64,000 nucleotides of DNA. Origin: a virus. Below the pieces are notes generated by a model. It saw only the letters and a program-made list of their open reading frames with translations. It was not told the origin of the DNA and ran no database searches. Made by a program: the position numbers and the translations under genes. Where the stretch lies: IMG/VR virus record IMGVR_UViG_3300045391_004887, positions 1-64,000 of that record; one strand, given 5' to 3'. This document shows, piece by piece, positions 1-64,000 of this stretch. Positions within the stretch are counted from its first letter, which is position 1. The number at the start of each line of letters is the position of its first letter.

Positions 1-886
1 CGCCACCGCCGCCAGGCGTGCCGCCCGCTCCGCCGACGCCGCCCGTGCCGCTGTCCTGCGCGCCGCCGCCGCCACCGCCCGAGCCGCTGCGGATGTCGGT
101 CCCGTCCGCGCCTGCAGTACCGGCGCCGCCGTTGACCGCGCCTGCCGCGCCGCCGTTGCCGCTCAGCGCAGAGTCGGAGCGTGCACCGCTGTAGCCGCCG
201 GCAGCGCCCGCGTTCTCGGTGTTGCCGGTCGGGAGGCCACCGCCACCGCCACCACCACCACCGGCGAAGTAGCTCACGCCGCCCGCGAACGCGGCGCCAC
301 CCGCGGTCGTGATGCCACCGCCACCGCCACCACCGAACACGGCGTTCTGGCCAACGGCAGCAGCGTTGCTGCCTCCTCCGCCCCAGCCTTCGCCCGCGAG
401 GTTGGCGCCGTTGTTCGGCTGTCCGCCCGCGACCGTCGTGGTGGAGCCGATGAGCCCGATCGACATCGCGCCGCCGCCCGAGCCGCCGCCCTTCGCGCCC
501 GATCCCGCTCCGCCGAGGCCCGCGCCGCCGCCGTACGCGTAGACGTGCGGCGCCGAGCCGAAGCCCGATGGATTGCCCGCGTTGCCGTTGCCTGCAGCTG
601 AACCGCCGGTCGCGGTCCCGCCGACCGTGACCGACTCGGTCGCGCCGAGCGCGGCAGCCGGAAACCAACGGAACACGCGCGCGCCGCCGCCGCCGCCCGT
701 CCCGCCCTGTCGCGCGTTGCCGGCAGCGGCACCAAAGCCGCCGCCGCCCGATCCGCCACCGGCGACGACATCGACGAACACGAGCACCGCGCCGGGCGGC
801 TTGGTCCACGTGCCGTTGGCCGTGAACGTCTGCTTGTCGACCAGGCGCAGGCCCTGTGCGATCGGGTTGTTGACGAGGAACGTCAC
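1..886 (-). CDS. Glycine-rich tail-fibre-like protein, first ~295 codons (gene runs off the window at position 1)
   Basis: Not in the ORF track because there is no stop in the window. Reading the minus strand from GTG 886..884 (GTGA overlap with the stop of 883..1560) gives VTFLVNNPIAQGLRLVDKQTFTANGTWTKPPGAVLVFVDVVAGGGSGGGGFGAAAGN..., then an unbroken G/A/S/N-rich run to position 1. The opening 'F..G.W..P.G...V.V..GGGGG' is the signature I associate with phage glycine-rich-domain proteins. Confidence 0.7.
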   Translation of the reverse strand, partial: MTFLVNNPIAQGLRLVDKQTFTANGTWTKPPGAVLVFVDVVAGGGSGGGGFGAAAGNARQGGTGGGGGARVFRWFPAAALGATESVTVGGTATGGSAAGNGNAGNPSGFGSAPHVYAYGGGAGLGGAGSGAKGGGSGGGAMSIGLIGSTTTVAGGQPNNGANLAGEGWGGGGSNAAAVGQNAVFGGGGGGGITTAGGAAFAGGVSYFAGGGGGGGGGLPTGNTENAGAAGGYSGARSDSALSGNGGAAGAVNGGAGTAGADGTDIRSGSGGGGGGAQDSGTGGVGGAGGTPGGGG

Positions 887-1560
887 GGGCGTCCCTGCAG
901 CGCTTCGAGCGTGAGCGTGAACGTCGTGCTGTTCGCGCTCGGCGTGAAGTCTTCGAGCGTTTGCAGCAGCGCGAAGATGGTCTGCGCGCCGCTCACCGGA
1001 GACGTCACGATGTCGACGCCTACTTCGGGCGCGAGCATCGCGACGGCACCGTCGGAGAAGCCATAGAAGTTTCCGACCAGCGTCCCGATGAACGAGCCCT
1101 GCTTCGTGCTGAACGCCGCGTTGTCGCCGCCCACGATGCCGCTGCTCGCGGTCGGGTCCGCGCGGTACAGCCAGACGCGGAACGCTTTGCCCAGCACACC
1201 AGCGCTCGCGAGGCCGGTGTCTGTGGTGGCCAAGCGACCGCGACGAATCACGAGCGGCGCATCGTTGACGTCCGCGAGTGTGACCGAGATCGCGGAGACC
1301 GATCCGGCAGTCGCGTTGTTGCTGACCGCATCGTTGGCCGTGTACGGCGTCGTGTTCGCAGGCCGCGTCATCGCGGACGCGGTCGCGTCCTTGCAACGCA
1401 CGTAGTCGTTGACCGGCATGGGCGCAGACGCCGAGACGTCCACGCCCGTACCGTCCGCGCCCACCACGGGCTTGACGCGCTGCACGAGCACGCCGGCGCC
1501 GATGTCGTCGGCAGCGATCGTCGTGCCCGATCCCGCTGTAATGGCGACGTTGTCGGCCAA
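883..1560 (-). CDS. Hypothetical virion / fibre-associated protein (225 aa)
   Basis: ORF-track protein has balanced composition (MADNVAITAGSGTTIAADD...). TTG start lies 8 nt after a GAGGA. Sits between two fibre-like genes. High GC3 in this frame. Confidence 0.7.
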   Translation of the reverse strand: MADNVAITAGSGTTIAADDIGAGVLVQRVKPVVGADGTGVDVSASAPMPVNDYVRCKDATASAMTRPANTTPYTANDAVSNNATAGSVSAISVTLADVNDAPLVIRRGRLATTDTGLASAGVLGKAFRVWLYRADPTASSGIVGGDNAAFSTKQGSFIGTLVGNFYGFSDGAVAMLAPEVGVDIVTSPVSGAQTIFALLQTLEDFTPSANSTTFTLTLEALQGRP

Positions 1561-1564
1561 GGGC

Positions 1565-2248
1565 TCAGTCCTCGGTGATCGAGATCTGGCCGATGGCGAT
1601 GCTCGGCGTGATCAGGTTCGCGACCGCGAGCGGGGTCACCTTGAACATCACACCGCTGCCGTCAGCGGTGATGTCGATCGTGGTGCCGCCGCTGGTCGTC
1701 GCGATCGTGATGTTGTCCGAGTCCGGAACGGTCTTGACGAAGTAGACCGTGCCCTCGGTAATGCCCGCCGGGAGCGTCGCGTTCGGAGGCGCGTAGAACA
1801 CGACGCGGTCGTCGACCGAGAGCCCGTGGCCCTTGTTCGTGATCTGATCGTTGCTGTTCTCGCCGACGAACGGGCCCTTGGGGGAGCCGATCGGTCCGTA
1901 GTAGAGGAGCTTGCCGGCGCCCGAGCTCGCGGTGCCGATCGTCCAGAACATCAGCGTCGCGCCAGTCGCTCCGCACTGCGCGAAGTTGATCGCCGCAGCG
2001 TTGGTGACCGTGTTGGAGCTGACCGTCCAGCCGCCGCTCGTACGCGCTACCGCGACGCGAGCGTAGTTCGTATACGCGGTTTCGTTCGTGGTCTGGTCGC
2101 CACCCTCGCCAGGATTGGCAGTGCACAGACCGACGTAGAGGTTCGTGGCTGGAGACGCCGCCGCGTTGTCCGCGATGTTCGCGATCGCGGTGGCGGTAAA
2201 GAGGAGCTTGAGCCAGTCATTTTCGAGTGTGTTACCTTTAGATGACAT
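1565..2248 (-). CDS. Putative tail fibre / receptor-binding protein (227 aa)
   Basis: MSSKGNTLENDWLKLLFTATAIANIADNAA...LYVGLCTANPGEGGDQTTNETAYTNYARVAV... The N-terminal 'N.LEN.WL.LLF ... LYVGL.T..P.E.G....E..Y..Y.R' pattern recalls phage fibre proteins. GGAGA SD lies upstream of the ATG. Confidence 0.65.
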   Translation of the reverse strand: MSSKGNTLENDWLKLLFTATAIANIADNAAASPATNLYVGLCTANPGEGGDQTTNETAYTNYARVAVARTSGGWTVSSNTVTNAAAINFAQCGATGATLMFWTIGTASSGAGKLLYYGPIGSPKGPFVGENSNDQITNKGHGLSVDDRVVFYAPPNATLPAGITEGTVYFVKTVPDSDNITIATTSGGTTIDITADGSGVMFKVTPLAVANLITPSIAIGQISITED

Positions 2249-2358
2249 TTGTAATCGTCTCCTCGCGCGCAGCGCGCAGGTGTGCCTTTCGCCACGCTCG
2301 AAGCGCCGAGCGGCGTTGCCTTGGGTTCAGCTGTAGGAGGCTCAGCCCGCGACGGGGG

Positions 2359-2841
2359 TCACTTCAGCAGCACGCTGTCAGCTGCTTCCCGCAGCGACTT
2401 GCGCTGGTTGATCTCGTCGAGCGTGTGGAAGCAAGCCGCCCATCCGATCGTGTCCGATTCGAAAGCCTTGCGATCTACGGCGCCGTGTTTGCCGCCCGCG
2501 AGCGCGACATGCCGTGCGTAAAGGGCGCGTAGTTCCTGCTCGAGCAGGCACGTGCGCGCTTCGGCGAGCGCAGCTCGTGTCGTCAGCTGAACGATCAGCG
2601 GGTTGAGCTTCAGTTCGAGCGCTCGCGACGCGATGACACCATCGTCGGTCGTTGGCGTCGGGTCGGGCTCGCCGAGCGGTGGTGGAGGTGGCGTGATCGC
2701 GCGCTGCGAAGTCGTGCGCGGCGGGTCAGCGGGGTGCTCGTTATGCGCGAGACCGCCGAGATAGCCACCGGCGCCGACCATGAGCGCAGCCAGGCCGTAG
2801 CCCAGCGACTGCCACATGCCCTTGGTACTGCGCTCCGCCAT
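2359..2841 (-). CDS. N-terminally membrane-anchored, Pro-rich-linker plus coiled-coil protein (i-spanin-like, last gene of the lysis block)
   Basis: TM segment GMWQSLGYGLAALMVGAGGYLGGLA, then PPRTTSQRAITPPPPPLGEPDP, then a helical C-terminus. Position is downstream of the amidase. Confidence 0.55.
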   Translation of the reverse strand: MAERSTKGMWQSLGYGLAALMVGAGGYLGGLAHNEHPADPPRTTSQRAITPPPPPLGEPDPTPTTDDGVIASRALELKLNPLIVQLTTRAALAEARTCLLEQELRALYARHVALAGGKHGAVDRKAFESDTIGWAACFHTLDEINQRKSLREAADSVLLK

Positions 2842-2860
2842 GCATCACCGCCAAAGCTCC

Positions 2861-3196
2861 CTACCGACCGGCGGCGCTGACTGCCCACTGGAAGATCTGA
2901 ATGAGCGCCCACACCCCCATCGAACCGGCGCCGAACGCGATCCATCCGGCCGAGCGCGTCGCCAGCTTCTTGATCGTGTCGAGCGTGTCCTTCGTGTCTT
3001 TCCAATTCTGCTCGAGCACCGCGACGCGCTCTCCGACACTGGTCGAGTGCTGCAGCGCGTGACCCGCCAACGCATCGCTGCGAACAGCGGAGTCGTGGAC
3101 GCTGAGCAGCGTTCGGAGTTCGGTCATCTTCAGCGAATCGTCCAAGTGCTCCTCCGCGCTCGGTCGTGTCTGCACCGCGCTCACCGCTGCAGTCAT
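2861..3196 (-). CDS. Small protein with C-terminal TM helix (holin / lysis accessory candidate)
   Basis: Start trimmed to ATG 3196..3194, which forms an ATGA overlap with the stop of 3193..3627. C-terminal segment AGWIAFGAGSMGVWALIQIFQWAV is hydrophobic. Confidence 0.55.
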   Translation of the reverse strand: MTAAVSAVQTRPSAEEHLDDSLKMTELRTLLSVHDSAVRSDALAGHALQHSTSVGERVAVLEQNWKDTKDTLDTIKKLATRSAGWIAFGAGSMGVWALIQIFQWAVSAAGR

Positions 3197-3627
3197 CGAT
3201 CCCCCTTGGGCTTGTTCCATGCACCGCGCACCTTTCGTGTCGCGTCCTGCTCGTGGGCGAGCACCGGGGCCGCGCGGGGCACGGTCGGGTCATCGTTGCC
3301 GACGGGAGTGGATACTCCCTTGGGAAGCGGGCGCGGCGGGATCGACGTTGGGAGCCGGGCGTCCGCCTGCAGGTTCTCGAGCACCTCGCTGACCGCGGGC
3401 GTCAGCGCGTGGACGCCGAGCGTTCCTGCGAGCACCCGAACGCAGCGCTTGAGCGCATCGTTGCGACGCGTTGCGACGACAAGCTCGATCAGCGCGTTGT
3501 GCACCGTCTCGCCTCGGAGCTCGACGCGCAGCGCTGGGCTCAGCCGATCGTTCAGCAGATCGATGAGCTCGGCGTGCCTGACTTCCGCGAGCACCTGCGC
3601 TCCGCGCGCGTCGGTGTGATGGCTCAC
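3193..3627 (-). CDS. Hypothetical protein (144 aa) inside the lysis block
   Basis: Only the C-terminal half of track ORF 3193..4074 looks coding (VSHHTDARGAQVLAEVRHAELIDLLNDRLSPALRVEL...). GTG 3627..3625 makes a GTGA overlap with the stop of 3624..3914. Confidence 0.55.
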   Translation of the reverse strand: MSHHTDARGAQVLAEVRHAELIDLLNDRLSPALRVELRGETVHNALIELVVATRRNDALKRCVRVLAGTLGVHALTPAVSEVLENLQADARLPTSIPPRPLPKGVSTPVGNDDPTVPRAAPVLAHEQDATRKVRGAWNKPKGDR

Positions 3628-3914
3628 CGCTTCTTCCCGCGCGGCATCTGGAAGGGTGCCGGGCGCTCCGAGCCCGGGATCACCACCTTCGCCACCGGAT
3701 TGTCGGGGACCGTTGGCCTCGTGGAAGCGTCGGATTCGGTGGGCGTGAAGTGAAACTCCAAGTCCTCCTCGGGGAGCGTCCGAAGTAGCTCGTCCTCGAT
3801 CGCTTGCTGGTCGATCGGCGGCTTCGGCCCAGCGCCGGCGCGGGCCTCGATGAAGGAACGCAGACTCCGCAGCACGGAGCGCGGAAGCAAAAGCACGCGG
3901 GTGGGCCAGCGCAT
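3624..3914 (-). CDS. Hypothetical protein (96 aa)
   Basis: ORF-track protein. ATG lies 3 nt after the amidase stop. Acidic central part (IEDELLRTLPEEDLEFHF). Confidence 0.5.
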   Translation of the reverse strand: MRWPTRVLLLPRSVLRSLRSFIEARAGAGPKPPIDQQAIEDELLRTLPEEDLEFHFTPTESDASTRPTVPDNPVAKVVIPGSERPAPFQMPRGKKR

Positions 3915-3917
3915 GGG

Positions 3918-4562
3918 TCACTCGTCGTTCCGGCCGAACAGCCGGCTGCGGAAGCTCTCGAGGTTCAGCGCAGGCCCCGGGTCGAGCTTGCGCTTGGGAG
4001 CGATGTCGTCGTGGCCAACGACCTCGACGATGCTCGGATAAGCGGCCATGAGCGCGCGGCAGACTTCCTCGCACGCTTCGATCTGGTCGCTCGTGTACGC
4101 GTGCCAGCCTCGGACGCCGCCGCCGTGCTTGTGCTCAGCGATCACGACGTCATCGCCGCCGACCTTCGCGCCCCAGGCCGTCACCCAGCCGACCGCTGTG
4201 CGGTGGAGCAGGCCAGCGTTGTCGAGCTCGATGCCGATCGAGAACTGGTTCAGCCCGTGCATGGGCACGTGTGCGTAGCCTCGTGCACCGCCCAGCACGA
4301 GCGAGCTTTCCCCCGCATGCCACGCGCGTTGATCGAACGGCACGAGCTGAGCGATCGATCCGCCGCGCCCGATCACGATGTGCGCCGACGCCTTGGCCGC
4401 TGGGTCGCAGAGCCACTTGCAAGACTGCTCGAAGCTGCGGCCGGCGGTGTAGTGCAGAACGATCACGGCCGGCGCCACGAGCTCGCGCGCGTGGTTCGGC
4501 GACGCGATGAACGGAATCGGCGCACCGTCGTCGCGGTGCAGTAGGTGGTGCTCGACCTTCAC
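3918..4562 (-). CDS. Endolysin, N-acetylmuramoyl-L-alanine amidase (Amidase_2 / PGRP-T7 lysozyme fold)
   Basis: Motifs LHYTAG, AHIVIGRGGSIAQLVPFDQRAWHAG, NQFSIGIELDNAG, VVGHDDIAPKRKLDPGP. Start trimmed to GTG 4562..4560 (GTGA overlap with the stop of 4559..4849). The upstream part of track ORF 3918..4853 is Arg-rich junk. Confidence 0.85.
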   Translation of the reverse strand: MKVEHHLLHRDDGAPIPFIASPNHARELVAPAVIVLHYTAGRSFEQSCKWLCDPAAKASAHIVIGRGGSIAQLVPFDQRAWHAGESSLVLGGARGYAHVPMHGLNQFSIGIELDNAGLLHRTAVGWVTAWGAKVGGDDVVIAEHKHGGGVRGWHAYTSDQIEACEEVCRALMAAYPSIVEVVGHDDIAPKRKLDPGPALNLESFRSRLFGRNDE

Positions 4563-4849
4563 TTCGGGGCCCTCCGCTTCGCACGCTCGAGCGCCGCTGC
4601 GATCGCCTTCTCCTCGCCGACCTTCGTCAGCGCGCGGCGCGCGCGGGGACTCTTCGCGATGATGCGGTGCGAGCTGTTGCGCGCCAGAGACTGGTTCTCG
4701 TCGTCCTCGCCCTGGTGCCAGAAGCTCGCGCGACTGACCACGTGATCGGCTTCGAGCCGAACGAGCCAGCTGTGCGCGACCTTGATCGCGGCGAGCAGCA
4801 GACCGACCAGCGCGAGCTGCACGGCTTCGTTGTGCAGGACGTCGTCCAT
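4559..4849 (-). CDS. Single-TM small protein immediately upstream of the endolysin (holin candidate)
   Basis: MDDVLHNEAVQLALVGLLLAAIKVAHSWLV has one hydrophobic helix followed by a charged tail. Translationally coupled to the amidase. Confidence 0.5.
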   Translation of the reverse strand: MDDVLHNEAVQLALVGLLLAAIKVAHSWLVRLEADHVVSRASFWHQGEDDENQSLARNSSHRIIAKSPRARRALTKVGEEKAIAAALERAKRRAPK

Positions 4850-4855
4850 ACAACC

Positions 4856-4923
4856 TCGATAAGGAAACCCACCGGAGCCCGTTGCTCGAACGACCAGGAG
4901 GATCAGGTCACGGGCCCGGTGGG
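4856..4923 (-). terminator. Intrinsic-terminator-like long hairpin plus U-rich tract between the cargo cassette and the lysis cassette
   Basis: Minus-strand RNA is CCCACCGG-GCCCGU-(GACC..GGUC loop)-ACGGGC-U-CCGGUGGG followed by UUUCCUUAU. It lies 7 nt upstream of the 4849 start. Confidence 0.5.
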
Positions 4924-4970
4924 CGCGTGGGGAGCGAACGTGTAAGCGCCGCTTGCAGGCGGACGCGGGC

Positions 4971-5774
4971 CTACAGCGACGGCGCCGGGATGGTCGGGCG
5001 CACGTGCTGCGGGCCGCCGGCGAGCCGGTGCTTGGTGCGCGACCAGGCGTGGTCGAGCGCGGCCGCGCGCGTCACGGTCATAGCCCTGCGCATCGCGGGC
5101 CACTCGTTCCAGTAGCGCCACTCGCCATCGGCGCCGCGCGCGCGCATCACCATGTAGCCGTCGGGCGCGAGCTCGCCCGGGCCGGCGAGCCGGCGTGCGT
5201 AGTCGAAGCGCCCGCCGTCGTGCACGAACATCCCCTTCGCGAAGGGATCGGCGAGGCTCGCGTCGAACCAGGCCGGCGTCACGAAGTTGGCGACGGGCCA
5301 CGACGTGCCCGCGTGCAAAATCTCGTAGGTGTCCTGGCAGGGGTCACAGTCTTCGAGCGCGACCTCGATGCCCGCGCTCATCGTCGGGTGCTGGCGCCAC
5401 TGGTCGATCGTCGGGTCGACCATCGCCTCGAGGATCTCGTGCGCCGCGCTCTCGCAGACCGAGTACGGGCCCGTGCTCAAGCCGCTGGTGTGGTCGACGT
5501 AGACGCGACCCGCTGGCCCGTTGCGGACCGGATCCCAGTAGTGCACCGCGAGCACGCCCGCGTCGCCCTCGTTGTCGACGAACACGATCGGGCGGCAGTG
5601 CGGCGGCAGCTGGCCGCGGTCCTCCGCAATCACCACCGCCGGCGCCGGCATGCCCCACGCGGCCGCGCAGTGCTGCGCGTTCTGCTCGAGCGGCCACGCC
5701 ATCCGCATCAGGTCCGCTGGGCGGACGAGCGGCGTCTCGGTGCAGAGCGCGAAGGTGTAGCGTTGTCCGGTCAT
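4971..5774 (-). CDS. Hypothetical cargo protein (267 aa) with Cys/His/acidic clusters (SAAHEILEAMVDP, EDCDPCQD)
   Basis: Balanced composition and high GC3. ATG 5774..5772 lies 2 nt after the stop of 5777..6346, with GGTGGAG upstream. I do not recognise a family. Confidence 0.7.
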   Translation of the reverse strand: MTGQRYTFALCTETPLVRPADLMRMAWPLEQNAQHCAAAWGMPAPAVVIAEDRGQLPPHCRPIVFVDNEGDAGVLAVHYWDPVRNGPAGRVYVDHTSGLSTGPYSVCESAAHEILEAMVDPTIDQWRQHPTMSAGIEVALEDCDPCQDTYEILHAGTSWPVANFVTPAWFDASLADPFAKGMFVHDGGRFDYARRLAGPGELAPDGYMVMRARGADGEWRYWNEWPAMRRAMTVTRAAALDHAWSRTKHRLAGGPQHVRPTIPAPSL

Positions 5775-5776
5775 GC

Positions 5777-6346
5777 TCAGCACTCCACCAGCTGCCCGTC
5801 GCGCAGCCAGCCGTGGTAGCCGGGAGTGCCGTGGAAAAGGATGCTGGGGCTTGCCGTTACGCGCGGCGCTTCACCGGTGCGCGTCCAGCGCCCGCCGCCG
5901 CTCGAGATGCTGTCGACGAGCCAGTCTCCCGCCGGCGTCTTCACCACGAGAGAGCGCCCATCCGGGCCCTTGAAGGTGTCTTCGTACCAAGGCGCAAACC
6001 ACATCGCGCCCGGCGGCGCGTCGTCGAGCGTGAACAGCTCGCCGGTGTCGACGCGGCGCCAAAGCCGGTCGACGTTGTACTGCCATTGGTCCGTGTCGGC
6101 GAAGGCGTAGCCGCAACCGCAGTGCGTGGGCCACAGCGGATCGCTGTGGTCCTTCGCATCCATGCCGTAGCCATTGGACTTGGGGTCGAGCGGGAACGCG
6201 ATGTGTCCGCGCACCGCGCTCGCGTTGTGGTAGCCGTGCGGCAGCGGGCATTTCTGGCCCTCGCCGCTCCAGACGAAGCGGCGGAGCGACTCCTGCGCCT
6301 GATCGCTCGGCTCGAGCAGGAAGCACTGGATGACGCCGCCGCTCAC
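5777..6346 (-). CDS. Cys/His-rich hypothetical protein (189 aa), C-terminus reminiscent of the DUF6527-type phage family
   Basis: Start trimmed to GTG 6346..6344 (GTGA overlap with the stop of 6343..6768). Contains CPLPHGYH, HCGCGY and the C-terminal ...WTRTGEAPRVTASPSILFHGTPGYHGWLRDGQLVEC. The family assignment is from memory only. Confidence 0.65.
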   Translation of the reverse strand: MSGGVIQCFLLEPSDQAQESLRRFVWSGEGQKCPLPHGYHNASAVRGHIAFPLDPKSNGYGMDAKDHSDPLWPTHCGCGYAFADTDQWQYNVDRLWRRVDTGELFTLDDAPPGAMWFAPWYEDTFKGPDGRSLVVKTPAGDWLVDSISSGGGRWTRTGEAPRVTASPSILFHGTPGYHGWLRDGQLVEC

Positions 6347-6768
6347 GGCTCGTACGCCTTGTTGCTCCGCACGTGCACGCCCCTCGCATCGAGGAAGCTC
6401 TGCGCGCGCGCTGCGCTCGCCAAGCGCTCGGGGCTCGAGCTCACGCCAGGCCGCGTCCACTCGCTCTTGAGCAGGTCGACCAGGCAGGAGATGACGCTGG
6501 CGCCGTGCTCGCGCGCCAGCTGATCGAGCTTCGCGCTGGCGGTGGGTCCGATCGCGGTCTGCGTCGCCTCATCGCCCGGCACCTCGGCGCTCTGCAGGAT
6601 CGTGCTGACCGTGCTCACCACGTCGTCGATCACGGGCCCGCAGTCGAGCGCGGTCTGCGGCCAGTCGATCTTGTCGGGGTGACAGCTGTAGGCCGGCACC
6701 AAGCAGGTGGAGAGCAGCAGGACGCAGCCGAGCGCCGCGCCGCGAAGGCGTCGTTGGATGGCACGCAT
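6343..6768 (-). CDS. Secreted / lipoprotein-like small protein (141 aa)
   Basis: Internal ATG 6768..6766 preceded by GAGG. MRAIQRRLRGAALGCVLLLSTCLVPAYSC has a charged n-region, a hydrophobic core and Cys candidates (LLSTC / AYSC; neither is a canonical lipobox). Confidence 0.6.
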   Translation of the reverse strand: MRAIQRRLRGAALGCVLLLSTCLVPAYSCHPDKIDWPQTALDCGPVIDDVVSTVSTILQSAEVPGDEATQTAIGPTASAKLDQLAREHGASVISCLVDLLKSEWTRPGVSSSPERLASAARAQSFLDARGVHVRSNKAYEP

Positions 6769-6864
6769 TGGAACCTCGTCTGGAATCGGTTTGGAACCGT
6801 CGAGAATCGATCGCGATACCTGGATCAATCTCGAACTTTAAAGGACACAGCTGAACCGAACGAA
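6769..6864 (-). promoter_or_regulatory. AT-richer spacer upstream of the cargo cassette (possible moron promoter)
   Basis: Locally low GC (…tttaaaggacacagctgaaccgaacgaatcagg…). Nested palindromes atcgatcgcgat. No convincing -35/-10 pair could be fixed by eye. Confidence 0.3.
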
Positions 6865-7185
6865 TCAGGCGGCTGCGGCCTGCGGCGCGCGCCGGTTTGG
6901 TCGGGGCAGCAGCGATCGCTGTCGCGGCAGCGGTCGAGGCCCGATCGCGCTGATCGGTGCTCGAGCAGGCGCGCGGTCGGCATTGGCGGGCAGCGCGCCC
7001 TCGAAGTAGCGGCGCTTCGCGGTCCGAGCGCTCCGCGCAAAGCCCGAGATCGCAGCTTCCAAGCGCGCGTGAGCGATCGCGTTCGTGTGCAAGCGGCAGT
7101 TGCAAGCCGTCTGGCATCCGAAGTCGACCACGATCACGAAGCACTGCGCGCTCGTGCCGTACGGCGTTGGGAGGAAGGCAGCCAT
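6865..7185 (-). CDS. Possible small Cys-rich protein (106 aa); C-terminal third may be non-coding read-through
   Basis: ATG 7185..7183 overlaps the TGA of 7185..7901 by 1 nt. The first ~70 codons have high GC3 (MAAFLPTPYGTSAQCFVIVVDFGCQTACNCRLH...). The tail is R/P/A low complexity. Confidence 0.4.
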   Translation of the reverse strand: MAAFLPTPYGTSAQCFVIVVDFGCQTACNCRLHTNAIAHARLEAAISGFARSARTAKRRYFEGALPANADRAPARAPISAIGPRPLPRQRSLLPRPNRRAPQAAAA

Positions 7186-7901
7186 CAGGAGATCGCGAGT
7201 CCGAACCGCCTGCGCACGTACGCCTTGACCATCGCGTCCTTGGCGTCCGTGGGCGTGTCGACGTAGATGCAGAACGCGAACGAGCCCGCGGCGTTTCCGG
7301 GCTCACCAAAGCGCTGCGTGTTGATCGCCTTCAGCGTGTCTGTGCCGGTGAGATTCGGTGATGCGAGCGTGCCATCGATCTCGTACCGCGCTCCGGTCGA
7401 GAGCGGCCGCAACGCATGGAGGTGCCAGCCGCTCCCGAATGCAGGGGTGGTGACGAGGGCGACCTGAGTGCCTCCGCTGAATTCTGCGAACGCCTCGAAG
7501 TGCGACGAGCCGTTGTAAAACTCGCCCGTGATGAATGCGCCGTTCGCTGCTTGGCAGACCGAGCGCGAAGAACCGCCCAGCGCGAGCACGGCGTACATCC
7601 CCACACGGTTGGCGGCGCCGTGCGAAACCGTCGCCGCGAGCGTTCGATCGACATCCTGCAGCTCGATGTACGGGCACCCTCCAGGGCCACCGCTTGCGTG
7701 GTGCAGCGGCTGGTTGATTGCGGTGGCCTGCGCAGCGTGCGAGCTGCCAACGCGGTCGTTCAGCTGCGAGACGTTGCCGCTGTTCAGCGACAAGAGCGAG
7801 CCCGCGCCCGCGGGTACCTCCCACCAATGCAGCAAGCTCGCGCCGAGCCCCGACAGGACTGGCTCTTGCCGCAGCGTCGACCGTGCACCGCCATTTCTCA
7901 C
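7185..7901 (-). CDS. Fibre-associated protein, paralogue B (238 aa)
   Basis: (M/V)RNGGARSTLRQEPVLSGLGASLLHWWEVPAGAGSLLSLNSGNVSQLNDR ... GWHLHALRPLSTGARYEIDGT ... VKAYVRRRFGLAIS. Clear paralogue of 7914..8633. Confidence 0.75.
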   Translation of the reverse strand: MRNGGARSTLRQEPVLSGLGASLLHWWEVPAGAGSLLSLNSGNVSQLNDRVGSSHAAQATAINQPLHHASGGPGGCPYIELQDVDRTLAATVSHGAANRVGMYAVLALGGSSRSVCQAANGAFITGEFYNGSSHFEAFAEFSGGTQVALVTTPAFGSGWHLHALRPLSTGARYEIDGTLASPNLTGTDTLKAINTQRFGEPGNAAGSFAFCIYVDTPTDAKDAMVKAYVRRRFGLAIS

Positions 7902-7913
7902 GAGCGACCCCGT

Positions 7914-8633
7914 TCAGGCGATGGAGAGGCCGTAGCGGCTGCGCACGTACGCCTTGACCTGTGCGTATCGGTTGTCGTCGGCGTTGATGACGCAGGCGAC
8001 GCTGCCGCCGGAGTTGGCGCCCTGCGCATCGCCGATGGACTCGTGCGAGAACGGGAACATGCCGCCGGTGCCGGACCAGGTCACTCCGCCTACGGTGGTG
8101 CCGTCGATCTGCCAAAGCGTGCCCGTCGAGAGCGGGCGAAAAGAGTGTAGGTGCCAACCCGTGTCAAAGGCTGGGGTGGTCGCGTCCTTGCTCTGAACGC
8201 CGTCGACATCGAGTAGCGAGTAGCAGGAAAACTTCGACGAGCCCGCGGCGCGCTTGAACTCGAGTACGACGTCGGTGACCTCGTCGACCGACAGCAGCTG
8301 GAACGCGACACGCGACGCCGTGTCGGGAAGCTTGCACACCACGTGGTGGCAGATGCGTTGCCCGAGCGCGCTACCCGGGCCGGCAGAGATTGATCTGCCC
8401 GTGCCCTGCAGATCGATGCACGGCTGACCATTGGGACCGCCGCTCGCGTTGAACGCTGGCTGTGCCCCCGTCGTCGCCTGCGTCATATGCGCGCGGCCGC
8501 GACCTCTGTCCGCGAGCGCAGATACGTTGCTGCCGTTCAGAGTCAGGAACGCGCCGGCTGCGGCAGGTAGCTCCCAGTGGTTCAGGAAGGGATTGTCCGG
8601 CCGGATGATCCGCCGAGCGCCGCCGTTTCTCAC
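7914..8633 (-). CDS. Fibre-associated protein, paralogue A (239 aa)
   Basis: Start trimmed to GTG 8633..8631 (GTGA overlap with the fibre stop). VRNGGARRIIRPDNPFLNHWELPAAAGAFLTLNGSNVSALADR ... GWHLHSFRPLSTGTLWQIDGT ... VKAYVRSRYGLSIA. The upstream part of track ORF 7914..9098 is junk. Confidence 0.75.
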   Translation of the reverse strand: MRNGGARRIIRPDNPFLNHWELPAAAGAFLTLNGSNVSALADRGRGRAHMTQATTGAQPAFNASGGPNGQPCIDLQGTGRSISAGPGSALGQRICHHVVCKLPDTASRVAFQLLSVDEVTDVVLEFKRAAGSSKFSCYSLLDVDGVQSKDATTPAFDTGWHLHSFRPLSTGTLWQIDGTTVGGVTWSGTGGMFPFSHESIGDAQGANSGGSVACVINADDNRYAQVKAYVRSRYGLSIA

Positions 8634-10312
8634 GTGAAGTCCGGCGACACCGCGCCGTCGCCGGCGATCTGCACGAGGCACAGGTTCACGCTGTTGATGG
8701 TGACCATCTTGTAGAACAGCACCGAGCGTGCGTTCGCCGCCTTGAACTCGGTCGTGTTCACCAGGCCACCGGCGTTGAGGCAACGCACCGTGAAGCCCGA
8801 CACCGTGATGGCCGTGATGCGCCGGCTGCCGGTGCCGTCCTGCAGGAAGGCGATCGTGCCGCTCTGACCGACGGCAGGGTTGGCGAGCGTGATCGCGATG
8901 TTGTTGGTCAGCGTCCCGAGCGCGAAGTCGTCGTTCGCAGCAACATCGAAGCTCGGCGTGGTCGAGAAGGCGACGTTCGTCTGCGTCGTCTTGATCGGAC
9001 CGGTGAGCGTGCCGCCGGCGAGCGGAAGATACGTGCCCGACGCGGGGTCGAGCTTCACCCAGCTGGTGTTGTTCGCGCTCGATCCGCGGTGCTCCCACAG
9101 GCCGCTGTTGGTCGTGGCCTGCCGGAAGTAGAGATCGCCGGGGTTGCCGGTGACGTTGCCAACCGGCGTGACCACGCCCGAGTAGATCTTCACCCCCGCA
9201 ACGCCGACGCCCTCAAGAATGCCCAGGTAGCCGACCACGATGCCGCGCGCGACGGCGGGACCGATGCTGATCGCGCCGTTGCTGCCGAGGCCGCTCTCGC
9301 CACCGAGCGGGACGTTGGTGCCGCCGGGCCCGGCTTCGATGTTGATGTCGCCGCCGCCGCCACCGTTGATGCCCGCGTCATTGCTATCGCCGCCAGCGCC
9401 GCCGGTGACGTTGATTGCCCCCGCTGATCCAGGCTGCCCAGTGGCGCTTGATGCGTCACCGCCGTCGCCGCTCTTGAGAGCGAGCGGCCCGCCGTTGCCG
9501 GCGGTCCCGGCCGCGGTCGATGCGCCGTTGCCAGCGCGGATGTCTGCGCTGCCGCCGTCGCCGCCCACGCCCGCGCCAGCTGCCACGCCGCCGGCTGCGC
9601 CCCACAGCCGCGCATTGCCGCCGGCTCTTCCGTCGCCGGTTCCTGAAGCACCACCGCCCGCACCAGCGAGCACGTAGGCGTTGCCGCCGCCGCCGGCCTG
9701 CCCGTTGACAGCTGAGCCGCCAGCACTTGCCGAGAGTACGACTAGGCCGCCGTCGCTACCGTTCGTTGCGCCCGTGCCCGCCTTGCCCGCTCCTGAAGCG
9801 AGCACCAGGTCAGTGCCCTCGATGGCGGTCGCGACCGCGTCGGGAGCCTTGAGCAGCGTCTGCTCGCTCGTAACCTTGCGGCGGAAGAACAGCAGGATGT
9901 CGGTCAGCGCGTCGGCCGCGCGCACGCGCAGGTTGTTCGTTCCGCTCGCGACCTCCGCGTCGATCGTTCCACCGGCTGTGTACGCCTGCTGCAGCGTCGG
10001 GGTCGCGCCGGTGGCCGCGATCGTGATGTCGACCTCGCCGCTACCGGCATCGTCGGCTGCGGTGATCGCTACGCCGCTGCCCTCGATCAGATTCAGGCGC
10101 CCGCGCGTGCCGACGTCCGCTCCGCTGTTCTTGCGGACGGTGACGGTGCCGTTCACTCCCGCGCTGATGTCGAGAACGCTCTGCTTGTTCGTCGGATCGT
10201 CGGTGAGCGTCGCTCCGATCACCTTCAGCGTCGAGCGCTGAGGCAAGACGGAGTTGTCCGACTTCTTGAGCCGATGAATGCCCAAGAGCGATGAGATCCA
10301 GCCGTCAGCCAT
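8630..10312 (-). CDS. Tail fibre with glycine-rich central domain (560 aa)
   Basis: Conserved-looking N-terminus, long GxGG/GAGG central block, C-terminal beta-rich part. Located directly after the baseplate genes. Confidence 0.8.
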   Translation of the reverse strand: MADGWISSLLGIHRLKKSDNSVLPQRSTLKVIGATLTDDPTNKQSVLDISAGVNGTVTVRKNSGADVGTRGRLNLIEGSGVAITAADDAGSGEVDITIAATGATPTLQQAYTAGGTIDAEVASGTNNLRVRAADALTDILLFFRRKVTSEQTLLKAPDAVATAIEGTDLVLASGAGKAGTGATNGSDGGLVVLSASAGGSAVNGQAGGGGNAYVLAGAGGGASGTGDGRAGGNARLWGAAGGVAAGAGVGGDGGSADIRAGNGASTAAGTAGNGGPLALKSGDGGDASSATGQPGSAGAINVTGGAGGDSNDAGINGGGGGDINIEAGPGGTNVPLGGESGLGSNGAISIGPAVARGIVVGYLGILEGVGVAGVKIYSGVVTPVGNVTGNPGDLYFRQATTNSGLWEHRGSSANNTSWVKLDPASGTYLPLAGGTLTGPIKTTQTNVAFSTTPSFDVAANDDFALGTLTNNIAITLANPAVGQSGTIAFLQDGTGSRRITAITVSGFTVRCLNAGGLVNTTEFKAANARSVLFYKMVTINSVNLCLVQIAGDGAVSPDFT

Positions 10313-10315
10313 GGT

Positions 10316-11428
10316 CTACGCCGCCTGCGATCGGCAAGGGCCGGTGTAGAGAAGGTGACCGTGGTGCGTGGCGATCATGAAGCGCTCGCCATCGGTGGCG
10401 ACCGCATGCGCGTCCATCAGGCTGCTCAACCACGGGTGCCCGGGTCGGAACAGGCGCCGCCAACCGTCGCGCCCCCACCGACCGACCAGCACGAGCGGAT
10501 CGTTCGTGTTGCTGTTTTCGAAACCGACGATGCACCACAGATCGGCCTGCTTGCAGTGAACGGCATCGGCGAATGTGATGGGCGCAAGGCTCGGCAGTCC
10601 GCCCTGCTCCACAGTCCATGTGGTCCCGCCTGGGCTCGAAGCCATCACCAGCCCCGTGCTGAATGCGACGAACCGACCAATGCCGAGCGTGTTGCCGACT
10701 TGAGACCAGCGCACCTTCGCCCAGAACACTCCGGTTCCCAGCGACGACGTCTGATGTGACCACGACGTTCCGTTCGTGGAGTGCCGAATCTCGCCGTTGG
10801 TGCCAACCGCCACGAAGTCGCTGACGCCGTTGAAGGCGACGGAGAACAGGTTGTATGAGCTAGTCGTCTCGCGCCGAGTCCACGTCACCCCATCGGGCGA
10901 AGTCTGAATCTCTCCGGTGTCGCCTACCGCGACGAACAGACCGACGCCGAAGGTCACATCGCGGAAGTCGCCCGTGTACGAAGACCCGGCGGTGTGGTTG
11001 GTCCAGCTGGTCCCGCCGTTGGTCGAGACCTTGATCTCGGCGGAGGCGCCAACGGCGACGATGATGCTCCCGTCCGCGTTGCTGGCGAAGCCGCGGCGCG
11101 ATCCGGATCCTGCGCCCGAGCTCGAGACGCTGAGCGCGTCGAAGTTGTTCGTCGGCGCGGCTGCGTAGCGGATGAAGTCCACCGAGCCAGTACCTGCCCA
11201 GAGCCAGCGCGCGCCGTTCGGGGAGGCTGGCACAAAGAACGCGCACGTCGGGCTGTCGTTCACCGTCGAGCCGTCCGCCGTGACCTGATTCAACGCTCCG
11301 ATCGCATCGATCGCGCTCTGCGCTGCCGCGCGGTCCGCGAGCTGACGGAACGCAACGTTGACGCTCTCGGCGTCTGCCGCATCGCCGTCATCCGGGATTG
11401 CGGTCAGCGGATTGTAGGCGTGAGACAC
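10316..11428 (-). CDS. Tail protein with Asp-box (BNR-like) beta-propeller repeats (370 aa)
   Basis: Four spaced repeats: IIVAVGASAEIKVSTNGGTSWT, LFVAVGDTGEIQTSPDGVTWT, DFVAVGTNGEIRHSTNGTSWS, RFVAFSTGLVMASSPGGTTWT. These match the S-x-D/N-G-x-T-W Asp-box pattern. Confidence 0.75.
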   Translation of the reverse strand: MSHAYNPLTAIPDDGDAADAESVNVAFRQLADRAAAQSAIDAIGALNQVTADGSTVNDSPTCAFFVPASPNGARWLWAGTGSVDFIRYAAAPTNNFDALSVSSSGAGSGSRRGFASNADGSIIVAVGASAEIKVSTNGGTSWTNHTAGSSYTGDFRDVTFGVGLFVAVGDTGEIQTSPDGVTWTRRETTSSYNLFSVAFNGVSDFVAVGTNGEIRHSTNGTSWSHQTSSLGTGVFWAKVRWSQVGNTLGIGRFVAFSTGLVMASSPGGTTWTVEQGGLPSLAPITFADAVHCKQADLWCIVGFENSNTNDPLVLVGRWGRDGWRRLFRPGHPWLSSLMDAHAVATDGERFMIATHHGHLLYTGPCRSQAA

Positions 11429-11431
11429 GGA

Positions 11432-12103
11432 TCACCCTCTCCAGTAGATCGCCGCACGACTGCGGTTTGCCGGGTTGTCCCACGTGCCGTCAGGCTGCTC
11501 TGCAGCCCACGTCACGCCATCGAGAACGACGATGATGTACTCGCAGATCACGTGCGCCGGCTTCCACTTGCGCACCAGCGCGCGCACGCTCCGCACTTCG
11601 TCGAGCGTGGCCGTGGAGCCCCACGTCCTTTGTCCCCAGAGCGTTCCATCGCCCCAAAGCCAGCGCGACCAAGGGTGACCGGTGATGACGACGTAGAAGC
11701 GTGACCAGTTGTCGACGTCCGCGTCCCAGTTCCAGCCCGGAGTCGTGCGGTCTTTGACTTCAGCTGTGAGTCCGAGCGCGGCGAGCTGGTTCTCGATGCA
11801 GGTCGTCGTGCCTGCGTTCTTCCAGGTCTCCCAAGCGTCGCGCAGTCGAGCTGTGTAGGTCTCGTCGGTATCGATCGGATACCGCGGCATCGAGCGACCG
11901 TCGCCAAGGTACGGCAACGCGCTCGGCGGGAACGTGTCCGAGCCGAAGAACCTCGCCTTGATCGCTTGGTTACAGCCTTCGGCCGCGGCGTCGAAGAACA
12001 CGCCCAGCGTTCCCGGCAGCACGCGCTGACCCGAGTCGCCCTGAAAGACAGTGGGCGACAGCGCGTCTGCCGCGTAGCGCTGGAAGGTCGTTGGCGCGGT
12101 CAT
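11432..12103 (-). CDS. Baseplate / tail protein in the position of Mu gp48 / P2 gpI (223 aa)
   Basis: Follows the baseplate J gene with a 3-nt gap. Trp-rich, balanced composition. The call is by synteny only. Confidence 0.6.
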   Translation of the reverse strand: MTAPTTFQRYAADALSPTVFQGDSGQRVLPGTLGVFFDAAAEGCNQAIKARFFGSDTFPPSALPYLGDGRSMPRYPIDTDETYTARLRDAWETWKNAGTTTCIENQLAALGLTAEVKDRTTPGWNWDADVDNWSRFYVVITGHPWSRWLWGDGTLWGQRTWGSTATLDEVRSVRALVRKWKPAHVICEYIIVVLDGVTWAAEQPDGTWDNPANRSRAAIYWRG

Positions 12104-12106
12104 GGA

Positions 12107-13273
12107 TCAGAGCGCGGCAGGCAGCACCGGCATGTCCGGCGTGCCCATCACCGCAACCTGGGTCTTGAGCATCGCGATGTTCGCCGCGGGCGCGGTCAGC
12201 ACGACGTTCACCACGCCTGGGATCGAGAACAGCGCGTAATACAGCTGGCCGATCAGCAGCTCGCCAGCGTCGCCGTCGAAGGACTTCACGCCGCCGATCG
12301 GAACAGCCCGCAAGAACGCGTTGAGCGTCGCGAGCACCACGTCTCCGAGCACGACGGCATCCATCGCCGGGTCGCAGTAGACGGTCCCGGTGAAGTTGAC
12401 GGGCAGATTCGTCGCGCTCAGCGCCAAGACGTCAGCGCAGAGCGCGCGCCGGCGCACGAGATCGGTCGTGCCGTCGATGTAGTTCTGGACCGCAGCGACG
12501 ACAGGCCCTGCAACGGCGCCACTCGCCCCCGCGAGGTAGACATCGAGCGTGCCGGGGCCACGTGGGTTCTGAGCGTCGACGAACACGCGCGTGACAGCCG
12601 GATCGGCCTCGCGCGCCCAGTTCTCGTACGCTTCCGCAGGCCCGTTGACTCCGAGCCCTGCCCACTTCGTGCGGTCGCGCTGCTGCAGCGAGGCGTCGGT
12701 CTCTTGGTCCGCGCCCGAGCGCGTGATCCACGTGCCCGGACCGAGGTCGGGGTTGTTGACCGTGACCCCGGGCGGGCCTTCGACGCGCACGGTGAGCGTG
12801 TTGATCGGAACATTGCCGTCGTTGCCGCCGACTTCCGCTTCGAAGTACAGCGGCAGCACGCCACTCAGAGCGAGCGTGCCGCCTGTGGTGTTGCGGTAGC
12901 GGCGACCATCGGCGTCGCTCACCACCACTTCGTCGACGCCGATCGTGTGGGGACCGGTGCCATCCGAGTCCGTGAGCGAGACGACTCCGAGCGTCTTGAC
13001 CGCCTCGAAGCGCTGATTGTCGTAGTGGCTGTCGGAGAGCAGGTCGAGCCAGCCGCCGCTGGAGAGCGAGAGCAGGCCCGCGCGCGCGAGCTGGTCCGCA
13101 ACGAGCAGCTTCTCGGATGCAAGCTCGGCAAAGGCCTCGAACATCGTCCGCTGCAGGGACCCGCTCTGCCAGCTCTCCACCGGGAAGCCGTGGCCGCGCA
13201 ACAGATCAAAAAGGAAGGCGAGCGCCTGGTCCTTCGTGATCGGTACGATCAGCTCGTCGACCGAGACAGCCAC
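12107..13273 (-). CDS. Baseplate J-like protein (Mu gp47 / P2 gpJ family, 388 aa)
   Basis: Length, position and sequence character fit (…ETDASLQQRDRTKWAGLGVNGPAEAYENWAREADPAVTRVFV…GTLDVYLAG…). Confidence 0.8.
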   Translation of the reverse strand: MAVSVDELIVPITKDQALAFLFDLLRGHGFPVESWQSGSLQRTMFEAFAELASEKLLVADQLARAGLLSLSSGGWLDLLSDSHYDNQRFEAVKTLGVVSLTDSDGTGPHTIGVDEVVVSDADGRRYRNTTGGTLALSGVLPLYFEAEVGGNDGNVPINTLTVRVEGPPGVTVNNPDLGPGTWITRSGADQETDASLQQRDRTKWAGLGVNGPAEAYENWAREADPAVTRVFVDAQNPRGPGTLDVYLAGASGAVAGPVVAAVQNYIDGTTDLVRRRALCADVLALSATNLPVNFTGTVYCDPAMDAVVLGDVVLATLNAFLRAVPIGGVKSFDGDAGELLIGQLYYALFSIPGVVNVVLTAPAANIAMLKTQVAVMGTPDMPVLPAAL

Positions 13274-13274
13274 G

Positions 13275-13661
13275 TCAGGTGTTCTCCGTGAGGAGCTCGA
13301 CCGTCAGCGCGCTGGCTGCGATCGTGAGCTTGAATGGACCGTCGCCGTCGGTGACGGTCAGGCGCACCGTGAGCGTCTCGCCGATGAAGGCGGCCTCGAC
13401 GTCCACGCTGTCGACGCGCTCGTCCTTCTCGCACTCGACGCGCACCTGCATCTCGAGCGCGCCAGGCTGCGGCGCCGGCGCGCTCAGGAACTGGCGAAGG
13501 TCGAGCCCGTAGTCGAAGTCGTAGAAGAGCGAGCCGTGCGGCGTGGTCAGCCTGTGAAGCAGGGCCTCAGCCAGCCCACGGCGTCCCGAGACGAGCCCTA
13601 GCGTCGGGAGCACGTCGAGAACGCCTCCCAGGTCGACGCCAAACTCTGTGCTTTCGGCCAC
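13275..13661 (-). CDS. Baseplate wedge protein, GPW/gp25-like (128 aa)
   Basis: …GLAEALLHRLTTPHGSLFYDFDYGLDLRQFLS… resembles the gp25/W motif. GTG start has GAGGG 8 nt upstream. Immediately precedes J. Confidence 0.65.
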   Translation of the reverse strand: MAESTEFGVDLGGVLDVLPTLGLVSGRRGLAEALLHRLTTPHGSLFYDFDYGLDLRQFLSAPAPQPGALEMQVRVECEKDERVDSVDVEAAFIGETLTVRLTVTDGDGPFKLTIAASALTVELLTENT

Positions 13662-13674
13662 TTAGTGCCCTCGT

Positions 13675-13704
13675 TTGACCGAGGCCACGCAGGCCCCCCA
13701 TACT
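13675..13704 (+). promoter_or_regulatory. Sigma70-like promoter candidate for the plus-strand insert (TTGACC-N18-CATACT), predicting a leaderless or very short-leader mRNA
   Basis: TTGACC at 13675-13680 and CATACT at 13699-13704, with the ATG at 13711. The track's TTG 'start' at 13675 is this -35 box. Confidence 0.4.
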
Positions 13705-13710
13705 TTTGCG

Positions 13711-14619
13711 ATGCGACTGGCGCTCGTACTTGCGATCGCGCTGCTCGGCTGCTCGAGCAGCCACGGCGGCGACCCCGAATCCCCTGCAGACGACGGTGAC
13801 CCGCGAACCGCTTCCGCGCGCGGATCGAGCGCATCGAAGAGCACCGATCACAGCGATGGAGTCGGTTCACTGAGGGGAACAAACGACGCCGGCGCCGATC
13901 AGGACGAGGAGTCCGCAGGCAGCAGTGCTGACGTGCCAGTGGACACGGGCCACGACGCTGAGCCGCCGAATTCAGCTGCCGGGATGGGCGCGGAGGAGAC
14001 GGCTGGATCTTCGGCTGCGCCCGGTGCCGGCAGCTCTGCCCCGATGATGGGCGCTGCGGGTGCCGGCGGGAGCGCTCTTCCGCAGGCGGGAAGCGGATCG
14101 CCGACGATTCAATGCAGCGACGACGACTCCGATGGGGTGTGCGACGACTTGGACACATGCCCCGGCGGCTCGGACGCGGATGCGGACCGTAACGGCTACG
14201 CCGATGGGTGTGATCAGGTGTTGGCGAAGTTCCAGATCCCCAAGGCAACAAAGACCATCGCCGACGTGTCTTCGCGCATCCGCATCAGCGGATCGCTCGC
14301 TGAATCGATGTCGCTGTTCACCACGTCGCCGTTGACGAGCGCGGGAACGACCTCCTTCGATGTCGACGGTGGCCCGGAATACGTGATAGCCGCGGCTGCT
14401 CGCCTTCAGTCTGGAGCGGCCGCCATCAGCGCTTCAATCGAGGCGAATGGTTCGGTGGGTGTTTCTGGTCAGCGCTGGTTCGTGAGCAACCAAAACGCCG
14501 ACATGACCTCGAAGACAATCACGCGCTTCGTGCTCGTAGTCGATCCTCTCGAGCTCGTGCCGAACGGAACGAAGACCGACGTGACCACCGGTGGGCGCTG
14601 GGAAATCCGCGGCTACTGA
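13711..14619 (+). CDS. Lipoprotein with two thrombospondin-type-3-like Asp/Cys calcium-binding repeats (302 aa)
   Basis: MRLALVLAIALLGCSSS is a canonical lipobox (LLGC). Followed by a long D/S/G/A-rich linker, then DDDSDGVCDDLDTCPGGSDADADRNGYADGCD, then a beta-rich C-terminal domain. Opposite strand to all neighbouring genes. Confidence 0.8.
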   Translation: MRLALVLAIALLGCSSSHGGDPESPADDGDPRTASARGSSASKSTDHSDGVGSLRGTNDAGADQDEESAGSSADVPVDTGHDAEPPNSAAGMGAEETAGSSAAPGAGSSAPMMGAAGAGGSALPQAGSGSPTIQCSDDDSDGVCDDLDTCPGGSDADADRNGYADGCDQVLAKFQIPKATKTIADVSSRIRISGSLAESMSLFTTSPLTSAGTTSFDVDGGPEYVIAAAARLQSGAAAISASIEANGSVGVSGQRWFVSNQNADMTSKTITRFVLVVDPLELVPNGTKTDVTTGGRWEIRGY

Positions 14620-15216
14620 GTGGACGCGAAGCAGAAGGAAGACCGGCGCAACGGTGCGATCGGCTGCCTCGTTGTCGCTGCGCTTGGGCTCAGCTGGTGC
14701 GGCCTGTGTCGATCGGGTTCTGACCGGCGACCTTCGGTAGCATCCGTGCCGACGGAGGCGGCGAAGCCTGTCGTGATCGAACCTCCCGATGATCGACCGC
14801 CAGCATGCAACTACCTGCGGCCGTTCGGACTGCCGACGGGCGACTTCTGGCAGCCCGACCCTGAATCTCCCTATCAATGCGTGTCGACGTACAAGAAGCT
14901 TCCAAGCTCAGGCCCGCTCGAGAACCACATGACGTACGCAGTCCTCGGCGAATCTGGGGGCATCGTGCATTCGATGACGCTCGAGCTTGATATCTACGAC
15001 CGCCGCACTGCGGAGGCGGCGCGAGAAGCCCTGATCGTCCCGGCGTCCCAGCTCTGCAGCAGGGTATTTGGTCAGATGATGCCGGACTCGATGTTCAAGG
15101 CGATCCGCGCGGGCAAGCCGCTGCTGCTCGAAACGGGGGCCGGCAAGATGTCCCTTGAGCGATCGAACTGGCCAACCGGTCTCGGTTACGACCTCAAGTT
15201 TTCGATCGAGCTCTAG
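14620..15216 (+). CDS. Signal-anchored / secreted hypothetical protein (198 aa), coupled to the lipoprotein gene
   Basis: GTG immediately after the TGA of 13711..14619. N-terminal KQKEDRRNGAIGCLVVAALGLSWCGLC hydrophobic segment, followed by a globular-looking remainder. Confidence 0.7.
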   Translation: MDAKQKEDRRNGAIGCLVVAALGLSWCGLCRSGSDRRPSVASVPTEAAKPVVIEPPDDRPPACNYLRPFGLPTGDFWQPDPESPYQCVSTYKKLPSSGPLENHMTYAVLGESGGIVHSMTLELDIYDRRTAEAAREALIVPASQLCSRVFGQMMPDSMFKAIRAGKPLLLETGAGKMSLERSNWPTGLGYDLKFSIEL

Positions 15217-15219
15217 AGA

Positions 15220-15672
15220 TCAACTCCAGTTGACCGGCGATCCGCCGACGCTCGGCGTTGCGGTCCCCGTGATCATCCAGTCATCGATCGCCGACCTGAA
15301 GTCCGACGCTGCGTCGGCGTGCGTCTCCGGCTTCGGTTCCGCCGCGAACAGCGTCGCGAATCCCAGAGGACTCGGAGGCGGCGTCGCGACGAACGCTGGC
15401 GCCATCCCAGCTCCCACGGTGGTCGCGAAGGTGAGGAAGGCCGCTTCCATCGCCGCCGCCGTAGCGGCTGCATTCACGTTCGCGAACGCCGCTGCAAGAG
15501 CTACCTGCAATGCGGCTGCCGCGGTCGTCACCTGCGTGGAAGTCGGAATGATGCCAGTCGCATAGCCATCGAGCGCATCGGCCCACTGCTGCGCGCAGTC
15601 GGCGATCGTCTCTCCCGGCGTCTCGGCAAGCTCTTTGAGATCGTCCTCGAGCCCGGCGGAGTCCAGAGCCAT
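15220..15672 (-). CDS. Hypothetical baseplate-region protein (150 aa)
   Basis: ORF-track protein, Ala-rich but with acidic, structured ends. Lies between the hub/spike gene and the W-like gene. Its stop is only 3 nt from the stop of the convergent 14620..15216. Confidence 0.55.
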   Translation of the reverse strand: MALDSAGLEDDLKELAETPGETIADCAQQWADALDGYATGIIPTSTQVTTAAAALQVALAAAFANVNAAATAAAMEAAFLTFATTVGAGMAPAFVATPPPSPLGFATLFAAEPKPETHADAASDFRSAIDDWMITGTATPSVGGSPVNWS

Positions 15673-15680
15673 AGAAGCGC

Positions 15681-16808
15681 TTAGGCTCCTGGTGTCGGCG
15701 GTCCGCTCGGTCCCATGGCCGTCGGATGAACGTGTGTGCTGAGTGCCACCGGATGCGTGTCAGCCTTCGCTGTGACTTCGCCCGTAACTTCGAGGTCACC
15801 CACAACACGGAGCTTCGCGCCAACGCCGGTCAGCGTGATCGTGATCTGCTGCACGGGCGCGCCAGCATCCCACATCCCCGCGCGCGGCCGCGCCGGATCG
15901 CCAGCATCGAAGAACACCCGCGCGCGCGCGCCGTTGGCTGGCATCGCTGTCACGCCCGGGATCCCGAACACCATCTTGAGGCGGTCGAGTCCCTTCCATT
16001 TGCCGGAGACGAGCCGATCGTCGACGAGCAGCGTGATCTCGTCGCCCGACGTCGCGACCACCTTTCCCGGATAGAACCGGCTGAGCTGCAGCTTGGGCAG
16101 CACCAGCTCGCGGATGCGCTTGCCGACGATGCCGAGTAGTCCGCCCTGCCCCTTCTCCTCGTCGAAGTAGATGTCCTGGCGGAGCGATTTCGCCGTAGCG
16201 ATCAGCGCGGTGCGCTCGATGCGCTTGCCCTCGAGAGTCGTGCCCGGCCGCGCTTGCGGTGCCTCGGTCACGCCGTCGTAGGCAATCGTGAGCTTGCGTT
16301 CCTGCGGGTTGTAGCTCTCGGTGATCGTCTTTGCCGTGACCGGTGGCCAGGTCTCCGGGCCGATCCACAGCGTCCCCGCGCGCGTGATGCGCCACTCGTA
16401 GCCGAGCCCGTCGGCGATCTGGCGCAGCGCGAGGTGTGTCTCGCCCTGCATGCGAGACCAGCGCTCGTAGCGCTTGGCCAGCAGGTCAGCAGGGATCGCC
16501 GGGTCGAGCACCTCGCCCGACTCGCGAGCGATCGCCGTGAGCAGCGTGCCCACGGTGGGCTCGACGTACCACGCGGCCGGAAGCACCTTCGAGAGCCCGC
16601 CGCGGCCGCCGACGATGGTCCCCTTCCAGCGCCCTGACTCGATGTCTCCGAGCACCGCGGTGCCCACGAACTTCTCGCCATCGACGTCGATCGTAATCAG
16701 GCCGCTGAGCGCTTCGTCGGCGTCGACCTCGACGATGGCTGTCCACGAGGCGTTTCGGTTTTCGGCGATGCCGAGCTGGACGACCGGCTTGCCGTTCGCG
16801 GTGATCAC
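15681..16808 (-). CDS. Baseplate hub / central spike protein (Mu gp44-45 / P2 gpV-like, 375 aa)
   Basis: C-terminal OB-like segment …GARARVFFDAGDPARPRAGMWDAG… and terminal HVHPT spike-tip-like motif. GTGA overlap with the upstream gene. Confidence 0.7.
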   Translation of the reverse strand: MITANGKPVVQLGIAENRNASWTAIVEVDADEALSGLITIDVDGEKFVGTAVLGDIESGRWKGTIVGGRGGLSKVLPAAWYVEPTVGTLLTAIARESGEVLDPAIPADLLAKRYERWSRMQGETHLALRQIADGLGYEWRITRAGTLWIGPETWPPVTAKTITESYNPQERKLTIAYDGVTEAPQARPGTTLEGKRIERTALIATAKSLRQDIYFDEEKGQGGLLGIVGKRIRELVLPKLQLSRFYPGKVVATSGDEITLLVDDRLVSGKWKGLDRLKMVFGIPGVTAMPANGARARVFFDAGDPARPRAGMWDAGAPVQQITITLTGVGAKLRVVGDLEVTGEVTAKADTHPVALSTHVHPTAMGPSGPPTPGA

Positions 16809-17395
16809 GGGGCGATCCGGTTCGGCTCGAGGAAGGCCAGTGCGGAGTCACGTGGCGGAGGAATGCCGAGGTCGAGCTTCTCCTGCCCGTTGTCGAGCAC
16901 GATGACGTCGCCGCGCCCCTTGAAGGCTTCGTTCGTGAAGCCCGGGCCGATCGGCTTCTGCTTACGCTTCTTGGTGGCCTTCGGCTGCGGCAGCCATTCG
17001 AGGCACTTGATGCGTACCTCGACGATGCCGTCGTCTCCGAGCTTCGGCGCCTCAATCGCGATCACGTAGACCGCATTCACGCCGAGCGTGTCGAGCGCCG
17101 GATGCACGACCGTCAGCGGGTCGCGCGCGGCTCCCTTGCGACGCGGGTGGACCTCTTTCAGCGCCTTCTGCAGCTTGTCGAAGTCGTCCTTGCTGGCCAC
17201 GCGGCCGACGAGGGTGATCTCGGCGTTGCTGTAGCCCTGATCCTTGATGACGGCGCCGTCCTGGTCCTTGCGTTCCTTGACGTCGACCTTGCGCGCAGCC
17301 TCGCCTTCGACCTCCCACTTTCCGGGAAGCTGGCTGCTGCCGAGAGTGAGGTTGCCCCAGTCGGTCTGGTCCCAGTGCGGGGTGATCTCTGCCAT
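16805..17395 (-). CDS. Hypothetical tail protein following the tape measure (196 aa)
   Basis: ORF-track protein with balanced composition. The call rests on position only. Confidence 0.6.
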   Translation of the reverse strand: MAEITPHWDQTDWGNLTLGSSQLPGKWEVEGEAARKVDVKERKDQDGAVIKDQGYSNAEITLVGRVASKDDFDKLQKALKEVHPRRKGAARDPLTVVHPALDTLGVNAVYVIAIEAPKLGDDGIVEVRIKCLEWLPQPKATKKRKQKPIGPGFTNEAFKGRGDVIVLDNGQEKLDLGIPPPRDSALAFLEPNRIAP

Positions 17396-17400
17396 GCGCG

Positions 17401-19296
17401 CTACGTCCCGGCGTGCTCGCCGCCCTGGTTCAGCGCATCACGAACACCGGCCATGGCCGCGTCACGAACCTCGCGCATCTTCGCGCCAGCTCCGACGGTC
17501 AGGCTGATCTTGAACGTGTTGTACTGCACCACGCGGCTCGGTCCGCCGATGCGCGCTGCCGGAGCCTCGGGCGACGCCACGATCGAAGCGCCGCTGCGCC
17601 CGAGCTCGCCGCCAGCTTCCGCCGTGGCACCGTGCCTATCCTGCAAGCCGAGCATGAAGCCGTCGACGGTGTTCTGACCGTAGCCGCGCATCACCTTCGA
17701 TGGGCTAGCGATGCCGAGCACGCTCTTGAGCGAGTCGATCATCGTCGTGCCCATCGCCATGGCACCGTCGGCGAGCGCAGAAACGAGCGACTTCATGCCG
17801 TTGATCAGGCCCATCACCGCATCGCGGCCGGCCTTGTAGGTGGCCTTGCCGAGCCACACGAAGAACTCACCGATCTCATTGCGCCAGATGACGATCGCCG
17901 AGACGATGCCAGCGACCGCGGCCGCGATGCCGAGCGCCAGCGTGACCGGCGAGGTGACGATGGCCAGCAGCACGCCGCCGATCGCACCGAGCACCGTACC
18001 GATGACTGGAAGCGCGGCCGCGATGGCTCCGACGATCACGCCGCTGACCGTTGCGATGCCTCCGAACACGGTCCAGAGCGCGCTACCGATCGCGAGGATC
18101 TTCGGAAGGAACAGCACCACGGCGCCGAGCCCGAGCACCCACTTGCCCATGGGGGTCTGTAGGAACGCAACCGCCTGTCCGATGGCCTTCACCAGCTCGA
18201 ACACCAGCGCGAACGACTTCGCCACCCCGCGCCCGAAGTCATACCAGAGCTGCCGCTGGTCGCCGGCGAGGCTCGTGATGCCATCCATGCCCGCGAGCAC
18301 TTCGGAGAAAGCTGAGCCGAAGCCCGAGGCGAACTGCCGGGCCAGGTCGATCGCGACCGGCAGCAGGCCGACCACCTTGCTGACGAAGTCTCCGAACGAG
18401 GTCACGTCGAGCTGGCCGATCGCGGAGATCGCCGACTCGATCGCATCCTTGACCTTCTTCATGGCTGGCTTCGCGGTGTCAGCCACGCGCAGGAAGAACA
18501 GCTTCGGCGCAGCCATCAGCCGATCGATCGCGCCTCCAAGCGTGGCGCGCGATTGCTGCAGCGCGAACCCGCCGAGCTCGGTCTCACCGATCTTGTGCTT
18601 GACCGCTTCCTTGATCGCCGCGATGCCGACGTCGGCGCTCACCTTGCCCGCGGTGATGAGCGCGCGAACCTGGTCGTTGGTCTTGTTCAGCACCTTGCCG
18701 AGCGCCTGGTACACCAGCACGGTCGAGACGCCTGCCTCGGCGAGCTGCCCGACGAGCTCTTCGGACTGCAGCCGACCCTTGGCCTTGATCTGCGTGATGG
18801 CAGTGACTGCGCGGTCCGCCGCCTGCGCGTCGCCCGTCAACGCCTTGAGGTCAGCAGCGAGCTTGAAGACCTCTTCGCTCTGCCCGAGCGTGAACTGCGC
18901 GGCGCGAAGCTTGATGAACTTCCCGGTGACGTCCTCGACGTCCTGACCGAGCTCGCCTGCGAGGCGCACGCTGGTGCGGAACGCAACGTTGCCCGCGCCG
19001 GCGCCGCCGTAGAGGTACTTGAAAGCCAGGCGCGCGCTCTCGGAGAAACGCGCCATCTTCACCACCATCGCGGTGGTGATCGCGCCTACCGCCACGCCGG
19101 CTGCGCCGATGCCGAGCGCCGCCGCTTTCGCCCATCCGAGCGTCTTGTCCGCGGCCTTGTTGATGACCTCGAACGCCTTGCTCTTCTGCAGCTTCTGGAG
19201 CGGCTTCTGAATCCGCTCAAGCGAGGCGGCGATCGCGCGGGCGGGTGCTGACACCTTGTTGATCAGCGCGACGACGAAGCTTGCCTGATTGCTCAT
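17401..19296 (-). CDS. Tape measure protein (631 aa)
   Basis: Long helical protein with a central hydrophobic/Gly-Ala block (…GGIATVSGVIVGAIAAALPVIGTVLGAIGGVLLAIV…). Located between the chaperone and the baseplate genes. Confidence 0.85.
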   Translation of the reverse strand: MSNQASFVVALINKVSAPARAIAASLERIQKPLQKLQKSKAFEVINKAADKTLGWAKAAALGIGAAGVAVGAITTAMVVKMARFSESARLAFKYLYGGAGAGNVAFRTSVRLAGELGQDVEDVTGKFIKLRAAQFTLGQSEEVFKLAADLKALTGDAQAADRAVTAITQIKAKGRLQSEELVGQLAEAGVSTVLVYQALGKVLNKTNDQVRALITAGKVSADVGIAAIKEAVKHKIGETELGGFALQQSRATLGGAIDRLMAAPKLFFLRVADTAKPAMKKVKDAIESAISAIGQLDVTSFGDFVSKVVGLLPVAIDLARQFASGFGSAFSEVLAGMDGITSLAGDQRQLWYDFGRGVAKSFALVFELVKAIGQAVAFLQTPMGKWVLGLGAVVLFLPKILAIGSALWTVFGGIATVSGVIVGAIAAALPVIGTVLGAIGGVLLAIVTSPVTLALGIAAAVAGIVSAIVIWRNEIGEFFVWLGKATYKAGRDAVMGLINGMKSLVSALADGAMAMGTTMIDSLKSVLGIASPSKVMRGYGQNTVDGFMLGLQDRHGATAEAGGELGRSGASIVASPEAPAARIGGPSRVVQYNTFKISLTVGAGAKMREVRDAAMAGVRDALNQGGEHAGT

Positions 19297-19481
19297 CGTC
19301 CGCTCTTCTTCGGTGCTTTCGGTGGCGCGATCGCCATGCGAAGGATGTGGATGTCCTGGGCAATCCCAGCGATGAGCAGGGCGCCGTCGTACGCGAGATC
19401 GCCGTCGTCGATCCGCCCGCCAAGGGCGAGGAGCGCGAGCGCTCCGCCTCCGACGTCAGCGCGCAGACGGCTCAGGGTTTT
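19293..19481 (-). other. -1 frame extension of the tail assembly chaperone (candidate G/GT-type programmed frameshift product)
   Basis: The -1 frame is open from the AAAA run (19481..19478, context GAC UCA AAA CCC UGA) to a TGA that overlaps the tape-measure ATG. It reads TLSRLRADVGGGALALLALGGRIDDGDLAYDGALLIAGIAQDIHILRMAIAPPKAPKKSGR. The third frame stops quickly. Confidence 0.5.
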
Positions 19482-19783
19482 GAGTCGTCTTCCTCGACGC
19501 CAGCCATCTTGGCCAGCTGGGGATTCACCGAGGTCGGTAGGCCCGGCTTGTCCTCGAAGATCTTCGCGACGGTGAGCGCATCGGGGTACACCGCGCAGCT
19601 CCGAGCGAGGTTCTCGACCGGCGTCGCCTTGTCAGGCTTGTTGCTCGCCATCGAGTTGAAGAAGAAGTTCCACTCCACCTTCTTCGGCTTGCGGAACACG
19701 ATTCCCGACTTCTCGTGCACGTAGATCTCGCCGTGCTCGCGCTCGAGCTCGGCGCGCTTCTCCGCCGTCAACGTCTCAGCCAT
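19472..19783 (-). CDS. Tail assembly chaperone (gpG-like, 103 aa)
   Basis: Small acidic protein between the tube and tape-measure genes, followed by the open -1 frame. Confidence 0.7.
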   Translation of the reverse strand: MAETLTAEKRAELEREHGEIYVHEKSGIVFRKPKKVEWNFFFNSMASNKPDKATPVENLARSCAVYPDALTVAKIFEDKPGLPTSVNPQLAKMAGVEEDDSKP

Positions 19784-19818
19784 GCAATGCCTCTCGTCCT
19801 TCTCGCGCGCTCAGCGCG

Positions 19819-20379
19819 CTACGGAATCAGACCGCCGACCGCTCCGCCGAGGCTGCCCAGCATGCCGACGCCGTTGCGCAGCACCTTGATCAGAGCCAGC
19901 TCGAGCTTGACGACCAGCGCGTCGCTGCTGCCCTGCTGCACCTGGTCCTCGGCCTTGGTGATGCGGCAGCCTTCGAGGGTGTCGGTGATGGGCAGAAGGC
20001 CGATGTCCGCGTAGGACACGACGACCTGGAACGGCACCGTCCCGTAGCCGCCTCCGCCCATGGTGGCGAGGGTGTCCATCAGCGCCTGCGCGTATCGCTT
20101 CTCCATGGAGAGCGAGGCCTCGCAGTCGTAGATGCCGCGCGTCATGCCGAGCTTTTCGGGCGAACCGATCGCCCGGAAGATGCCCGGCTCGAGGCTGTCC
20201 GAATACGAGATCTCGGTCACGCCGGCGAACAGCGAGCTCGCGCCGAGCGCGCCCGCGGCCGCACCGATGGCCTTGCCGACGACGCCGCCGGCCGCGGTCG
20301 GCGTGATCTGGATCGACACGCTCGACTGGTCATAGACGACACCGTTGATGATGGTGCCCAGGCTCTGAAGCAGTGACAT
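19819..20379 (-). CDS. Tail tube protein (186 aa)
   Basis: Directly follows the sheath gene. GGAGGA SD. Size and composition are typical of contractile-tail tube proteins. Confidence 0.75.
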   Translation of the reverse strand: MSLLQSLGTIINGVVYDQSSVSIQITPTAAGGVVGKAIGAAAGALGASSLFAGVTEISYSDSLEPGIFRAIGSPEKLGMTRGIYDCEASLSMEKRYAQALMDTLATMGGGGYGTVPFQVVVSYADIGLLPITDTLEGCRITKAEDQVQQGSSDALVVKLELALIKVLRNGVGMLGSLGGAVGGLIP

Positions 20380-20382
20380 TGA

Positions 20383-21819
20383 TCATCCTCCCACGTTGAG
20401 CGCGTAGCCCATCTCGGTGACCAGCTGCTTCGAGTAGCCCAGAGGGCGAATCGCGACCTTGCTGCGGATGGTGAAGGTGGTCAGCACGTTGTTGTCCCGC
20501 GTGATGCGGTACTGCAGCGCGCTGACGTGACCCTTGGTGCCCTCGGCGTTGTCGGGCGTGAGCAGCTTGTCGCTCAGCGCACCGTTGACGGGCTTCTCGA
20601 GGCGCAGAGCGTCGCGCTCGTCGATCGTGCCATCGCCGTTCGTGCGCACGCCGATCGAGCTGAAGTTTTGCTGCGCCTTCTGAACGGTGTCGCAGGCGAT
20701 GTCCATCAGCCTGCCGTGCTGGAAGTACAGGAAGTCCGAACCCGCCGCGCTCTTGAGCCGCAGGTTCGTCGCGTAGAAGCCCGCGCGGCCTTCCCACGTG
20801 CGCAGGGTGCTGATCTTGTTCTCGTCCATCACCTCGGTGCGGAACTCGTCGTGGGTGATGGCGACGACACCGGTCAGCGCGCCGCTCGCCACGCGGGCGA
20901 TGTCGGTGGACGGCAGCGACGCGTGAGCGCGCGCGGCCAGCGTGACCAGGATCGGGAAGCGCGGCGTGCCCCAGCCAGCGAACGCCTTGCTGCTCGACTG
21001 GTCCGCGTTGCCGTAGCAGACGGCGATGCGCGAGCTCGAGACCGCGGCCATGGCCGTGATCACGTTCGAGGTCGTGTCCTCGCCCGCGTCCATGATCCAT
21101 CGCGAGTACTTGAACTTGGCCGCGAGGCTCGCCGCGTGCGTGTCGAGCGCCGCGAACATCGTTGCTGCAGCCGCGCCGCTCGCGTGCTTGCCCGTCAGCA
21201 CGCCGAAGGTGAACTGCAGGGGCGAAGCGAGGATCGCCGTGACGCCGGTCGCCAGGTTCGCGGTCGAGTAGAGCGGCGCGGTGCACGTGAAGGTGTGCAC
21301 GTCGCCCTTCTCGAAGATGGTCGGGCCGCCGCCGGGAACGAACGTCAGAGTGATGTTCGTGCGCGGAATCGCGTACGTGCCGCCCGATGGAATCGTGAGC
21401 ACCTCGCTGTAGCTGAGGCCGTTGTCGAGCGAGTATTTGAACTTGCCGGCGCCGAGCGCACCGGTCGTCGTGATCTCGATGCGCACGCGGTACGCGTCGT
21501 ATGCGGCGCCGGCGACGGTGATCGTGCCGGTCGCAGTGCCCACCGCGGTCTTGGTGACCGAGCCGGCCGCGCCCGCGGTGCTGCCCGTGAGCCGCATCGC
21601 GCGCACCGGCCAGCCGCCGATGTCGCCCATGTGGCAGACGCACTCAGGCAACGGGCCTTCGCCGAGCGTGTCGACGACGTCGGCCTTGTTGCTGAAGCTG
21701 TAGATGCTCTCGACGGTGCCCGCGCTCGAGCACCCGAGCACGAGGGGCGCGCTGGCGCCCTCGGCCGGGATCCCGAGACCCGGGTCGCGAATGGTGAGGC
21801 TCTGCCCTGGGATGGCCAT
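20383..21819 (-). CDS. Tail sheath protein (478 aa)
   Basis: Size and position fit, and the sequence character resembles Mu-type sheath (…FYATNLRLKSAAGSDFLYFQHGRLMDIACD…). AGGAG SD. Confidence 0.8.
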   Translation of the reverse strand: MAIPGQSLTIRDPGLGIPAEGASAPLVLGCSSAGTVESIYSFSNKADVVDTLGEGPLPECVCHMGDIGGWPVRAMRLTGSTAGAAGSVTKTAVGTATGTITVAGAAYDAYRVRIEITTTGALGAGKFKYSLDNGLSYSEVLTIPSGGTYAIPRTNITLTFVPGGGPTIFEKGDVHTFTCTAPLYSTANLATGVTAILASPLQFTFGVLTGKHASGAAAATMFAALDTHAASLAAKFKYSRWIMDAGEDTTSNVITAMAAVSSSRIAVCYGNADQSSSKAFAGWGTPRFPILVTLAARAHASLPSTDIARVASGALTGVVAITHDEFRTEVMDENKISTLRTWEGRAGFYATNLRLKSAAGSDFLYFQHGRLMDIACDTVQKAQQNFSSIGVRTNGDGTIDERDALRLEKPVNGALSDKLLTPDNAEGTKGHVSALQYRITRDNNVLTTFTIRSKVAIRPLGYSKQLVTEMGYALNVGG

Positions 21820-21911
21820 CGACGGACGCTCCTGTGCCGTCCGGGCTCAGCCCGATGCGGCGGACGGTGTTGGCGTTGGAAGGGCTGCGCGCTCGGGAGC
21901 GCGCGCCTGGT

Positions 21912-22292
21912 TCAGCTGCGGTTGGAGATCGCGGCGTGACGGCTCAGCGCGCGCGCATGCGGGACGTACTCGCCCTTCGCGTTCGGCGCAGAGGCGGCCT
22001 TGAGCGCCGCCAGGTAGTCATCGAGCTCGATCTCGAGCTGCGCACCTTCGTGGTGAGCGTGCTCGGCCCAGCCGTGCAGCGCTGCGGCCGCGGCGTGCTG
22101 CCAGGCCGGAACGTCGGGAATGCTTTCGGCGAGGATCGTCACCGCGTTGCGCAGCGCCTTTTTTCTGGGCGGCGAGTTGGGATCGGCCTCCGCCGCGGCT
22201 GCGCGCGCTTCCTCCGCATCGGCGTAGACGCCTGCGGTGGACTCGGTCTCGACGACGGTTGCGCCGCCCTGGCTTTGCTGCTTCTTGCTCAT
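21912..22292 (-). CDS. Hypothetical neck-region protein (126 aa)
   Basis: Start trimmed to ATG 22292..22290 (ATGA overlap with the stop of 22289..22813): MSKKQQSQGGATVVETESTAGVYADAEEARAAAAEADPNSPPRKK... The upstream part of the track ORF is junk. Confidence 0.6.
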   Translation of the reverse strand: MSKKQQSQGGATVVETESTAGVYADAEEARAAAAEADPNSPPRKKALRNAVTILAESIPDVPAWQHAAAAALHGWAEHAHHEGAQLEIELDDYLAALKAASAPNAKGEYVPHARALSRHAAISNRS

Positions 22293-22813
22293 GGGACGAT
22301 GCCCTCGCAGTCGTGCTCGGTCGCCTGGATCACGGTGAGCGGATCGATCGACCGCGGGATCATGATCGACCAGTTGAATTCTTGGATGACGGCCTCGACG
22401 TCGCCGCGGACGTAGCCGGAGTTGCCTTCTTCCTGGGTCGTCCAGGTCGCCGAGCCGAACAGCTGGGGGCTCATGCCGAAGACATCGCGCACCGCGCCGA
22501 GCACCGCGTACCAGACGAGCTCGGTCTGCTGCTCGCCGTGCCCAACGATGATCGCGCTCACGATCTGCGTGGCATCTGCGAGCGGGTCGACGCTCTGCTT
22601 CTCGGCAGCGTCTTGCTTCGGCCCCGCCTTCGCAGGCGTGCGGAACGTCGTGGACCCGCGGATCCACGCGACGTACGGGGGAGCCTTCAGCTCCTGGGCC
22701 TCGCGCCGGCCGATCCGCCAATCGTCAATCGATGGAGCGTAGATGCGCTTCGCGGCCGCCGGATAGGCGTCGTGCACGGCGTTCACGAGCCGTCGGAAGA
22801 TCGAGTCAGCCAT
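22289..22813 (-). CDS. Tail completion / neck protein (174 aa)
   Basis: Position between the virion-morphogenesis gene and the sheath. Balanced composition. Confidence 0.55.
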   Translation of the reverse strand: MADSIFRRLVNAVHDAYPAAAKRIYAPSIDDWRIGRREAQELKAPPYVAWIRGSTTFRTPAKAGPKQDAAEKQSVDPLADATQIVSAIIVGHGEQQTELVWYAVLGAVRDVFGMSPQLFGSATWTTQEEGNSGYVRGDVEAVIQEFNWSIMIPRSIDPLTVIQATEHDCEGIVP

Positions 22814-23423
22814 TCGCCGCGACCAGTGCCTTGCGTACGATGCGGCGCGCGAGATCGCGCACGGAGAAGCGCGCGCTGGTCTTGGGGATCAGCGAGCCGC
22901 CGCCATCGAAGTAGATCGAAAGCGCATCCTGCGCGCTCGCTTCCATCGCCTTCTGGTATTCGCGCGGCAGCCCACGCTCAGCGTCGGGAACCATCATGCG
23001 CCGCGGCCGCGTCGTCCGATCTTCGGTCAACGTGATGCCGAGCGTGCGCGCGATGTCCGAGAGCGAACGGCCCTGCACCCGGCGCGACGGATGAACTGCG
23101 ACCGTCTTGGTGCCTGGCTTCTGGTGATACGCGGCGTACTCGACCGACGGCGCGATCATCCAACCGTCGAGGCCGAAGCGGACGATGTGCCAGCCGTTCT
23201 TGAGCCGACTGGTCTTGCCGCTGAGCGTCTTGCGACCGTCGGGACGCTTCTTCGGCTTCCATCGCCGCCCGTAGGGGTCGTTCTCGGCGCGGAAGCGCTC
23301 GAACGTCAGCTGAAGCATCTCCTCAGCCATGGAGCGGCTCGCGAGCCTCAGCGCCTCGTCACCGTCCTCGAAGAGCTTGCGCCACCCTTCGACAACTCCG
23401 AAGTCGCCGGTGGCCGTGAGCAT
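22806..23423 (-). CDS. Virion morphogenesis / head-tail joining protein (Mu gpG-like, 205 aa)
   Basis: …RFRAENDPYGRRWKPKKRPDGRKTLSGKTSRLKNGWHI… resembles the phage virion morphogenesis family. Confidence 0.6.
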   Translation of the reverse strand: MLTATGDFGVVEGWRKLFEDGDEALRLASRSMAEEMLQLTFERFRAENDPYGRRWKPKKRPDGRKTLSGKTSRLKNGWHIVRFGLDGWMIAPSVEYAAYHQKPGTKTVAVHPSRRVQGRSLSDIARTLGITLTEDRTTRPRRMMVPDAERGLPREYQKAMEASAQDALSIYFDGGGSLIPKTSARFSVRDLARRIVRKALVAANG

Positions 23424-23429
23424 TGTTGA

Positions 23430-24143
23430 TCACCACTCGCGCGTCGGGTTCGTCACCACGACTGATCCGCCGTCGAACGTCTCAGGCGTGCTATCGACGA
23501 ACCCCGGCGGGCGCAGCTTGCCGTTGGCGATCTGCTCGAACCAGCGGATCGACGCCTTCTCGGTGTCGAACACGGTCTGGTCGGGCCCCTCGGGGTCTGT
23601 GCCGCGGTCGCGCAGGATGTTGGCTGCGGCTAGGCGCGCGCAGTGCATCGCCAGGCTGCGCGGCCAAGCCGTCAGCGGCATCTCGTACGCGCTGCCGATG
23701 TAGTCCTCGGCGGACACGCTTGCTGCCACGCAGTGCGACCACAGCTGCTCTGAATCGATGTCGCCGAGCGCCTGCTTGGGCAGGCCGTACGTTGTGATGT
23801 CGCCGGGCGAGCAGTAGATCGTGTGCGCTTCGAGCGTGATCCCGAGCTGCACCGTGGTGCCGGCATCGAGATCCACGCGCGCGCGCACGTAGCGGTCGAG
23901 GTTGCCGGCGAAGAACTCGCGCTCGCTGTCGGTCGCGACGACGCTCAGCGCCACGTGCCACTGCGCGGTCTCGGTCGGCCTGCACTCGATCGTAACCGTG
24001 ACCTCTGGAGAGCCGATGACCGGCGCGAGATTGACCTCGAGGCGAGCTGCGCGGCGAAGCTGGCCGATGTCGACCTGCTCGCCGGTGCTGCTCGAGCTCT
24101 GCTCGCTGGACGCAAGCAGCTCGAAGGTCTTCGCGTCAGCCAT
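23430..24143 (-). CDS. Head-tail connector protein; C-terminal half Mu gp36 (DUF1320)-like (237 aa)
   Basis: The C-terminal …DITTYGLPKQALGDIDSEQLWSHCVAASVSAEDYIGSAYEMPL…RLAAANILRDRG… pattern resembles gp36-type adaptors. The N-terminal ~110 aa are extra. Confidence 0.55.
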   Translation of the reverse strand: MADAKTFELLASSEQSSSSTGEQVDIGQLRRAARLEVNLAPVIGSPEVTVTIECRPTETAQWHVALSVVATDSEREFFAGNLDRYVRARVDLDAGTTVQLGITLEAHTIYCSPGDITTYGLPKQALGDIDSEQLWSHCVAASVSAEDYIGSAYEMPLTAWPRSLAMHCARLAAANILRDRGTDPEGPDQTVFDTEKASIRWFEQIANGKLRPPGFVDSTPETFDGGSVVVTNPTREW

Positions 24144-24153
24144 GTCGACGACC

Positions 24154-24420
24154 TCAGAACAGGCCGATGATGACGACGCCGGAGCCGACAGCTGTGAGGT
24201 ACCGCGGGCGAACCGCGAGCACCTGGCCCTGCGCGATGTAGAGCGTCGCCGAGACGTTATCCAAGCCCGTGACTGTCACGGTTCCGGACGTGCCGGTGTT
24301 CTGGATCGCGCGCGGAATCTCGGCGAGCGCGCCGGCACCCGCGGAGATCGCGGCCCAACGACCGTATGGGCCGTTGGGCGCGTTCTCGGCGCCGGGCGAC
24401 TTGTCGATCTGGCTCGCCAT
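24154..24420 (-). CDS. Hypothetical head-region protein (88 aa)
   Basis: ORF-track protein. 1-nt TGATG-type coupling to the upstream gene. Confidence 0.5.
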   Translation of the reverse strand: MASQIDKSPGAENAPNGPYGRWAAISAGAGALAEIPRAIQNTGTSGTVTVTGLDNVSATLYIAQGQVLAVRPRYLTAVGSGVVIIGLF

Positions 24421-24851
24421 CAGGCGCTCAGCTGACGCGCGAGCACGTTCACGTAGCCCGCGCCAGCGGTGAATGCATCGACGATGCGGTCGAAGCGGAT
24501 CACGTTGCCGGGCACGAGCACCACGACGCCGTTGCTGCCGAACTTCGCGCCGACGGTACCGCCGATCGCCTTGCCCTGCACCAGCGTTGCGAGCACGTCA
24601 CCGCCCGCGCCGCCGAGCAGGTTGCCCTTGGTGTTGTACGAGGCGTTGTCCGAGCTCGCGCCGATCGCCGCGTTCGTACCGCCGGTGAATGCGGTGGTGA
24701 TCTCCCACCACAGCCGCTCGAGCGCGAGCGTGACGCCGTCGGGGAGCTTGAACAGCGCCTGCGCATCCGCGGTGTCCTTGCTGATGGGCAGACGCAGGTG
24801 CACGGGCTCGAACAGGCCTACGGTGCGGCCGTTGGGGAGCGTGATGGGCAT
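24420..24851 (-). CDS. Hypothetical head-region protein (143 aa)
   Basis: ORF-track protein with balanced composition and high GC3. Confidence 0.6.
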   Translation of the reverse strand: MPITLPNGRTVGLFEPVHLRLPISKDTADAQALFKLPDGVTLALERLWWEITTAFTGGTNAAIGASSDNASYNTKGNLLGGAGGDVLATLVQGKAIGGTVGAKFGSNGVVVLVPGNVIRFDRIVDAFTAGAGYVNVLARQLSA

Positions 24852-24891
24852 GGTTCAGAATCCTTCGCGTGCTGTTGGTCGGTGATCGCGT

Positions 24892-25167
24892 TCAGAGCGC
24901 GGCGAAGGCCGCGATGACCTCGGTGGCCTGACTGAGCGTCAGCCCGAGGTCGGTGAGTTCGCACTCGTCGGCGCCGGCGAGGTCCTCGCGCGCCGTGTAT
25001 CCGAGCGGTGTGAGCGTGGAGAGGTGCGGAAAGTCAGAAGGCAGAGCCGTCGCCGACTCTGCCTCCTGCTTCCCGCGCCACACGAGTTCGAGACCCTCGT
25101 CCCCGAGCTCTGCGGCGGCATGCCTCTTCGCGAGATAGAAGCGCCGCGCGCTGCCGAGCGTGCTCAC
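24892..25167 (-). CDS. Hypothetical protein (91 aa)
   Basis: GTG start in a GTGA overlap with the stop of 25164..25502. Confidence 0.5.
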   Translation of the reverse strand: MSTLGSARRFYLAKRHAAAELGDEGLELVWRGKQEAESATALPSDFPHLSTLTPLGYTAREDLAGADECELTDLGLTLSQATEVIAAFAAL

Positions 25168-25502
25168 TTGCGCTTGCGCGTCGTGGGCTGCTCGGACTTC
25201 TGCTCGGTCTCCTGCGTCGAGTCGCCTTCGGCAGAAGCCGCGGCCTTCTCGCGCTCGGCAGCTTCCGCCGCTTCGCGCTCCTTCTGCTCGCGATCGGCCG
25301 TTTCGCGGGCCGCCTGTTCGGCAGCTTCGCGCTCGGCCTTCTCGCGTTCGGCGGCTTCGGCGGCGGCGCGCTCGGCTTCCTGCTCCGCACGCGCCTGCTC
25401 GCCTTCCTGCTCGGCCTCGACGGCGCGAGCCTCCGCTTCCTGCCGCGCCTTGGTGACGCCAGCTTCGCGGAGCTCACGGTGCCGGTTCAGCAGCATCCCC
25501 AT
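25164..25502 (-). CDS. Highly charged E/A/R-repeat protein (112 aa) directly downstream of the capsid gene
   Basis: Start trimmed to ATG 25502..25500, 2 nt after the capsid stop: MGMLLNRHRELREAGVTKARQEAEARAVEAEQEGEQARAEQEAERAAAEAAEREKAEREAAEQAARETADREQKEREAAEAAEREKAAA... Confidence 0.6.
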   Translation of the reverse strand: MGMLLNRHRELREAGVTKARQEAEARAVEAEQEGEQARAEQEAERAAAEAAEREKAEREAAEQAARETADREQKEREAAEAAEREKAAASAEGDSTQETEQKSEQPTTRKRK

Positions 25503-25504
25503 GA

Positions 25505-26710
25505 TCAGCTCGTGAAGCCGGGGACGTTGTGCACGATCTTGACGACGCCCGGCTTGGTGCCGCCCCGACGACGACGGTACCGGTGCGCCACGTGGTACAT
25601 GTGCATCGCTGCCACGTCGTTGTGCTTGAGGATGTCCTTGTCGGTCTCGAGGCCCATGTTCGCGGCCGAGTACCAGAAGGTCATCGCGCCGCGCTGCAGG
25701 ATCAGCGAGCTCGCCTTCAGGATCGCGTTGGCCGTCCACACGTTGTCGGTGGCCGCCGCCGCGTTCGCGATCGTTGCCGTCAGGCCGGAGTCTCCGTTCA
25801 TGCCCACGGTCGAGTCGGCGCTGGGGTCGAGCAGGGCCACGGAAGCCGCGCTCAGGATGTCGCCCGAGTAGGTGTTGCCACCATCGGTGGAGAACTGGAT
25901 CTTGAAGGTGCCGCGCGCGCCCGCCAGGGTGCACTTGATCTTCAGGTTCCACGCGCCCTTCGGCGTGCCGCTCAGGGTGATGGTCGGCGGGGTGGTGCCG
26001 GCCGCGGTGACCGCGCTCATGCTCGAGCCGGTCAGCGTCGCGCGAGCGCTCTGGACCAGGGGGATGCCCTGGAAGCGCGGAACCTGCGAGTTCTGCATCG
26101 AGCCGCCCTCGACGAGCAGCGGATGGCCATCGGCATCGCGCAGCTTGCGCAGGCCTGCCATCGTGCGCGGGTGGACGATCATGCCGACGATGTCGTCATC
26201 CTCGTCTTCCCAGATCGCGCGCGCGTCCGTGATCAGGTCCCAGTCCAGATACGCCGGCACGGTGGCGCTGTACACGTCCTTCACGAGCGGGGTTCCCGCC
26301 GCCGCGGTGTTCATCAGGTCGCCCATGCGCCGATTCGCCGCGACCTTGATCTGGTTCGTGCACTCGACGTAGGGGTCTTCCGGACCGCTGCCGCGCGCCC
26401 AGCGAGTCACTTCGAAGGCGAGGCTCGAGCGGGCAACGGTGCCCTTCTCGTTGGTCATGCTCAGCGGCTGCGGCGTGACCGCGGTGTTCTCCGGGTTGTC
26501 GACGAAGTCGCCGATCGTGCCGAAGTACGGAACCGTGATCTGATCGTCGATGGCGTCGCGACCGCGCGGCATCTCCGCGTTGATCACGACCGCGCCGCTG
26601 CTCACGAGCGGCGATTCCATGAACACGTTCTTGCCCGCGAACTCGCCGCGGACGGTGTCCTCGAGTACCTGGATGTCGAAGTCCCGACTGTCCGTGGTCG
26701 TTGCAGTCAT
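25505..26710 (-). CDS. Major capsid protein (HK97-fold type, 401 aa)
   Basis: Follows the protease-scaffold gene. The size, abundant-protein composition and AAGGGA SD fit. A Thr/Ser/Gly-rich ~100-aa central stretch (…TITLSGTPKGAWNLKIKCTLAGARGTFKIQFSTDGGNTYSG…) looks like an inserted domain. Confidence 0.8.
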   Translation of the reverse strand: MTATTTDSRDFDIQVLEDTVRGEFAGKNVFMESPLVSSGAVVINAEMPRGRDAIDDQITVPYFGTIGDFVDNPENTAVTPQPLSMTNEKGTVARSSLAFEVTRWARGSGPEDPYVECTNQIKVAANRRMGDLMNTAAAGTPLVKDVYSATVPAYLDWDLITDARAIWEDEDDDIVGMIVHPRTMAGLRKLRDADGHPLLVEGGSMQNSQVPRFQGIPLVQSARATLTGSSMSAVTAAGTTPPTITLSGTPKGAWNLKIKCTLAGARGTFKIQFSTDGGNTYSGDILSAASVALLDPSADSTVGMNGDSGLTATIANAAAATDNVWTANAILKASSLILQRGAMTFWYSAANMGLETDKDILKHNDVAAMHMYHVAHRYRRRRGGTKPGVVKIVHNVPGFTS

Positions 26711-26820
26711 TGCTGTTTCCCTTTGCTGGTGTTGCCGAAGTCCGCGGGCAGACCGCGGCGTGACTCGGGGCGCAGCTGTGCCGCTGCGCTGGCGGCGCGC
26801 GTGCGCGCGCGTGCAGAGCG

Positions 26821-26870
26821 CTGAAAAGCGGCGAGCCGGCGGAGCGGTGCTCTACGCCGGCTGTTGCCGC
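26821..26870 (-). terminator. Intrinsic-terminator-like hairpin between the protease-scaffold and capsid genes
   Basis: Minus-strand RNA is GCGGC-AAC-AGCCGGCG-UA-GAGC-ACC-GCUC-CGCCGGCU-C-GCCGC followed by UUUUCAG. Confidence 0.5.
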
Positions 26871-26891
26871 GCTATGTCGTGATGCTGGTGA

Positions 26892-28394
26892 TCAGGCCGC
26901 GAGCGCTTCGCTGCGCATCGCGTTGTAGAGCTCGATGTCAGCCTTCTTGAGCGCGGCGCGCTCGCTCGGCTTGAGATCGCCCCACTTCTTGCCGTTCCAC
27001 TCCATGGTGGGCTCGGTCTTCGCGGTGCTCGAGCTCGAGCTGCCCGAGCCAGGGGTCTTCGGCTGGTTGATCGCGGCGGGGACCGCGCGCGGCGCCTGGT
27101 TCACGAACGCCTCGAGATCGGCGAGCGTGAGGCTCTTGAGCGTCTCGACCGTCGCCGGCGTCAGCTTGCCTTCGTCGATGCCGCGCTTGATGACCGCGGC
27201 GCGCTTCTCCTGCTCGGCCGCCTTGTCGTCCTCGGCCTTCTTGGCGACGAGCTCTTCGTGCGCCTTCTTGGTGGCCAGGAGTCCCTTGACGGCGCCGAGC
27301 AACCCTTCGCCCTTGACGCCGATTTCGGCTTCGAGCTCTTCGAGCCGGCCCTCGGCCGTCTTCACGCGCGCTTCAGCTTCCTTCTGCGCGGTCGCGGCCT
27401 TGTCGGTCTCGACCTTGGCAGCGGCCTCCGCGGTGCGCACGCGGTCTGCGAGCGCGACGATGCCTGCTTCGAACGCCTCGTCCGAGGAGGCTTCCGCGAG
27501 ACCCAGCGTCTGTGCGAGCAGCTTCTTGTTCATGGTGCTCTCCTGCCCGACCGCTTCGGTGGGCGTCTGTGGAGCGGTCGGCTCCGATTCACTTTCGGCG
27601 CGCGAACCGCGATTGCTCGCCGGCGTGCGCTGCGCCACGTACCCGTCGATCATCCCGCGCTTGCGCGCGTCGGCCGCCATGAGCGTTGCGCCGCGGCCGA
27701 AGTCTGCGTTCACCTCGGCAGCCGTGACCGGCTTGCCGGCGGCGCTGCGGCCGCGCGCGATCGCCTCCGAGAACCACGCGTTGGTCGCGTCCAGGTAGCG
27801 CACGATCGAGGCCTTGCCGGCGTCGGTCGTCGGATCGGGACGCTTCTCGGGCGAGTCGGTGTTGGTGAGCGTGACCTCGTGCTCGGGGTCGACGTAGTAC
27901 ATCACCGCGACGCCGAGGCACCCGAACTCGGAGGCCTCGTTGATCGCCTCGATGCGGTCGCAAGCCGCGGCCAGCGCGTACGCCGCCGACAGCGCGCACG
28001 ACGCGCGAGCGATCACGGGCTTGGCGGTCGCCTCGATCGCCTTCACGGTCTCCAGCAGGCCCGAGACGTATCCGCCAGGGCTGTCGATGTTGAGGATGAT
28101 GCGCTTGACGTTCGGATCGGCATCGGCGAGCGCGAGCGCGGCGCGGATGTCGTCGTACGTGCAGTAGCCGGAGCTGTAGTAGTACGAGAGGAACATCTCG
28201 CGGCGCTTGCTCAGCGTGCCGCAGACGATGATCTCGGCCTCGTTGCCGGCGATGCGCAGGTTGCGCGGAGCGCCGTCGAGCGCAGCTGCCTCGCGCTCGG
28301 ACCACGCTGCGAGATCGGCCGCGGTCGGCGCCCAGTTGCGGCGCGCTTCGGTGAGCTCGCGCAGGACGCTCTCTGCAAGAAGCACAGCGCTCAT
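26892..28394 (-). CDS. Prohead protease (S49/ClpP-type) fused to a coiled-coil scaffold domain (500 aa)
   Basis: ILNIDSPGG and …ASCALSAAYALAAACD… protease motifs in the N-terminal half. The C-terminal half is helical and E/K/A-rich. An in-frame internal MNKKLLAQTLG… lies after the linker. Confidence 0.85.
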   Translation of the reverse strand: MSAVLLAESVLRELTEARRNWAPTAADLAAWSEREAAALDGAPRNLRIAGNEAEIIVCGTLSKRREMFLSYYYSSGYCTYDDIRAALALADADPNVKRIILNIDSPGGYVSGLLETVKAIEATAKPVIARASCALSAAYALAAACDRIEAINEASEFGCLGVAVMYYVDPEHEVTLTNTDSPEKRPDPTTDAGKASIVRYLDATNAWFSEAIARGRSAAGKPVTAAEVNADFGRGATLMAADARKRGMIDGYVAQRTPASNRGSRAESESEPTAPQTPTEAVGQESTMNKKLLAQTLGLAEASSDEAFEAGIVALADRVRTAEAAAKVETDKAATAQKEAEARVKTAEGRLEELEAEIGVKGEGLLGAVKGLLATKKAHEELVAKKAEDDKAAEQEKRAAVIKRGIDEGKLTPATVETLKSLTLADLEAFVNQAPRAVPAAINQPKTPGSGSSSSSTAKTEPTMEWNGKKWGDLKPSERAALKKADIELYNAMRSEALAA

Positions 28395-28506
28395 GGATGG
28401 ATGTCCCCGTCGCGCTCGGGCTCCGGAGAGCAGCGCCGTCGAAGGTGGAAAGGGAGATGCGCGCTAGCCGCGTGGGTGGGTGTGAACGGCTAGCGCGCGA
28501 TCAGGA

Positions 28507-28582
28507 TGGTTGCGCAGGCTGGGATCGAACCAGCGACCTGCGGATTATGAGTCCGCCGTGCAAACCACTACACCACTGCGCG
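28507..28582 (-). tRNA. tRNA-Met (anticodon CAT), 76 nt with encoded CCA and an initiator-like C1.A72 mismatch
   Basis: CGCGCAG TG GTGT AGTGGTTT GCAC G GCGGA CTCATAA TCCGC AGGTC GCTGG TTCGATC CCAGC CTGCGCA A CCA. This is a full cloverleaf. The 5' end lies 1 nt after the stop of 28583..28891. Confidence 0.85.
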
Positions 28583-28891
28583 TCAGGCGACTTCGTCTTC
28601 GCCGATCGGCTCGCGCGGATCGGGCGGCACTTCCGTAATGCCATCGGGCCGCTCGGTCATGCGGATGCTGAACTCGCGCCGGTAGGGGCGGTTCATCTCC
28701 TGCTTGAGCCAGGCATCGAACAGCATCGGGTCGGCGCGGTCGAGCCACTGACCGCCGCCGGGTCCGGGGTACAGCTGGACGCCGCACCTGTGTTGGACCA
28801 GGTCAGCGCGGAGCTCTTGCGCGAACAGCGACGCGCCTTCGATCTTGCCGCCGAGCTCGGCGGTGGTGCCGTCGCTGAAGCGCCAGATCAT
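28583..28891 (-). CDS. Small hypothetical protein (102 aa) coupled to the MuF-HExxH gene
   Basis: Start trimmed to ATG 28891..28889 (ATGA overlap): MIWRFSDGTTAELGGKIEGASLFAQELRADLVQHRCGVQLYPGPGGGQWLDRADPMLFDAWLKQEM... Confidence 0.6.
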   Translation of the reverse strand: MIWRFSDGTTAELGGKIEGASLFAQELRADLVQHRCGVQLYPGPGGGQWLDRADPMLFDAWLKQEMNRPYRREFSIRMTERPDGITEVPPDPREPIGEDEVA

Positions 28892-30390
28892 GGCCCCGCC
28901 AGCTGTCCGAGCAGGAACAGGAAGTGCTCGTGGTCCACCTGCATCAGCTTCGTAAGCTGTCCCCAATGGGCTTCGTTCGCAACGAACAGCTCCATCGCCA
29001 TGGACGTAATCTCGGTGCCGAACTGCACCCCGGACGCATCCAGATATCGGCGGCCGATGTAGGGCTCGATGAAGCTGTCCTCCCAGGCGGTGTAAGGCTG
29101 CCGCAACGTGCCGTAAGTCTTGGGCTTGGCGTTGCCGGCCCGGCTCTTCAGGAACGCGCGCGCCCGATCGAGTAGCTTCGGGTTCAGCGCTTCGAGCGTG
29201 TGAGCCAGCTCATGCTCTAAGGTGCCGGTCTCGGAAGCGAGGTACTTGACCTGCTTGGTGACGTGGTTGGCGCTGCTGATGCCGCTCCGGATGACGGTGA
29301 AGGTCCAGTCGTCGCCCGGTGTGACCACGCTCTTGCCGGTCACCTTGCTCAGCAGGTCGAGTGCGTCCTTGCCGCCCTTGAGGCGCGCGAGCTGCTTGTG
29401 CTCGACGGCGGTACGTGTGCCGATCATCTGCAGGTGGCCCGCGGTCGCCGCAGCCGCCTTGCGGAGCGGGTCGAGTTCGCCGGCCTGCGAGCGGATCGTG
29501 AGCGCGGCGTCGGCGTCCTGCAGCGCGTCGAGCATCGCAGTCGCGCCAGGGGTGTTGAGCTCCTTCAGCTGCGCGCGCGCCTGTTCGACGGTCATGTCGA
29601 GCCCGCGCTCGAGCGCTGCCCTGCCGTGGGCCAGCGACGGTGCCGCGTCGCCGTACTTCGCGCGGTAGGTCGGCTCCCAGTGCTTGGCCGTGTGCTCTTT
29701 GGGTGTGCGCGGCTTTCGCGTACGGGTACCGGTCGTCGCCTTGGCGTTGATCGCCTTGTTCAGCGAGGGATCGAAGTCCTTGGGGTTAGGCTTCCATCCC
29801 GGACCGCCCGGCGCCGAGCCCCATCCGGACTCAGGCGAGGTCGTGGGCGGGTTGGTCGTGACGCCGCGCTTCTCGGCTTCGGCGCGGCGCAGGTTCCGAA
29901 TTCCGGACCTGCATCGATGGTGAATCGGAGGAATTCGGGTCAGCCACCAAGGATCGCTCGCGGGAAGCAACGTACCGTTGTACGTGGAACATATTACAGT
30001 CGTGCGAGCATCCAAAACGGCGTCAAATAGCCACCACGGCCTGAGCTTGAGCGTGTTCGGCTCTCGCATCTGCGCCCAGCGACCAGCGTTGTACGACCGC
30101 TGGACCGCGTTGCGGAACACCGTTTCCGAGTGCGCTGGGTTGCTCAGGTTCGCGAGCATCGCCTTGCGGAAGTCTTCGAACGGCGTGCCCTTCTCGATCG
30201 CGGTGCTGATCGCGTTGTGCACGCGCTGCACCTGCTCGATGGTCAGCCCGCCGCCGACCCAGAACGCTTCCTGCTTGAGCTTGTCGTCGAGAGCGCGCGC
30301 GGTCGCCGCGGTCATCACCGTGCGCTTCTGGAACCAGGTCAGCGCCTCGTCGTACCGATCGACGTCGGCGGTGACCCCGATGGTCGGCAC
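28888..30390 (-). CDS. Head morphogenesis protein, MuF / SPP1 gp7 family, fused to a C-terminal HExxH (zincin-like) domain (500 aa)
   Basis: The N-terminal half has MuF-type motifs (…FRNAVQRSYNAGRWAQM…DARTTVICSTYNGTLLP…PPIHHRCRSG…). The C-terminal half carries …ETGTLEHELAHTLEALNP… plus downstream GTEITSMAMELF. Confidence 0.8.
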   Translation of the reverse strand: MPTIGVTADVDRYDEALTWFQKRTVMTAATARALDDKLKQEAFWVGGGLTIEQVQRVHNAISTAIEKGTPFEDFRKAMLANLSNPAHSETVFRNAVQRSYNAGRWAQMREPNTLKLRPWWLFDAVLDARTTVICSTYNGTLLPASDPWWLTRIPPIHHRCRSGIRNLRRAEAEKRGVTTNPPTTSPESGWGSAPGGPGWKPNPKDFDPSLNKAINAKATTGTRTRKPRTPKEHTAKHWEPTYRAKYGDAAPSLAHGRAALERGLDMTVEQARAQLKELNTPGATAMLDALQDADAALTIRSQAGELDPLRKAAAATAGHLQMIGTRTAVEHKQLARLKGGKDALDLLSKVTGKSVVTPGDDWTFTVIRSGISSANHVTKQVKYLASETGTLEHELAHTLEALNPKLLDRARAFLKSRAGNAKPKTYGTLRQPYTAWEDSFIEPYIGRRYLDASGVQFGTEITSMAMELFVANEAHWGQLTKLMQVDHEHFLFLLGQLAGP

Positions 30391-30394
30391 AGGA

Positions 30395-32116
30395 CTACGC
30401 GTCCGCGGTGACCGCGTGCCGGCCGGTGAACTCCCCGAGCGCCATCACGCGGTAGACGAGCTCGTTGACCTCGGTCGCGTCGAGCTCGGGAGCGAGCACC
30501 TTGAGCCGTTCGCGCAGGTCCTCGTAGCTGGTCGCGGCCTTCAGCGCTTCGCCGATCGCTGTGATCGTCGGCTCGAGCGCGGCGTCGGCCTTCTTCTTCG
30601 CGAACTCGACGATCGCGTCCGCGTAGAGCTGGCCGGCGACGAAGCCGGGGTTCTCGCTGACCGGTGCGCCCGATGCGAGCACGGCGTGAAAGCCGCCGTG
30701 CGCGAGCGCGCCCTTCTTCGGCGGCACCTTCGCGGGAGGCTTGGGCGCGTTCGGGTCGTTCGGATCGGGCACGGGATCCGGCGGCAGGTCTTCCTTCGGC
30801 TTCACCTTGATCTTCAACCCGTGCTTCTCGGCGATCTCGGCCGCGTTGACGACCTCGAAGCCTGCGTCCTGCACCGCCTTCATCGCGTCGCCGAAAGCCT
30901 TCTGCCCATCGGCCTCGGCCTTGGTGTCTTCCGGCGGCTCCGTGTCCCAGAGCGGCCACGGCGCGATCGTCGATGCGCCGAAGTTGAACTGCGCCCAGTG
31001 CGTCAGCGCCTGATCGTGCAAGCACGTCGCTGCCGTCGAGCTGACGTTGCGGATGACGCGGTCTTCGACCCGCTCGTGCACCGACGCAGCAGCGTGGCTG
31101 CCGCCCTGAACCTCGCTCGTGAGGTTCTGACCTTGGATCGCGATGTCGATCGCGGTGTTCGACGCTTCGATCTGCCCGTTGTAGTTGCGGGCCGTATTGG
31201 CCATCTGCTCGACGACCTTCATCTCGAAGCCGTTCGGCAGCACGATCACGCCGCCTGCCTGCGACAGCGCATACATGTCGTCGCTCAGCTTCTTGCGCTG
31301 GCTCGCGTTCGTCTCGAGGTCATTGCTCTCCCGCGGGGTCGCGACGAGAGCGGCGCCGACTGCGCCGGTGCGACCCCAGTCGCTGATCGCGTAGCCCTTG
31401 AGCAGCCACCAACGCGAAAGGCCACGCCACTGCCCGTACGCCCACGGCCGATACGAGCCGTAGGGCATGTACGCAATCCACTGCCCGTCACCGGCGTTGA
31501 CCGGCAGCTCGCTGCCGGTGTCCGTGCGAACGAACCACTGACGCTTCTGCCAGTCGTAGCGGAAGTGGCGGATGTCCCACGGCTCGAGCCGCGGCACGAT
31601 GCGCGTGAGGTGTGCCTGCCAGCGGAGCTGGCCCCACGACACGCCTGCGAGCCGGCCCGCAGTGAGGAACTGCTGCAGCTCGGACTCGGGGAACGCCGCC
31701 CACCAATCTTCGTCCGCTTCGAGCGCCTTGACCGCGCGGCCTCGCCGGCGGCCGTCGCCTGCTGCTTCGAAGGTGAGGTCGAGCGAGAGCAGTCCGCCGA
31801 CGGTGGTCTCATACGCCTTGCGGATGCGTTCGTCGGCAAGCAGCTGATCGCAGAGCTCGCCGAGCATCTGCATGTTGCCGCTGTCGGCAGTGCGCTCGGC
31901 AGTCTTCACGAGCTGAGGCGTCCACGTGCGCGCTGCGCGCACCGATGGCTGCTGCAGCGACGTGTTCGATCGCGCACGCTTCTCACTCGCGCTCGAATCG
32001 ATCGGTGCCGGCGCCGCAGCTGCGCTCGCGCGCGGCGGAACCGGCGCAGAAGCGCGAGCGCTTGGCCGCGGCTTGCGAATCGCTGCTGTGGCCATCGCGC
32101 TGGTTCCCTCGTTCAT
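30395..32116 (-). CDS. Portal protein (Mu gp29 / DUF935-like, 573 aa)
   Basis: Between terminase and MuF. ATGA overlap with the terminase stop. Sequence character fits Mu-type portals. Confidence 0.8.
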   Translation of the reverse strand: MNEGTSAMATAAIRKPRPSARASAPVPPRASAAAAPAPIDSSASEKRARSNTSLQQPSVRAARTWTPQLVKTAERTADSGNMQMLGELCDQLLADERIRKAYETTVGGLLSLDLTFEAAGDGRRRGRAVKALEADEDWWAAFPESELQQFLTAGRLAGVSWGQLRWQAHLTRIVPRLEPWDIRHFRYDWQKRQWFVRTDTGSELPVNAGDGQWIAYMPYGSYRPWAYGQWRGLSRWWLLKGYAISDWGRTGAVGAALVATPRESNDLETNASQRKKLSDDMYALSQAGGVIVLPNGFEMKVVEQMANTARNYNGQIEASNTAIDIAIQGQNLTSEVQGGSHAAASVHERVEDRVIRNVSSTAATCLHDQALTHWAQFNFGASTIAPWPLWDTEPPEDTKAEADGQKAFGDAMKAVQDAGFEVVNAAEIAEKHGLKIKVKPKEDLPPDPVPDPNDPNAPKPPAKVPPKKGALAHGGFHAVLASGAPVSENPGFVAGQLYADAIVEFAKKKADAALEPTITAIGEALKAATSYEDLRERLKVLAPELDATEVNELVYRVMALGEFTGRHAVTADA

Positions 32117-33486
32117 CGGCTCCAGCCGCGCCCACCGCTTCCCCTCGGCATCTCCAAGTCATCGTCACTCGCGACGCCTGGCCCGAGCATCAGGTAGGTC
32201 AGCACCCAGACGAGTGCATCGATGCGGTTCGGGCTCCAAGTCGTGACGCCCGGCTCCCACTGGCACATCTGATCTTCGAGCGCGCCGAACATGCCGACGT
32301 GGTGCACGCGCTTCTGCTCGTAGAAGCTCGCGATCGGCTCGGCGCGCACTTGCTTGCCGCGCGAGGCCCTCACCTGCTTGAACGGAATGCGCTTGTCGAC
32401 CGAGCGAACGTTGCTCTCGACCAGGTCGCCGCCGTTGTTCACCTCGCCGATGATCCGGTCGGCGTCGTGGGCGTTGTAGAGGGCGATCGCCGCCTTCGCC
32501 CACTGCTCGGGCGTCGGCTGCTCGATCGAGCCATCGGCGAGCACGTAGCCGTGCCCGTCCGTACCGAGCCCTGCAGCAACGATGCCGGTCTCGGCGCTCG
32601 CGGAATCGCTCGACACCGACGGGTCGATCGCGACCGCAACGCGCACGAGCTCGGGAAACTTGTGAACGCGCGTGTCTTCGATCAGGTCGCGCTTCCACAG
32701 CGCGCCCGGCGCGTCATCGAGGACTTCGGCCTCGAGCTCCTGACGCCCGATGCGCGTACCCTCGTACTTCTTGATGACCGTATCGAAGAACTGCGCAGCG
32801 AGGTTGCTGCGGTTCTCGTACGTCGTGCCCTTGGTCAGGTAGACGTAGGGCTTGTCGAGCGGCTTGGCGGCGAGCTGTGACGCCGCGATCAGCTCCTTCA
32901 GCAGCGGGATCGGCTTCGGCGTCGTGGTGAACACCGCGCGCGGGTTGGCACCCTTGCGCAGCCCCATCGCGAGCTGATCGAACGCGTCCGCGTAGCGCCA
33001 CTTCGCGATCTCGTCGCCCCACGCGCACGTGTGCTGTGGGCCACGAAGCTGATCCGGCTCTTCGGCCGAGTAGGTCGTTGCTCGAGCACCGTTCGGCCAC
33101 GTCAACCGGCGCTTGCTCGGCTCGTACTTCGGCTTGAACCATGGCGGAGCGCACTCGATTAGGCCGCTCTCGCCTTCGACCATCACGTCACGCGCGTCAG
33201 CGGAGGTCTCCCCCACAAGCGCGATGCGTTCTCGCGGATCGGCCTCGGCACGCGCTGTGATCCACTGCGCACCGAGCTTCGTCTTGCCGAAGCCTCGGCC
33301 AGCGACGACCAGCCAGTATCGCCACCACTGCCCGTCGGGCTCGATCTGCTTGGGCCGTGCCCAGAAGCTCCAGTCCCATTCAAGCGCACGAGCCTCGGCG
33401 TCCGTGAGCTCGGCGAAGAACTTCGCCCGCAGGTCGTCGTCGAGCGCGAGCTGCTCAGCGAGGCTGAGCTCGGCGATCGCGTTCAC
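32113..33486 (-). CDS. Terminase large subunit (457 aa)
   Basis: Walker A in LVVAGRGFGKTKLGAQW, with a downstream nuclease-type acidic half. GTGA overlap with the small subunit gene. Confidence 0.85.
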   Translation of the reverse strand: MNAIAELSLAEQLALDDDLRAKFFAELTDAEARALEWDWSFWARPKQIEPDGQWWRYWLVVAGRGFGKTKLGAQWITARAEADPRERIALVGETSADARDVMVEGESGLIECAPPWFKPKYEPSKRRLTWPNGARATTYSAEEPDQLRGPQHTCAWGDEIAKWRYADAFDQLAMGLRKGANPRAVFTTTPKPIPLLKELIAASQLAAKPLDKPYVYLTKGTTYENRSNLAAQFFDTVIKKYEGTRIGRQELEAEVLDDAPGALWKRDLIEDTRVHKFPELVRVAVAIDPSVSSDSASAETGIVAAGLGTDGHGYVLADGSIEQPTPEQWAKAAIALYNAHDADRIIGEVNNGGDLVESNVRSVDKRIPFKQVRASRGKQVRAEPIASFYEQKRVHHVGMFGALEDQMCQWEPGVTTWSPNRIDALVWVLTYLMLGPGVASDDDLEMPRGSGGRGWSR

Positions 33487-34034
33487 GACGCCGCTGGCGG
33501 CACCGAGCGCAAGCGCGTCTTGAGGTCATCGAGCTTGCGAGCGAGACCGGTCTTGGCCTCCGCGACCTCGATCGGACCACCGCCCGCGCCCGTGAGCTCG
33601 AGCCGGCTACCGGTCGCCGCGTCATGGCCTTCGAGCTTGGCGCGCCGCTCTTCGATCCGCACCAGCGTCCGCACGGCTTCGGGGTCCCCCTTCTGCACCT
33701 GCGGCCACATCGCCAGGTTCGCGGCGTCGAGCCGGCGAAGCGAGAGCTCGCGCGACTGCTCCATGCGCGTCTTGCTCTCGTCGGTCGCCCGCAACAGCAC
33801 CGCCTCGATGTCGCCGTGCACGGTCGCCAGGCTGCACCCGAGCTGCTCGGCGATCGCGCGGATCGAGTGCCCCTTGATGCGCAGATCGGTGACCTTCGCT
33901 CGCCGCTGCTCGACCTGCAGCTCGTGAGCCGAGGACTTCGGGGTGCGCTTGCGCTTGGGCTTCGGCGGCTTGCGCTTCGCCCGACGGGCGAGCGTGGTCC
34001 GGTGCGGCTCAGGGGTACTTCGTTCGAGGTCCAT
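33483..34034 (-). CDS. Terminase small subunit (HTH, 183 aa)
   Basis: Basic N-terminus, HTH …IKGHSIRAIAEQLGCSLATVHGDI…, helical oligomerisation-like C-terminus. Located immediately upstream of the large subunit. Confidence 0.7.
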   Translation of the reverse strand: MDLERSTPEPHRTTLARRAKRKPPKPKRKRTPKSSAHELQVEQRRAKVTDLRIKGHSIRAIAEQLGCSLATVHGDIEAVLLRATDESKTRMEQSRELSLRRLDAANLAMWPQVQKGDPEAVRTLVRIEERRAKLEGHDAATGSRLELTGAGGGPIEVAEAKTGLARKLDDLKTRLRSVPPAAS

Positions 34035-34043
34035 GATGTTCGC

Positions 34044-34271
34044 TCAGGCCGCGACTCCTACGATGCGCACTCCGGCGCGCCTGCGGTTGACCGCGATCTC
34101 GATGTCCCCCGGCTGCGGTCCGGCGTTCTGCCGGCGCTCCCACGACCGCAGTCGCTGCAGCTCGGCGAAGTCTTCTGCGCGGATGCGGGCGCACTCTGCG
34201 CAGCGGCACGACGGCGGATGTGGCGCGGTGATCGCCGCCGAGCACTCGGCAGCGGATGCTGTGTCGGACAA
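34044..34271 (-). CDS. Small hypothetical protein (75 aa)
   Basis: TTG start with AAGGA upstream. Contains CRCAEC. Confidence 0.45.
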   Translation of the reverse strand: MSDTASAAECSAAITAPHPPSCRCAECARIRAEDFAELQRLRSWERRQNAGPQPGDIEIAVNRRRAGVRIVGVAA

Positions 34272-34430
34272 CGGCGGAGATCCTTGCTTGGGGATGGGCG
34301 GGAGCGTTGGGATTGCTCCCCCTGCGCGGGCGCGCGCGTCTTCGCGTCAGCGCCTCACGAACCCCTCGTAGAGTAAGAGGCGAGGACTTTCCCGTTCCTG
34401 GTCGTAAATGGTCGCGCAATCGTACTTTGC

Positions 34431-34967
34431 TCACGCAAATCGATCGCTCGCGATGCCGCCGATGTCGCGAAACATGTCATCGCCAACCACGCGCAGCAGC
34501 ACTCCGCGCGTCGCGTACCACCTGCCGCCGCGCTTGACCGCTCCGCCTTGGCGCGCCAGCCGCTTGCGAAGCGTGTCCTCGAGGATGCCGAGCTTGTGCG
34601 CCGCTTCGTCCACCGGCAGGTAGAACTCTTTGGTGAGCTGTCCGAGACCTGACTTCGGTCGCGTTCCGCCTGCGCGCATGTGCTCGAGCAGCGCGATCAG
34701 CTCGTCGGCTTCCTCGGGCATGAACCGCCGGATGAGCCCGCGGGTCGAGTACCAGTGGCCGCCGCGCTTGATCGCGATCCCGCATCGCCGGATGTGTCGC
34801 TTCGATCGGCGCACCGGCCAGCCGAACGCGTGGGCGAACTCTTCCACCGAGAAGTAGAAGCCGTCCGTGCGGAGCTTGGTGAGCTTGAATGCGCGACTCG
34901 CGCGTGAGCGGTTGTGCGTCGGCGCCGGCGGGCGCTCGGAATCGGTTGCATGGGATCCGGTGTGCAT
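34431..34967 (-). CDS. Tandem-duplicated HTH DNA-binding protein (178 aa), candidate late-gene regulator
   Basis: Start trimmed to ATG 34967..34965 behind AAGGGAG. Two internal repeats: FYFSVEEFAHAFGWPVRRSKRHIRRCGIAIKRGGHWYSTRGLIRRF and FYLPVDEAAHKLGILEDTLRKRLARQGGAVKRGGRWYATRGVLLRV. Confidence 0.65.
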   Translation of the reverse strand: MHTGSHATDSERPPAPTHNRSRASRAFKLTKLRTDGFYFSVEEFAHAFGWPVRRSKRHIRRCGIAIKRGGHWYSTRGLIRRFMPEEADELIALLEHMRAGGTRPKSGLGQLTKEFYLPVDEAAHKLGILEDTLRKRLARQGGAVKRGGRWYATRGVLLRVVGDDMFRDIGGIASDRFA

Positions 34968-35052
34968 GCGAGGCTCCCTTTCAGCGCGCTCCAAACGCCG
35001 ATCGAGAGCCCTCGATGCCGTCAGGTATCGGGGGCTTTGTCGTTCCTGGTCG

Positions 35053-36006
35053 CTACTCGCCTCCCTGCGCTGCGTTCCATGCATCCGCTGCCGCTCGATA
35101 CAGCTGCGCGGCCGCGAGCTCCGCGGCCGCGAAGTCTCTCTTCAGCGGCCGGAACCGCGCTTGCTCGCGCACGAAGCACAGGTTCCGCACGCGCTCGTAG
35201 TCCCGCAGGTCCAGGCCTGGCTCTGGCGGCGTGGGCGGCTCCGAGAGCCGGTGCACGAACTTGACCCCGACGATCGCCCCGATTTCGTCGAGCGCCCTGC
35301 CCTGCACCTTGTAACGCTCGTCGTACATGCCCGGCACGCGTTCGAGCTCGACGGGCTCCGGCGGTAGCTCGGCAACCAGCTGCTTGCGGTTCTTGCGCCG
35401 CTTGCCGCCGTCTTCCTCGCGCGCCTTCGCGCGCGCAGCGGCGAGCAGCGCTCGCTTGCGCGTGTTGACCTGCTCGCGCTCGTAGAGCTTGGCCTCGGCC
35501 GCGAGCAGCGCCACGCCGGCGGCGGTGCAGTGCATCAGCGACCACACCCGCGGGAGCGGCGGAACGTACTTCTTGCTGTCCCGGTCGCTGTAGCCGTTCG
35601 CGAAGCTGTAGCCGATCGGCCCGAAGTAGACCTCGAGCGCCGCACGCTCGAGCATCTTGTGAGCTCGGTCCATGCGCGTCAGCTGCAGCTCGACGTACGC
35701 GATCCGCGCGCTGTCGTCGTAGTTCTCCTCGAACTTCGGCGCCGGGGTGTTGATGGTCTCGTTGATGAAGATCTCGTCGTCGAGCACCGAGTGCGGCAAC
35801 GCGGCCGGGTTCACGCCCGCGGCGAGCAGCGCCTGCCGTGCCTCGGCCTCGCGCCTGCGCCGGTCGATCTTGTGAGCCTCTCGCGGCTCGCGTAGCAGCT
35901 CGGCTTGCCGGAGCGCGTCGCCTGTCACGCTGTGCTTGACGTTGCGCTTGAAGTAAAGCTCGAGAGAGCCCGCGTCGTAGCCGTCGATCGGTGCGTGCTG
36001 GTTCAA
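35053..36006 (-). CDS. Hypothetical protein (317 aa), possible regulator
   Basis: TTGA overlap with the upstream gene. Balanced composition. …YKVQGRALDEIGAIVGVKFVHRL… is weakly HTH-like. Confidence 0.6.
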   Translation of the reverse strand: MNQHAPIDGYDAGSLELYFKRNVKHSVTGDALRQAELLREPREAHKIDRRRREAEARQALLAAGVNPAALPHSVLDDEIFINETINTPAPKFEENYDDSARIAYVELQLTRMDRAHKMLERAALEVYFGPIGYSFANGYSDRDSKKYVPPLPRVWSLMHCTAAGVALLAAEAKLYEREQVNTRKRALLAAARAKAREEDGGKRRKNRKQLVAELPPEPVELERVPGMYDERYKVQGRALDEIGAIVGVKFVHRLSEPPTPPEPGLDLRDYERVRNLCFVREQARFRPLKRDFAAAELAAAQLYRAAADAWNAAQGGE

Positions 36007-36368
36007 GATGCGCTCCCTTCCGCGCGCGGCGGGACTGGCTTGCTGTGCTTTCTGCTCGGCTTATTGCAGTGCGAGCAGGCCATGTAGCGCGACGGGATCA
36101 CCTTCGTGGGCGCGGGCTCCAGCGACGTGAGTCCGTGCCACTCGCGCCATGCGCGTTCGATCTGCTCGTTCTCGCGCTCGAGCTCGTTCCAGTAGCCGTT
36201 CGGATAGGGCAACCACACCACGTCGAACATGATGCAGCCGTGCACCCAGTGCTCGAAGCGAGGGTTGAACACCTGCGCGATCAGGAACAGCATCGCGCAG
36301 CCGCAGAGCGCCGCGAACACGATCACCGGCCACGGCAGTCCGCTCCCGGCCTCGGTACAGTGCTCCAT
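36003..36368 (-). CDS. Membrane protein (121 aa)
   Basis: Start trimmed to ATG 36368..36366 behind AGGGAG. Contains MEHCTEAGSGLPWPVIVFAALCGCAMLFLIAQVF. Confidence 0.6.
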   Translation of the reverse strand: MEHCTEAGSGLPWPVIVFAALCGCAMLFLIAQVFNPRFEHWVHGCIMFDVVWLPYPNGYWNELERENEQIERAWREWHGLTSLEPAPTKVIPSRYMACSHCNKPSRKHSKPVPPRAEGSAS

Positions 36369-36682
36369 CACGCACTCCCTTCCTTCTTCCTGCGCGGCAT
36401 CGGCGGCGCGGAGTCGGCGGCGTTGTGGGCAAGCGAGAGCGCGCCATCGAGCGACCTGGTGATGCCCCAGCCGATCTCCATCCAGAAACCTGATGGCCCG
36501 GTGCTGAGCTGGAAGACGCGCCACTCCGTCAGCCGCCTGTCCTTGCGCATGATGGAGATCCGGAACGTCTCTCGCTGCCATGCGGGCTTGTAGTCCCGCT
36601 GGTGCACGGTGCGAGTCGCACCGGACAAGATGTCGCGGTCGCGCACGTGCTTCCAATCCGGTCCCCAGCCGCGTCGCCTCAC
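36368..36682 (-). CDS. Hypothetical protein (104 aa)
   Basis: Start trimmed to GTG 36682..36680 (GTGA overlap). Only this part of the track ORF looks coding (…WGPDWKHVRDRDILSGATRTVHQRDYKPAWQRETFRISIMRKD…). Confidence 0.5.
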   Translation of the reverse strand: MRRRGWGPDWKHVRDRDILSGATRTVHQRDYKPAWQRETFRISIMRKDRRLTEWRVFQLSTGPSGFWMEIGWGITRSLDGALSLAHNAADSAPPMPRRKKEGSA

Positions 36683-36981
36683 GGTTGGCCTCCACTTTGG
36701 GCAACGGGCTCCGGGTTCTTGACACCGGCACGCGCGAGTAGGTCGAGCCACGTCCCGGGGCCGTGCTCGCGCACGAGCTCCGCAGCCCACCGCATGTTGC
36801 GCGCGTACCGCGCGGAGCGTTCGCTGGTTGGATAGCCCCGCCGAGCTTCGAGGTGCCACCATCGCGCGATGCGTAGGTAGTCCATGCGTGTGCGCGGAGT
36901 CACAGGCAGCGGATCGGGCGGCGCGAAGAACGCGAGCTGCCTCTCGGTGATCCAGTCCTGCTCTGCGGCGGCCGCAATCAT
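36679..36981 (-). CDS. Hypothetical protein (100 aa)
   Basis: ATGA overlap with the upstream gene. Trp/Arg-rich but structured (MIAAAAEQDWITERQLAFFAPPDPLPVTPRTRMDYLRIARWWHLEAR…). Confidence 0.55.
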   Translation of the reverse strand: MIAAAAEQDWITERQLAFFAPPDPLPVTPRTRMDYLRIARWWHLEARRGYPTSERSARYARNMRWAAELVREHGPGTWLDLLARAGVKNPEPVAQSGGQP

Positions 36982-37895
36982 TGCGCGGCCTCCGCATCGG
37001 ACTCGAGCTCGACCATCACATCGGCGAGCAGATCGAGCGCTTGGTCAACGGTGAATCGCGAGACTATTTCCTTCAACTGCCGGCGCGCGTCGGTGCGTCG
37101 CTTCGCTCGATCGAACGATGTCTCGGGCTCGGCGTTGGTTCGGCCATCGGTCGGCATGTCGATCACCTTCTCTCGACGCGTCGGTGGCTCGGCGCTGGCC
37201 ACTACGAGCGCTACCCGCGTATACGCGCGCTCCTCCACGCCATCGGCCCTTCGAATCAAGCGCTTGCGCTCGCGTGAACTATCCAGCTCCGCGCGACGCG
37301 CGCATTCTGGCTTGCAGTAGATCGGCAGCGGGCCTCGGTGACTTGTGACCGTGAACTCGCTCCTGCAGGAAGGCAGCGCGCACACGCGCGTCTCCGTTCT
37401 TCCTCCCGGCTGGGCTCGCTGCTTGCGCGGTCCGGCCTTGCGCGCTTCTAGGCAGTCGGGTCGCTGGCAGTAGACGGGGCGTCGACCGGCCCCGGGCTTC
37501 GGCTTGAAGGTCTGCTTGCAGGCGGCGCAGACCTGATCGCTCGTGCGCATCAGCGGAGCGGGAGGAAGCGTCGCCGCCACCGCGGGCGCCGAGAGCTCTG
37601 CGGGCCTCCGCTGGGGCTCTGCCGGCTTTGCCGCGGCAGCGAGCGCCGAGATGTCGCTCGCGCGCACCAGCATGGCCGCTGCTTCGTGTGCACCAGCTTC
37701 GGCCCTGGCCTGACCGTGCGGACACGCGCGGCATGGACTGTTGCGGATGCCAGAGGCGTCCATGCGCTCGTGCGGCTTGAGCTTCGCCGGGTCGGTGTTG
37801 CCCAGCCGCCAGCGCTTCGCGCACGCGCTCGCCTGCATGCGGCCGATGCCGCGCTCGCAGGCGATCAGCACGAAGCTCTGTGCGGGCGCGTTCAA
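36978..37895 (-). CDS. Cys-rich (zinc-ribbon repeat) protein (305 aa)
   Basis: Repeated C..C…F……GR.P.YC…C units (CAACKQTFKPKPGAGRRPVYCQRPDC; CALPSCRSEFTVTSHRGPLPIYCKPEC). Confidence 0.6.
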   Translation of the reverse strand: MNAPAQSFVLIACERGIGRMQASACAKRWRLGNTDPAKLKPHERMDASGIRNSPCRACPHGQARAEAGAHEAAAMLVRASDISALAAAAKPAEPQRRPAELSAPAVAATLPPAPLMRTSDQVCAACKQTFKPKPGAGRRPVYCQRPDCLEARKAGPRKQRAQPGGRTETRVCALPSCRSEFTVTSHRGPLPIYCKPECARRAELDSSRERKRLIRRADGVEERAYTRVALVVASAEPPTRREKVIDMPTDGRTNAEPETSFDRAKRRTDARRQLKEIVSRFTVDQALDLLADVMVELESDAEAAQ

Positions 37896-38629
37896 GCCGT
37901 TGCCTCCACGAACCGCGCGCCGGTGTAATGCCCATGCGCGGCGCGCGTGCGGACCAGCTTCGCCGCAAGCGCGCGCTGCACCTGCTCGTCGGTGACCATC
38001 AGCCGGCGCTTGCGCCCGGCTCGGTTCACGCCTAGCGCTTTGAGGCGCCGCGCGAGCGTCTCCGGCGCGACGCCGCGCGCATGGGCCTGCTTGTGCACCG
38101 TTTCCTGTTTGAGCCGCAGCGCGACCGCAGCATCAACATCGGTGATCAGCACCATGCGCTGCGACCGACGGCGGCCACGGTACTTGCCACGCTTCTTCTC
38201 CGGCCTCGATGGCACGCGCCGGATCTTCACCTTGGCCGCCGCGAGGATCGCGTACAGCGTCTTGAGCGGGAAGCCTGTGCGCTTCTCGGCCTGGGTCAGG
38301 TACTCGAAGCCTTCCGGCAGCCGCGAGGTCAGCCCGAGCTTCGAGCTCGCGCGCCAGTAGATCGTGACCTTGGTTCGCCCGAGCGCGCGCGCGATCCGCA
38401 GCAGCGGCTCCCCTCTATCCCAGAGCTTCACCAACAGCGCGTCATCCTTCGGTGTCCACCGCCGCCGTCGCTGCGCGAGCCGAGCCCGCTTCGTCTTATG
38501 GTAGAGCGCGCCGATCGAGCGGTGGGGCAGCGCTGCGCGCGCGGCCGCGATCCCGCCCTTGGCGTACGCGCGCGCAAGGAGCTCGACCTCCTCCGCCGTC
38601 CACGGGTCTCCGGTGATGGCTCGTGTCAT
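37892..38629 (-). CDS. DNA-binding protein with Myb/SANT-like 'W-T-x-E-E' repeats (245 aa)
   Basis: DPWTAEEVELLARAYAKGG and RRWTPKDDALLVKLWDRGEPLLRIARALGRT. Basic C-terminal half. Confidence 0.55.
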   Translation of the reverse strand: MTRAITGDPWTAEEVELLARAYAKGGIAAARAALPHRSIGALYHKTKRARLAQRRRRWTPKDDALLVKLWDRGEPLLRIARALGRTKVTIYWRASSKLGLTSRLPEGFEYLTQAEKRTGFPLKTLYAILAAAKVKIRRVPSRPEKKRGKYRGRRRSQRMVLITDVDAAVALRLKQETVHKQAHARGVAPETLARRLKALGVNRAGRKRRLMVTDEQVQRALAAKLVRTRAAHGHYTGARFVEATA

Positions 38630-38853
38630 CGTCGACCTCCGCTGCGCGGCCGTTTCTTGAACCAGACCAGCTGAACGATGGCGGCGAGCTCCTTCGGCCC
38701 GAGCAGCTTGACTGCCGCAGGCTCTTCGTCGCCAACGCGAGCCTCCCAGTCGGATGCCGAGCCTCCAATGCCGCGGTAGCCGCGCGCGTCGGTCATCAGC
38801 CGCTGGCGCGCTGCAATGCGTTTCTCGTGAACGGTCGCTTCCGCGGCGCTCAC
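38626..38853 (-). CDS. Small hypothetical protein (75 aa)
   Basis: GTGA-coupled at both ends. Confidence 0.45.
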   Translation of the reverse strand: MSAAEATVHEKRIAARQRLMTDARGYRGIGGSASDWEARVGDEEPAAVKLLGPKELAAIVQLVWFKKRPRSGGRR

Positions 38854-39743
38854 GGCTCCGCTCCAGCCAGCTCGGCTCTCAGCTCTTCGACGAGCTTCAG
38901 CGCTTCCTGCTTGCCTCGGATGCCGTATTGCCGCCCGCTGGGCGCTCGCACGTAGAGCAGTTCTCCGTCTTCGCGCTCGTCGACCTCACAGCCGATCGCG
39001 AACAGCATCGCCGCGTAGGCAGAAGCGAAGCGCAGCAGGTCGCCGTTGTCGCGAACGCCGACGTGTGACGGCTTCTCGTACTCGCCCCTGCACCACGCGA
39101 TCGCATGCGGTAGCGAAGCAAACTCGTGGCGCTTTCGCACGCTGGTGCTGCGGTTCACTTCCACGCGCGAAACGAGGTCATGGAAGACCGCGTGGTTTCT
39201 TCCCTCATAGCCGTGAGGGGTCTCGAAGACCCACGCATCCCTGAGAACATCGTGTTCCCACCCGAGCGAGCACGCCATCGCCTCGTCGCGTCCAGCGCTC
39301 TGTGGCGCCTGCAACGCCGTGGCTGCGTCCGCTTCGCGCGGCGCGTAGAACCAGCCATAGCCGTCGCTGTCGGCGTAGCTGTAGACGAACGCTCCCGTCA
39401 CGTGTCTGTAGCGGCCGATGCCGCAAGCGCTCCAGCCAGGCGCGAGCGCTTCTGCGGGCGCGGGCTTGTTGCAGTCGCACTCGCCGCGCTGGCAGAGCAT
39501 GCAGCGACGCGCCTTGGGAACCGCTGGCGCGCTGCTGCAGACCATGTGTCCGCACTTCTTGTGCGCGCGGTCCTCTGCCAGGTTCACCGCCAAGCGCGCT
39601 TGCTCGAAGTCGCCTCCGAAGCGCAGCAGCGCCAGCTCGGAGAGAAGGTCGCGCGGCGGGGTCCCGACTGCGACGCGCGGCGCGGTGTCGGTGAACCGCG
39701 AGCTGCGCCGCCGGCGCCAGAGCGGTGCGCTGTTCGAAGTCAC
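38850..39743 (-). CDS. Hypothetical protein (297 aa)
   Basis: Balanced composition with a Cys cluster (CGHMVCSS…CMLCQRGECDC). GTGA-coupled. Confidence 0.6.
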   Translation of the reverse strand: MTSNSAPLWRRRRSSRFTDTAPRVAVGTPPRDLLSELALLRFGGDFEQARLAVNLAEDRAHKKCGHMVCSSAPAVPKARRCMLCQRGECDCNKPAPAEALAPGWSACGIGRYRHVTGAFVYSYADSDGYGWFYAPREADAATALQAPQSAGRDEAMACSLGWEHDVLRDAWVFETPHGYEGRNHAVFHDLVSRVEVNRSTSVRKRHEFASLPHAIAWCRGEYEKPSHVGVRDNGDLLRFASAYAAMLFAIGCEVDEREDGELLYVRAPSGRQYGIRGKQEALKLVEELRAELAGAEP

Positions 39744-40081
39744 TGCGCTGCTCCTACCAGCCGGCGCGCCGTTTCCTCGATCACGAACTCGTCGAGTGCC
39801 TTGCGCAGCATCGCGATCGCGAGATCAGGCGGCTTGCCGGTCGCGAGCGCGTTGGTGACGAGCCGCGAACACTGCGCGACCTTCACCGCGCGCGAGTCAT
39901 CACGGCCGCTGGAGCTGCGCCCCGTCTGGCCCGTGCCGCCCGGCGCTGTCTTCGTGCCGTACTTGCTGCGTGCCTTGGAGATGCTCTCGGAGCGCACGCC
40001 GAGGATGTCCGCGAGCGTTCGATTGCTCAGCGAGAAGTCGAGGGTGGACCAATCGACCGCGACTGCCTTGTTCACATGCAT
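39740..40081 (-). CDS. Hypothetical (HTH-like) protein (113 aa)
   Basis: Start trimmed to ATG 40081..40079 (1-nt overlap with the upstream TGA): MHVNKAVAVDWSTLDFSLSNRTLADILGVRSESISKARSKYG…. Confidence 0.5.
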   Translation of the reverse strand: MHVNKAVAVDWSTLDFSLSNRTLADILGVRSESISKARSKYGTKTAPGGTGQTGRSSSGRDDSRAVKVAQCSRLVTNALATGKPPDLAIAMLRKALDEFVIEETARRLVGAAQ

Positions 40082-40332
40082 CACGCACCTCCGTTGCTTG
40101 CGACGCTCTTTGCGAACGCGTTGACGAGACCGAACCGGATTCGACCGTCTTGCCCCAATCCGCAGCCAAGCCGCTTCGCCGCGATCAGCCGCTCGAGCAC
40201 ACCGTGAACGCGCGCGGGTGTCACCCCCGCGAGCCGCGCGATCTCCGCTGCGTCCAGCGTGCGGTGCTGCGTCTGCCCCTCGAACAGCTGCATGACCGCG
40301 CGGTGCTCCGCGATGTTGGGGACTTCGCTCAT
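40081..40332 (-). CDS. Winged-helix-like small protein (83 aa)
   Basis: Start trimmed to ATG 40332..40330 (ATGA overlap with the MTase stop): MSEVPNIAEHRAVMQLFEGQTQHRTLDAAEIARLAGVTPARVHGVLERLIAAKRL…. Confidence 0.55.
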   Translation of the reverse strand: MSEVPNIAEHRAVMQLFEGQTQHRTLDAAEIARLAGVTPARVHGVLERLIAAKRLGCGLGQDGRIRFGLVNAFAKSVASNGGA

Positions 40333-41015
40333 GCGGCGAGCCTTTCCCTGCAGCGAGCGAGAGCGCGATCGCTGACATCGCAACCCCAGAACTTCCGACC
40401 GAGTGATAGTGCAGCTTCCCCGGTGCTGCCGCTGCCGAGGAAGCAGTCGGCTACGACCTCGCCGGCAGCGCTGCTCTGCTCGACCAGCACGCGCAGCAAC
40501 TCGACAGGCTTCTGCGTCGGGTAGCCGTCTCGCACGCGCGCGAACGAGAGGACATCAGGAACACCCAGGTCAGCGAGCCGGCGCTTGCCCTTCTCGAAGA
40601 AGATGATCCACTCGTGCCGAGCACGGTAGTGATACCCCATCCCGATCGTAACCTTGTCCCACACGATGAACTTGTGGAACGTGAAGAGCCCCATCTCGGC
40701 GTTGAGCCGATGGAAGAGAAGCCCCGTCTCCTGATCGCAGAGCAGGTAGCAGTGGGTGTTGGGCTTGAGCGCGCGGTAGATGCCCTTGAGCAGATCCGGG
40801 ATGCGCTCGTTCGGGAAGATCGGGAACCAGTCCTGCAGCCGAACCGTGGTGCCGTGGTTGCGGTGCTTCTCGAGCGACTCGTAGGCGATGTCGGTCACGA
40901 CCAGGTCGACAGACTCCGGAGGAAGCGCGCGCAGCCACCCCACCGCGTCGGCCTTGTCGAGCCGCAGGCGCGGGGCGTCGTGCGCGAGATCGAGAAGCGG
41001 GGAACCGTCAGACAT
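40329..41015 (-). CDS. Orphan DNA methyltransferase (N6A/N4C beta-class, N6_N4_Mtase-like, 228 aa)
   Basis: Catalytic-motif position reads DLVVTDIAY (in place of D/S-PPY). AdoMet motif CFLGSGSTGEAA lies near the C-terminus. No restriction partner is adjacent. Confidence 0.8.
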   Translation of the reverse strand: MSDGSPLLDLAHDAPRLRLDKADAVGWLRALPPESVDLVVTDIAYESLEKHRNHGTTVRLQDWFPIFPNERIPDLLKGIYRALKPNTHCYLLCDQETGLLFHRLNAEMGLFTFHKFIVWDKVTIGMGYHYRARHEWIIFFEKGKRRLADLGVPDVLSFARVRDGYPTQKPVELLRVLVEQSSAAGEVVADCFLGSGSTGEAALSLGRKFWGCDVSDRALARCRERLAA

Positions 41016-41388
41016 GACGTCCCCATGGCCACGCCAACGGCGGCAAGGTGCGCCGCTCCGCAGGCGCGTCGAAGCCCCACGGAGTCAGGTCGCGAATCGC
41101 CTTGAACTTCGCGAGCGCGTAGTCCCGCTCGATCCCCATGCCCTCGGACACGCGACCGCCGGTCAGCCAAAGCTCGTCGCACCGCTCGATCAGCGCCTTG
41201 TCGCAGCGCAGCCCGAGATCGCGGTGCTCTTCGGACAGCACGCTCGAGAGCACGATCCAGTCGGCGACGGGCGAGACGCCCATGTGCAGCGCTGCCCACG
41301 CAGCCCACTTCGCCGCATTGCGGCGGTTGGCCTCCATGGCTTCGGCGTTGGGGCCGGCCAATTGGTGCGCTATATACACCACTCTCAC
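41008..41388 (-). CDS. Nucleoside-deoxyribosyltransferase-fold-like phage protein (DUF4406/DUF1937-type, 126 aa)
   Basis: (V)RVVYIAHQLAGPNAEAMEANRRNAAKWAAWAA… resembles that family. The call is from memory only. Confidence 0.45.
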   Translation of the reverse strand: MRVVYIAHQLAGPNAEAMEANRRNAAKWAAWAALHMGVSPVADWIVLSSVLSEEHRDLGLRCDKALIERCDELWLTGGRVSEGMGIERDYALAKFKAIRDLTPWGFDAPAERRTLPPLAWPWGRHV

Positions 41389-42098
41389 GCCGCCACCCCG
41401 GAGCCTTCTCTGGCGGCAATGAGCTTGATCGCCTGCGCCCGAAGATCTTCAGGTGTGACCACTCGCGGCGACCGCAGCAGCGCTGATTCCGGGGGCTCAC
41501 CACTCCCAAGTCGCTCGTGGAGAGTGGAATAGTTGACCCCCGAGACATCGGCCCAGTCGGCCAAGCAGAGGGTCACTCCGAAAGCAGATACCAGTCTTGT
41601 TCTACGGGTGTTGCGAGCCTGGTCCGACCTCGTTGCCCATCGACAGTTTTCCGGGCTGTACCCGAGCGCGTTGTCACGGCGCTCGATCGAATGCTCCTTC
41701 GTCGGGCGCTGCCCCATGTCCGCGATGAAGTTGGCGTAGCTTTCCCGCCATCGTTCGCAAACACGAATTCCGCGGCCGCCATATCTGTCGAAGCTAGCCG
41801 CGCGCGGGTTCTCGCAGCGGTGGATGATGGCGCTCCAAATCCTATACTCAGGAGTCCGCCTTCCACCGTGCGTGCGGACCCTGTCCCGTAGCTGTTCCCT
41901 ATGGAAGCAGCCGCACGACGTCGTATTTCCATTCATGAGCGATGCGACGATTACGATGACCTGTTTCCCGCAGTCGCAGTCGCACTGCCATGCGTTCGGC
42001 TTCCGCCCTTCCATGCGAACGTAGACCTTCGCCGTCAGACGCCCGAAACGACGTCCGGCCAAATCTATTCGTGGTCCGTGATCGGGGTTCGCCATCAC
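41385..42098 (-). CDS. Zinc-finger / HNH-related DNA-binding protein (237 aa), lower GC than its neighbours
   Basis: GRRFGRLTAKVYV…WQCDCDCGK…TSCGCFH…RTPEYRIWSAIIHRCENP…YGGRGIRVCERWRESYANFIADMG…SIERRDNALGYSPENCRWATRSDQARN. Confidence 0.6.
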   Translation of the reverse strand: MMANPDHGPRIDLAGRRFGRLTAKVYVRMEGRKPNAWQCDCDCGKQVIVIVASLMNGNTTSCGCFHREQLRDRVRTHGGRRTPEYRIWSAIIHRCENPRAASFDRYGGRGIRVCERWRESYANFIADMGQRPTKEHSIERRDNALGYSPENCRWATRSDQARNTRRTRLVSAFGVTLCLADWADVSGVNYSTLHERLGSGEPPESALLRSPRVVTPEDLRAQAIKLIAAREGSGVAA

Positions 42099-42502
42099 CC
42101 TGCCCCGTTCGCTGCTGACGCCTCAGCGGGCTGCTCGGCGCTCGCGGCTTCCTTGACCAGCTTGCCGAGCGTCCCGGAGACCTCCGCGTGAACCAGCGGA
42201 GGGATCTGCGACGCGGCTTCGAGCATCAACGCTGCGCATCGCTTGAGGCCGCGCTGCGCTTCCGAGAGCTTGCTCTCTTGCATCGCGAGCACTCTGCGCG
42301 CCGACGCGATCTCGGCATCGGTCTCACGCTTCGCCTGCTCTGCGGCTTCGCGGATGCGATCGTCCTGCGCCTGAAGCAGCCGCTCGACGACGCCCTTCGA
42401 CGTCGCGACCAGTCCCTCTGCTTCTTCCGTTCGCCTGCGTAGCTCGACCACCTCGGCCTTGCTGGCTGCGAACGCATCCATCGTCTCCTTGAGCTTGCTC
42501 AT
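42095..42502 (-). CDS. Coiled-coil protein (135 aa)
   Basis: ORF-track protein. ATGA-coupled. Heptad-like E/A/R/K sequence. Confidence 0.55.
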   Translation of the reverse strand: MSKLKETMDAFAASKAEVVELRRRTEEAEGLVATSKGVVERLLQAQDDRIREAAEQAKRETDAEIASARRVLAMQESKLSEAQRGLKRCAALMLEAASQIPPLVHAEVSGTLGKLVKEAASAEQPAEASAANGAG

Positions 42503-42975
42503 CGTCCCTCTCCTCGTGCTGCAGCTGCGGCGACGGTGCCGCGCGTGTAGAAGCTGTTGTCCGTGCCGCCCGGCAGCTCGACGAGCACCAGTCCGCGGCT
42601 CGCTGCGATCGTCGCGTCCTCATCGCATCCCCACGCCAGCAAAGGCGCCGGGCTCGGCGCTGGGAATCCGATCGCGATGGCTTCGCTCACGCCTTCGCGT
42701 AGCCGCGCCCAGTTCTTCGCGTAGACGCTCCATGGGCCATCGGCATCGGCCCAGAGCGCAGGCTGCGCGATGCCGAACGCGGGCAGCGAGCGATAGACCG
42801 CATGGCGCCGGCGCGTCGGCTCGCGATTGCCAGCGACGTGGGGACCGAGCGCGTGCAGCGCGCGCGCGTACGACCAGCCCTGCGCGAGCGCGACGTCGTG
42901 GACGACCTGCAGGATGCCGTACGCATCCATCGTGAGCTCGCCCTCGGTGCCGTGATCGGACTCGGGCCTCAGCAC
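42499..42975 (-). CDS. Hypothetical protein; true start uncertain (GTG 42975, ATG 42930, or the full ORF to 43389 that reads through tRNA-Tyr-1)
   Basis: The C-terminal ~150 aa look coding (…MDAYGILQVVHDVALAQGWSYARALHALGP…). There is no ATG/GTG/TTG in frame between 42975 and the tRNA. See findings. Confidence 0.45.
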   Translation of the reverse strand: MLRPESDHGTEGELTMDAYGILQVVHDVALAQGWSYARALHALGPHVAGNREPTRRRHAVYRSLPAFGIAQPALWADADGPWSVYAKNWARLREGVSEAIAIGFPAPSPAPLLAWGCDEDATIAASRGLVLVELPGGTDNSFYTRGTVAAAAARGEGR

Positions 42976-43211
42976 GCGGGTCGCTTCGTTTGCGATCAGC
43001 CGCGCAGCAGCGACGCGATCAGCGGGCGAGAGGTGGAGGCGAATGAGGTGTGCCGGGATTACGCGCCCGGCCGCGATCGACGCCGCACCTGCTTCGCCAG
43101 CTTTGCCCGCGCTTACGTTGGCCCGCGCGTTGCCTCGCGTGATCGGCTGCCGGCCGAGGATCAGCTCGTCCCCGTCTCTCCGGAGTGTCTGCCTGCGGTC
43201 TTTCGTCGAAG

Positions 43212-43290
43212 TGGCTCGTGAGGGAATCGAACCCCCTTCGCGCAAGCGCACGGCGTTTACAGCGCCGCTCCCATCCACTGGGTACGAGCC
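43212..43290 (-). tRNA. tRNA-Tyr (anticodon GTA), class II with long variable arm, 79 nt, no encoded CCA
   Basis: GGCTCGT AC CCA GTGGA TGG GAG CGGCG CTGTAAA CGCCG TGCGCTTGCGCGAA GGGGG TTCGATT CCCTC ACGAGCC A. Perfect acceptor, anticodon and T stems. The D arm is compressed. Confidence 0.65.
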
Positions 43291-43385
43291 GAGAGTTTCC
43301 TGGTGTGCACTCGAGCACATCGCGAAGAGCGCTATGGCAGCAGCGCTCAGCAGCACTCGGCGTTCTGCTATGTCGATGTTGCGTT

Positions 43386-43934
43386 TCACGTGAACACCTC
43401 AATGCGGACTCCACAGGTCCGCCTCTTTTCTTGAGCGCACTCCCACCTCACATCGGGACTGCGATCATTGATACCGAGCCAGTCGGCCACCCCATCACGG
43501 ACGCGGAACAGGCTGACCTCGAGGTTGTCGCCGGCGTCGAGCTCGTGCGGCGCGAGTCTCACTATCCGAACGCGGCACGGCGGCTTGATCTTGAGGCCCT
43601 GAACGTTCGCATACGCGCGCATCGATAACGCCACCGCGGTCCGCATGTCGCCCCGCGCGCGGTGCTTCTTCTGCCAACCGACGTGGTCGTTCTTCTCGCT
43701 GACCGTGTGGATCGGCAGCTCCACAACGAGCGTCGCACCTTTGCTTGCGAGCGCCTTCGCCTCGGCCGCTTCCTGCACCGCGGCCTGATCTCGCTTCGCC
43801 TGTTCCACTCGAGCTCGACGCCACGCGGCGACCAGCTTGGCCATCGTCTTCGACAGCTGAACGTCCCCGGCGAGCACGAGCTGATCGCGGAAGCGCTCGA
43901 GCTGCGGACCGATGCTCTCGGCGACCGCGCTCAA
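43386..43934 (-). CDS. RusA-like Holliday-junction resolvase with N-terminal extension (182 aa)
   Basis: …LPIHTVSEKNDHVGWQKKHRARGDMRTAVAL…RLAPHELDAGDNLEVSLFRVRDGVADWLG… resembles the RusA acidic catalytic pattern. TTGA-coupled. Confidence 0.55.
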   Translation of the reverse strand: MSAVAESIGPQLERFRDQLVLAGDVQLSKTMAKLVAAWRRARVEQAKRDQAAVQEAAEAKALASKGATLVVELPIHTVSEKNDHVGWQKKHRARGDMRTAVALSMRAYANVQGLKIKPPCRVRIVRLAPHELDAGDNLEVSLFRVRDGVADWLGINDRSPDVRWECAQEKRRTCGVRIEVFT

Positions 43935-44458
43935 GCCGCCTCCCCTTCCTGCGATGGGTAGAGGGCGCGCTGGACGTCAGCGGGATCGCATGGGCGCAGC
44001 GTCGGCGCGCTCGCTCTGTACTCGGTCGTGTGGTGCCACGGCACGGGCGGCACGCCGTTGCTGAACGCTAGGACCCCCGAGAGCAGCAGATGGCGAAGAC
44101 CAGGCCACGCGCGAACGCATGCACCGAACCCGCGCTCGTCAACGATCAGGTGCCGGGAGAGCTCGTCAGCAGCGAACCAGGCGAAGGCCCTGGCGACGTC
44201 GTCCGGCATACCAGTGGGAGTGGCGAGACCGGCGTCGTCGGCAACGTCGCTTCCTTCGGGCAGATGCTCGACGATGAACTGGCCTTTGGGAACGCGCCCG
44301 AGCGGCCGCGAGATCCCAACCTCTCCGTCGAACCTGGTGCGGACGATGAAGCGGCCGACCTGGATTCCGGAGACCTCGACGAATCGGCCAACGTCCAGCC
44401 GCACGCGGTACCGCACCGCGCAGGGATCGACGTCCTCGCTCGTGGCGCCGATGTTCAC
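43931..44458 (-). CDS. Hypothetical protein (175 aa)
   Basis: Start trimmed to GTG 44458..44456, in a GTGA overlap with the stop of the unlisted 48-aa ORF. Confidence 0.5.
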   Translation of the reverse strand: MNIGATSEDVDPCAVRYRVRLDVGRFVEVSGIQVGRFIVRTRFDGEVGISRPLGRVPKGQFIVEHLPEGSDVADDAGLATPTGMPDDVARAFAWFAADELSRHLIVDERGFGACVRAWPGLRHLLLSGVLAFSNGVPPVPWHHTTEYRASAPTLRPCDPADVQRALYPSQEGEAA

Positions 44459-44601
44459 TTCGCGGGCCTCTCGATCTGCAACGGCCCGCAACCACCGCAG
44501 TTCAGGCCGTACACGTTCGAGCCGACTTTGATGCCGCCAAAGAAGAACGCGAGCGCGAGGCAGAATAGAACCATCTCGATGAAGTCACGCATCACGCGCA
44601 T
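44455..44601 (-). CDS. Small membrane protein (48 aa), below the ORF-track size cut-off
   Basis: GGAGGTG SD, then ATG: MRVMRDFIEMVLFCLALAFFFGGIKVGSNVYGLNCGGCGPLQIERPAK. Stop overlaps the next gene's GTG. Confidence 0.5.
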   Translation of the reverse strand: MRVMRDFIEMVLFCLALAFFFGGIKVGSNVYGLNCGGCGPLQIERPAK

Positions 44602-44622
44602 CACGCACCTCCGACTTTTGCG

Positions 44623-45135
44623 TCACGGCCATCGGGCACCTCGATTCACCGGCTTGATCACCTCGCCGTCGACTTCGATTCCGCGCAGGTACTGGCCACG
44701 CGACTCGAGCCACTCCGCGACGTTGCCCTTGAACTCACGCAGCGACGCGGCGATCAGCGCATCACGAACGTCGATGCGGCCCTTCCCTCGAGGCCCGACC
44801 ACGAGCAGCACCGTGCTGGTCTCGAGCGCAGTCAGCATCGGCGCTTGCAGCTCGAGCACCTGGCGGCACGCGACGCCCGCGCTGTGCCCACGCTGCGCGT
44901 AGCCGCCGGCGCCGTTGCTTACGAACTCGCCGCAGTCGGGGCACGAGTACACGCCGTCTTGGACGTGGCAGCCGTGCCTGCAGCCAGGGCACACGCCCGT
45001 AGCTGCCTTCTGCCGCGCCGGTACCGGCTTCGGTGGGTCGTAGCGGCGTCCCGGTGGGCTGGCTTCGCGAGCGCGCGCGGCCTGCAGCTGAAGCTGCGCC
45101 TTGTCGCTCGGCTTGGGACCGGCTTGGGTGGTCAT
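44623..45135 (-). CDS. Zinc-ribbon protein (170 aa)
   Basis: Start trimmed to ATG 45135..45133 (ATGA overlap with the DnaC-like stop). Contains CPGCRHGCHVQDGVYSCPDCG. Confidence 0.55.
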   Translation of the reverse strand: MTTQAGPKPSDKAQLQLQAARAREASPPGRRYDPPKPVPARQKAATGVCPGCRHGCHVQDGVYSCPDCGEFVSNGAGGYAQRGHSAGVACRQVLELQAPMLTALETSTVLLVVGPRGKGRIDVRDALIAASLREFKGNVAEWLESRGQYLRGIEVDGEVIKPVNRGARWP

Positions 45136-45773
45136 GGCTTTCGGCTCCGCAGGTCCGGCCCCGAATCGCTGATCCACACCGCGATGCCGGGCTCACCGAG
45201 CCGGCTCTGCAGTCGCGCGTCCGCGTACGTCTTGAGAAACGCCGCCTTCGCGATGTTCGCGATCGCGATGGTCTTCTGCCCACGCTTACGGCGCTCGTCC
45301 ACGAGGTCGAGCAGCGCGGCCGACATGTTGCCCGCGTCCCGCTCGCGGCCGATGTCGTCGACCACGAGCAAGCGGGTCGCGAGCATCGCGGAGAACGTCT
45401 CGGCCTCTTCGCCGAATCGCGCGCTCGCTAGGCGTTCAAGCTCGCGTGCACCGACGTACCTGCCTCCCGACTGCACCAGGGCCCATGCGGCAGCAAGCGT
45501 CTTCCCGCGGCCGGTTGAGCCCACGAGCAGCGCCCATGGGACATCCGATGTGAGCCAGGCAGAGATCGCCGAGATCGTGCGCAACGACATGTCGAGCCCG
45601 TCGCGCATCAAGAGGTCGTGATCGGCCGCCGTGATCGGCAGGTTCAGCCCATCAATCGCGCTCTTGCGCGCGAAAACGGCCTGCTCTCGCTTGAACGCCG
45701 CTTCCTGTGCGATCTCGGCCTCGGTTGGCTCTTTCCAGTTCGCCAAGATGGCGTTGAAGTCGACCTTACGCAT
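45132..45773 (-). CDS. DnaC / IstB-like AAA+ helicase loader (213 aa)
   Basis: Walker A LLVGSTGRGKTLAAAWAL and Walker B LLVVDDIGRE. Directly follows the replication-initiator-like gene. Confidence 0.8.
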   Translation of the reverse strand: MRKVDFNAILANWKEPTEAEIAQEAAFKREQAVFARKSAIDGLNLPITAADHDLLMRDGLDMSLRTISAISAWLTSDVPWALLVGSTGRGKTLAAAWALVQSGGRYVGARELERLASARFGEEAETFSAMLATRLLVVDDIGRERDAGNMSAALLDLVDERRKRGQKTIAIANIAKAAFLKTYADARLQSRLGEPGIAVWISDSGPDLRSRKP

Positions 45774-46731
45774 TGCTTGTCGCTCCTCGCGCGCGGCTCG
45801 CAGCCATCAGCGCTTCGTAGTCGTCGGGCTCGGCGTCGAACTCGGCTGCGGTACTCACAGGCGCTGGCGCGCCCTTGCGACGCTCTCCCGTGCGGCGCTC
45901 GGCCGCGTACTTCTGCCAGTGCTTGCGGACGTGCCGAGGGGTTGCGTTGTCGCGACACCAGTCGTCGCTCTTCAGCGCATGCAACGCGCGGTCGAGCTCG
46001 GCGCGCGGCTGGTCGGCGATCCAGTTCAGGTCATCGATCCATGCAACCGGATCCCATGTGCTGCCGACGATGCGCTTGATCTCGTCGCTCGCGGCTTGCG
46101 CGATGACTCCGCTGCTTGCGTAAGGCTTCGCCGCGATCACCTCAGCTGCGAGCGTTGGCGACTGAGCCGGGACTGCCACGATCGGCCTGAGCTCCGAGAC
46201 TACGGACTCGGGCGCGCGCGCCTGCTCATGCGCTTGATCCTGATAATGCTCCTGCTCTTGTTCCTGCTCTTGGCTTCGAAGGGGCTTCGAAGGGGCTTCT
46301 GAAGAGCAGATTTGGAGCTCGTACGGGAGCTGATAAGGCTCTCTGTAGGTCTTGACGAACTCCCAGAAGAAGCGGTGATCTTTGAACTTTTCGATCCACT
46401 CGATCACCATCTTGTGGCGGTTATCCGTGCACTTTAGCGTTCGTCCGATCTGCTCCCTCGCCATGTGGGTCACCCACATGAGCTCGGAAGCCTCGTCGTG
46501 CTGGCAGAACCCCTCTTCAGAGAGCCTTGCAAGGCCCTTCGAAGCCCCTTCCGGAGAGATGCCGATTTCGTGATAGAGCGTCGGGAGGGCGAGATAGAAA
46601 AGCCCCGTCATGTGCTGCGACGGGCAGGTCATGATGTAGAAGCAAACGCGCTGCGCGTCGGCATCACCGCGTAGGCGTTTGCCGGTTCCGCGCGTCCAGA
46701 AATGGGGGCTGACCTTGCTGTAGTCCCTCAT
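45766..46731 (-). CDS. Replication initiator-like protein (321 aa) with a low-GC, repeat-bearing central region
   Basis: Start trimmed to ATG 46731..46729: MRDYSKVSPHFWTRGTGKRLRGDADAQRVCFYIMTCPSQHMTGLFYLALPTLYHEIG… Has an SQEQEQEQEH linker. Upstream of the DnaC-like loader. The upstream part of the track ORF is junk. Confidence 0.65.
   Translation of the reverse strand: MRDYSKVSPHFWTRGTGKRLRGDADAQRVCFYIMTCPSQHMTGLFYLALPTLYHEIGISPEGASKGLARLSEEGFCQHDEASELMWVTHMAREQIGRTLKCTDNRHKMVIEWIEKFKDHRFFWEFVKTYREPYQLPYELQICSSEAPSKPLRSQEQEQEQEHYQDQAHEQARAPESVVSELRPIVAVPAQSPTLAAEVIAAKPYASSGVIAQAASDEIKRIVGSTWDPVAWIDDLNWIADQPRAELDRALHALKSDDWCRDNATPRHVRKHWQKYAAERRTGERRKGAPAPVSTAAEFDAEPDDYEALMAASRARGATSNA
46272..46304. 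repeat. Three tandem 11-bp repeats (GGCTTCGAAGG x2, GGCTTCTGAAG), iteron-like
   Basis: Read directly at 46272-46282, 46283-46293 and 46294-46304. Lies inside the replication gene at the edge of its AT-richer segment. Confidence 0.6.
46513..46548. repeat. Inverted copies of the same 11-mer (exact CCTTCGAAGCC at 46536-46546; degenerate CTCTTCAGAGAGCC at about 46513-46526)
   Basis: Read directly. Together with 46272-46304 they flank a ~200-bp stretch of lower GC. Confidence 0.5.
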
Positions 46732-46793
46732 CAACTGCTCCCAGCCTTCCTCCGCGCCCGACTGCTGCGCTGCTGCTGACCCTTGCTCAGCCC

Positions 46794-47477
46794 TCAACCC
46801 TCCGACTCGATCTCCGTCTGCTTCTCGTCCGGCTCGCCCGCTGGCGCAGCCTCGGCCTGTGGATCGTCGACGTTCATGGGCATCACCACGAACGTGCCCT
46901 TGTAGCCGGCGATGTTCTGGACGATGTCGAACCGCATCGCGGAGAGGCGCGTCTTGGGCGCCGTGATCTCCACCGCGTGACCTGGCCGAGACGCGCAGCG
47001 CAGCACGCGAGCGAGTAGCTCGGGGTTGAACGCCCACGACGCCACAGCCTCGGCGCCTGGCACGTAGGCGTCGGGGATCACCTTGTCGTAGGGGATCTCG
47101 ATCTGCTCTGCTGACTTGGGGATGACGATCTTCGATGACTGCAGCAGGAGCTGCACCAGCGAGCGACCGACTTGGAGCTCTACAGCGGTCTCCGAGCGCT
47201 CTTTCTGATCGAGCCGAGAGAGCAGCTTCTCGAGCACGGGCAGATGCTCAGTCGCGATGCTGAACGAGGTGGGCTCGCTGCACGACGAGACATCGGCGCT
47301 GACCTTGCCGAGGGTGTGACCGTCGGTCGCGTAGCACTCGAGGTCCGTCTTGTCGGCGGAGAAGTGCAAGAGCATCAGGTGCGGGCGTTCCGTGTCCTTG
47401 CCCGCGAGCGGCTTGCACGCCTGAATCAGCGTCAGCAGCTTGTCGGCGATGATCGTGATCGTCGGCTTCTCAGGCAC
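46794..47477 (-). CDS. Two-domain DNA polymerase III beta-clamp homologue (about 227 aa)
   Basis: …ECYATDGHTLGKV… (cf. the ATDGHRL motif), …IEIPYDKVIPDA… (cf. FPDY..V.P), …WAFNPELLARVL…GTFVVMPMNV (cf. the C-terminal …FN..YL…YVVMPMRL). About 140 aa shorter than bacterial DnaN. Start taken as GTG 47477, 6 nt after GGAGG; the track start is TTG 47483. Confidence 0.7.
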   Translation of the reverse strand: MPEKPTITIIADKLLTLIQACKPLAGKDTERPHLMLLHFSADKTDLECYATDGHTLGKVSADVSSCSEPTSFSIATEHLPVLEKLLSRLDQKERSETAVELQVGRSLVQLLLQSSKIVIPKSAEQIEIPYDKVIPDAYVPGAEAVASWAFNPELLARVLRCASRPGHAVEITAPKTRLSAMRFDIVQNIAGYKGTFVVMPMNVDDPQAEAAPAGEPDEKQTEIESEG

Positions 47478-47802
47478 CAGCAACCTCCGAGCTCAGGTAG
47501 ACGAAAGCGGATCTCACAGGCGCGTCCGCCCGTTCGTTGACAGCACCGGTGCTGCTGACGTCGTGGTGCTGCACTGCCGTCCGCCGCGGCAGCAGTGGGG
47601 TGTACTCACACCCTCATAGATTGAAGCCCGGTTGCCGCTGCGAACGATCGCAGCGACGAGGACGCCGGGCGCGCCCGCAGCGGCCATTACTTCTGGTGCC
47701 GCTCTGAAAAGCTGCCCGGTCTCGCGACGCCGAGTCTTCTGCTCGTACGCTGCAGCTACGTCGCTCGTGTGCCGCCGGGCGCGGCTCTCCATTTTTGTCT
47801 GA

Positions 47803-47881
47803 GTGGCGGGTGAGGGAATCGAACCCCCTTTGCGCAAGCGCGAGCGATGTACAGTCGCCCTGCCCTCCATGGGCTCCCCGC
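47803..47881 (-). tRNA. Second tRNA-Tyr(GTA)-like gene, 79 nt; non-canonical C37 and G7.A66
   Basis: GGCGGGG AG CCC ATGGA GGG CAG GGCGA CTGTACA TCGCT CGCGCTTGCGCAAA GGGGG TTCGATT CCCTC ACCCGCC A. Same architecture as 43212..43290, with compensatory stem changes. Confidence 0.5.
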
Positions 47882-47895
47882 CGACAGCTGAAGCG

Positions 47896-48348
47896 TTACG
47901 CATCGCCAGCCCCCTGGCGGGCCACGACCTCGCAGGTATCCACGACCTCGAATGCCTGCTTCGCAGCGGCGACCGCTCTCGACTGGCTGTGGAGCTCGTC
48001 GGTGTAATGCTCGGCGCACCACGACCATGTGGTGGTGCGCCTGGTCGCCGGCCGGATGACATCGGCACGCTGCACGATGCAGTCGCAGCACGGAGGGTCC
48101 GCGCCCTTCGCCAGCTGTTCGAGCGCACGACTCCCGCGCGTTTGATCGCTACAGGACCTCGCGACTCTGAGCAGCAACTCCCGGCGATACTCGTCGCTCA
48201 CCGCATCGACCAGCTCGCAGTCCGCAGCCTTTGCGAACGACTCGGGCCAGCCGCAGCAGATGACTTCGCCGCGCTCTTCGTCGCACGCGAGTACCCACGT
48301 CTCGCCGGACGGCTTGTGCAGGACGTGATCGCCAGCCCGGAAGGTCAC
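47896..48348 (-). CDS. Cys-rich hypothetical protein (150 aa)
   Basis: Start trimmed to GTG 48348..48346 (GTGA overlap): VTFRAGDHVLHKPSGETWVLACDEERGEVICCGWPESFAKAADCELV…. Confidence 0.55.
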   Translation of the reverse strand: MTFRAGDHVLHKPSGETWVLACDEERGEVICCGWPESFAKAADCELVDAVSDEYRRELLLRVARSCSDQTRGSRALEQLAKGADPPCCDCIVQRADVIRPATRRTTTWSWCAEHYTDELHSQSRAVAAAKQAFEVVDTCEVVARQGAGDA

Positions 48349-48509
48349 CGTGGCACCTCGCTCGACGCGCGTGTGCCCCACTGCACGCGCACGGGCTCAC
48401 CGTCGCTGCCGCTTAGGTCGATGCGGTAGACCTTGCCGCCAACGCTCACGCCGCGGACGAACAGCTCCAGGATCACGAAGAACAGCAGCCAAGCGATGAC
48501 GTTACGCAT
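48345..48509 (-). CDS. Small membrane protein (54 aa)
   Basis: Internal ATG 48509..48507: MRNVIAWLLFFVILELFVRGVSVGGKVYRIDLSGSDGEPVRVQW…. Confidence 0.5.
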   Translation of the reverse strand: MRNVIAWLLFFVILELFVRGVSVGGKVYRIDLSGSDGEPVRVQWGTRASSEVPR

Positions 48510-48612
48510 GCGGACCGTCCTTCCCGTACAGCGTCGATAGAAGTGCGACCCACGCGACGGCGAACGCAGCGGGACCAAGCAGGCAGGCGGCGAGGATCAG
48601 CGCTGTCGTCAT
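48502..48612 (-). CDS. Small membrane peptide (36 aa), below the ORF-track cut-off
   Basis: ATG 48612..48610 in an ATGA overlap with the stop of 48609..48845: MTTALILAACLLGPAAFAVAWVALLSTLYGKDGPHA. Confidence 0.4.
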   Translation of the reverse strand: MTTALILAACLLGPAAFAVAWVALLSTLYGKDGPHA

Positions 48613-48845
48613 GACCGATCACCAACCCGCACCCGCCGACCAACCCGAGTCTCGCGATGCGCGCGCGGCGGCGGCGCTGGCTCGCTCGGGCGCAGCGGAA
48701 CGACCTGCTCGACGAGCTCAGCGGCCGAGTCGAAACGGTGCTGTTGCGCGGGGCGCACGCGCGCCAGGTAGCGGTCGAGCTCGTAGCGCACGAGAGCGCG
48801 GCCGAGCAGCGTCTCGACGTCCGTCTGCGCGATGTCAGCGGACAT
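48609..48845 (-). CDS. Hypothetical protein (78 aa)
   Basis: ORF-track protein. Overlaps the upstream gene by 11 nt. Confidence 0.45.
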   Translation of the reverse strand: MSADIAQTDVETLLGRALVRYELDRYLARVRPAQQHRFDSAAELVEQVVPLRPSEPAPPPRAHRETRVGRRVRVGDRS

Positions 48846-49425
48846 CGGCCACCTCCCGCATGAGGTCCGCGGAGACCTGCTCGAGCTTGCCGGCCAGATC
48901 GATCACGGTGCTCGCGAAGGATCGGACCCGAGAGTCGTCACTCTCTTCGAGCTGTGAGGCCGCGAGCCGAAGCGCGTCCGCTGGTTCGCGCACGATCGAG
49001 TGAACGAACCGAGCGAGCGGGCTGTGCCTCGTCGCATCGAGAGCCGAGTCGAGAGCCGTCAGCTGAACTTCGCTGGACGAACGCGCAGCTTGCGTTGCCG
49101 GTTGCGATGCATCATGGTGCTGAGCGACGGCTTGTACATGCGTCGAAGCGGTACCTTCAGCATTCGCACCGGCAGCGCGCGCCTTGAGCAGCTCGGCCTG
49201 CACGCACGGCACGCAGAGCGCGGTCTTGCCGATCGTGATGCGCATGCGGTAACGACCGCAGCGATCGCAGGGCTCGATCGCGGAAGTGTTGCCGCGCGGG
49301 ATGGCGCCGCCCCGAGGTGGACGCTCGGCGTTCAGCGCACCGTTCAGCTGTGGGGCTCGCGCGTCTTTGGTCGAGCGCAATTCGCGATCTGGGCGAGCGT
49401 CGGCGTCGATGGTTGGTGGCGCCAT
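48835..49425 (-). CDS. Hypothetical protein with a zinc ribbon (196 aa)
   Basis: CDRCGRYRMRITIGKTALCVPC, with a helical C-terminal half. Confidence 0.55.
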   Translation of the reverse strand: MAPPTIDADARPDRELRSTKDARAPQLNGALNAERPPRGGAIPRGNTSAIEPCDRCGRYRMRITIGKTALCVPCVQAELLKARAAGANAEGTASTHVQAVAQHHDASQPATQAARSSSEVQLTALDSALDATRHSPLARFVHSIVREPADALRLAASQLEESDDSRVRSFASTVIDLAGKLEQVSADLMREVADVR

Positions 49426-49428
49426 CGT

Positions 49429-49647
49429 TCAGACCTCCATCTCGGTGGGCTGAGAGGTGGATCGCTCGGCGGCGAGCTCGGCTTGGCACCGCGCGCAGTC
49501 GCGCACGAGCACAGTCGGATCCGCGGGGCACGTCGGGTTCTTCGGGTCGCCGCGCCACTTCCGCCGGCCGTTGAACTGGCAAGCCACATGGTGGCCGCGA
49601 GCGCGAACGCACTCGTGATGCCGGCAGGCTGGTTGGCCCATGGGCAT
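49429..49647 (-). CDS. Small Cys/His-rich protein (72 aa)
   Basis: MPMGQPACRHHECVRARGHHVACQFNGRRKWRGDPKNPTCPADPTVLVRDCARCQ…. Confidence 0.5.
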   Translation of the reverse strand: MPMGQPACRHHECVRARGHHVACQFNGRRKWRGDPKNPTCPADPTVLVRDCARCQAELAAERSTSQPTEMEV

Positions 49648-49650
49648 CGG

Positions 49651-50043
49651 TCAGGCTCCGACCGATGGCTGCGTGATCGAGTTGAAAATCGGCGCGCGAG
49701 ACGCGTCGCGACGGCGAACGTTCAGAACGTTCTCGCCGTCTGCGATCAGCTGCACGATCAGCTGATGCTCGGCGTACTCGCCGTCGTACCAACCGCGCGC
49801 GCATGCGACGACGTCGAAGCTGTAGCGCTCGATGCCGTCCGAACGCATCGCGTCGTGGATAGGTTGGCGGCAGGGCCCGTATTCGTCGCGGCGTGCGTAC
49901 GTGCGGTGCAGGCTCCATCGCGCCGCGACCTTGCGCGTGCAGCCGACATAAACGCCGGACGGTCCGCGGATCGTGTAGATGTGCCGAACAGCCGAACGGT
50001 CGATCGGCTTGCGACGCTTACGTTTCGGGGCCGACGCGCTCAC
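49651..50043 (-). CDS. GIY-YIG domain protein (130 aa)
   Basis: …RHIYTIRGPSGVYVGCTRKVAARWSLHRT… fits the spacing GIY-x(9-11)-Y(I/V)G…R…H. GTGA-coupled to the Cro-like gene. Confidence 0.6.
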   Translation of the reverse strand: MSASAPKRKRRKPIDRSAVRHIYTIRGPSGVYVGCTRKVAARWSLHRTYARRDEYGPCRQPIHDAMRSDGIERYSFDVVACARGWYDGEYAEHQLIVQLIADGENVLNVRRRDASRAPIFNSITQPSVGA

Positions 50044-50288
50044 AACGCCTGCTCCTGCTCAGCGGCCGTCTGCGGATCGGGCGGGTCGAGCAGGATTGCG
50101 TACGGGGAGCAGCGGTAGAGATGCGCGAGCTTGATCAGCGCCGAGAGCGGTATCTCGGTGAAGCCCGTCTCCCAGCGGGAGACCGTGCCCTTCTTCACGC
50201 CGAAGTGGTCGGCGACCTGCTGCTGACTGAGCTTTGCGCGCTTGCGTTCAGCCTTCGCGCGCTTACCAACTTCTTTCGCTGTCATCAT
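50040..50288 (-). CDS. Cro-like XRE-family HTH regulator (82 aa), first gene of the minus-strand train
   Basis: …KRAKLSQQQVADHFGVKKGTVSRWETG… Divergent from the CI-like gene. Confidence 0.8.
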   Translation of the reverse strand: MMTAKEVGKRAKAERKRAKLSQQQVADHFGVKKGTVSRWETGFTEIPLSALIKLAHLYRCSPYAILLDPPDPQTAAEQEQAL

Positions 50289-50338
50289 GGCGTGATGACA
50301 CGGTACTCATGTCGTGATTACTCGTCAACCGGGAAACC

Positions 50339-50358
50339 GCATTCGTTGCAACGAATGC
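50339..50358. promoter_or_regulatory. Perfect 20-bp palindrome GCATTCGTTG/CAACGAATGC in the divergent switch region (operator candidate)
   Basis: Read directly. Lies in the lower-GC spacer between the two HTH genes. Confidence 0.55.
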
Positions 50359-50380
50359 TGGTTGCAGGCGCCGCGCACAA

Positions 50381-50805
50381 TGGGCTACACGGGCCTCATG
50401 GGAGATAAGGACCCGGCGCGTGGGCGCCGGTACAAGGCCGCGCGCATTGCCTACGGCAAACGCCTAGGGCGGCACGTGACCCAGAAGCAGGTCGCTGAGG
50501 CGCTCGGCCTGAAGAAGGGAACGGTGAGCCGCTGGGAGGCCGGAACGCATCCGCCGGACGATCCAGAGGCGGTCGCGAAATTCTACGGATGCTCGCCCGC
50601 CTATCTCCAATACGGTCACGGCCAGCTCGAGTTCATCGACCCGCCGTACTCGGCTTGGGACGAGTTCGTGGCCACTGAACACCCGGAACCGTGGCTGATT
50701 TCCTCATTGCGCACATTCAGCACCTTTGAAGGTCCGGAGCCCGATCTTGGGCTATACCGACTCCTGGCTTTCGCGCTAACCCAGCATAGAAACAAGGCCA
50801 ACTAG
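50381..50805 (+). CDS. CI-like repressor: XRE HTH plus C-terminal domain (about 141 aa; start may be ATG 50381 or 50398)
   Basis: …GRHVTQKQVAEALGLKKGTVSRWEAG… then …PPYSAWDEFVATEHPEPWLISSLRTFSTFEGPEPDLGLYRLLAFAL… The track start at 50314 would place the palindrome inside the CDS. Confidence 0.75.
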
Positions 50806-50857
50806 CTGTTTCGGGGCGGTTGCCGTGCAGAACGGGCTGGCGTAGCTTGGCCGGCCT

Positions 50858-51109
50858 ATGGGACATCCGTATCCGGCCTTCGACGCCTACCTTAGCAGTC
50901 CCGACTCACAATCAGCTCTGCCGTGGCAGCTTGCCTCACTGGCTGCCCTCAGGTTCGTCGACATAGAGCCGACCGTCGAGCTCTACCGCGACCTGCGGTC
51001 TGCCCTTGACACGGCGACGAAGCCGTTGCCGGGCTCGCCCGGGCTCGCGACCGCCTCGCCGCGCGACCACGCCGTCGCCCCCCGGGTGTCTACCGGCGAG
51101 CGCCGCTGA
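50858..51109 (+). CDS. Stand-alone paralogue of the repressor C-terminal domain (83 aa)
   Basis: HPYPAFDAYLSSPDSQSALPWQLASLAALRFVDIEPTVELYRDLRSAL aligns with PPYSAWDEFVATEHPE--PWLISSLRTFSTFEGPEPDLGLYRLLAFAL of 50381..50805. Confidence 0.55.
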   Translation: MGHPYPAFDAYLSSPDSQSALPWQLASLAALRFVDIEPTVELYRDLRSALDTATKPLPGSPGLATASPRDHAVAPRVSTGERR

Positions 51110-51222
51110 GTCGGCCGGTTGCGCGACCACAGCAGCGGGGCCCGGCGCGCGAGGATTTACGGAGGTTGGCGTGTGGCTTGATCCCGCACATCAACATTTT
51201 TTGCGTTTGTTGAAGTAAGCAT

Positions 51223-51255
51223 TTGACGCGCACCAGGGCATCACGTAATGATGCC
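51223..51255 (+). promoter_or_regulatory. Sigma70-like promoter candidate (TTGACG-N17-TAATGA) whose -10 lies inside a 7-bp-stem inverted repeat
   Basis: TTGACG at 51223-51228 and TAATGA at 51246-51251. The inverted repeat GGCATCA-cgtaa-TGATGCC spans 51237-51255. The ATG of the next gene is at 51259. AT-rich run (…catcaacattttttgcgtttgttgaag…) just upstream. Confidence 0.45.
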
Positions 51256-51258
51256 TGC

Positions 51259-51471
51259 ATGCACTCGAACAACACCGCCGCCGAAGACCGCATCTGCAAG
51301 ATTCAGAGCGCGCTGCTCGATATGCCGGTCGGCACGACCGGTTCGCGCTTCGGCGTAGTCGTCACGCGTTACGCGAAGGATGCCTTCGAGGTCGGCACGT
51401 GGGGCCGCACCGCGGGCGTCGGGTCCGAGACCGCCGCTGAGCAGATCCTCGCGGCTCAGGTGAAGTCGTGA
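51259..51471 (+). CDS. Hypothetical early protein (70 aa)
   Basis: Internal ATG of track ORF 51223..51471: MHSNNTAAEDRICKIQSALLDMPVGTTGSRFGVVVTRYAKDAFEVG…. Confidence 0.5.
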   Translation: MHSNNTAAEDRICKIQSALLDMPVGTTGSRFGVVVTRYAKDAFEVGTWGRTAGVGSETAAEQILAAQVKS

Positions 51472-52496
51472 GCCGCCGCTCTTTGGGCGGCATGTCCGCG
51501 TCTGCCTTCTGGGCCGGCTTCTCGAGCGGCGCGCGCGTCGACGCGATGAGCGAGCCCGGTCCGGCGCCTATCTCCGCCGTCGCTTCCCCCGGCGACGAGC
51601 TCCACAGCCCCGCGGCAGTCGCCGGTAGTGCGACGACGGCTGCCGCGGGCGTTCCCCTCGACATCGTCGCATCACAGCTCTGCGCGGACGTGCGCGCCGA
51701 GCGCGCGCAGCACGCTGCCCCGCGCTACACGACGCCGACCTGCCGCGCTTGCCGCGGTGCCGGCTTCACGCGCACGGAGTCTTCCCGCGCCGAGTGCCGC
51801 GCCTGCGATGGCGCTGGCGCCACCGCCGAGCTCGCGCACGGCACCTACGAGCCCGTGGTCGAAGGCGTCGAGCCCGAGCCCCGCGGTCGCGAGCTGGCCG
51901 ACCTGCCGGAGCTGCGGACCCGCTTGCTCGAGTGGGCGCGGACGCTCGCCGAGTCGGTCGCGACCAAGACGCTGCTGTCGCGCACCGAGGCGCTCATGAT
52001 GCGCGACGAGTTCGTGCTGCACGTCGCCGCGCTCGACGAGCACAAGGAGCGCGCGGACGAAGCGGCAAGCGCTCGCGAGCTCCGGGACGACGCGCGCGAC
52101 GACGAGCTGCAGCGCTTGCGCCAGCAGGTCGCGGACGTCGAGCGCGAACGCGACGAGATGAAGGCCGCGCTCGCGGCCGAGCAGCGCATGCGCGAGCAGG
52201 ACGCGGCAACCATCGGCCACCAGAAGCTCGATCTGGAAGCGATGCGCGTCGAGCGTGACCAGGCTGTCGCGATCGCGCTGCAGGTCGCCGAGAAGGTCGC
52301 GAGCGTCTCGCCGCTGATGACGCAGGCGGCCGAGCGCATCCGCGATCTCGAGACGCAGCTGCAAGCGCTCGCGGACGTTCACGGAGAGTTGATCGTGCAG
52401 GCGGTTCAGCTGCGCGAGACCAAGCGCGTGCTCGAGGAACAGAACAACGCGCTTGCCACCGTGGTCGCTCTTAGCAGCGAGCGAGGTGTCGCGTGA
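51468..52496 (+). CDS. Coiled-coil protein with DnaJ-type CxxCxGxG zinc-finger pair (342 aa)
   Basis: CRACRGAGFTRTESSRAECRACDGAG, followed by a long heptad-like E/R/A/L region. GTGA-coupled. Confidence 0.6.
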   Translation: MSRRSLGGMSASAFWAGFSSGARVDAMSEPGPAPISAVASPGDELHSPAAVAGSATTAAAGVPLDIVASQLCADVRAERAQHAAPRYTTPTCRACRGAGFTRTESSRAECRACDGAGATAELAHGTYEPVVEGVEPEPRGRELADLPELRTRLLEWARTLAESVATKTLLSRTEALMMRDEFVLHVAALDEHKERADEAASARELRDDARDDELQRLRQQVADVERERDEMKAALAAEQRMREQDAATIGHQKLDLEAMRVERDQAVAIALQVAEKVASVSPLMTQAAERIRDLETQLQALADVHGELIVQAVQLRETKRVLEEQNNALATVVALSSERGVA

Positions 52497-52975
52497 GCGC
52501 GATCGTCGTATTCGGCGAGCGCTCGAACGGAGCACGCGCATGCGGTTTCAGCGTGGGCGAGGACATCGGCGTGCTGATCACTCCGAGCGGCCGTGAGCAC
52601 AACGAGCACGCCGTGAAGCTCGCTCGCCAGCTCGCGGACACGGCGGCCAGCATCGAAGCGGCCGAGAGCGCCGCGCGCAAAGCCAAGGCCGATGCGGACG
52701 AGGCGGTCGCGCGCGCTCACGCCAATGAGGAGCGGGCGCTCGCGCAGGTCCCACCCAAGTCGCCTGCTCGGCTCATGAGCACCGGCTATGTGCGCTTCGA
52801 CACCCGCGGCGGTTTGTGGGTGTTGGGGAAGCGCGAGCACGGTTTCGCGGCCTTCGGTTATCGCTGCGATGACTGGGACGACTTGTTCCGCCGCTTCAAC
52901 GTGCGGGTCACTGGCCACGGAACCGACGTGCACGGCGCATGGTGGTCGGTCGAGAACGCGGCGGTGTCGCCATGA
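52493..52975 (+). CDS. Hypothetical protein (160 aa)
   Basis: GTGA-coupled. Balanced composition. Confidence 0.55.
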   Translation: MSAIVVFGERSNGARACGFSVGEDIGVLITPSGREHNEHAVKLARQLADTAASIEAAESAARKAKADADEAVARAHANEERALAQVPPKSPARLMSTGYVRFDTRGGLWVLGKREHGFAAFGYRCDDWDDLFRRFNVRVTGHGTDVHGAWWSVENAAVSP

Positions 52976-53157
52976 CCTCGCGGCGCGTCACCGTCGGCGT
53001 TCCGATGCTCGCGCGCCCGCGCCGCGAGGTCGTCGAGCTACATGTCGCCCGAGCGCGCGCGCTGGGCGAGGCCGCGGTCTGGGCGGTGGACATCGGGCTC
53101 GCGGTCACGCTGGCGACCTTCACGGGGATCGCTGCGCTGCGCTGGTGGGGGTTCTGA
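52972..53157 (+). CDS. Small protein with C-terminal TM (61 aa)
   Basis: ATGA overlap. …AAVWAVDIGLAVTLATFTGIAALRWWGF. Confidence 0.45.
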   Translation: MTSRRVTVGVPMLARPRREVVELHVARARALGEAAVWAVDIGLAVTLATFTGIAALRWWGF

Positions 53158-53441
53158 TGGCCAAGACGACCAAGCTGCTGCCACGCGCTCGCGCGGAAGC
53201 GATGACGCTCGCGGAGCTCGGGCGCATTCTCAAGAACCGCCGGATCGAGATGCGGCTCGAGCGCATCGGCAAAGGGTCAGCACACAGCTGCAGGATCCTC
53301 GTCGAGGGCGTCGTCTACGCGCGCGCGACCGGGCGCACGGCCATCGATGCGCAGCTCAACGCCTGGACCAACGCGTTCGAGCGCAACGACTCGGCGGAGG
53401 CGCAGGCAGAGGCGTTCGTGCGCCGGGAGGCGCTGGCGTGA
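53157..53441 (+). CDS. Hypothetical protein (94 aa)
   Basis: ATG shares 1 nt with the upstream TGA. MAKTTKLLPRARAEAMTLAELGRILKNRRIEMRLERIGKGSAHSCRILVEGVVYARATG…. Confidence 0.5.
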   Translation: MAKTTKLLPRARAEAMTLAELGRILKNRRIEMRLERIGKGSAHSCRILVEGVVYARATGRTAIDAQLNAWTNAFERNDSAEAQAEAFVRREALA

Positions 53442-53638
53442 AGATCCACCCTGTCATCGCGGCGCTTGTGGCCGACAGCTTCGAGCTGCGCATGGAGCGC
53501 GCGAAGCCTGGTGCGGTGCGATGCCCGACCTGCGGCGCGGTGCACGCCGATGCCGAGCTCGCATCGATGAGCCCGCGTTGCCGGCTGTGCGGTCGACGGT
53601 TCTTCGACCCACGCAACGCCCGCGGAGCCGAGGCATGA
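53438..53638 (+). CDS. Small zinc-ribbon protein (66 aa)
   Basis: GTGA overlap. CPTCGAVHADAELASMSPRCRLCG. Confidence 0.5.
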   Translation: MKIHPVIAALVADSFELRMERAKPGAVRCPTCGAVHADAELASMSPRCRLCGRRFFDPRNARGAEA

Positions 53639-54003
53639 GCGCCGAGCTCGTCACCAACTTCGACGAAGCGCGCGCGGCGCTGCTTGCTCGCCGCGATGCC
53701 CTCATCGAAGAGCTCAGGGGGCTGCCAGCACGCCGGCTCGCGCTCCGCGATGAGATTGCGACGCTCGACGCCGCGCTGGGCAGCCGGAGAGCGCCTCGCG
53801 ATTCCATCATCCCCAGCGCGACGAGGATTCTCGCTCAGGGACCGATGCTGCTCAACCGCCTGGCGGAGATCGTAGCCGCTGAGGTCGGCGCCACCGTCAA
53901 TAGCGTGAAGTCCAACGTCTGCAGAGCCAAGCGCGCCGGCAAGTTCTGCCACGACCCGAAGACGGGGCGGTACTCGCTGCCTGTGGGGAGCGACCATGCC
54001 TAA
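53635..54003 (+). CDS. Hypothetical (winged-helix-like) protein (122 aa)
   Basis: ATGA overlap. MSAELVTNFDEARAALLARRDALIEELRGL…. Confidence 0.5.
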   Translation: MSAELVTNFDEARAALLARRDALIEELRGLPARRLALRDEIATLDAALGSRRAPRDSIIPSATRILAQGPMLLNRLAEIVAAEVGATVNSVKSNVCRAKRAGKFCHDPKTGRYSLPVGSDHA

Positions 54004-54451
54004 CGAGATCGCTCTCTACGGCTTGGACCGTGTCCGCAAGGTGCTCGGTGATCTGTTCGTCGCCGCCGACTACCCGGGCGGTCCGAAGCAGATGCACCGC
54101 GATCTGCTCGACGCCGAGCACCATGCCGATCTGATCTCCGACCGCAACGCGTTCGCGACGGCTGTGCTCCGCGGAGACGCCGACGACTACATGCACGCGT
54201 GGCACGCGCGGTTCGGCGAGTCGCTGTGCGACCACTGCAACGACCTCTCAGCGCGGATGCTGCGCGTAGCGCGTGATCGGGCTGAGGCGGCTCACGAGCG
54301 CGAGCGCAAGGCGCTGATGCGGGCCCTGCACCTGATCCGCACCGGGCTGCGCGGCGTGGTCTCGTCGAGCGAATACTACGACGCCGACGCGTTGCTCTCG
54401 AAGCTCGCGCGCTACTTCGAGATCGACGAAGGGAGCCGGTCCGATGGCTGA
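53996..54451 (+). CDS. Hypothetical protein (151 aa)
   Basis: ORF-track protein with balanced composition. Confidence 0.55.
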   Translation: MPNEIALYGLDRVRKVLGDLFVAADYPGGPKQMHRDLLDAEHHADLISDRNAFATAVLRGDADDYMHAWHARFGESLCDHCNDLSARMLRVARDRAEAAHERERKALMRALHLIRTGLRGVVSSSEYYDADALLSKLARYFEIDEGSRSDG

Positions 54452-55382
54452 CGGTGGACCGATCGTTCTTGGCTCCGCGCTCGACCGCGAGCGCTGGAAG
54501 CAGCTGCGGCGCTCCGGGATCGGGGCGTCCGAGATCGCTGCCGTGCTCGGCGAATCGCCGTGGCTCAGCGCTATCGAGCTGTACGCGGTCAAGATCGGTC
54601 AGAGCGATGGCGATCCGTCGCTCGACACGGCAGAGCACGTCTACTGGGGCAACCAGCTCGAGGCCGCGATCATCGCCGGCTATCAGGACCGTACCGGCCG
54701 GCCGGTCAAGCGGTCCGCCGTCCTGCTGCGCTCAGCCGAGCACCCGTGGGCCATCTGCACGCTCGACGGCGAGACGGGCGACGTGGGCGGAGAGCCGTCG
54801 TGGCCGCTCGAGATCAAGAACGTCGGCATGCACAAGGCCGTGGAGTGGGAGGATGGCCCGCCGCCCCACTACCGCCTTCAGCTGCAGCACCAAATGCTGG
54901 TGACGGGCGCGCACAAGGCGACGGCCGCCGCACTGATCGGTGGCCAGCGCCTGGTGTGGTGCGACGTCGAGCGCGATGAGATCGAGATCCGCCGCATCAA
55001 GCACGCCGGCCGCATCTTCTGGGAACAGTGCGTGGAAGCGGGCGTGTGCCCCAAGCCGGACGGCAGCGACAGCGCATCGCGCGCGCTCGCCGCGCTCTAC
55101 AGCAAGCGGCCTGACCCGGAGTCGTTCGTGCAGCTCGGCGGCGACCTGCTCGATCTCGACGAGGAGCTGTGCGGCCTGAAGGAAGCGCAGCGCACGCTCA
55201 AGCAGCGCATCGATCTGATCGAGCAGCACATCAAGGCAGCGATCGGTGAGGCCGAGTACGGCGCGCTGCCGAACGGTACTCGCTACAGCTGGAAGCAGCA
55301 GACCAGGGCCGCGTACGCAGTCGACGAAGCCACGTTCCGCGTGCTGCGCAGGCACGCAAGTAAGCAGGAGAAGAGCAGATGA
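54444..55382 (+). CDS. YqaJ-type (lambda-Exo-like, PD-(D/E)xK) recombination exonuclease (312 aa)
   Basis: …RSGIGASEIAAVLGESPWLSAIELYAVKIG… and …LEIKNVG… are typical of the YqaJ family. Immediately upstream of recT. Confidence 0.8.
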   Translation: MADGGPIVLGSALDRERWKQLRRSGIGASEIAAVLGESPWLSAIELYAVKIGQSDGDPSLDTAEHVYWGNQLEAAIIAGYQDRTGRPVKRSAVLLRSAEHPWAICTLDGETGDVGGEPSWPLEIKNVGMHKAVEWEDGPPPHYRLQLQHQMLVTGAHKATAAALIGGQRLVWCDVERDEIEIRRIKHAGRIFWEQCVEAGVCPKPDGSDSASRALAALYSKRPDPESFVQLGGDLLDLDEELCGLKEAQRTLKQRIDLIEQHIKAAIGEAEYGALPNGTRYSWKQQTRAAYAVDEATFRVLRRHASKQEKSR

Positions 55383-56317
55383 GCACTGGACCGCAGACCA
55401 AGCCGAACGGTGAGATCGTGAAGAAGCAGGCAGACCCAGCGGGGGACCTGCGGCAGATGCTCCGCAAGATGCTGCCGGAGATCGAGCGCGCGCTGCCCAA
55501 GCACGTCACGCCCGATCGCATGGCGCGCGTCGCCACCACCGCGCTGACGACGACCAAAGACCTCGCGCTGTGCACGATCCCCAGCTTCGTTGGCTGCGTC
55601 ATGCAGGCCGCACAGCTTGGGCTCGAGGTCAACACGCCGCTCGGGCATGCCTACCTCATCCCGCGCAAGGCGAAGAACCTGCAGCCGTCGCAGCGCAACT
55701 GCACGCTGATCATCGGCTATCAGGGCTTCATCGAGCTGGCGCGGCGTAGCGGCATGGTGTCGAGCATCTACGCCTACGCCGTGCGCGATGGCGACGCCTT
55801 CGAGTACGAGCTCGGGCTCGAGCCGACGCTCAAGCACAAGCCGAGCGAGGCAGAGGACCGCGAGAAGAAGAAGATCACGCACGTCTACGCGGTCGCGAAG
55901 ATGCGCGATTCCGACGAGCGCGTGTTCGTGGTGCTGACCCGCGCGCAGATCGAGGCTCGACGGCTGCGCGGCGCATCGGCCAGCGCGGACACTCCCTGGG
56001 ATACCGACTACGAGGCCATGGCCCTGAAGAGCGCGGTGCGTGCGCTCTGGAAGTGGCTTCCGAAGAGCGCCGAGATCGCGCGCGCGACGGCTCTCGAGGA
56101 CGCGGCGGAGAGCGGGGCGTCGCAGACCAGCGTGCTCGATCCCACGGTCGCCGATGCGATGACGCGCGGCGGGCTCATCGACGAAGCTGAGATCGTAGCG
56201 GAGCAGCAACAGAGCGGCGGCGAGCTGCAGAGCGACACCACCACGGTGAGCGATGACGAGCTGCGCCGTGTCGCTCAGGGCGACAAGGCCAAGCCCGAAC
56301 AGCAAGAGATCAAGTAG
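55379..56317 (+). CDS. recT: RecT-family single-strand annealing protein (312 aa)
   Basis: …SFVGCVMQAAQLGLEVNTPLGHAYLIP…CTLIIGYQGFIELARRSGMVSSIYAYAV… ATGA overlap with the exonuclease stop. Confidence 0.85.
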   Translation: MSTGPQTKPNGEIVKKQADPAGDLRQMLRKMLPEIERALPKHVTPDRMARVATTALTTTKDLALCTIPSFVGCVMQAAQLGLEVNTPLGHAYLIPRKAKNLQPSQRNCTLIIGYQGFIELARRSGMVSSIYAYAVRDGDAFEYELGLEPTLKHKPSEAEDREKKKITHVYAVAKMRDSDERVFVVLTRAQIEARRLRGASASADTPWDTDYEAMALKSAVRALWKWLPKSAEIARATALEDAAESGASQTSVLDPTVADAMTRGGLIDEAEIVAEQQQSGGELQSDTTTVSDDELRRVAQGDKAKPEQQEIK

Positions 56318-56327
56318 GAGCCCTACC

Positions 56328-57011
56328 GTGATCGAGCGCACCTGCCAGAACTGTGAGTCCGCGTTCCGCGTGAAGGCCTGCGAGGTCAAGCGTGGCGGCG
56401 GACTCTATTGTTCTGTGCGCTGCCGCCAAGCCGCCAGCAGAAAGGGCTCTTTGAAGGCGTGCGAGGCGTGCGGCGAACCCTTCTACGCGCAGCGATCACG
56501 GGCGAAGTACGGCAAGGGGCGCTTCTGCTCGAAGGCGTGCGGTTCGAGAGGCGATAACAACGCGAATTGGTTGGGAGGGCGAAAGATCGTCAATGGGTAC
56601 GTGTTCCTCCATTCTCCCAACCATCCCCATGCCGACGAAAAAGGGTATGTGGAGGAGCATCGGCTTGTCGCTGAGAGGGTTCATAAGCTGCTCCTCCCGC
56701 GGGAAGCAGTGGTTCACCATCTCAACGAGATTCGCTCCGACAATCGCCCGAGCAATCTCGTGATCTGTCCCAACCAGGCCTACCACATCGCGATCCACAA
56801 CCGCATGCGGCGGATCGCAGCGCTGCGAGCGGTCGGCGGCGATCCCGCGGTGCATCAACTGTGCGTGCGCTGCGAAACACCTAAAGCGTTCTCGGAGTTC
56901 CATCGCACCAAGCACGGCCCGAACGGATTCGCGAGTACGTGTAAGGCGTGCGCGCGAGTGCGCTCAGCTGACAAGTACCAGCGGTTGAAGAATCAGAGGA
57001 AGGCGTCATGA
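56328..57011 (+). CDS. HNH endonuclease (HNH_3-like) flanked by zinc-ribbon repeats (227 aa), lower GC than its neighbours
   Basis: GTG 56328 lies 8 nt after AGGAG. …GYVFLHSPNHPHADEKGYVEEHRLVAERV…VVHHLNEIRSDNRPSNLVI…. Confidence 0.8.
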   Translation: MIERTCQNCESAFRVKACEVKRGGGLYCSVRCRQAASRKGSLKACEACGEPFYAQRSRAKYGKGRFCSKACGSRGDNNANWLGGRKIVNGYVFLHSPNHPHADEKGYVEEHRLVAERVHKLLLPREAVVHHLNEIRSDNRPSNLVICPNQAYHIAIHNRMRRIAALRAVGGDPAVHQLCVRCETPKAFSEFHRTKHGPNGFASTCKACARVRSADKYQRLKNQRKAS

Positions 57012-58525
57012 GCAAGGTCATCGAATTGCAGGATGTGGGGCCGATCAGCCGACTCGAGATCCCGATTCCCTCGGGCGGAGGCGTTGTATTGCTTCGCGGA
57101 AAGAACGGCGCAGGCAAGAGTCACGCGCTCGCTGCGGTGTCTGCGCTCGTGGGTTCAGGGGACAAGCCGACCTCGCGCGACGGCTCGCTCGGTGCCCAAG
57201 TCACAGGTCTTGGAATTCGGCTGACCGTCGGGCGCCGGACGGCACTGTCTGGCGAACTCGAGGTGACAGCCCTCGACGGCGAAGACCCGAGCCTGTTGGT
57301 CGATCCCGGCATCAAGTCGCCGGACGCGGCGGATGCAGAGCGCATCCGCTCGCTTCTCCGGCTGTCGCGCTCGAACGTGGAGCCGAGCGCGTTCGCTCAC
57401 CTGGTCGGCGGTGACACGCGTCTGCGCGAGCTGTGCGCCCCGACGAGCCTCGAGTCGAAGGGCGATGTCCCGGCGATGGCCTCGGCGATCAAGCGAGATC
57501 TCGAGCGGGCCGCGCGCGAGCTGGAGAAGAAGGCCGACGGACTCCGCTCGAAAGCGATGGGCGCCCGCGGCACGCTGAAGGACCCCGACGCGGCCGGCGT
57601 CTCCCGACACACGAGCGCCGAGGAAGCCCGCGCAGCCCACACCGAAGCGGTCCGCGCGCACGCTGCGCTCGAAGCGACAGACGCACAGCAGAAGAAGCTC
57701 ATCACCGCGGCGAAGGAAGCGCGCGCAGCGCTGGAGTCGCTCGGCGAATCCGGCAGCCCGCATGCGATCGAAGTCGCCGAGACCGCGCTGACTGAATCCG
57801 AGACTGCGATCGAGGCGGCGCGCGCCGAGCTGGACCGCAAGAAGGCGGCTCTCGAGGAAGCGCGCGCAGCCGTGGCCAAGGCTACTTCCGAGCTCGAGCA
57901 GCGCCAGGACACCGCGGCCGCAAAGCGCGAAGCGGTGGCGCGACAGAAGCGGCAAGCCGAGCAGCGCGCAGCGCTCGACCGGGCTGTCGCCGCCGCTGCC
58001 GGTGCCTGCGAGATCAGCCCCGACGAGCTCAAGGCTGCCGAGCAACGCGTCGTCACCATGCGCGAAGAGGCCGAGCGCTGGGTGATGCGCGAGAAGACCG
58101 CGCGCGTCCTTGAGGAAGCGGCGCGCATCCAAGCCGAAGGCGACGAGGCCGCGCGCGAAGCTGCCGACCTGCGCGCCGCTGCGAAGGGCACGGAAGTCGT
58201 CGTGCTCGAAGCCGTGCGCGCGATCTGCGGCGAACACATGCACCTGAACGATGGCCGGCTCTACGTCGACACCGAGCGCGGGCTGGAGCTCTTCTCCGAG
58301 CTCTCCGACGGCGAGCGATGGCGCCGAGCCCTGGACATCGCCGTCAAGGCAGTGGGCCGCGACGGGCTTCTCGTCGTGCGTCAGCAGGCGTGGGAAAGCC
58401 TGGACCCGATCGCAAAGGCTGAGGTCGCTCAGTACGTCAAGCAGATCGGTGTGGTCGTGCTGACCGCTGCGCACGACGCAGGTCCGATCCGCGCGGAGAT
58501 CCACGAGGACACGGCGGCGGGGTGA
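57008..58525 (+). CDS. Rad50/SbcC/SMC-like ABC ATPase with coiled-coil insertion (505 aa)
   Basis: Walker A LLRGKNGAGKSHAL, ~250-aa E/A/R coiled coil, signature-like LSDGERW, Walker B-like LLVVRQQAWESLD, then TAAHD. Confidence 0.75.
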   Translation: MSKVIELQDVGPISRLEIPIPSGGGVVLLRGKNGAGKSHALAAVSALVGSGDKPTSRDGSLGAQVTGLGIRLTVGRRTALSGELEVTALDGEDPSLLVDPGIKSPDAADAERIRSLLRLSRSNVEPSAFAHLVGGDTRLRELCAPTSLESKGDVPAMASAIKRDLERAARELEKKADGLRSKAMGARGTLKDPDAAGVSRHTSAEEARAAHTEAVRAHAALEATDAQQKKLITAAKEARAALESLGESGSPHAIEVAETALTESETAIEAARAELDRKKAALEEARAAVAKATSELEQRQDTAAAKREAVARQKRQAEQRAALDRAVAAAAGACEISPDELKAAEQRVVTMREEAERWVMREKTARVLEEAARIQAEGDEAAREAADLRAAAKGTEVVVLEAVRAICGEHMHLNDGRLYVDTERGLELFSELSDGERWRRALDIAVKAVGRDGLLVVRQQAWESLDPIAKAEVAQYVKQIGVVVLTAAHDAGPIRAEIHEDTAAG

Positions 58526-58560
58526 GAGTTCATGCGCCGGGCATGGTGCTCGGTGCTGAA

Positions 58561-58611
58561 ACCCGCGCTCCCGGGTGGGCGGTTCGAGTCGAGAGACATC
58601 CGGGAGCGCGG
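58561..58611 (+). promoter_or_regulatory. Perfect 13-bp inverted repeat (CCCGCGCTCCCGG … CCGGGAGCGCGGG) forming a large hairpin between the ATPase and the MazG-like gene
   Basis: Arms at 58561-58573 and 58599-58611 with a 25-nt loop, followed by cgTTGTGCTgaaag (weak U tract). Confidence 0.45.
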
Positions 58612-58633
58612 GCGTTGTGCTGAAAGAAAACCG

Positions 58634-59206
58634 ATGAACGACACAGCCAGCATCGTCCCAAACGCTCGAGCCGCCTCCATCCCGCGGATCATCAACGGGC
58701 TCGCGCGCTACATGCGCCTCAAGCTCGAAGAGAACGCGCTGAAGCCGCCCTGGCGGATGGAGAGCGACAACGCGCTGATCGGCCAGTTCCGCGACGAATG
58801 CCGCGAGCTCGTCGAAGCGGTGATCTACAAACACGGCGCGGAGGCCATCGCGCGCGAAGCCGCCGACGTCGCGAACCTCGCAGCGATGCTCGCCGACAAC
58901 GCAGGCGCGTTCACCGACGAGCCGAAGCCGGAGCCCATCTCCGAGGTGCAGCCCAAGCCGCCGGTCTCGGAGAGCGAGGAAGTCGCGAGACTCCGCGCCG
59001 AGCTCGCCGAGGTGACCGCTGACCGCGATCGGTGGGTCGCGCGGATGAAGCTGCTCGAGCGTTTCATCGATCGCGCGGTGCTCGTGCTCACCGGGCGTGC
59101 GCCAGTCGATGATACGAGGGCCCGGCTCGAAGAGTTGGTCGCTCTCGTCGCTGCTGCGAAGAACGGCGAAGCGCTCGCTCTGATCAGCAAGTGGGGGTCA
59201 CCGTGA
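58634..59206 (+). CDS. MazG-like NTP pyrophosphohydrolase domain plus coiled-coil tail (190 aa)
   Basis: Internal ATG 58634. …KLEENALKPPW…LIGQFRDECRELVEAV…EAIAREAADVANLAAMLAD… (EExxE … ExxD pattern). Confidence 0.55.
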   Translation: MNDTASIVPNARAASIPRIINGLARYMRLKLEENALKPPWRMESDNALIGQFRDECRELVEAVIYKHGAEAIAREAADVANLAAMLADNAGAFTDEPKPEPISEVQPKPPVSESEEVARLRAELAEVTADRDRWVARMKLLERFIDRAVLVLTGRAPVDDTRARLEELVALVAAAKNGEALALISKWGSP

Positions 59207-61284
59207 TGCTGGGTGGGAGGTCACACCCGCGCGCTCCGGTGGACCAGGAGATCACCGGCGCAACCGCTCGCGCCGGCGACCAGCACGGTCTCTTCGGCTG
59301 GGAGCTCGAGGCCGGGTCCTGGTACTTCCGCCGCGCGAACGGCACGCGCGCTGCGGTCACGAGGGAAACGGACGGCACGTACACGGGGTTCAAAGGATAC
59401 CCCACGTACGATATCCGCGGCGGTCTCACCTTGCGCGAAGCGATGCTCTGGGCTGTGCCCGAAAGCATCCACCCCGTCGCAGCTGCGCAGGCGCAGGGGA
59501 AGCCGATCGATCTCGCGCCCGGCAACTGCTGGGACATCTCGCCCAAGGGCGCGGCCGCGGTCAACGGCGAGCAGGTGGCAGCGGAAGTGCTGCAGGAGAT
59601 GGCGACGCCGGCAGGCGAGTGCACGCGCCACGGCTGCGAGAAGAGCGCGTGCGAGGAGGTGGCGGCAGCGCAGGCGCGGACCGCCGCGGCTGAACAGCGA
59701 GTTGCCGACCTGGTCGCCCAAATCGAGCGCGCCGGTTGCGCCGCTGCTCACGCTGGCGAGACCACGTACGAGTGCAACGTCAGCAAGCCGTGCGGCCTGT
59801 GTCGGCTGCGCGCTCGCGCTGAAGCCGCCGAGCGCGACCTCGCGCGCGCGACCCGCCGGGCCGACGAGCACACGCGCAAGCTGGCGACGGCGCGACAGGG
59901 CGAACGGCTGATGGCCATGCGGCTCGGCATCGACCCCGACACGGTCAGCTCGTACGTGCAGCTCGATCTCGCGATAAGCGACTTGTGCAAGAGGGCGGAG
60001 ACGGCGGAGCGGGAGCGGGACGAGCAGACCGCGAAGTGCGTGCGGTACGCGACGCGGCTGCACTTCGCGAGGACAGACCTGGCTGATTTGGCCGGAGCGA
60101 TCCTAGCGCCAGAACAGCAGCGCTTAGGCGTGACCGAGCGCGTGTTCGCTGCGCTCGACCGCCAAGCGCGCGAGGCTGGCGCGCGGAAGGAGGAGAGCGT
60201 GGACGACAATAGCGTTGCCCGGAAAAACATCGAGACGCGCGAAGAATGGAGCACGCGCTGCAGCGCTGGCGTCGGCTACCACGTGTGCGGGCATGCCGCG
60301 CCGGGGGCGGACGCGCGTTGCCAGCGCGAATGCTTTCATCTGGGACCGCACGCAGGCGGCGGCAGCTGGTGGGGCGTGTCGGAGTGCGCGCCCGACGCGA
60401 GAGACGCGGCTGCGAAAACACAACAAGCGCTCATCGAGTGCGAAGCCGCGTTGGCGGAAGAGAAGGGCCTCCGAGCAGAGGCCGAAGAAGCTCTGGCCCG
60501 TGCGACCACGGCTGCATCCCCAGGGTCGCCGCGCGCGGGTTTTAAACCACCGGCCCCGGGTGGGGAGGAACAGGGGCCCCGCAAGGGCGACGCGAGCGAG
60601 CCCGCGGGTGAGGCGCCGCTGACGGCTGAGACGGTGGTCGAACAAGTGCGTCGTAGTCCGTGGCACGTGAAGCATCTCGACGCGATCGCGCTGGTCGAGC
60701 GGTACGCCCGCGAGCAAGTCGCCACTGCCCTCAGCTTCGACGGCGCCGATGCGACGCGCGCGAACATGCGCGAGCATGCGGACAAGATCGAGCGGGCGTT
60801 CGCCGCGGCCAGCCAGCGGGCAGATACTGCCGAAAGTAAGCTCGCGACCGCGAACGCGGAGATCGAGAAGCTGAAGGCGGAGCGCGACGACGCGAGGCGG
60901 CTGTTCAGGTCGGCAGAGTCGCAGCGCAAGAAGGACAAGGCCGCATCTCCCGACGCGCGGTTGCGAGAGGCGGCGAGGGATTTGCGGTCGACGTGGTACC
61001 GCGTGCTCAACGAAGGAACCGTGCACGGGGCCGACAGCACGGGGTTCCGCGATCACAACTTCGCCGCGCTACGCGATGCGGTGAACGCCGTTTGCGAAGC
61101 TATCACCACCGCCCCCGCGCCCACGCCGGCTGAGGGCGGGGAGGTCGGGCGCGAGCGCGGGCTCTACGCGACGCTGAAGGCCGTGCGCGACGTGCACGAA
61201 GCGATCATCGGCGTCGAGCACATGCTTATCGAAGCCGGCGCCCTCCGCGACACCAGCGCCGTCACGCGGGAGCCGCGGTCGTGA
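59206..61284 (+). CDS. Large Cys-rich coiled-coil protein of unknown function (692 aa)
   Basis: ATG shares 1 nt with the upstream TGA. Several Cys clusters (CTRHGCEKSAC; CNVSKPCGLC; CSAGVGYHVCGH…CQRECFH) are separated by long E/A/R helices. Confidence 0.65.
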   Translation: MLGGRSHPRAPVDQEITGATARAGDQHGLFGWELEAGSWYFRRANGTRAAVTRETDGTYTGFKGYPTYDIRGGLTLREAMLWAVPESIHPVAAAQAQGKPIDLAPGNCWDISPKGAAAVNGEQVAAEVLQEMATPAGECTRHGCEKSACEEVAAAQARTAAAEQRVADLVAQIERAGCAAAHAGETTYECNVSKPCGLCRLRARAEAAERDLARATRRADEHTRKLATARQGERLMAMRLGIDPDTVSSYVQLDLAISDLCKRAETAERERDEQTAKCVRYATRLHFARTDLADLAGAILAPEQQRLGVTERVFAALDRQAREAGARKEESVDDNSVARKNIETREEWSTRCSAGVGYHVCGHAAPGADARCQRECFHLGPHAGGGSWWGVSECAPDARDAAAKTQQALIECEAALAEEKGLRAEAEEALARATTAASPGSPRAGFKPPAPGGEEQGPRKGDASEPAGEAPLTAETVVEQVRRSPWHVKHLDAIALVERYAREQVATALSFDGADATRANMREHADKIERAFAAASQRADTAESKLATANAEIEKLKAERDDARRLFRSAESQRKKDKAASPDARLREAARDLRSTWYRVLNEGTVHGADSTGFRDHNFAALRDAVNAVCEAITTAPAPTPAEGGEVGRERGLYATLKAVRDVHEAIIGVEHMLIEAGALRDTSAVTREPRS

Positions 61285-61469
61285 GCGGGCGGCGGAAGCC
61301 ATACAAGTCGTCGCGCGGGAACGGCTGCGACTGGGTCCACGGGCCGACCATCGTGGGTCAGTTCGCGAATGCAGCCGTGGTCGCGGAGTATCTCAACGAC
61401 GCGTACGCCGCCGGTGTCGCGTCCGAACGCGCCCGCGTGCGGGCGAAGGCGAAGAAGGCGGGGCGCTGA
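61281..61469 (+). CDS. Small hypothetical protein (62 aa)
   Basis: GTGA overlap. Confidence 0.45.
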   Translation: MSGRRKPYKSSRGNGCDWVHGPTIVGQFANAAVVAEYLNDAYAAGVASERARVRAKAKKAGR

Positions 61470-61720
61470 TGGCCGACGCCGCCCAACTTCTGGTCCTAGC
61501 GCACGCGTGCGAGTCGTCGATGACGACCTCACGCGCGATCGCGAAGCTCGCGCACAAGAAGTGCGTGGAGGAAGCACGCCGCGGCGACGTCGTGCTGATG
61601 GACGCGCTCCGCGAGATCGCAACCGCCGCGGAGCACTGCGAAGCGGTCTGGACGAACGTGCACAACAAGCTGGTGCTGATCGCGAAGGAACAGGGGGTAA
61701 GCGGATGGGGCGAACGATGA
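61469..61720 (+). CDS. Small hypothetical protein (83 aa)
   Basis: TGATG coupling. Helical and Cys-containing. Confidence 0.5.
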   Translation: MADAAQLLVLAHACESSMTTSRAIAKLAHKKCVEEARRGDVVLMDALREIATAAEHCEAVWTNVHNKLVLIAKEQGVSGWGER

Positions 61721-62592
61721 AGCGTGTGCCGATGGACTTCGACTGGCCGATTGGCAAGGTGTGGGGCGGATACCTCAACCCCTACAGCCATCAGGCGATC
61801 GACTGTCCCACATGCGGCGGTAGCGGTCGTTCGGCGGATGCCAACCGGTTCCACGACGAGTGGTATGGGAAGGTGCCGTTCGATCCGGTCGCGTACGGCG
61901 CGAAGCCGCTGACGGTCGATCATCCCGAGATCAAGGCGTTCGCAACGCGGAACGTCGAGCGCTCTCCCGACTTCTATGGCTCCGGCGATGCGGCCGTGCT
62001 CCGCGAGCAACGCCGGCTGTTCGCGCACTGGCGGGGGCAGTGGTGCCATCACCTCATCCAAGCGGATGTTGACGCGCTCGTAGAAGCCGGCCGACTCAAA
62101 GACTTCACGCACCGTCCGCTCACGCCGGAGCAGGCGGAAGCGCTGCGCGCCACCGGCAACTACTGGATGGCGGAGCCGAACGGCTATCGACCGACCGCCG
62201 ATGAAGTCAACACGTGGTCGCTGCACGGCCTGGCACACGACGCTATCAACGCACACGTCTGCATCGAGGCTCGCTGCAAGCGCGATGGTGTGCCGGACAC
62301 GTGCACGCGTTGCGCGGGCGAGGGAACGCTGTGGCCGACGCCCGAGATCAAGCAGCTCGAGGAGGATTGGAAGGAAGTGCAGCCGCCGACCGGCGAAGGC
62401 TTCCAGCTGTGGGAGACGACATCGGAGGGTTCGCCCACGTCGCCGGTGTTCGCGACGATCGAGCAGCTGTGCGAGTGGTGCGCCGACAACGCGACCACGT
62501 TCGCCAGCTTCAAAGCGAGCGCGGAGGAGTGGCGTCGCATGCTCGACGCCGATTTCGTGGTGGTCAAGCAGGGAAACATGGTGTTCCTGTGA
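61717..62592 (+). CDS. Hypothetical protein (291 aa)
   Basis: Start trimmed to ATG 61717 (ATGA overlap): MKRVPMDFDWPIGKVWGGYLNPYSHQAIDCPTCGGSGRS… The upstream part of track ORF 61369..62592 is Arg-rich junk. Confidence 0.65.
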   Translation: MKRVPMDFDWPIGKVWGGYLNPYSHQAIDCPTCGGSGRSADANRFHDEWYGKVPFDPVAYGAKPLTVDHPEIKAFATRNVERSPDFYGSGDAAVLREQRRLFAHWRGQWCHHLIQADVDALVEAGRLKDFTHRPLTPEQAEALRATGNYWMAEPNGYRPTADEVNTWSLHGLAHDAINAHVCIEARCKRDGVPDTCTRCAGEGTLWPTPEIKQLEEDWKEVQPPTGEGFQLWETTSEGSPTSPVFATIEQLCEWCADNATTFASFKASAEEWRRMLDADFVVVKQGNMVFL

Positions 62593-62927
62593 ACGATCTG
62601 CTCTCGAAGGGCGGCCGGCGCTTCGCGATCGGCGCCGACCACTGGCCCGGCATCTCCAAGCTGATGGAGGAAGCCGGCGAGGTCATCCAGGTCTGCGGCA
62701 AGCTGCTCGGCACCTACGGCTCAACCGCGCACTGGGACGGCACCGACCTGAAGGTGCGGCTCGAGGAAGAGCTCGGGGACCTGCTCGCTGCGATCGACTT
62801 CGTACAGCTGAAGTGCGAGCTCGACATCGTGCGCATCGATCGGCAGCGCGTGCGCAAGCGCGAGCGGTTCCGGCAGTGGCACGAAGCGGGCGATCCGTTG
62901 CCCGGTGAAGGGGGCAGCCGTGGGTGA
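62589..62927 (+). CDS. Small MazG-like NTP pyrophosphohydrolase (112 aa)
   Basis: GTGA overlap. …ISKLMEEAGEVIQVCGKL…RLEEELGDLLAAIDFV…. Confidence 0.6.
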   Translation: MNDLLSKGGRRFAIGADHWPGISKLMEEAGEVIQVCGKLLGTYGSTAHWDGTDLKVRLEEELGDLLAAIDFVQLKCELDIVRIDRQRVRKRERFRQWHEAGDPLPGEGGSRG

Positions 62928-63996
62928 GACCGCCATCGAATGGACCGACACGGTCTGGAACCCGGTACGTGGTTGCGCGCGCGTCTCGCCCGGCTGCGAG
63001 TCTTGCTACGCCGAACGCCAGGCGCATCGCTTCTCGAACCCGGGCGGTCCGTACGAGGGGCTGACGGTGCTCGGCAAGCACGGACCGCGCTGGTCCGGCC
63101 GCGCGCGGTTCGTTCCCGAGACGCTCGACGCGCCGCTGCGATGGCGGAAGCCGCGCCGCATCTTCGTCAACAGCATGTCGGACCTGTTTCACCACGACAT
63201 CACCAACGAGCAGATCGCCGCGGTGTTCGGTGTGATGGCTGCGTGCCCGCAGCACACGTTCCAGGTGTTGACCAAGCGCGCGGAGCGCCTGCCGGAGTGG
63301 TTCCGGTGGGTCGACGAAGTCCCGAACGCCGGCGCCGATCCAGAGAAGCCGGCTTGGCGATGGCTGCGATGCGTGCACCAGGCGCAAGAACTCGGCGCGC
63401 GGCCCAAGCGGCTGTCCGGCCACATGCACTGGCCGCTGAACAACGTCTGGCTCGGAGTCAGCGCCGAGAACCAGGAGTGGTTCGACAAGCGCGTGCCGTA
63501 CCTGCTGCGCACGCCGGCGGCGGTTCGCTTCGTAAGCGCCGAGCCGTTGCTCGGTCCGATCGACATGCGCTGGAAGTCGCTCGGCCAGGGGAGCGACTGC
63601 CCGGAACACGGACGCATGGTTCGCGTCGACGAGGACGGTTGCTGCGTCACCTGCGGGCGCGATGCGACGTGGTACGGGCTCGACTGGATCATCGCTGGTG
63701 GTGAATCGGGCCCGGGAGCGCGGTACTGCAACGTCGCCTGGATCCGCGCCATCGCTCAGCAGTGCGAGGCTGCCAAGGTCCCCGTGTTCGTCAAGCAGCT
63801 CGGCGCGCGGGTGATCGAGAACCGCGGTCGCTTCGAGGAGCACGTCGGCGGAAGCACCCGCCCCTATGTCGACGGTGCGCGCATTACCGAAGACGGGACG
63901 GTGGAGCGCATGTGGTGGCCGACCGACCGCAAGGGCGGCGATCCCAGCGAATGGCCTGAAGAACTGCGCGTGCGGCAGTTCCCGAGGGGCGCATGA
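62920..63996 (+). CDS. Phage Gp37/Gp68 (DUF5131)-family protein (358 aa)
   Basis: (V)GETAIEWTDTVWNPVRGCARVSPGCESCYAE… is the characteristic N-terminus of that family. An ATGA at 63993 starts a further gene that leaves the window. Confidence 0.75.
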   Translation: MGETAIEWTDTVWNPVRGCARVSPGCESCYAERQAHRFSNPGGPYEGLTVLGKHGPRWSGRARFVPETLDAPLRWRKPRRIFVNSMSDLFHHDITNEQIAAVFGVMAACPQHTFQVLTKRAERLPEWFRWVDEVPNAGADPEKPAWRWLRCVHQAQELGARPKRLSGHMHWPLNNVWLGVSAENQEWFDKRVPYLLRTPAAVRFVSAEPLLGPIDMRWKSLGQGSDCPEHGRMVRVDEDGCCVTCGRDATWYGLDWIIAGGESGPGARYCNVAWIRAIAQQCEAAKVPVFVKQLGARVIENRGRFEEHVGGSTRPYVDGARITEDGTVERMWWPTDRKGGDPSEWPEELRVRQFPRGA

Positions 63997-64000
63997 AGCC

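Follow-up and report, generated by a model that had tools for sequence, protein, structure and literature searches.

Organization of the locus

The window analysed here is the whole stretch of viral DNA, 64,000 nucleotides in length. At the junction of its tail-fibre genes and lysis cassette lie three minus-strand genes, which were named A, B and C in the direction of transcription. The features of the locus are as follows.

6865-7185, minus strand: open reading frame of 106 aa separating the second fibre paralogue from the spacer (gene calls; third-position GC, GC3, 0.79)
6769-6864, minus strand: non-coding spacer of 96 nt upstream of A, with low GC and no coding periodicity
6343-6768, minus strand: gene A, 141 aa, lipoprotein-like (ATG start, GAGG Shine-Dalgarno; GC3 0.87)
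5777-6346, minus strand: gene B, 189 aa, with resemblance to PF20137 (GTG start; GC3 0.88)
4971-5774, minus strand: gene C, 267 aa, zincin-like, no signal peptide (ATG start; GC3 0.95)
4858-4924, minus strand: strong hairpin (4867-4924) followed by UUUCCUUAU (4858-4866), from folding energy and a conserved stem
4559-4849, minus strand: first gene of the lysis cassette, predicted holin-like protein of 96 aa (one hydrophobic helix, charged tail)
3918-4562, minus strand: Amidase_2 endolysin, 214 aa (PF01510, E = 8e-30; PHROG amidase/endolysin families)
2359-2841: i-spanin-like gene, 3.5 kb from A

The coding signal of A, B and C is strong, with very high GC3, and their starts and stops are coupled. 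The GTG start of B overlaps the stop of A as GTGA, and the ATG of C is situated 2 nt past the stop of B. Coding signal and junctions thus confirmed the tightly coupled three-gene block, with an AT-rich spacer on one side and a strong hairpin on the other, which an earlier note on this DNA had described. The low GC claimed for the spacer was also borne out: it has 49% GC vs 67.5% for the window and falls in the lowest 0.1% of 96-nt windows, and only 6 places in the 64 kb are as low. It contains the palindromes TCGAGA...TCTCGA and ATCGCGAT and may serve as a promoter or operator region, although a search for sigma-70-type promoters gave none there. The spacer had been placed directly downstream of the fibre paralogues; it does exist, but the 106-aa reading frame, which the note overlooked, lies in between. 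This frame is coupled to the second fibre paralogue by TGATG and ends exactly where the spacer starts. Its product has a Cys-rich N-terminus and a low-complexity C-terminus, and it is present in loci L004-L007 only (loci compared with the window are given by number).

The hairpin is positioned just 5' of the Shine-Dalgarno sequence and ATG of the holin-like gene. Its folding energy is -34.9 kcal/mol (z = -3.59), none of 200 shuffles was equally stable, and the element at 4867-4924 is unique within the window. The long hairpin of the earlier description is therefore real, but what follows it is only a short, interrupted U tract (UUUCCUU). No Rfam family matched the hairpin, and its long loop kept a simple terminator scan from calling the site. 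In L008, where protein C is only 56% identical and A and B are absent, the stem arms are kept at the same place while the loop has diverged; therefore the hairpin may belong to the lysis cassette and not to the block. It is either terminator-like or a regulatory structure ahead of the lysis cassette. The first gene of this cassette shows a GC3 phase switch at 4540-4870 and was called identically in L004-L007, and its stop is overlapped by the GTG start of the Amidase_2 endolysin. L008 has an analogous 102-aa gene between C and the amidase. The 96-aa protein gave no family match in Pfam, PHROG, NCBIfam and PADLOC searches, and we infer a holin-like function for it.

Characteristics of the A, B and C proteins

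Protein A possesses an N-terminal signal peptide followed by a non-canonical lipobox (LSTC / AYSC), and its homologues begin at the same signal peptide. The mature part of about 115 aa contains two conserved Cys and the motifs VDWP..C and W.RPGAS..PE. Only 2 matches were obtained in the database search, no Pfam, NCBIfam or PADLOC family matched, and a lipobox scan of positions 1-7000 did not pick it up. From its sequence, A is read as a fast-evolving, periplasmic, lipoprotein-like protein, and the signal peptide and lipobox support the earlier description of it as secreted or lipoprotein-like; the envelope sensor or anchor also proposed for it is a candidate role only.

The B family has at least 177 homologues, and 80 loci were kept from IMG/VR. 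The match of B itself to PF20137 is below threshold (E = 3.3e-4, 20.9 bits against a gathering cut-off of 23.6) and covers only model positions 25-63, while 24 of 46 family members match this model at E < 0.01, the best at 7e-5. In these 46 sequences S168 and H178, situated 10 residues apart, are invariant along with H40 and C76xC78, and C8 and C33 are nearly so. By hhalign the Ser/His motif aligns with short DUF6527 proteins at 96.3%, and B shares with DUF6527 the C-terminal signature W..TG...T..PSI...HG(W/F)L..G. The AlphaFold2 (AF2) model is all-beta with a pLDDT of 94.7 and found no fold match in the PDB. BubE, a DUF6527 protein, is a Ser-His peptidase which cuts peptide and isopeptide bonds; its catalytic dyad is S92/H102, and its C4 zinc site consists of CxCxC and a Cys three residues before the His (bioRxiv 10.1101/2024.11.21.623953). 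B has neither a third Cys in its CxC motif nor a Cys three residues before its His. The resemblance of B to a DUF6527-type family, remarked on earlier, is real, although the PF20137 match of this protein is sub-threshold. B is a long-form DUF6527/BubE-type protein and is read as a putative (iso)peptidase of the Ser-His type, which would carry a zinc site.

Protein C is part of an unnamed and very large family, with 3193 representative clusters. Its invariant residues are H78, H112-E113-x-x-E116, E141-x-x-D144, G206-Y207 and R246, and the SAAHEILEAMVDP and EDCDPCQD clusters pointed out earlier proved to be invariant motifs of the family. The second His of the zinc motif is replaced by Glu in all 62 sequences, so that neither HExxH nor HExxHxxGxxH is found. 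Scanning of the 62 members matched no Pfam family, including Peptidase_M10 or any peptidase model, and C had no sequence match in the PDB. The AF2 model (pLDDT 90.7) shows the strand and helix order b-aA-b-b-b-b-aB. In Foldseek it matched the catalytic domains of matrix metalloproteinases (MMP-13, -1, -2 and others) with probability 1.0 and a target TM score of about 0.44-0.51, and viral MMPs were matched as well. On this model, C is a putative metallopeptidase with an HExxE variant motif. The claim that B and C are metal-binding cytoplasmic proteins is upheld as a prediction, and both appear peptidase-like. Many homologues of C are encoded on chromosomes, in surroundings unrelated to phages. 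The invariant E-x-C-D-P motif of the L116 homologue is itself interrupted by an intein. One distant homologue bears an IPT/TIG domain.

Recurrence of the block and neighbourhood of its genes

In all 8 checkable close relatives, that is every close C relative having upstream sequence, an A-family gene is situated directly upstream of C or is separated from it by one DUF6527-type gene. The A homologue is immediately upstream of C in L089, L090, L203, L204, L206 and L208, and A and C are separated by a single DUF6527-type gene in the window (with L004-L007) and in L205. Gene calls in these loci come from a crude in-house caller; most of the junctions in the block are 4-nt overlaps. A DUF6527-type gene occurs in the same operon in four lineages, represented by the window, L205, L090 and L084. 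In L205 it is a canonical form of 110 aa (CPCGC, C-x-x-H; it does have C-G-W-H) which overlaps both A and C. In L090 a form of 107 aa (PF20137, E = 6e-8) is found two genes past C, and in L084 the order is Tat-lipoprotein, an 82-aa gene, short B and C. No DUF6527-type gene was found in about 88 other C loci (Fisher p = 4e-5, a value which overstates independence because the loci are partly from related phages). The three genes had been proposed as a unit. The constant A-C pair and the four lineages with a DUF6527-type gene favour this, but the B and C families at large mostly occur apart, with 59 of 60 B-family loci lacking C.

The gene order around the block connects it with both fibre and lysis genes. 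It follows the fibre genes directly in the window, L090, L205 and the P0006 contig. The order is spanin-like, endolysin-like, A and C in L089; fibres, A, C, x, DUF6527, x and PG_binding endolysin in L090; C, a 63-aa gene and endolysin-like in L207; and C, holin-like and amidase in L008 and the window. Endolysin domains were compared between 88 genes within two positions of C, from 27 distinct phage loci, and 109 control genes six to eight positions away in the same loci. The neighbours gave 14 matches (Phage_lysozyme 5, PG_binding_1 4, CHAP 2, Amidase_2 1, Glucosaminidase 1, Rv2525c-like 1) and none was listed for the controls; the p-value is 7e-6 to 1e-3 by counting scheme, with independence overstated by the related phages among the loci. 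Several of the C-endolysin pairs overlap by 1-4 nt. A lipoprotein-like gene directly precedes C in 5 of 22 loci vs a background of 1.15% (p = 5e-6, read with the same reservation), and those of L105, L116 and L117 are not detectably homologous to A. The endolysin association extends to no more than some 40% of the phage C loci; further C genes are found amid DNA-metabolism genes, such as those for UDG, dCMP deaminase, TK and topoisomerase.

Possible function of the block

Since the block recurs in related phages and tracks with cell-wall-lysis genes, it is read as an undescribed late or lysis accessory module and not as a lysogen defence cassette. More fully, we tentatively regard it, at somewhat under an even chance, as an accessory module which a group of uncultured myovirus-like phages has conserved within its lineage at the fibre/lysis junction of the late region, and not a foreign cassette expressed in the lysogen. 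Its core would be a pair: the small lipoprotein-like A, which is exported and contains disulfides, and C, a cytoplasmically made protein whose MMP-like zincin fold carries the metal site HExxE...ExxD. The frequent third member would be a Ser-His peptidase of the DUF6527/BubE type, present here as the long form B inserted between the two. All three would be expressed late, along with the lysis genes. C, and perhaps B, may be peptide or isopeptide hydrolases which, lacking signal peptides, would reach the envelope like an endolysin only once the holin opens the membrane. A would wait in the periplasm as their envelope-resident partner, either an anchor which positions the enzyme or its cognate inhibitor; the A/C layout would match that of gene pairs for an envelope hydrolase and its periplasmic immunity protein. 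In this scheme we infer the catalytic activity, the timing of expression, the envelope as site of action and the binding between A and C.

A more specific form of this accessory module, which must be considered a long shot, is that A, the DUF6527-type protein and C constitute an undescribed proteolytic module of the lysis stage. Once the holin has acted, the BubE-type isopeptidase and the HExxE zincin would cleave stem peptides or the links between protein and peptidoglycan while A positions or restrains the enzymes. One candidate target would be the Lys-mDAP isopeptide link of Braun-type lipoproteins, and the module could serve as a protease-based adjunct or alternative to spanins.

Counter-defence is a somewhat unlikely explanation. 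Here B would be a BubE-type deconjugase which strips a host ubiquitin-like protein (Ubl; Bil, Bub or Cap2-type) from phage proteins such as tail fibres, and C a second protease against host immune proteins. BubE removes Ubl-target conjugates, but its activity in vitro is very weak (bioRxiv 10.1101/2024.11.21.623953). In Bil defence the central tail fibre becomes conjugated to a Ubl (bioRxiv 10.1101/2023.09.04.556158), and B adjoins the fibre genes here. B genes are also scattered singly in very varied neighbourhoods (portal, terminase, Acb1-like, methyltransferases), as is typical of anti-defence genes; several loci carry tandem paralogues, and the jumbo phage Burkholderia phage FLC9 has a homologue with 40% identity. 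In two loci B adjoins an Acb1-like 2H phosphoesterase, but both are from related phages. No E1, E2 or Ubl family was found among 98 flanking proteins of 60 B loci, nor such a context at any locus surveyed, and the export of A and the enrichment of C beside endolysins and lipoproteins are left unexplained.

The lysogen-expressed moron cassette which the earlier note favoured appears unlikely. In such a cassette, transcribed independently, the lipoprotein would block a receptor, like Cor and Llp, or sense the envelope, and the enzymes would hit incoming phage. The AT-rich spacer and strong hairpin bracket exactly A, B and C, as in a separately regulated unit. The lipoprotein-like A stands right after the fibre genes, in the position of cor- and llp-type genes, whose products are receptor-blocking lipoproteins. 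The slot also differs among relatives, with B but no C in the P0011 contig, C without A or B in L008, and A-C without B in L089. Against this, no PADLOC-DB family matched A, B, C or the 96-aa protein at E <= 1, and the base composition is like or above that of the neighbours (69-72% GC and GC3 of 0.87-0.95 for the block, vs 67.5% GC for the window and GC3 of 0.82-0.87 for the neighbours). In the relatives with enough sequence the block is embedded in late operons: neither an AT-rich spacer nor a terminator accompanies it in L089, L090 and L205, where it overlaps late genes on both sides. The absence of PADLOC matches and of compositional anomaly, together with these relatives in late operons, therefore makes the moron or defence reading weak. 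The A-C pair is moreover at a fixed position in all checkable relatives, an outcome which the note itself had listed as evidence against its proposal. The hairpin of L008 in the absence of A and B, the significant enrichment of the C family beside endolysin genes and the intein in a conserved motif of one C homologue also argue against the cassette, and no integrase or repressor was detected among 10 candidate proteins scanned with Pfam or PHROGs.

It is quite improbable that the block is no functional unit at all, but a set of unrelated accessory genes accumulated in a recombination hot spot between fibre and lysis genes. The B and C families are each mostly found alone: C lies within 10 kb of B in 1 of 80 IMG/VR B loci, a B-type gene occurs in 1 of 34 IMG/VR C loci, and neither family as a whole showed a conserved cluster of neighbours. 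The invariable A-C adjacency in the close relatives speaks against mere accumulation, as do the two DUF6527 subtypes which occupy the same A-C slot (window and L205) and the recurrence of the trio in L084 with a non-homologous lipoprotein. A role in virion or tail-fibre assembly or maturation, as chaperones or proteases at the end of the tail module, is suggested by the place of the block after fibre genes and by the IPT/TIG domain of one distant C homologue, but is very unlikely in view of the export of A, the frequency of C homologues on cellular chromosomes and amid DNA-metabolism genes, the distance of B from tail genes in most phages and the lack of any structural annotation in PHROGs.

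The accessory module at the fibre/lysis junction remains our preferred reading, and its components are of wider interest. That DUF6527/BubE is a serine peptidase was established only recently, and a large phage-borne branch without E1, E2 or Ubl, repeatedly found near lysis genes in the company of a lipoprotein and a zincin-like gene, offers an independent and testable handle on the role of this fold. The C family has thousands of members in phages and bacteria with neither a name nor a Pfam model; its predicted fold is confidently MMP-like, with an unusual HExxE site. Its statistical ties to endolysins and small lipoproteins point to an unrecognised accessory lysis step or a hydrolase-inhibitor pair. 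If the proteolytic module were true, it would be the first physiological role of DUF6527/BubE outside ubiquitin-like operons; if counter-defence were true, B would be the first anti-ubiquitin-like deconjugase with this fold from a phage.

Comparison with known systems

Phage morons, such as lambda bor and lom and those of HK97, are promoter-gene-terminator units inserted between late genes. The block resembles them in its flanking spacer and hairpin and in a slot which varies among relatives. It differs in its typical composition and in that relatives lacking both flanking signals retain the A-C pair in translational coupling to late genes. Like Cor of phi80 and N15 and Llp of T5, A is small, exported, Cys-containing, lipoprotein-like and encoded just after fibre genes, but it is always coupled to a cytoplasmic zincin-like gene, unlike Cor and Llp.

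With two-component spanins and pairs of the Tae-Tai type, the block shares a small periplasmic lipoprotein coupled to a signal-less protein, in or beside a lysis cassette, in which the lipoprotein evolves fast and is swapped for non-homologous ones. A is, however, larger than typical o-spanins and does not lie beside the i-spanin-like gene as in Rz/Rz1, and it has a non-canonical lipobox and a mature part which is not Pro-rich, in contrast to an o-spanin of the Rz1 type. The likeness of A and C to effector-immunity pairs, for example T6SS Tae-Tai, is an analogy only.

The predicted fold of C resembles the MMP/metzincin (M10) catalytic domain in its initial strand, helix A, four strands and an active-site helix which carries the conserved His-Glu. 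It differs from this domain in HExxE in place of HExxHxxGxxH, with no recognisable third His or Met-turn, in the additional invariant H78, ExxD, GY and R, and in a C-terminal extension of about 100 aa. B and BubE are alike in their Ser and His, which are invariant and spaced by 10 residues, in a Cys-rich, putatively zinc-binding motif and in a predicted all-beta fold without a PDB relative. B is longer (about 190 aa), with an additional conserved N-terminal half, and it has CxC instead of CxCxC and lacks the Cys at His-3. BubE belongs to the bacterial Bub ('6E') ubiquitination-like operons, whereas B is encoded by phages with lipoprotein and zincin-like partners.

Gene order of the block

The three minus-strand genes between the tail-fibre and lysis genes (A, B and C, together the block) are better read as an accessory module of the late region, conserved and linked with the lysis genes, than as a lysogen-expressed moron. 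The window has a GC content of 67.5%. Over 1-34 kb all genes lie on the minus strand and their reading frame is clear from third-position GC.

Features of the block and its surroundings, in the direction of transcription
12107-13273, minus strand: baseplate J
11432-12103, minus strand: tail protein I
After tail protein I, minus strand: BNR-like protein, 370 aa
After the BNR-like protein, minus strand: fibre, 560 aa
7914-8633 and 7185-7901, minus strand: two 238-aa paralogues, downstream of the 560-aa fibre
6865-7185, minus strand: 106-aa ORF, with TGATG coupling to the second 238-aa paralogue, stopping exactly where the spacer starts
6769-6864, minus strand: 96-nt spacer between the 106-aa ORF and A
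6343-6768, minus strand: A, 141 aa
5777-6346, minus strand: B, 189 aa, its GTG start overlapping the stop of A as GTGA
4971-5774, minus strand: C, 267 aa, starting 2 nt past the stop of B
Between C and the holin-like gene: 121-nt gap containing the hairpin
4559-4849, minus strand: holin-like gene, 96 aa, single helix
3918-4562, minus strand: Amidase_2 endolysin (PF01510, E = 8e-30)
2359-2841, minus strand: i-spanin-like protein bearing a membrane helix at its N-terminus, among small genes past the endolysin

The earlier note had described this arrangement accurately overall, but missed the 106-aa ORF and made too much of the U tract. Past the hairpin come, in this order, UUUCCUUAU, GAGG and the ATG of the holin-like gene. 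The 106-aa ORF, rich in Cys at its N-terminus (CFVIVVDFGCQTACNC) and in Pro and Arg along its tail, was seen only in the near-identical contigs L004-L007. These belong to the same phage as the window (99.5-100% identity; L004, 99.9% over 14 kb), so a selection analysis against them is uninformative. The 238-aa paralogues are a diverged tandem pair (phmmer E about 1e-36) with no family annotation except a weak virion-protein PHROG.

Other features were also observed in the window. At 2470-2800 (minus strand), inside the i-spanin-like gene, high third-position GC in two phases suggests that a further gene may be nested in it or overlap it, but no ORF with a lipobox was detected in this stretch. 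ARAGORN predicted three minus-strand tRNA genes (28507-28582, 43211-43290 and 47803-47882), one Met-CAT and two Tyr-GTA. The regions 54444-56317 (plus), 62905-63996 (plus) and 45766-47037 (minus) encode a YqaJ exonuclease and RecT pair, a DUF5131 protein and a DnaD-like helicase loader. Positions 1-880 have a GC content of 72-81% with Pro/Ala-rich ORFs in several frames, and some 83 nt separate the start of the window from the end of its 91.6-kb source contig.

Spacer and hairpin

GC content of the spacer is 49%, and only 0.1% of 96-nt windows across the 64 kb are equally low. Only five other spacer-like AT-rich stretches are present (2161-2290, 46241-46470, 50233-50370, 51153-51290 and 56553-56650), and inspection of the six spots by eye revealed no evident common motif. 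No promoter was found in a sigma-70 scan of 2000-9000, the sigma-70 consensus being possibly not that of the host.

The hairpin (4867-4924) has a folding energy of -34.9 kcal/mol (z = -3.59). It was not called by the terminator scan because its loop is longer than the limit of the scan, and no Rfam family matched over 4500-7300. Its stem arms, CCCACCGGGC...GCCCGGUGGG, are kept in L008, a locus of a different phage whose C protein is 56% identical to that of the window, while the loop and the remainder of the gap have diverged; this conservation argues that the hairpin is a functional element. Since L008 lacks the A and B genes, the hairpin may equally well be part of the lysis cassette or mark where the block ends. 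The arm pattern gave at least 120 matches in IMG/VR and is too generic among GC-rich phages.

Gene B and the DUF6527 superfamily

B gave a sub-threshold match to DUF6527 (E = 3.3e-4), and two unannotated PHROGs were its sole further matches across Pfam, PHROGs, NCBIfam and PADLOC. B has a family of at least 177 homologues that run its full length (about 190 aa), and 24 of the 46 scanned individually matched PF20137. S168 and H178, which are 10 residues apart, are invariant in the family along with C76xC78 and H40, while C8 and C33 are nearly invariant. Alignment with the short DUF6527 proteins of the fetched loci gave an hhalign probability of 96.3%, precisely over the Ser/His motif. The AF2 model of B (pLDDT 94.7) is all-beta and found no fold match in the PDB by Foldseek. 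Together, the PF20137 matches, the invariant Ser/His pair, the alignment over this motif and the all-beta model without a PDB fold match indicate that B is a long-form member of the DUF6527 superfamily. Among GenBank phages, tblastn detected B only in Burkholderia phage FLC9 and partially in a Rhizobium phage, both annotated as hypothetical.

Short DUF6527-type genes of 85-125 aa directly adjoin the long B-type gene at four loci (L049, 10567-10923; L072, 10705-11082; L031, 9735-9992; L088, 1136-1402), so phages often carry tandem DUF6527 paralogues. The 98 genes flanking B at 60 loci included Amidase_2 (3), PG_binding (2), portal (3), terminase (3), Acb1-like (2) and DUF6527 paralogue (3) matches; the excess of lysis genes beside B is only weak. 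The Acb1-like matches are known as counts and were placed from the protein sequences in L038 (8578-9882, minus) and L054 (2425-3201, minus), two related phages in which the neighbour of B apparently matches 2H-phosphoesterase/Acb1 (anti-CBASS) models of Pfam. If so assigned, these neighbours would give B an anti-defence-like setting. A serious rival explanation is that B acts as a counter-defence deconjugase of ubiquitin-like modifiers, which Bil attaches to tail fibres (bioRxiv 10.1101/2023.09.04.556158), but it leaves A and the endolysin link unexplained.

Genes A and C

No match to A was found in Pfam, PHROGs, NCBIfam or PADLOC, and its database matches were only two. In an HMM built from four homologues the mature domain is conserved as VDWP..C, then CLVD, then W.RPGAS..PE, with two conserved Cys residues. 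The end of the signal peptide is LSTC/AYSC in the window phage and a canonical lipobox in the relatives L089 and L090. An o-spanin identity was rejected on size, composition, lipobox and position.

The sequence of C matched nothing in Pfam, NCBIfam, PADLOC or the PDB, tblastn found it in none of the GenBank phages, and PHROGs gave a single weak match (E = 0.29). PDB searches with single proteins and profiles returned nothing meaningful, Dlp-2 and zinc-finger matches being at chance level. Profile search recovered 3193 representative clusters, of which 1109 had E <= 1e-10. Across 62 diverse members, H78, H112-E113-x-x-E116, E141-x-x-D144, G206-Y207 and R246 are invariant. The AF2 model (pLDDT 90.7) is composed of a strand, a long helix, four strands and a helix with HExxE. 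Foldseek matched it to MMP catalytic domains with probability 1.0 and TM of about 0.45-0.5, and further to viral MMPs and one uncharacterised Caudovirales protein. The reading of C as a JAB/MPN peptidase, which is the fold of the Bub partner, was rejected because of this MMP-like match.

Fusions in long C homologues were limited to intein/HNH and a TIG domain, with no peptidoglycan-binding fusion among them. The homologue of L116 (8549-10351, plus) reaches 600 aa because an intein carrying an HNH endonuclease interrupts the invariant ExCDP motif of the family, splitting ...ASEV from CDPVE.... Inteins favour sites such as invariant motifs.

The C family also occurs outside prophages in bacterial and some archaeal chromosomes, where every RefSeq name is 'hypothetical protein'. 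In Acidobacteriaceae a homologue adjoins a conserved unannotated 399-aa chromosomal gene, which, judging from its N-terminus, is probably queG. At three cellular loci from actinomycetes and an enterobacterial MAG (L164, 7914-10063; L128, 6948-10003; L160, 7944-9727), C precedes and partly overlaps a gene that, from its N-terminal motif, is presumably a phospholipase-C/AcpA-type phosphoesterase. C may thereby be paired with an envelope-active hydrolase in a second way.

Co-occurrence of A, B and C

At large, A, B and C do not belong together. C is present in one of 80 IMG/VR loci of B (L084) and a DUF6527-type gene in one of 34 loci of C (L090), and neither family at large has a recurrent neighbour cluster. 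The claim that the three genes form one unit holds in part, for the C subfamily nearest the window, which is recurrently linked with A and DUF6527. Here a homologue of A lies upstream of C wherever upstream sequence exists (window, L089, L090, L203, L204, L205, L206 and L208), either directly or separated from it by a single DUF6527-type gene. Four lineages have a DUF6527-type gene in the operon of C, a gene missing from all of the roughly 88 other loci of C (Fisher p = 4e-5).

Lineages with a DUF6527-type gene in the operon of C
Window: long form B, flanked by A and C
L205: canonical 110-aa DUF6527 with CPCGC and C-x-x-H, located between A and C with an overlap on each side
L090: 107-aa DUF6527 form, second gene past C
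L084: diverged trio, in the order Tat-lipoprotein, 82-aa protein, short B, C

The occupation of one slot by two distinct DUF6527 subtypes argues for a functional requirement over a single inherited accident. A small lipoprotein-like gene without detectable homology to A also precedes C in L105, L116 and L117; when all small lipoprotein-like genes are counted, one precedes C at 5 of the 22 loci, the background frequency being 1.15% (p = 5e-6).

Association with lysis genes

Within two positions of C (88 genes, 27 distinct phage loci), Pfam identified Phage_lysozyme (5), PG_binding_1 (4), CHAP (2), Amidase_2 (1), Glucosaminidase (1) and Rv2525c-like (1). None of these lysis families was among the matches listed for 109 genes six to eight positions off at the same loci, beyond which five further families matched marginally (E > 4.5e-4). 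The enrichment of endolysins beside C has p = 7e-6 to 1e-3 by how hits are counted, values that, like the other p-values given here, are optimistic because the loci are partly related. Several C and lysozyme gene pairs overlap by 1-4 nt, with genes in the fetched loci called by a simple purpose-made caller.

Gene order in relatives of the window phage
L089: spanin-like, endolysin-like, A, C
L090: fibres, A, C, x, DUF6527, x, endolysin
L207: C, 63 aa, endolysin-like

The moron-type defence cassette proposed in the earlier note agrees with the spacer and hairpin of the window phage and with a lipoprotein gene positioned after the fibres, but fits less well, as these relatives embed the block in late operons without spacer or terminator, PADLOC gave no match, base composition shows no anomaly, and no integrase or repressor was found among ten candidate proteins across 35-63 kb (Pfam or PHROGs).

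The late-region accessory module would consist of a periplasmic lipoprotein-like A, a zincin-like putative peptidase C without signal peptide and, often, a predicted DUF6527-type peptidase. Every function assigned to A, B and C is one that we infer: opening of the membrane by the holin would let the putative peptidases reach and act on the envelope, and A may be their periplasmic partner, as an anchor or inhibitor.

Among known systems, BubE (DUF6527) is a Zn-dependent Ser-His peptidase with the dyad S92/H102 and a C4 site; it cuts isopeptide as well as peptide bonds, and its fold is without relatives (bioRxiv 10.1101/2024.11.21.623953). B lies outside the operon context of BubE, which sits in Bub ubiquitination-like operons.

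Follow-up and report, generated by a model that had tools for sequence, protein, structure and literature searches.

The product of ORF1, a predicted lipoprotein encoded between baseplate genes of a temperate phage, would most likely serve as an envelope-level block to superinfection that would be expressed from the prophage. Its gene lies just upstream of gp46/W, a junction which is a cargo slot in the baseplate operons of Mu-type and related contractile-tail phages. The full explanation, in which a slot-borne and self-promoted exported lipoprotein blocks phage entry, has in our estimate about an even chance of being correct. The window analyzed here is a 64,000-nt stretch of a complete, 91-kb, integrase-bearing phage genome (positions 1 to 64,000 of IMG/VR record IMGVR_UViG_3300045391_004887).

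RESULTS

Two plus-strand genes interrupt the baseplate operon

A first-pass annotation of the window described a lipoprotein gene and a second ORF, which split the baseplate genes on the plus strand. The coordinates and motifs of this pair, here called ORF1 and ORF2, were confirmed (Table 1). The pair is flanked by a gene for a 150-aa protein (w150) and by a W-like wedge gene, which is the first late gene downstream from the insert. The TTG at position 13675 belongs to the −35 box and is not a start codon, so that ORF1 begins at the ATG given in Table 1. ORF2 is in the same reading frame, with its GTG immediately following the ORF1 TGA, and its stop codon (15214–15216) is indeed 3 nt away from the stop codon of the convergent w150 gene (15220–15222). 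The W gene is 73% identical to the homologue in the related locus L003, annotated PF10934. The N-terminal part of the hub-spike fusion matches p61 of phage Mx4, while its C-terminal part matches Mx4 p62 and Riverbug gp12, and the fusion can be aligned over its full length to genes of L034 and L042 (400 and 372 aa), which directly precede W in those loci.

Table 1. Features of the lipoprotein locus, numbered from the first nucleotide of the window
Feature	Position	Strand	Remarks
W / gp25-like wedge (sheath-initiator) gene	13275-13661	-	PHROG baseplate wedge families
Sigma-70-like promoter (predicted)	13675-13704	+	-35 TTGACC 13675-13680, 18-nt spacer, -10 CATACT 13699-13704
ORF1, predicted lipoprotein gene, 302 aa	13711-14619	+	ATG start at 13711
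ORF1, lipid-accepting Cys14 (predicted)	13750-13752	+	lipobox LLGC
ORF1, TSP3-like Ca-motif module	14113-14220	+	residues 135-170, 4 Cys
ORF1, C-terminal beta domain	14221-14616	+	residues 171-302, end GGRWEIRGY
ORF2, 198 aa from GTG start	14620-15216	+	abuts ORF1 TGA
w150, 150-aa Ala-rich protein	15220-15672	-	convergent with ORF2
Hub-spike fusion, 375 aa	15681-16808	-	C-terminal HVHP apex motif

The coding potential of both ORFs was compared with that of phage genes and of shadow ORFs. The codon log-likelihoods per codon (0.09 for ORF1 and 0.115 for ORF2) were above those of all 47 shadow ORFs (maximum 0.061) and below those of every trusted phage gene (minimum 0.20), and the GC3 values of 0.73 and 0.75, respectively, differed from the 0.85–0.88 of neighboring genes. 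These scores fit real genes with foreign codon usage, and a composition unlike that of the surrounding genes is a trait of morons. Three further plus-strand candidates in this minus-strand block (3166, 7954, and 44090) had codon scores within the shadow range, which agrees with the view that ORF1 and ORF2 are its only plus-strand genes.

ORF1 has the features of a lipoprotein with a stalk, TSP3-like repeats and a beta-rich domain

The ORF1 product starts with the sequence MRLALVLAIALLGC, which consists of a basic and hydrophobic signal peptide followed by a lipobox that fits the bacterial pattern [LVI][ASTVI][GAS]C. The predicted mature lipoprotein of 288 aa begins with an acidic, disordered Gly/Ala/Ser linker of 120 aa (residues 15–134, pI 4.05), and continues through the module with two D-rich motifs, DDDSDGVCDDLDTCP and GSDADADRNGYADGCD, to the C-terminal domain. 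The C-terminal third of the protein was beta-rich in AlphaFold2 (AF2) models; the model of the C-terminal domain by itself had a pLDDT of 78 and a pTM of 0.75, while that of the full-length protein was poor (pLDDT 56). Hence, the lipobox, acidic linker, and beta-rich C-terminal domain that had been noticed in the first gene are all present, and such features suggest an exported lipoprotein.

The assignment of the two D-rich motifs as TSP3-like was borne out in part. Both motifs are there, but the ORF1 product (P0002) is below the gathering threshold of Pfam TSP_3 (PF02412), which is 25 bits, and did not match this family even at E ≤ 10. Among its homologues, P0029 scored 37.4 bits with five repeats, and P0103 scored 15.8 bits. 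The motifs are thus degenerate TSP3-like repeats, about two in number, which are established as such only via homology. Searches of Pfam, PHROG, NCBIfam, and PADLOC returned no match to the ORF1 product, and its sole sequence match in the PDB was an OmpA-family protein (5wtl, E 0.03). Foldseek comparisons of the C-terminal domain gave nothing below E 0.14 in the PDB or E 0.02 in BFVD, with TM scores of at most 0.25. Weak matches to a START/Bet v 1-like fold had an rmsd above 11 Å and were distrusted.

ORF1 belongs to a conserved, unannotated protein family

About 14 full-length representatives of the ORF1 family were found among 1.84 billion proteins. They are unannotated and have the same architecture, which consists of the lipobox, acidic linker, TSP3 repeats, and an approximately 130-aa beta domain ending in RWEIRGY; homologues are 36%–52% identical to ORF1. 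An alignment of 15 members, at 24%–53% identity, showed that they share the lipobox Cys, the module D-x-D-x-D..C..CP..D.D..G..D.C, and a C-terminal W..GY. At least 90% of these 15 sequences have the lipobox Cys, and the Gly preceding it is invariant in the six closest. The C terminus is the most conserved part, while the N-terminal linker varies. The number of Cys residues outside the signal peptide is even, which fits an oxidizing compartment. By the pattern of its sequence conservation, this is a real, constrained protein family.

The distribution of the family was examined in several collections. No member was found in 50,697 GenBank phages or in 401 Myxococcota genomes, and a scan of a genome collection gave no full-length member. 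This rarity of the family speaks against the explanation preferred here. Nearly everything returned by the genome and metagenome scans was a TSP3-repeat protein; many matches to the family profile carry PF02412, and many of these carry it together with PF00691. A DNA pattern for RWEVRGY followed by a stop codon had no match in IMG/VR. The C-terminal RWEIRGY domain occurs only in the ORF1 phage family. Within the clade the ORF1 protein diverges faster than its neighbors (42% versus 64%–73% identity), which fits an arms race, and equally a relaxed constraint on the linker. The only homologue for which DNA is available is that of L003, which at 42% identity is saturated, while the near-identical contigs L001 and L002 do not differ anywhere in ORF1 and ORF2.

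The junction upstream of gp46/W carries antisense cargo genes

In each of the seven phages whose gene context could be read, the lipoprotein gene sits in antisense orientation directly upstream of gp46/W. These phages span two baseplate lineages, between which gp46 and J can barely be aligned. When the window was compared with L021, L025, and L026, the lipoproteins matched with E values from 5e-16 to 3e-10, while gp46 was not alignable and J matched only at E > 1e-3. On the other hand, the order hub/spike, W, J is uninterrupted in Mx4 and Riverbug, which are the closest cultured relatives, and in most of 23 IMG/VR relatives. Hence, ORF1 and ORF2 are extra, as proposed, and like morons they separate genes that are direct neighbors in related phages, L034 and L042 among them. 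Many Mu-type loci have gp45, w150, and gp46 without an insert. In L040 the same slot contains a different antisense pair, a Cys-rich lipoprotein and a membrane protein.

Homologues of w150 were found in 19 IMG/VR loci, at 40%–59% identity, in the order gp45, w150, gp46, gp47. It had no family match in Pfam or PHROGs, and on the basis of these alignments it is a widespread unnamed family, normally located between gp45 and gp46. A w150 homologue (51% identical) adjoins the lipoprotein gene in L021 and L026. The idea that w150 and the lipoprotein moved together as a cognate pair was rejected, because 18 of the 19 w150 loci are without the lipoprotein.

The description of the pair as a two-gene moron insert needs to be modified in two respects. 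The pair is absent from most relatives, but ORF1 is not a one-off insertion, as its family is conserved and holds this position consistently in seven phages. ORF2 abuts ORF1 here, but it has no homologue, and at least four of the six other readable contexts lack it. Judged by the J protein, Myxococcus phage Mx4 is among the nearest cultured relatives. The J protein does not point to a particular host, as the best J homologues in the 401 Myxococcota genomes were only 38%–40% identical, which is no better than those of Thermus, Meiothermus, and Mx4 phages.

The promoter spacing predicts a leaderless mRNA

The TTGACC-N18-CATACT pair reported upstream of ORF1 was found again, and it is the only promoter-like site on either strand between positions 12500 and 16500, compared to 0.3 expected from shuffled sequences. 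Its −10 box ends 6 nt before the ORF1 ATG. Because the A of this ATG is only 7 nt past the −10 box, the spacing predicts that the ORF1 mRNA would be leaderless. The corresponding sequence in L003 is TTGACC-N17-CATAAT-N6-GTG, in which the hexamers and the distance to the start codon are kept while the spacer has diverged. Weaker versions of the same geometry were seen in L026 and L025, and a convincing promoter was not found upstream of the lipoprotein gene in L021/L024. A Shine-Dalgarno sequence was absent from every lipoprotein locus compared. Leaderless GTG starts, as in L003, function poorly in some bacteria, which, like the lack of a convincing promoter in L021/L024, counts against the explanation preferred here.

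No terminator-like site was found on the plus strand past ORF2, as had been stated, and an Rfam search of positions 13000–16000 gave no match. The pair faces against the late operon with its own promoter-like site, which is conserved in L003, and with atypical codon usage; a moron would be expected to have its own terminator as well, and none was found.

ORF2 is a variable companion of ORF1

ORF2 begins with a basic N terminus and one hydrophobic segment (residues ∼12–30, by hydropathy), followed by a 168-aa soluble part. Its proposed description as a signal-anchored protein starting with a GTG directly after the ORF1 stop codon agrees with the junction and with the hydrophobic segment, but an alternative start at V43 (14746) is given by a JGI gene call for L002, an identical contig. 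It is possible, if on balance doubtful, that ORF2 is not a gene, or that only its distal two-thirds is, in which case the unit would be ORF1 alone with a 0.6-kb untranslated tail. Consistent with this, no homologue, not even the self record, was found among 5.8 billion proteins, the first 42 codons score negatively, there is no Shine-Dalgarno sequence, and at 67% GC open frames as long as this one are common. However, the codon score of ORF2 exceeds those of all 47 shadow ORFs, with GC3 > GC1 > GC2, the gene caller calls its frame on L002, and the basic stretch with the hydrophobic segment is a textbook N terminus. Additionally, L003 has at the same place an unrelated signal-anchored ORF of the same topology, which also argues for a real gene.

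DISCUSSION

The proposed mechanism starts with the expression of ORF1 as a leaderless mRNA, made from a sigma-70-type promoter that belongs to ORF1 itself. Such expression would be independent of the late operon, and it could occur in the lysogen, which the integrase of this phage makes possible. The antisense orientation would insulate ORF1, since read-through from the cargo promoter would yield only antisense RNA of the hub genes, which could explain why a terminator is not needed. After induction, strong late transcription would run over the cargo promoter. The ORF1 product, with a lipid anchor at its N terminus, then the long acidic linker as a flexible stalk, at least one calcium-binding TSP3 repeat braced by disulfides, and a beta-rich head of about 130 aa with an invariant C terminus (RWEIRGY), would be lipidated and, given Ser at position +2, sorted to the outer membrane, where both the sorting rule and a diderm envelope are assumed. 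The tethered head could bind a host envelope component or the incoming tail tip, and this binding would prevent the same or related phages either from adsorbing or from completing DNA entry at its periplasmic stage. ORF2 would be an accessory protein specific to this lineage, probably anchored in the inner membrane, with its translation starting by termination-reinitiation at TGAGTG.

This arrangement can be compared with several known systems. Morons of tailed phages, such as HK97 gp15 and lambda lom and bor, are found in tail operons. Like them, ORF1 and ORF2 are extra genes between conserved structural genes, which are absent from relatives and have their own promoter-like site and an atypical composition, and ORF1 encodes a predicted envelope protein in a temperate phage. 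Unlike morons, ORF1 is antisense to the operon, without a terminator, and predicted to be leaderless, and its recurrence at one conserved junction in very divergent phages is different from the sporadic occurrence of morons. The proteins T5 Llp, Cor, and Ltp block adsorption or DNA entry, and T5 Llp, a compact 7-kDa lipoprotein, does so by blocking the FhuA receptor. The llp gene of T5 adjoins the receptor-binding protein gene, which favors co-segregation (bioRxiv 10.64898/2026.03.26.714494). Similarly, ORF1 encodes a phage-borne predicted lipoprotein beside tail-tip genes, and the logic proposed for it is the same. In contrast to Llp, however, it has a 120-aa stalk, TSP3 repeats, and an unrelated head, without sequence or fold similarity, and with 302 aa and the long stalk it also differs from the small Cor lipoprotein. 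Ltp of Streptococcus thermophilus phage TP-J34 is expressed from the prophage and acts at the entry step (PMC3952083). The ORF1 product shares with Ltp the layout of lipid anchor, spacer, and globular domain, while Ltp differs in coming from a Gram-positive host, in the location of its gene in the lysogeny module, and in its helical-repeat domains, with no homology detected. Comparisons using Pfam, PHROG, NCBIfam, PADLOC, and Foldseek showed no sequence or fold homology of ORF1 to any of these characterized exclusion lipoproteins or to other known exclusion proteins, which, like its size and long stalk, speaks against the explanation preferred here.

A role of ORF1 in altering the host surface unrelated to exclusion, as a lysogenic-conversion factor in calcium-dependent adhesion, matrix binding, or outer membrane-peptidoglycan tethering, appears rather unlikely. 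Roles of this kind are ascribed to bacterial proteins of the OmpA family that contain TSP3 repeats. Such repeats are abundant in surface proteins of cells and in OmpA-family proteins, as the profile matches with PF02412 and PF00691 illustrate, and the single PDB match (5wtl), the promoter-like site of ORF1, and the temperate nature of the phage are also consistent with conversion. ORF1 resembles bacterial TSP3 surface and OmpA-family proteins in its D-rich calcium-binding repeat with flanking Cys residues, but it differs in having about two degenerate repeats, no OmpA domain, and a phage-family-specific RWEIRGY domain. Moreover, wherever the context of a family member is known, the gene is carried by a phage and confined to the baseplate slot, the Myxococcota genomes and the genome collection scan contained no full-length member, and the other slot cargo, in L040, is also envelope-directed, a pattern more typical of phage-phage competition.

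It is quite improbable that the pair has a late lytic role, either as an outer membrane lipoprotein and an inner-membrane-anchored protein that together replace a spanin, or in masking receptors on debris to protect the progeny. The lysis cassette contains an i-spanin-like gene (2359–2841) with an N-terminal transmembrane segment, a Pro-rich stretch, and a coiled coil, and no o-spanin is visible there, while the topology of ORF1 and ORF2 is formally that of an outer membrane lipoprotein and a type II membrane protein. Against this role, ORF1 faces the late operon from the opposite direction, 9 kb from the lysis cassette (endolysin 3918–4562), the mature protein has 288 aa compared to tens of residues in o-spanins, the lipoprotein gene comes first, most relatives are without ORF2, and ORF2 has no coiled-coil-like features. 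Judged by size, distance from the endolysin, antisense orientation to the late genes, and the absence of ORF2, the pair does not conform to a two-component spanin. Even less credible, and in our view very improbable, is a toxin-immunity pair of the type found in the SitA/SitI cassettes of myxobacterial Mx-alpha elements, in which ORF1 would be the lipoprotein toxin and ORF2 the immunity protein encoded after it. In favor of this are the order of a lipoprotein gene and a tightly coupled, variable small gene, and the place of Mx4 among the nearest cultured relatives by J. However, polymorphic toxins have a conserved N-terminal region and a variable C terminus, the opposite of the conserved C terminus and variable N-terminal linker of the ORF1 family. 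Furthermore, most members lack the downstream gene (at least four of the six other readable contexts are without it), ORF2 looks membrane-anchored and extracytoplasmic, and no toxin domain was detected in database searches, so that assignment as a SitA/SitI-type toxin was rejected.

If the prediction of superinfection block by ORF1 is true, an unrelated and structurally new lipoprotein family would join the few known envelope-level exclusion proteins. A more far-reaching version, which we consider unlikely, is that the ORF1 family forms a class of entry blockers of its own, so far undescribed and active in diderm hosts, in which an outer-membrane-tethered head on a calcium-stiffened stalk would span the periplasm to catch incoming contractile tails by their spike, w150, or tape-measure tip. 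The gene would then be kept at the spike/wedge junction for co-segregation of the blocker and the tail tip, and the gp45/gp46 slot would be a dedicated site for envelope-directed anti-phage cargo. The prediction concerns an uncultured phage. The junction upstream of gp46/W is a predictable place to look for more backward-facing genes of lipoproteins and membrane proteins, and the role of baseplate-slot cargo genes thereby becomes testable across many phages. The predicted combination of antisense placement and leaderless transcription would be a compact, terminator-free way to express a prophage gene.

The antisense insert and its coding status

The pair of plus-strand genes reported in the first-pass annotation was recovered, with ORF1 starting at the ATG at 13711; the insert had been drawn from 13675, but the TTG at that position belongs to a −35 box. 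The predicted ORF1 lipoprotein (302 aa) begins with MRLALVLAIALLGC, followed by a 120-aa acidic Gly/Ala/Ser linker, CSDDDSDGVCDDLDTCPGGSDADADRNGYADGCDQV, and a 132-aa domain. As described, the GTG start of ORF2 directly abuts the ORF1 TGA, and the ORF2 stop and that of the convergent gene for a 150-aa protein (w150) are 3 nt apart; the two ORFs are in one frame. At this TGAGTG junction the TGA alone separates the two genes, and its read-through would fuse their proteins. The TGA is a genuine stop, because the family proteins always end in RGY.

The GC3 values of ORF1 (0.73) and ORF2 (0.75) were compared with those of neighboring genes, which were 0.85–0.88. A codon log-likelihood trained on 20 confident phage genes gave per-codon scores of 0.09 for the whole ORF1, 0.19 for ORF1 without the linker, and 0.115 for ORF2, while the 47 shadow ORFs (≥150 aa) had a mean of −0.31 and a maximum of 0.061, and trusted phage genes had a minimum of 0.20. 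Because their scores are between those of shadow ORFs and trusted genes, ORF1 and ORF2 look coding, but foreign in composition. The three other plus-strand candidates in the minus-strand block scored inside the shadow range; hence, the claim that the insert contains the only plus-strand genes of this block stands.

The insert is not a fixed two-gene module: ORF1 is a member of a conserved family, but ORF2 is not. No homologs of ORF2 were found among 5.8 billion proteins searched, and it is missing from the loci of two ORF1 homologs (P0006 and P0004) and from the L021, L025, and L026 loci. At its place the related locus L003 has an ORF of like topology, with a basic N-terminus and a hydrophobic segment, but unrelated to ORF2. 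The first 42 codons of ORF2 have a negative codon score, and the JGI gene call on an identical contig starts it at V43; GTG 14620 and V43 are thus both candidate starts. Whether ORF2 is a gene at all is a question separate from that of function; we consider it rather unlikely that it is not, as the score of the whole ORF2 exceeds the shadow maximum.

Features of the window and of related loci
Feature	Sequence	Positions	Strand
Tape measure	window	17401-19296	-
196-aa protein gene	window	between tape measure and hub-spike fusion	-
Hub-spike fusion, 375 aa	window	15681-16808	-
w150, 150-aa Ala-rich protein	window	15220-15672	-
ORF2 (with GTG start)	window	14620-15216	+
TGAGTG junction	window	14617-14622	+
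ORF1	window	13711-14619	+
Mosaic joint	window	13662-15672	
W/gp25-like	window	13275-13661	-
J	window	12107-13273	-
I	window	11432-12103	-
Fiber genes	window	after I in minus-strand order	-
Lysis cassette, four genes	window	2359-4849	-
Amidase_2 endolysin	window	3918-4562	-
Promoter spacer palindrome	L003	3782-3797	
Antisense pair upstream of W	L040	5846-6546	- (locus orientation)
155-aa gene	L025	1341-1808	-

A family of phage lipoproteins

The search of 5.8 billion proteins detected four homologs of ORF1 with 36%–52% identity, and when 1.84 billion representatives were searched with a profile, about 14 full-length members were detected, while the remaining ~450 matches covered only the D-rich repeat. 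Each full-length protein has a short signal peptide with the lipobox Cys at its end; then come a variable linker that is acidic or Gly-rich, TSP3 repeats numbering from one to about seven, the motif NG[YF]AD.CDQVLW, and a ~130-aa C-terminal domain ending in RWEIRGY or a close variant. This comparison shows that the predicted exported-lipoprotein architecture is under selection. The homolog P0029 passed the Pfam TSP_3 threshold (37.4 bits), while the ORF1 protein of the window was below it. ORF1 had no match in Pfam, PHROGs, NCBIfam, or PADLOC, and the family is previously undescribed. The AF2 model of the C-terminal domain was acceptable (pLDDT 78, pTM 0.75), with nine strands and one helix, and Foldseek detected no fold match for it (best E of 0.14 in PDB and 0.02 in BFVD, TM ≤ 0.25).

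The lipoprotein gene occupies the same slot in two baseplate lineages

The genomic context was readable in seven distinct phages, represented by the window (with the near-identical L001/L002), L003, the P0006 and P0004 contigs, L021/L024, L025, and L026. In all seven, the lipoprotein gene is antisense and just upstream of gp46/W, with one small gene intervening in each of L025 and L026. The window, L003, P0006, and P0004 phages have a gp25-like W (PF10934), while L021/L024, L025, and L026 have a true Mu gp46 (PF07409), and L025 additionally gp45 (PF06890). Between the window and the Mu-type clade the lipoproteins match with E values of 5e-16 to 3e-10, partly due to the D-rich repeats, while gp46/W is not alignable and J gives E > 1e-3. 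Even with this contribution of the repeats, two baseplate lineages that differ greatly have the same cargo at this position. Inside a lineage the lipoprotein evolves fast, with 42% identity between the window and L003, compared to 73% for gp46/W and 64% for J. The intervening 155-aa gene of L025, between gp46 and the lipoprotein gene, contains a KIGFTTNL motif reminiscent of T5orf172/GIY-YIG-like domains, and is possibly an endonuclease-like mobile gene that has entered this slot too.

The nearest cultured phages by J, with 35%–40% identity, are Thermus phage Riverbug, Meiothermus phages MMP7 and MMP17, and Myxococcus phage Mx4. The insert is extra in comparison with related phages, as the operon is uninterrupted in the annotations of Riverbug and Mx4 and, by gene calls with a crude GC3/length caller, in most of the 23 relatives collected from IMG/VR by their J; none of the 23 has the lipoprotein family. 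In one J-related locus, L040, the position directly upstream of W is taken by a different antisense pair, the products of which are a membrane protein (102 aa) with zinc-ribbon-like CxxC pairs and a Cys-rich lipoprotein (131 aa) with the lipobox LAAC.

Promoter-like element

The TTGACC-N18-CATACT pair ending 6 nt before the ATG was found as reported and is the sole match in 4 kb, versus 0.3 expected; also in agreement with the first-pass annotation, no terminator was found 3′ of ORF2. The corresponding layouts are TTGACC-N17-CATAAT-N6-GTG in L003, TTGGGT-N18-TAGGCT-N6-ATG in L026, and TTGGCC-N15-GACAAT-N5-ATG in L025, with no good match in L021/L024. L003 retains both hexamers and the 6-nt gap around a diverged spacer, and the comparison shows that the promoter-like element is conserved. 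The Shine-Dalgarno sequence is absent at every locus compared. Because the start codon begins (with A or G) 7 nt after the −10 box, at the distance usual for transcription starts, a leaderless mRNA would be the simplest reading. The L003 spacer forms a perfect palindrome of 16 nt, CCCCGATCGATCGGGG, overlapping the −35 box at its end, and looks operator-like; it has no counterpart in the window.

The host phage and the mosaic joint

The source virus record (91,316 bp) has direct terminal repeats and is rated 100% complete in IMG/VR. The phage encodes a tyrosine integrase, a RecET module, and Mu-like morphogenesis genes (Portal_Mu, Mu F, and protease), and no rve transposase was found in the record. 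The tail genes follow the tabulated minus-strand order, with the insert between w150 and W. The counterparts of the hub-spike fusion are separate in Mx4 (hub-like p61 and spike p62) and in Riverbug, and its C-terminus has the HVHP apex motif common to Mu gp45-type spikes. The four proteins encoded by the lysis cassette are the endolysin, two proteins of 96 aa and 119 aa with a TM segment at the N-terminus and the C-terminus, respectively, and an i-spanin-like protein of 160 aa, in which an N-terminal TM segment is combined with a Pro-rich stretch and a coiled coil; there is no obvious o-spanin.

Homologs of w150 with 40%–59% identity were found in 19 IMG/VR loci (L073–L091), for which the crude gene caller gave the order gp45–w150–gp46–gp47. 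The lipoprotein accompanies w150 in just one of them, the L021 contig; w150 was thus rejected as a part of the insert. Its family is unnamed, with a nearly invariant C-terminus (WMxTGTAxPxxGGxxVxW), and w150 had no match in Pfam, PHROG, NCBIfam, PADLOC, or GenBank phages. Possibly it is a baseplate or spike-associated component not described before. The window and these loci have in common only w150 and the last ~40 spike residues, and not W, J, and I. The W, J, and I genes of the window are common to Mx4/Riverbug-type loci only, and w150 with the spike apex to Mu-type loci, which places a mosaic recombination joint at the same place as the cargo slot.

Possible function of the insert

The comparisons show that a predicted lipoprotein gene of an integrase-bearing phage has a fixed position in a cargo slot, in the orientation opposite to the late operon. 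The gene would be expressed from the prophage, and its antisense placement would serve as insulation, which could explain the missing terminator; the same placement would let late transcription overrun the cargo promoter. The predicted lipoprotein, with Ser at +2, would be anchored in the outer membrane, and its head domain, on a long and possibly calcium-stiffened stalk, would bind either a receptor in the envelope or the tip of an incoming tail. We give this reading about an even chance. A precedent for such placement is T5 Llp, the gene of which is beside the tail-tip genes, which favors co-segregation (bioRxiv 10.64898/2026.03.26.714494).

Alternatively, the insert could convert the surface or adhesion in a way that has nothing to do with phages, which is clearly less probable. 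A late or lysis-related role, to which the i-spanin-like gene without a visible partner could point, is improbable in view of the size, orientation, and distance of the insert and the dispensability of ORF2, while a toxin-immunity pair of ORF1 and ORF2 is very improbable indeed. The proposal of a lysogenic-conversion or exclusion module is partly supported, while the underlying observation is confirmed. As a phage accessory envelope gene within a structural operon, the insert is of an ordinary kind; still, its fixed antisense position over divergent baseplates, together with the recurring envelope-directed cargo at this junction, merits modest follow-up.
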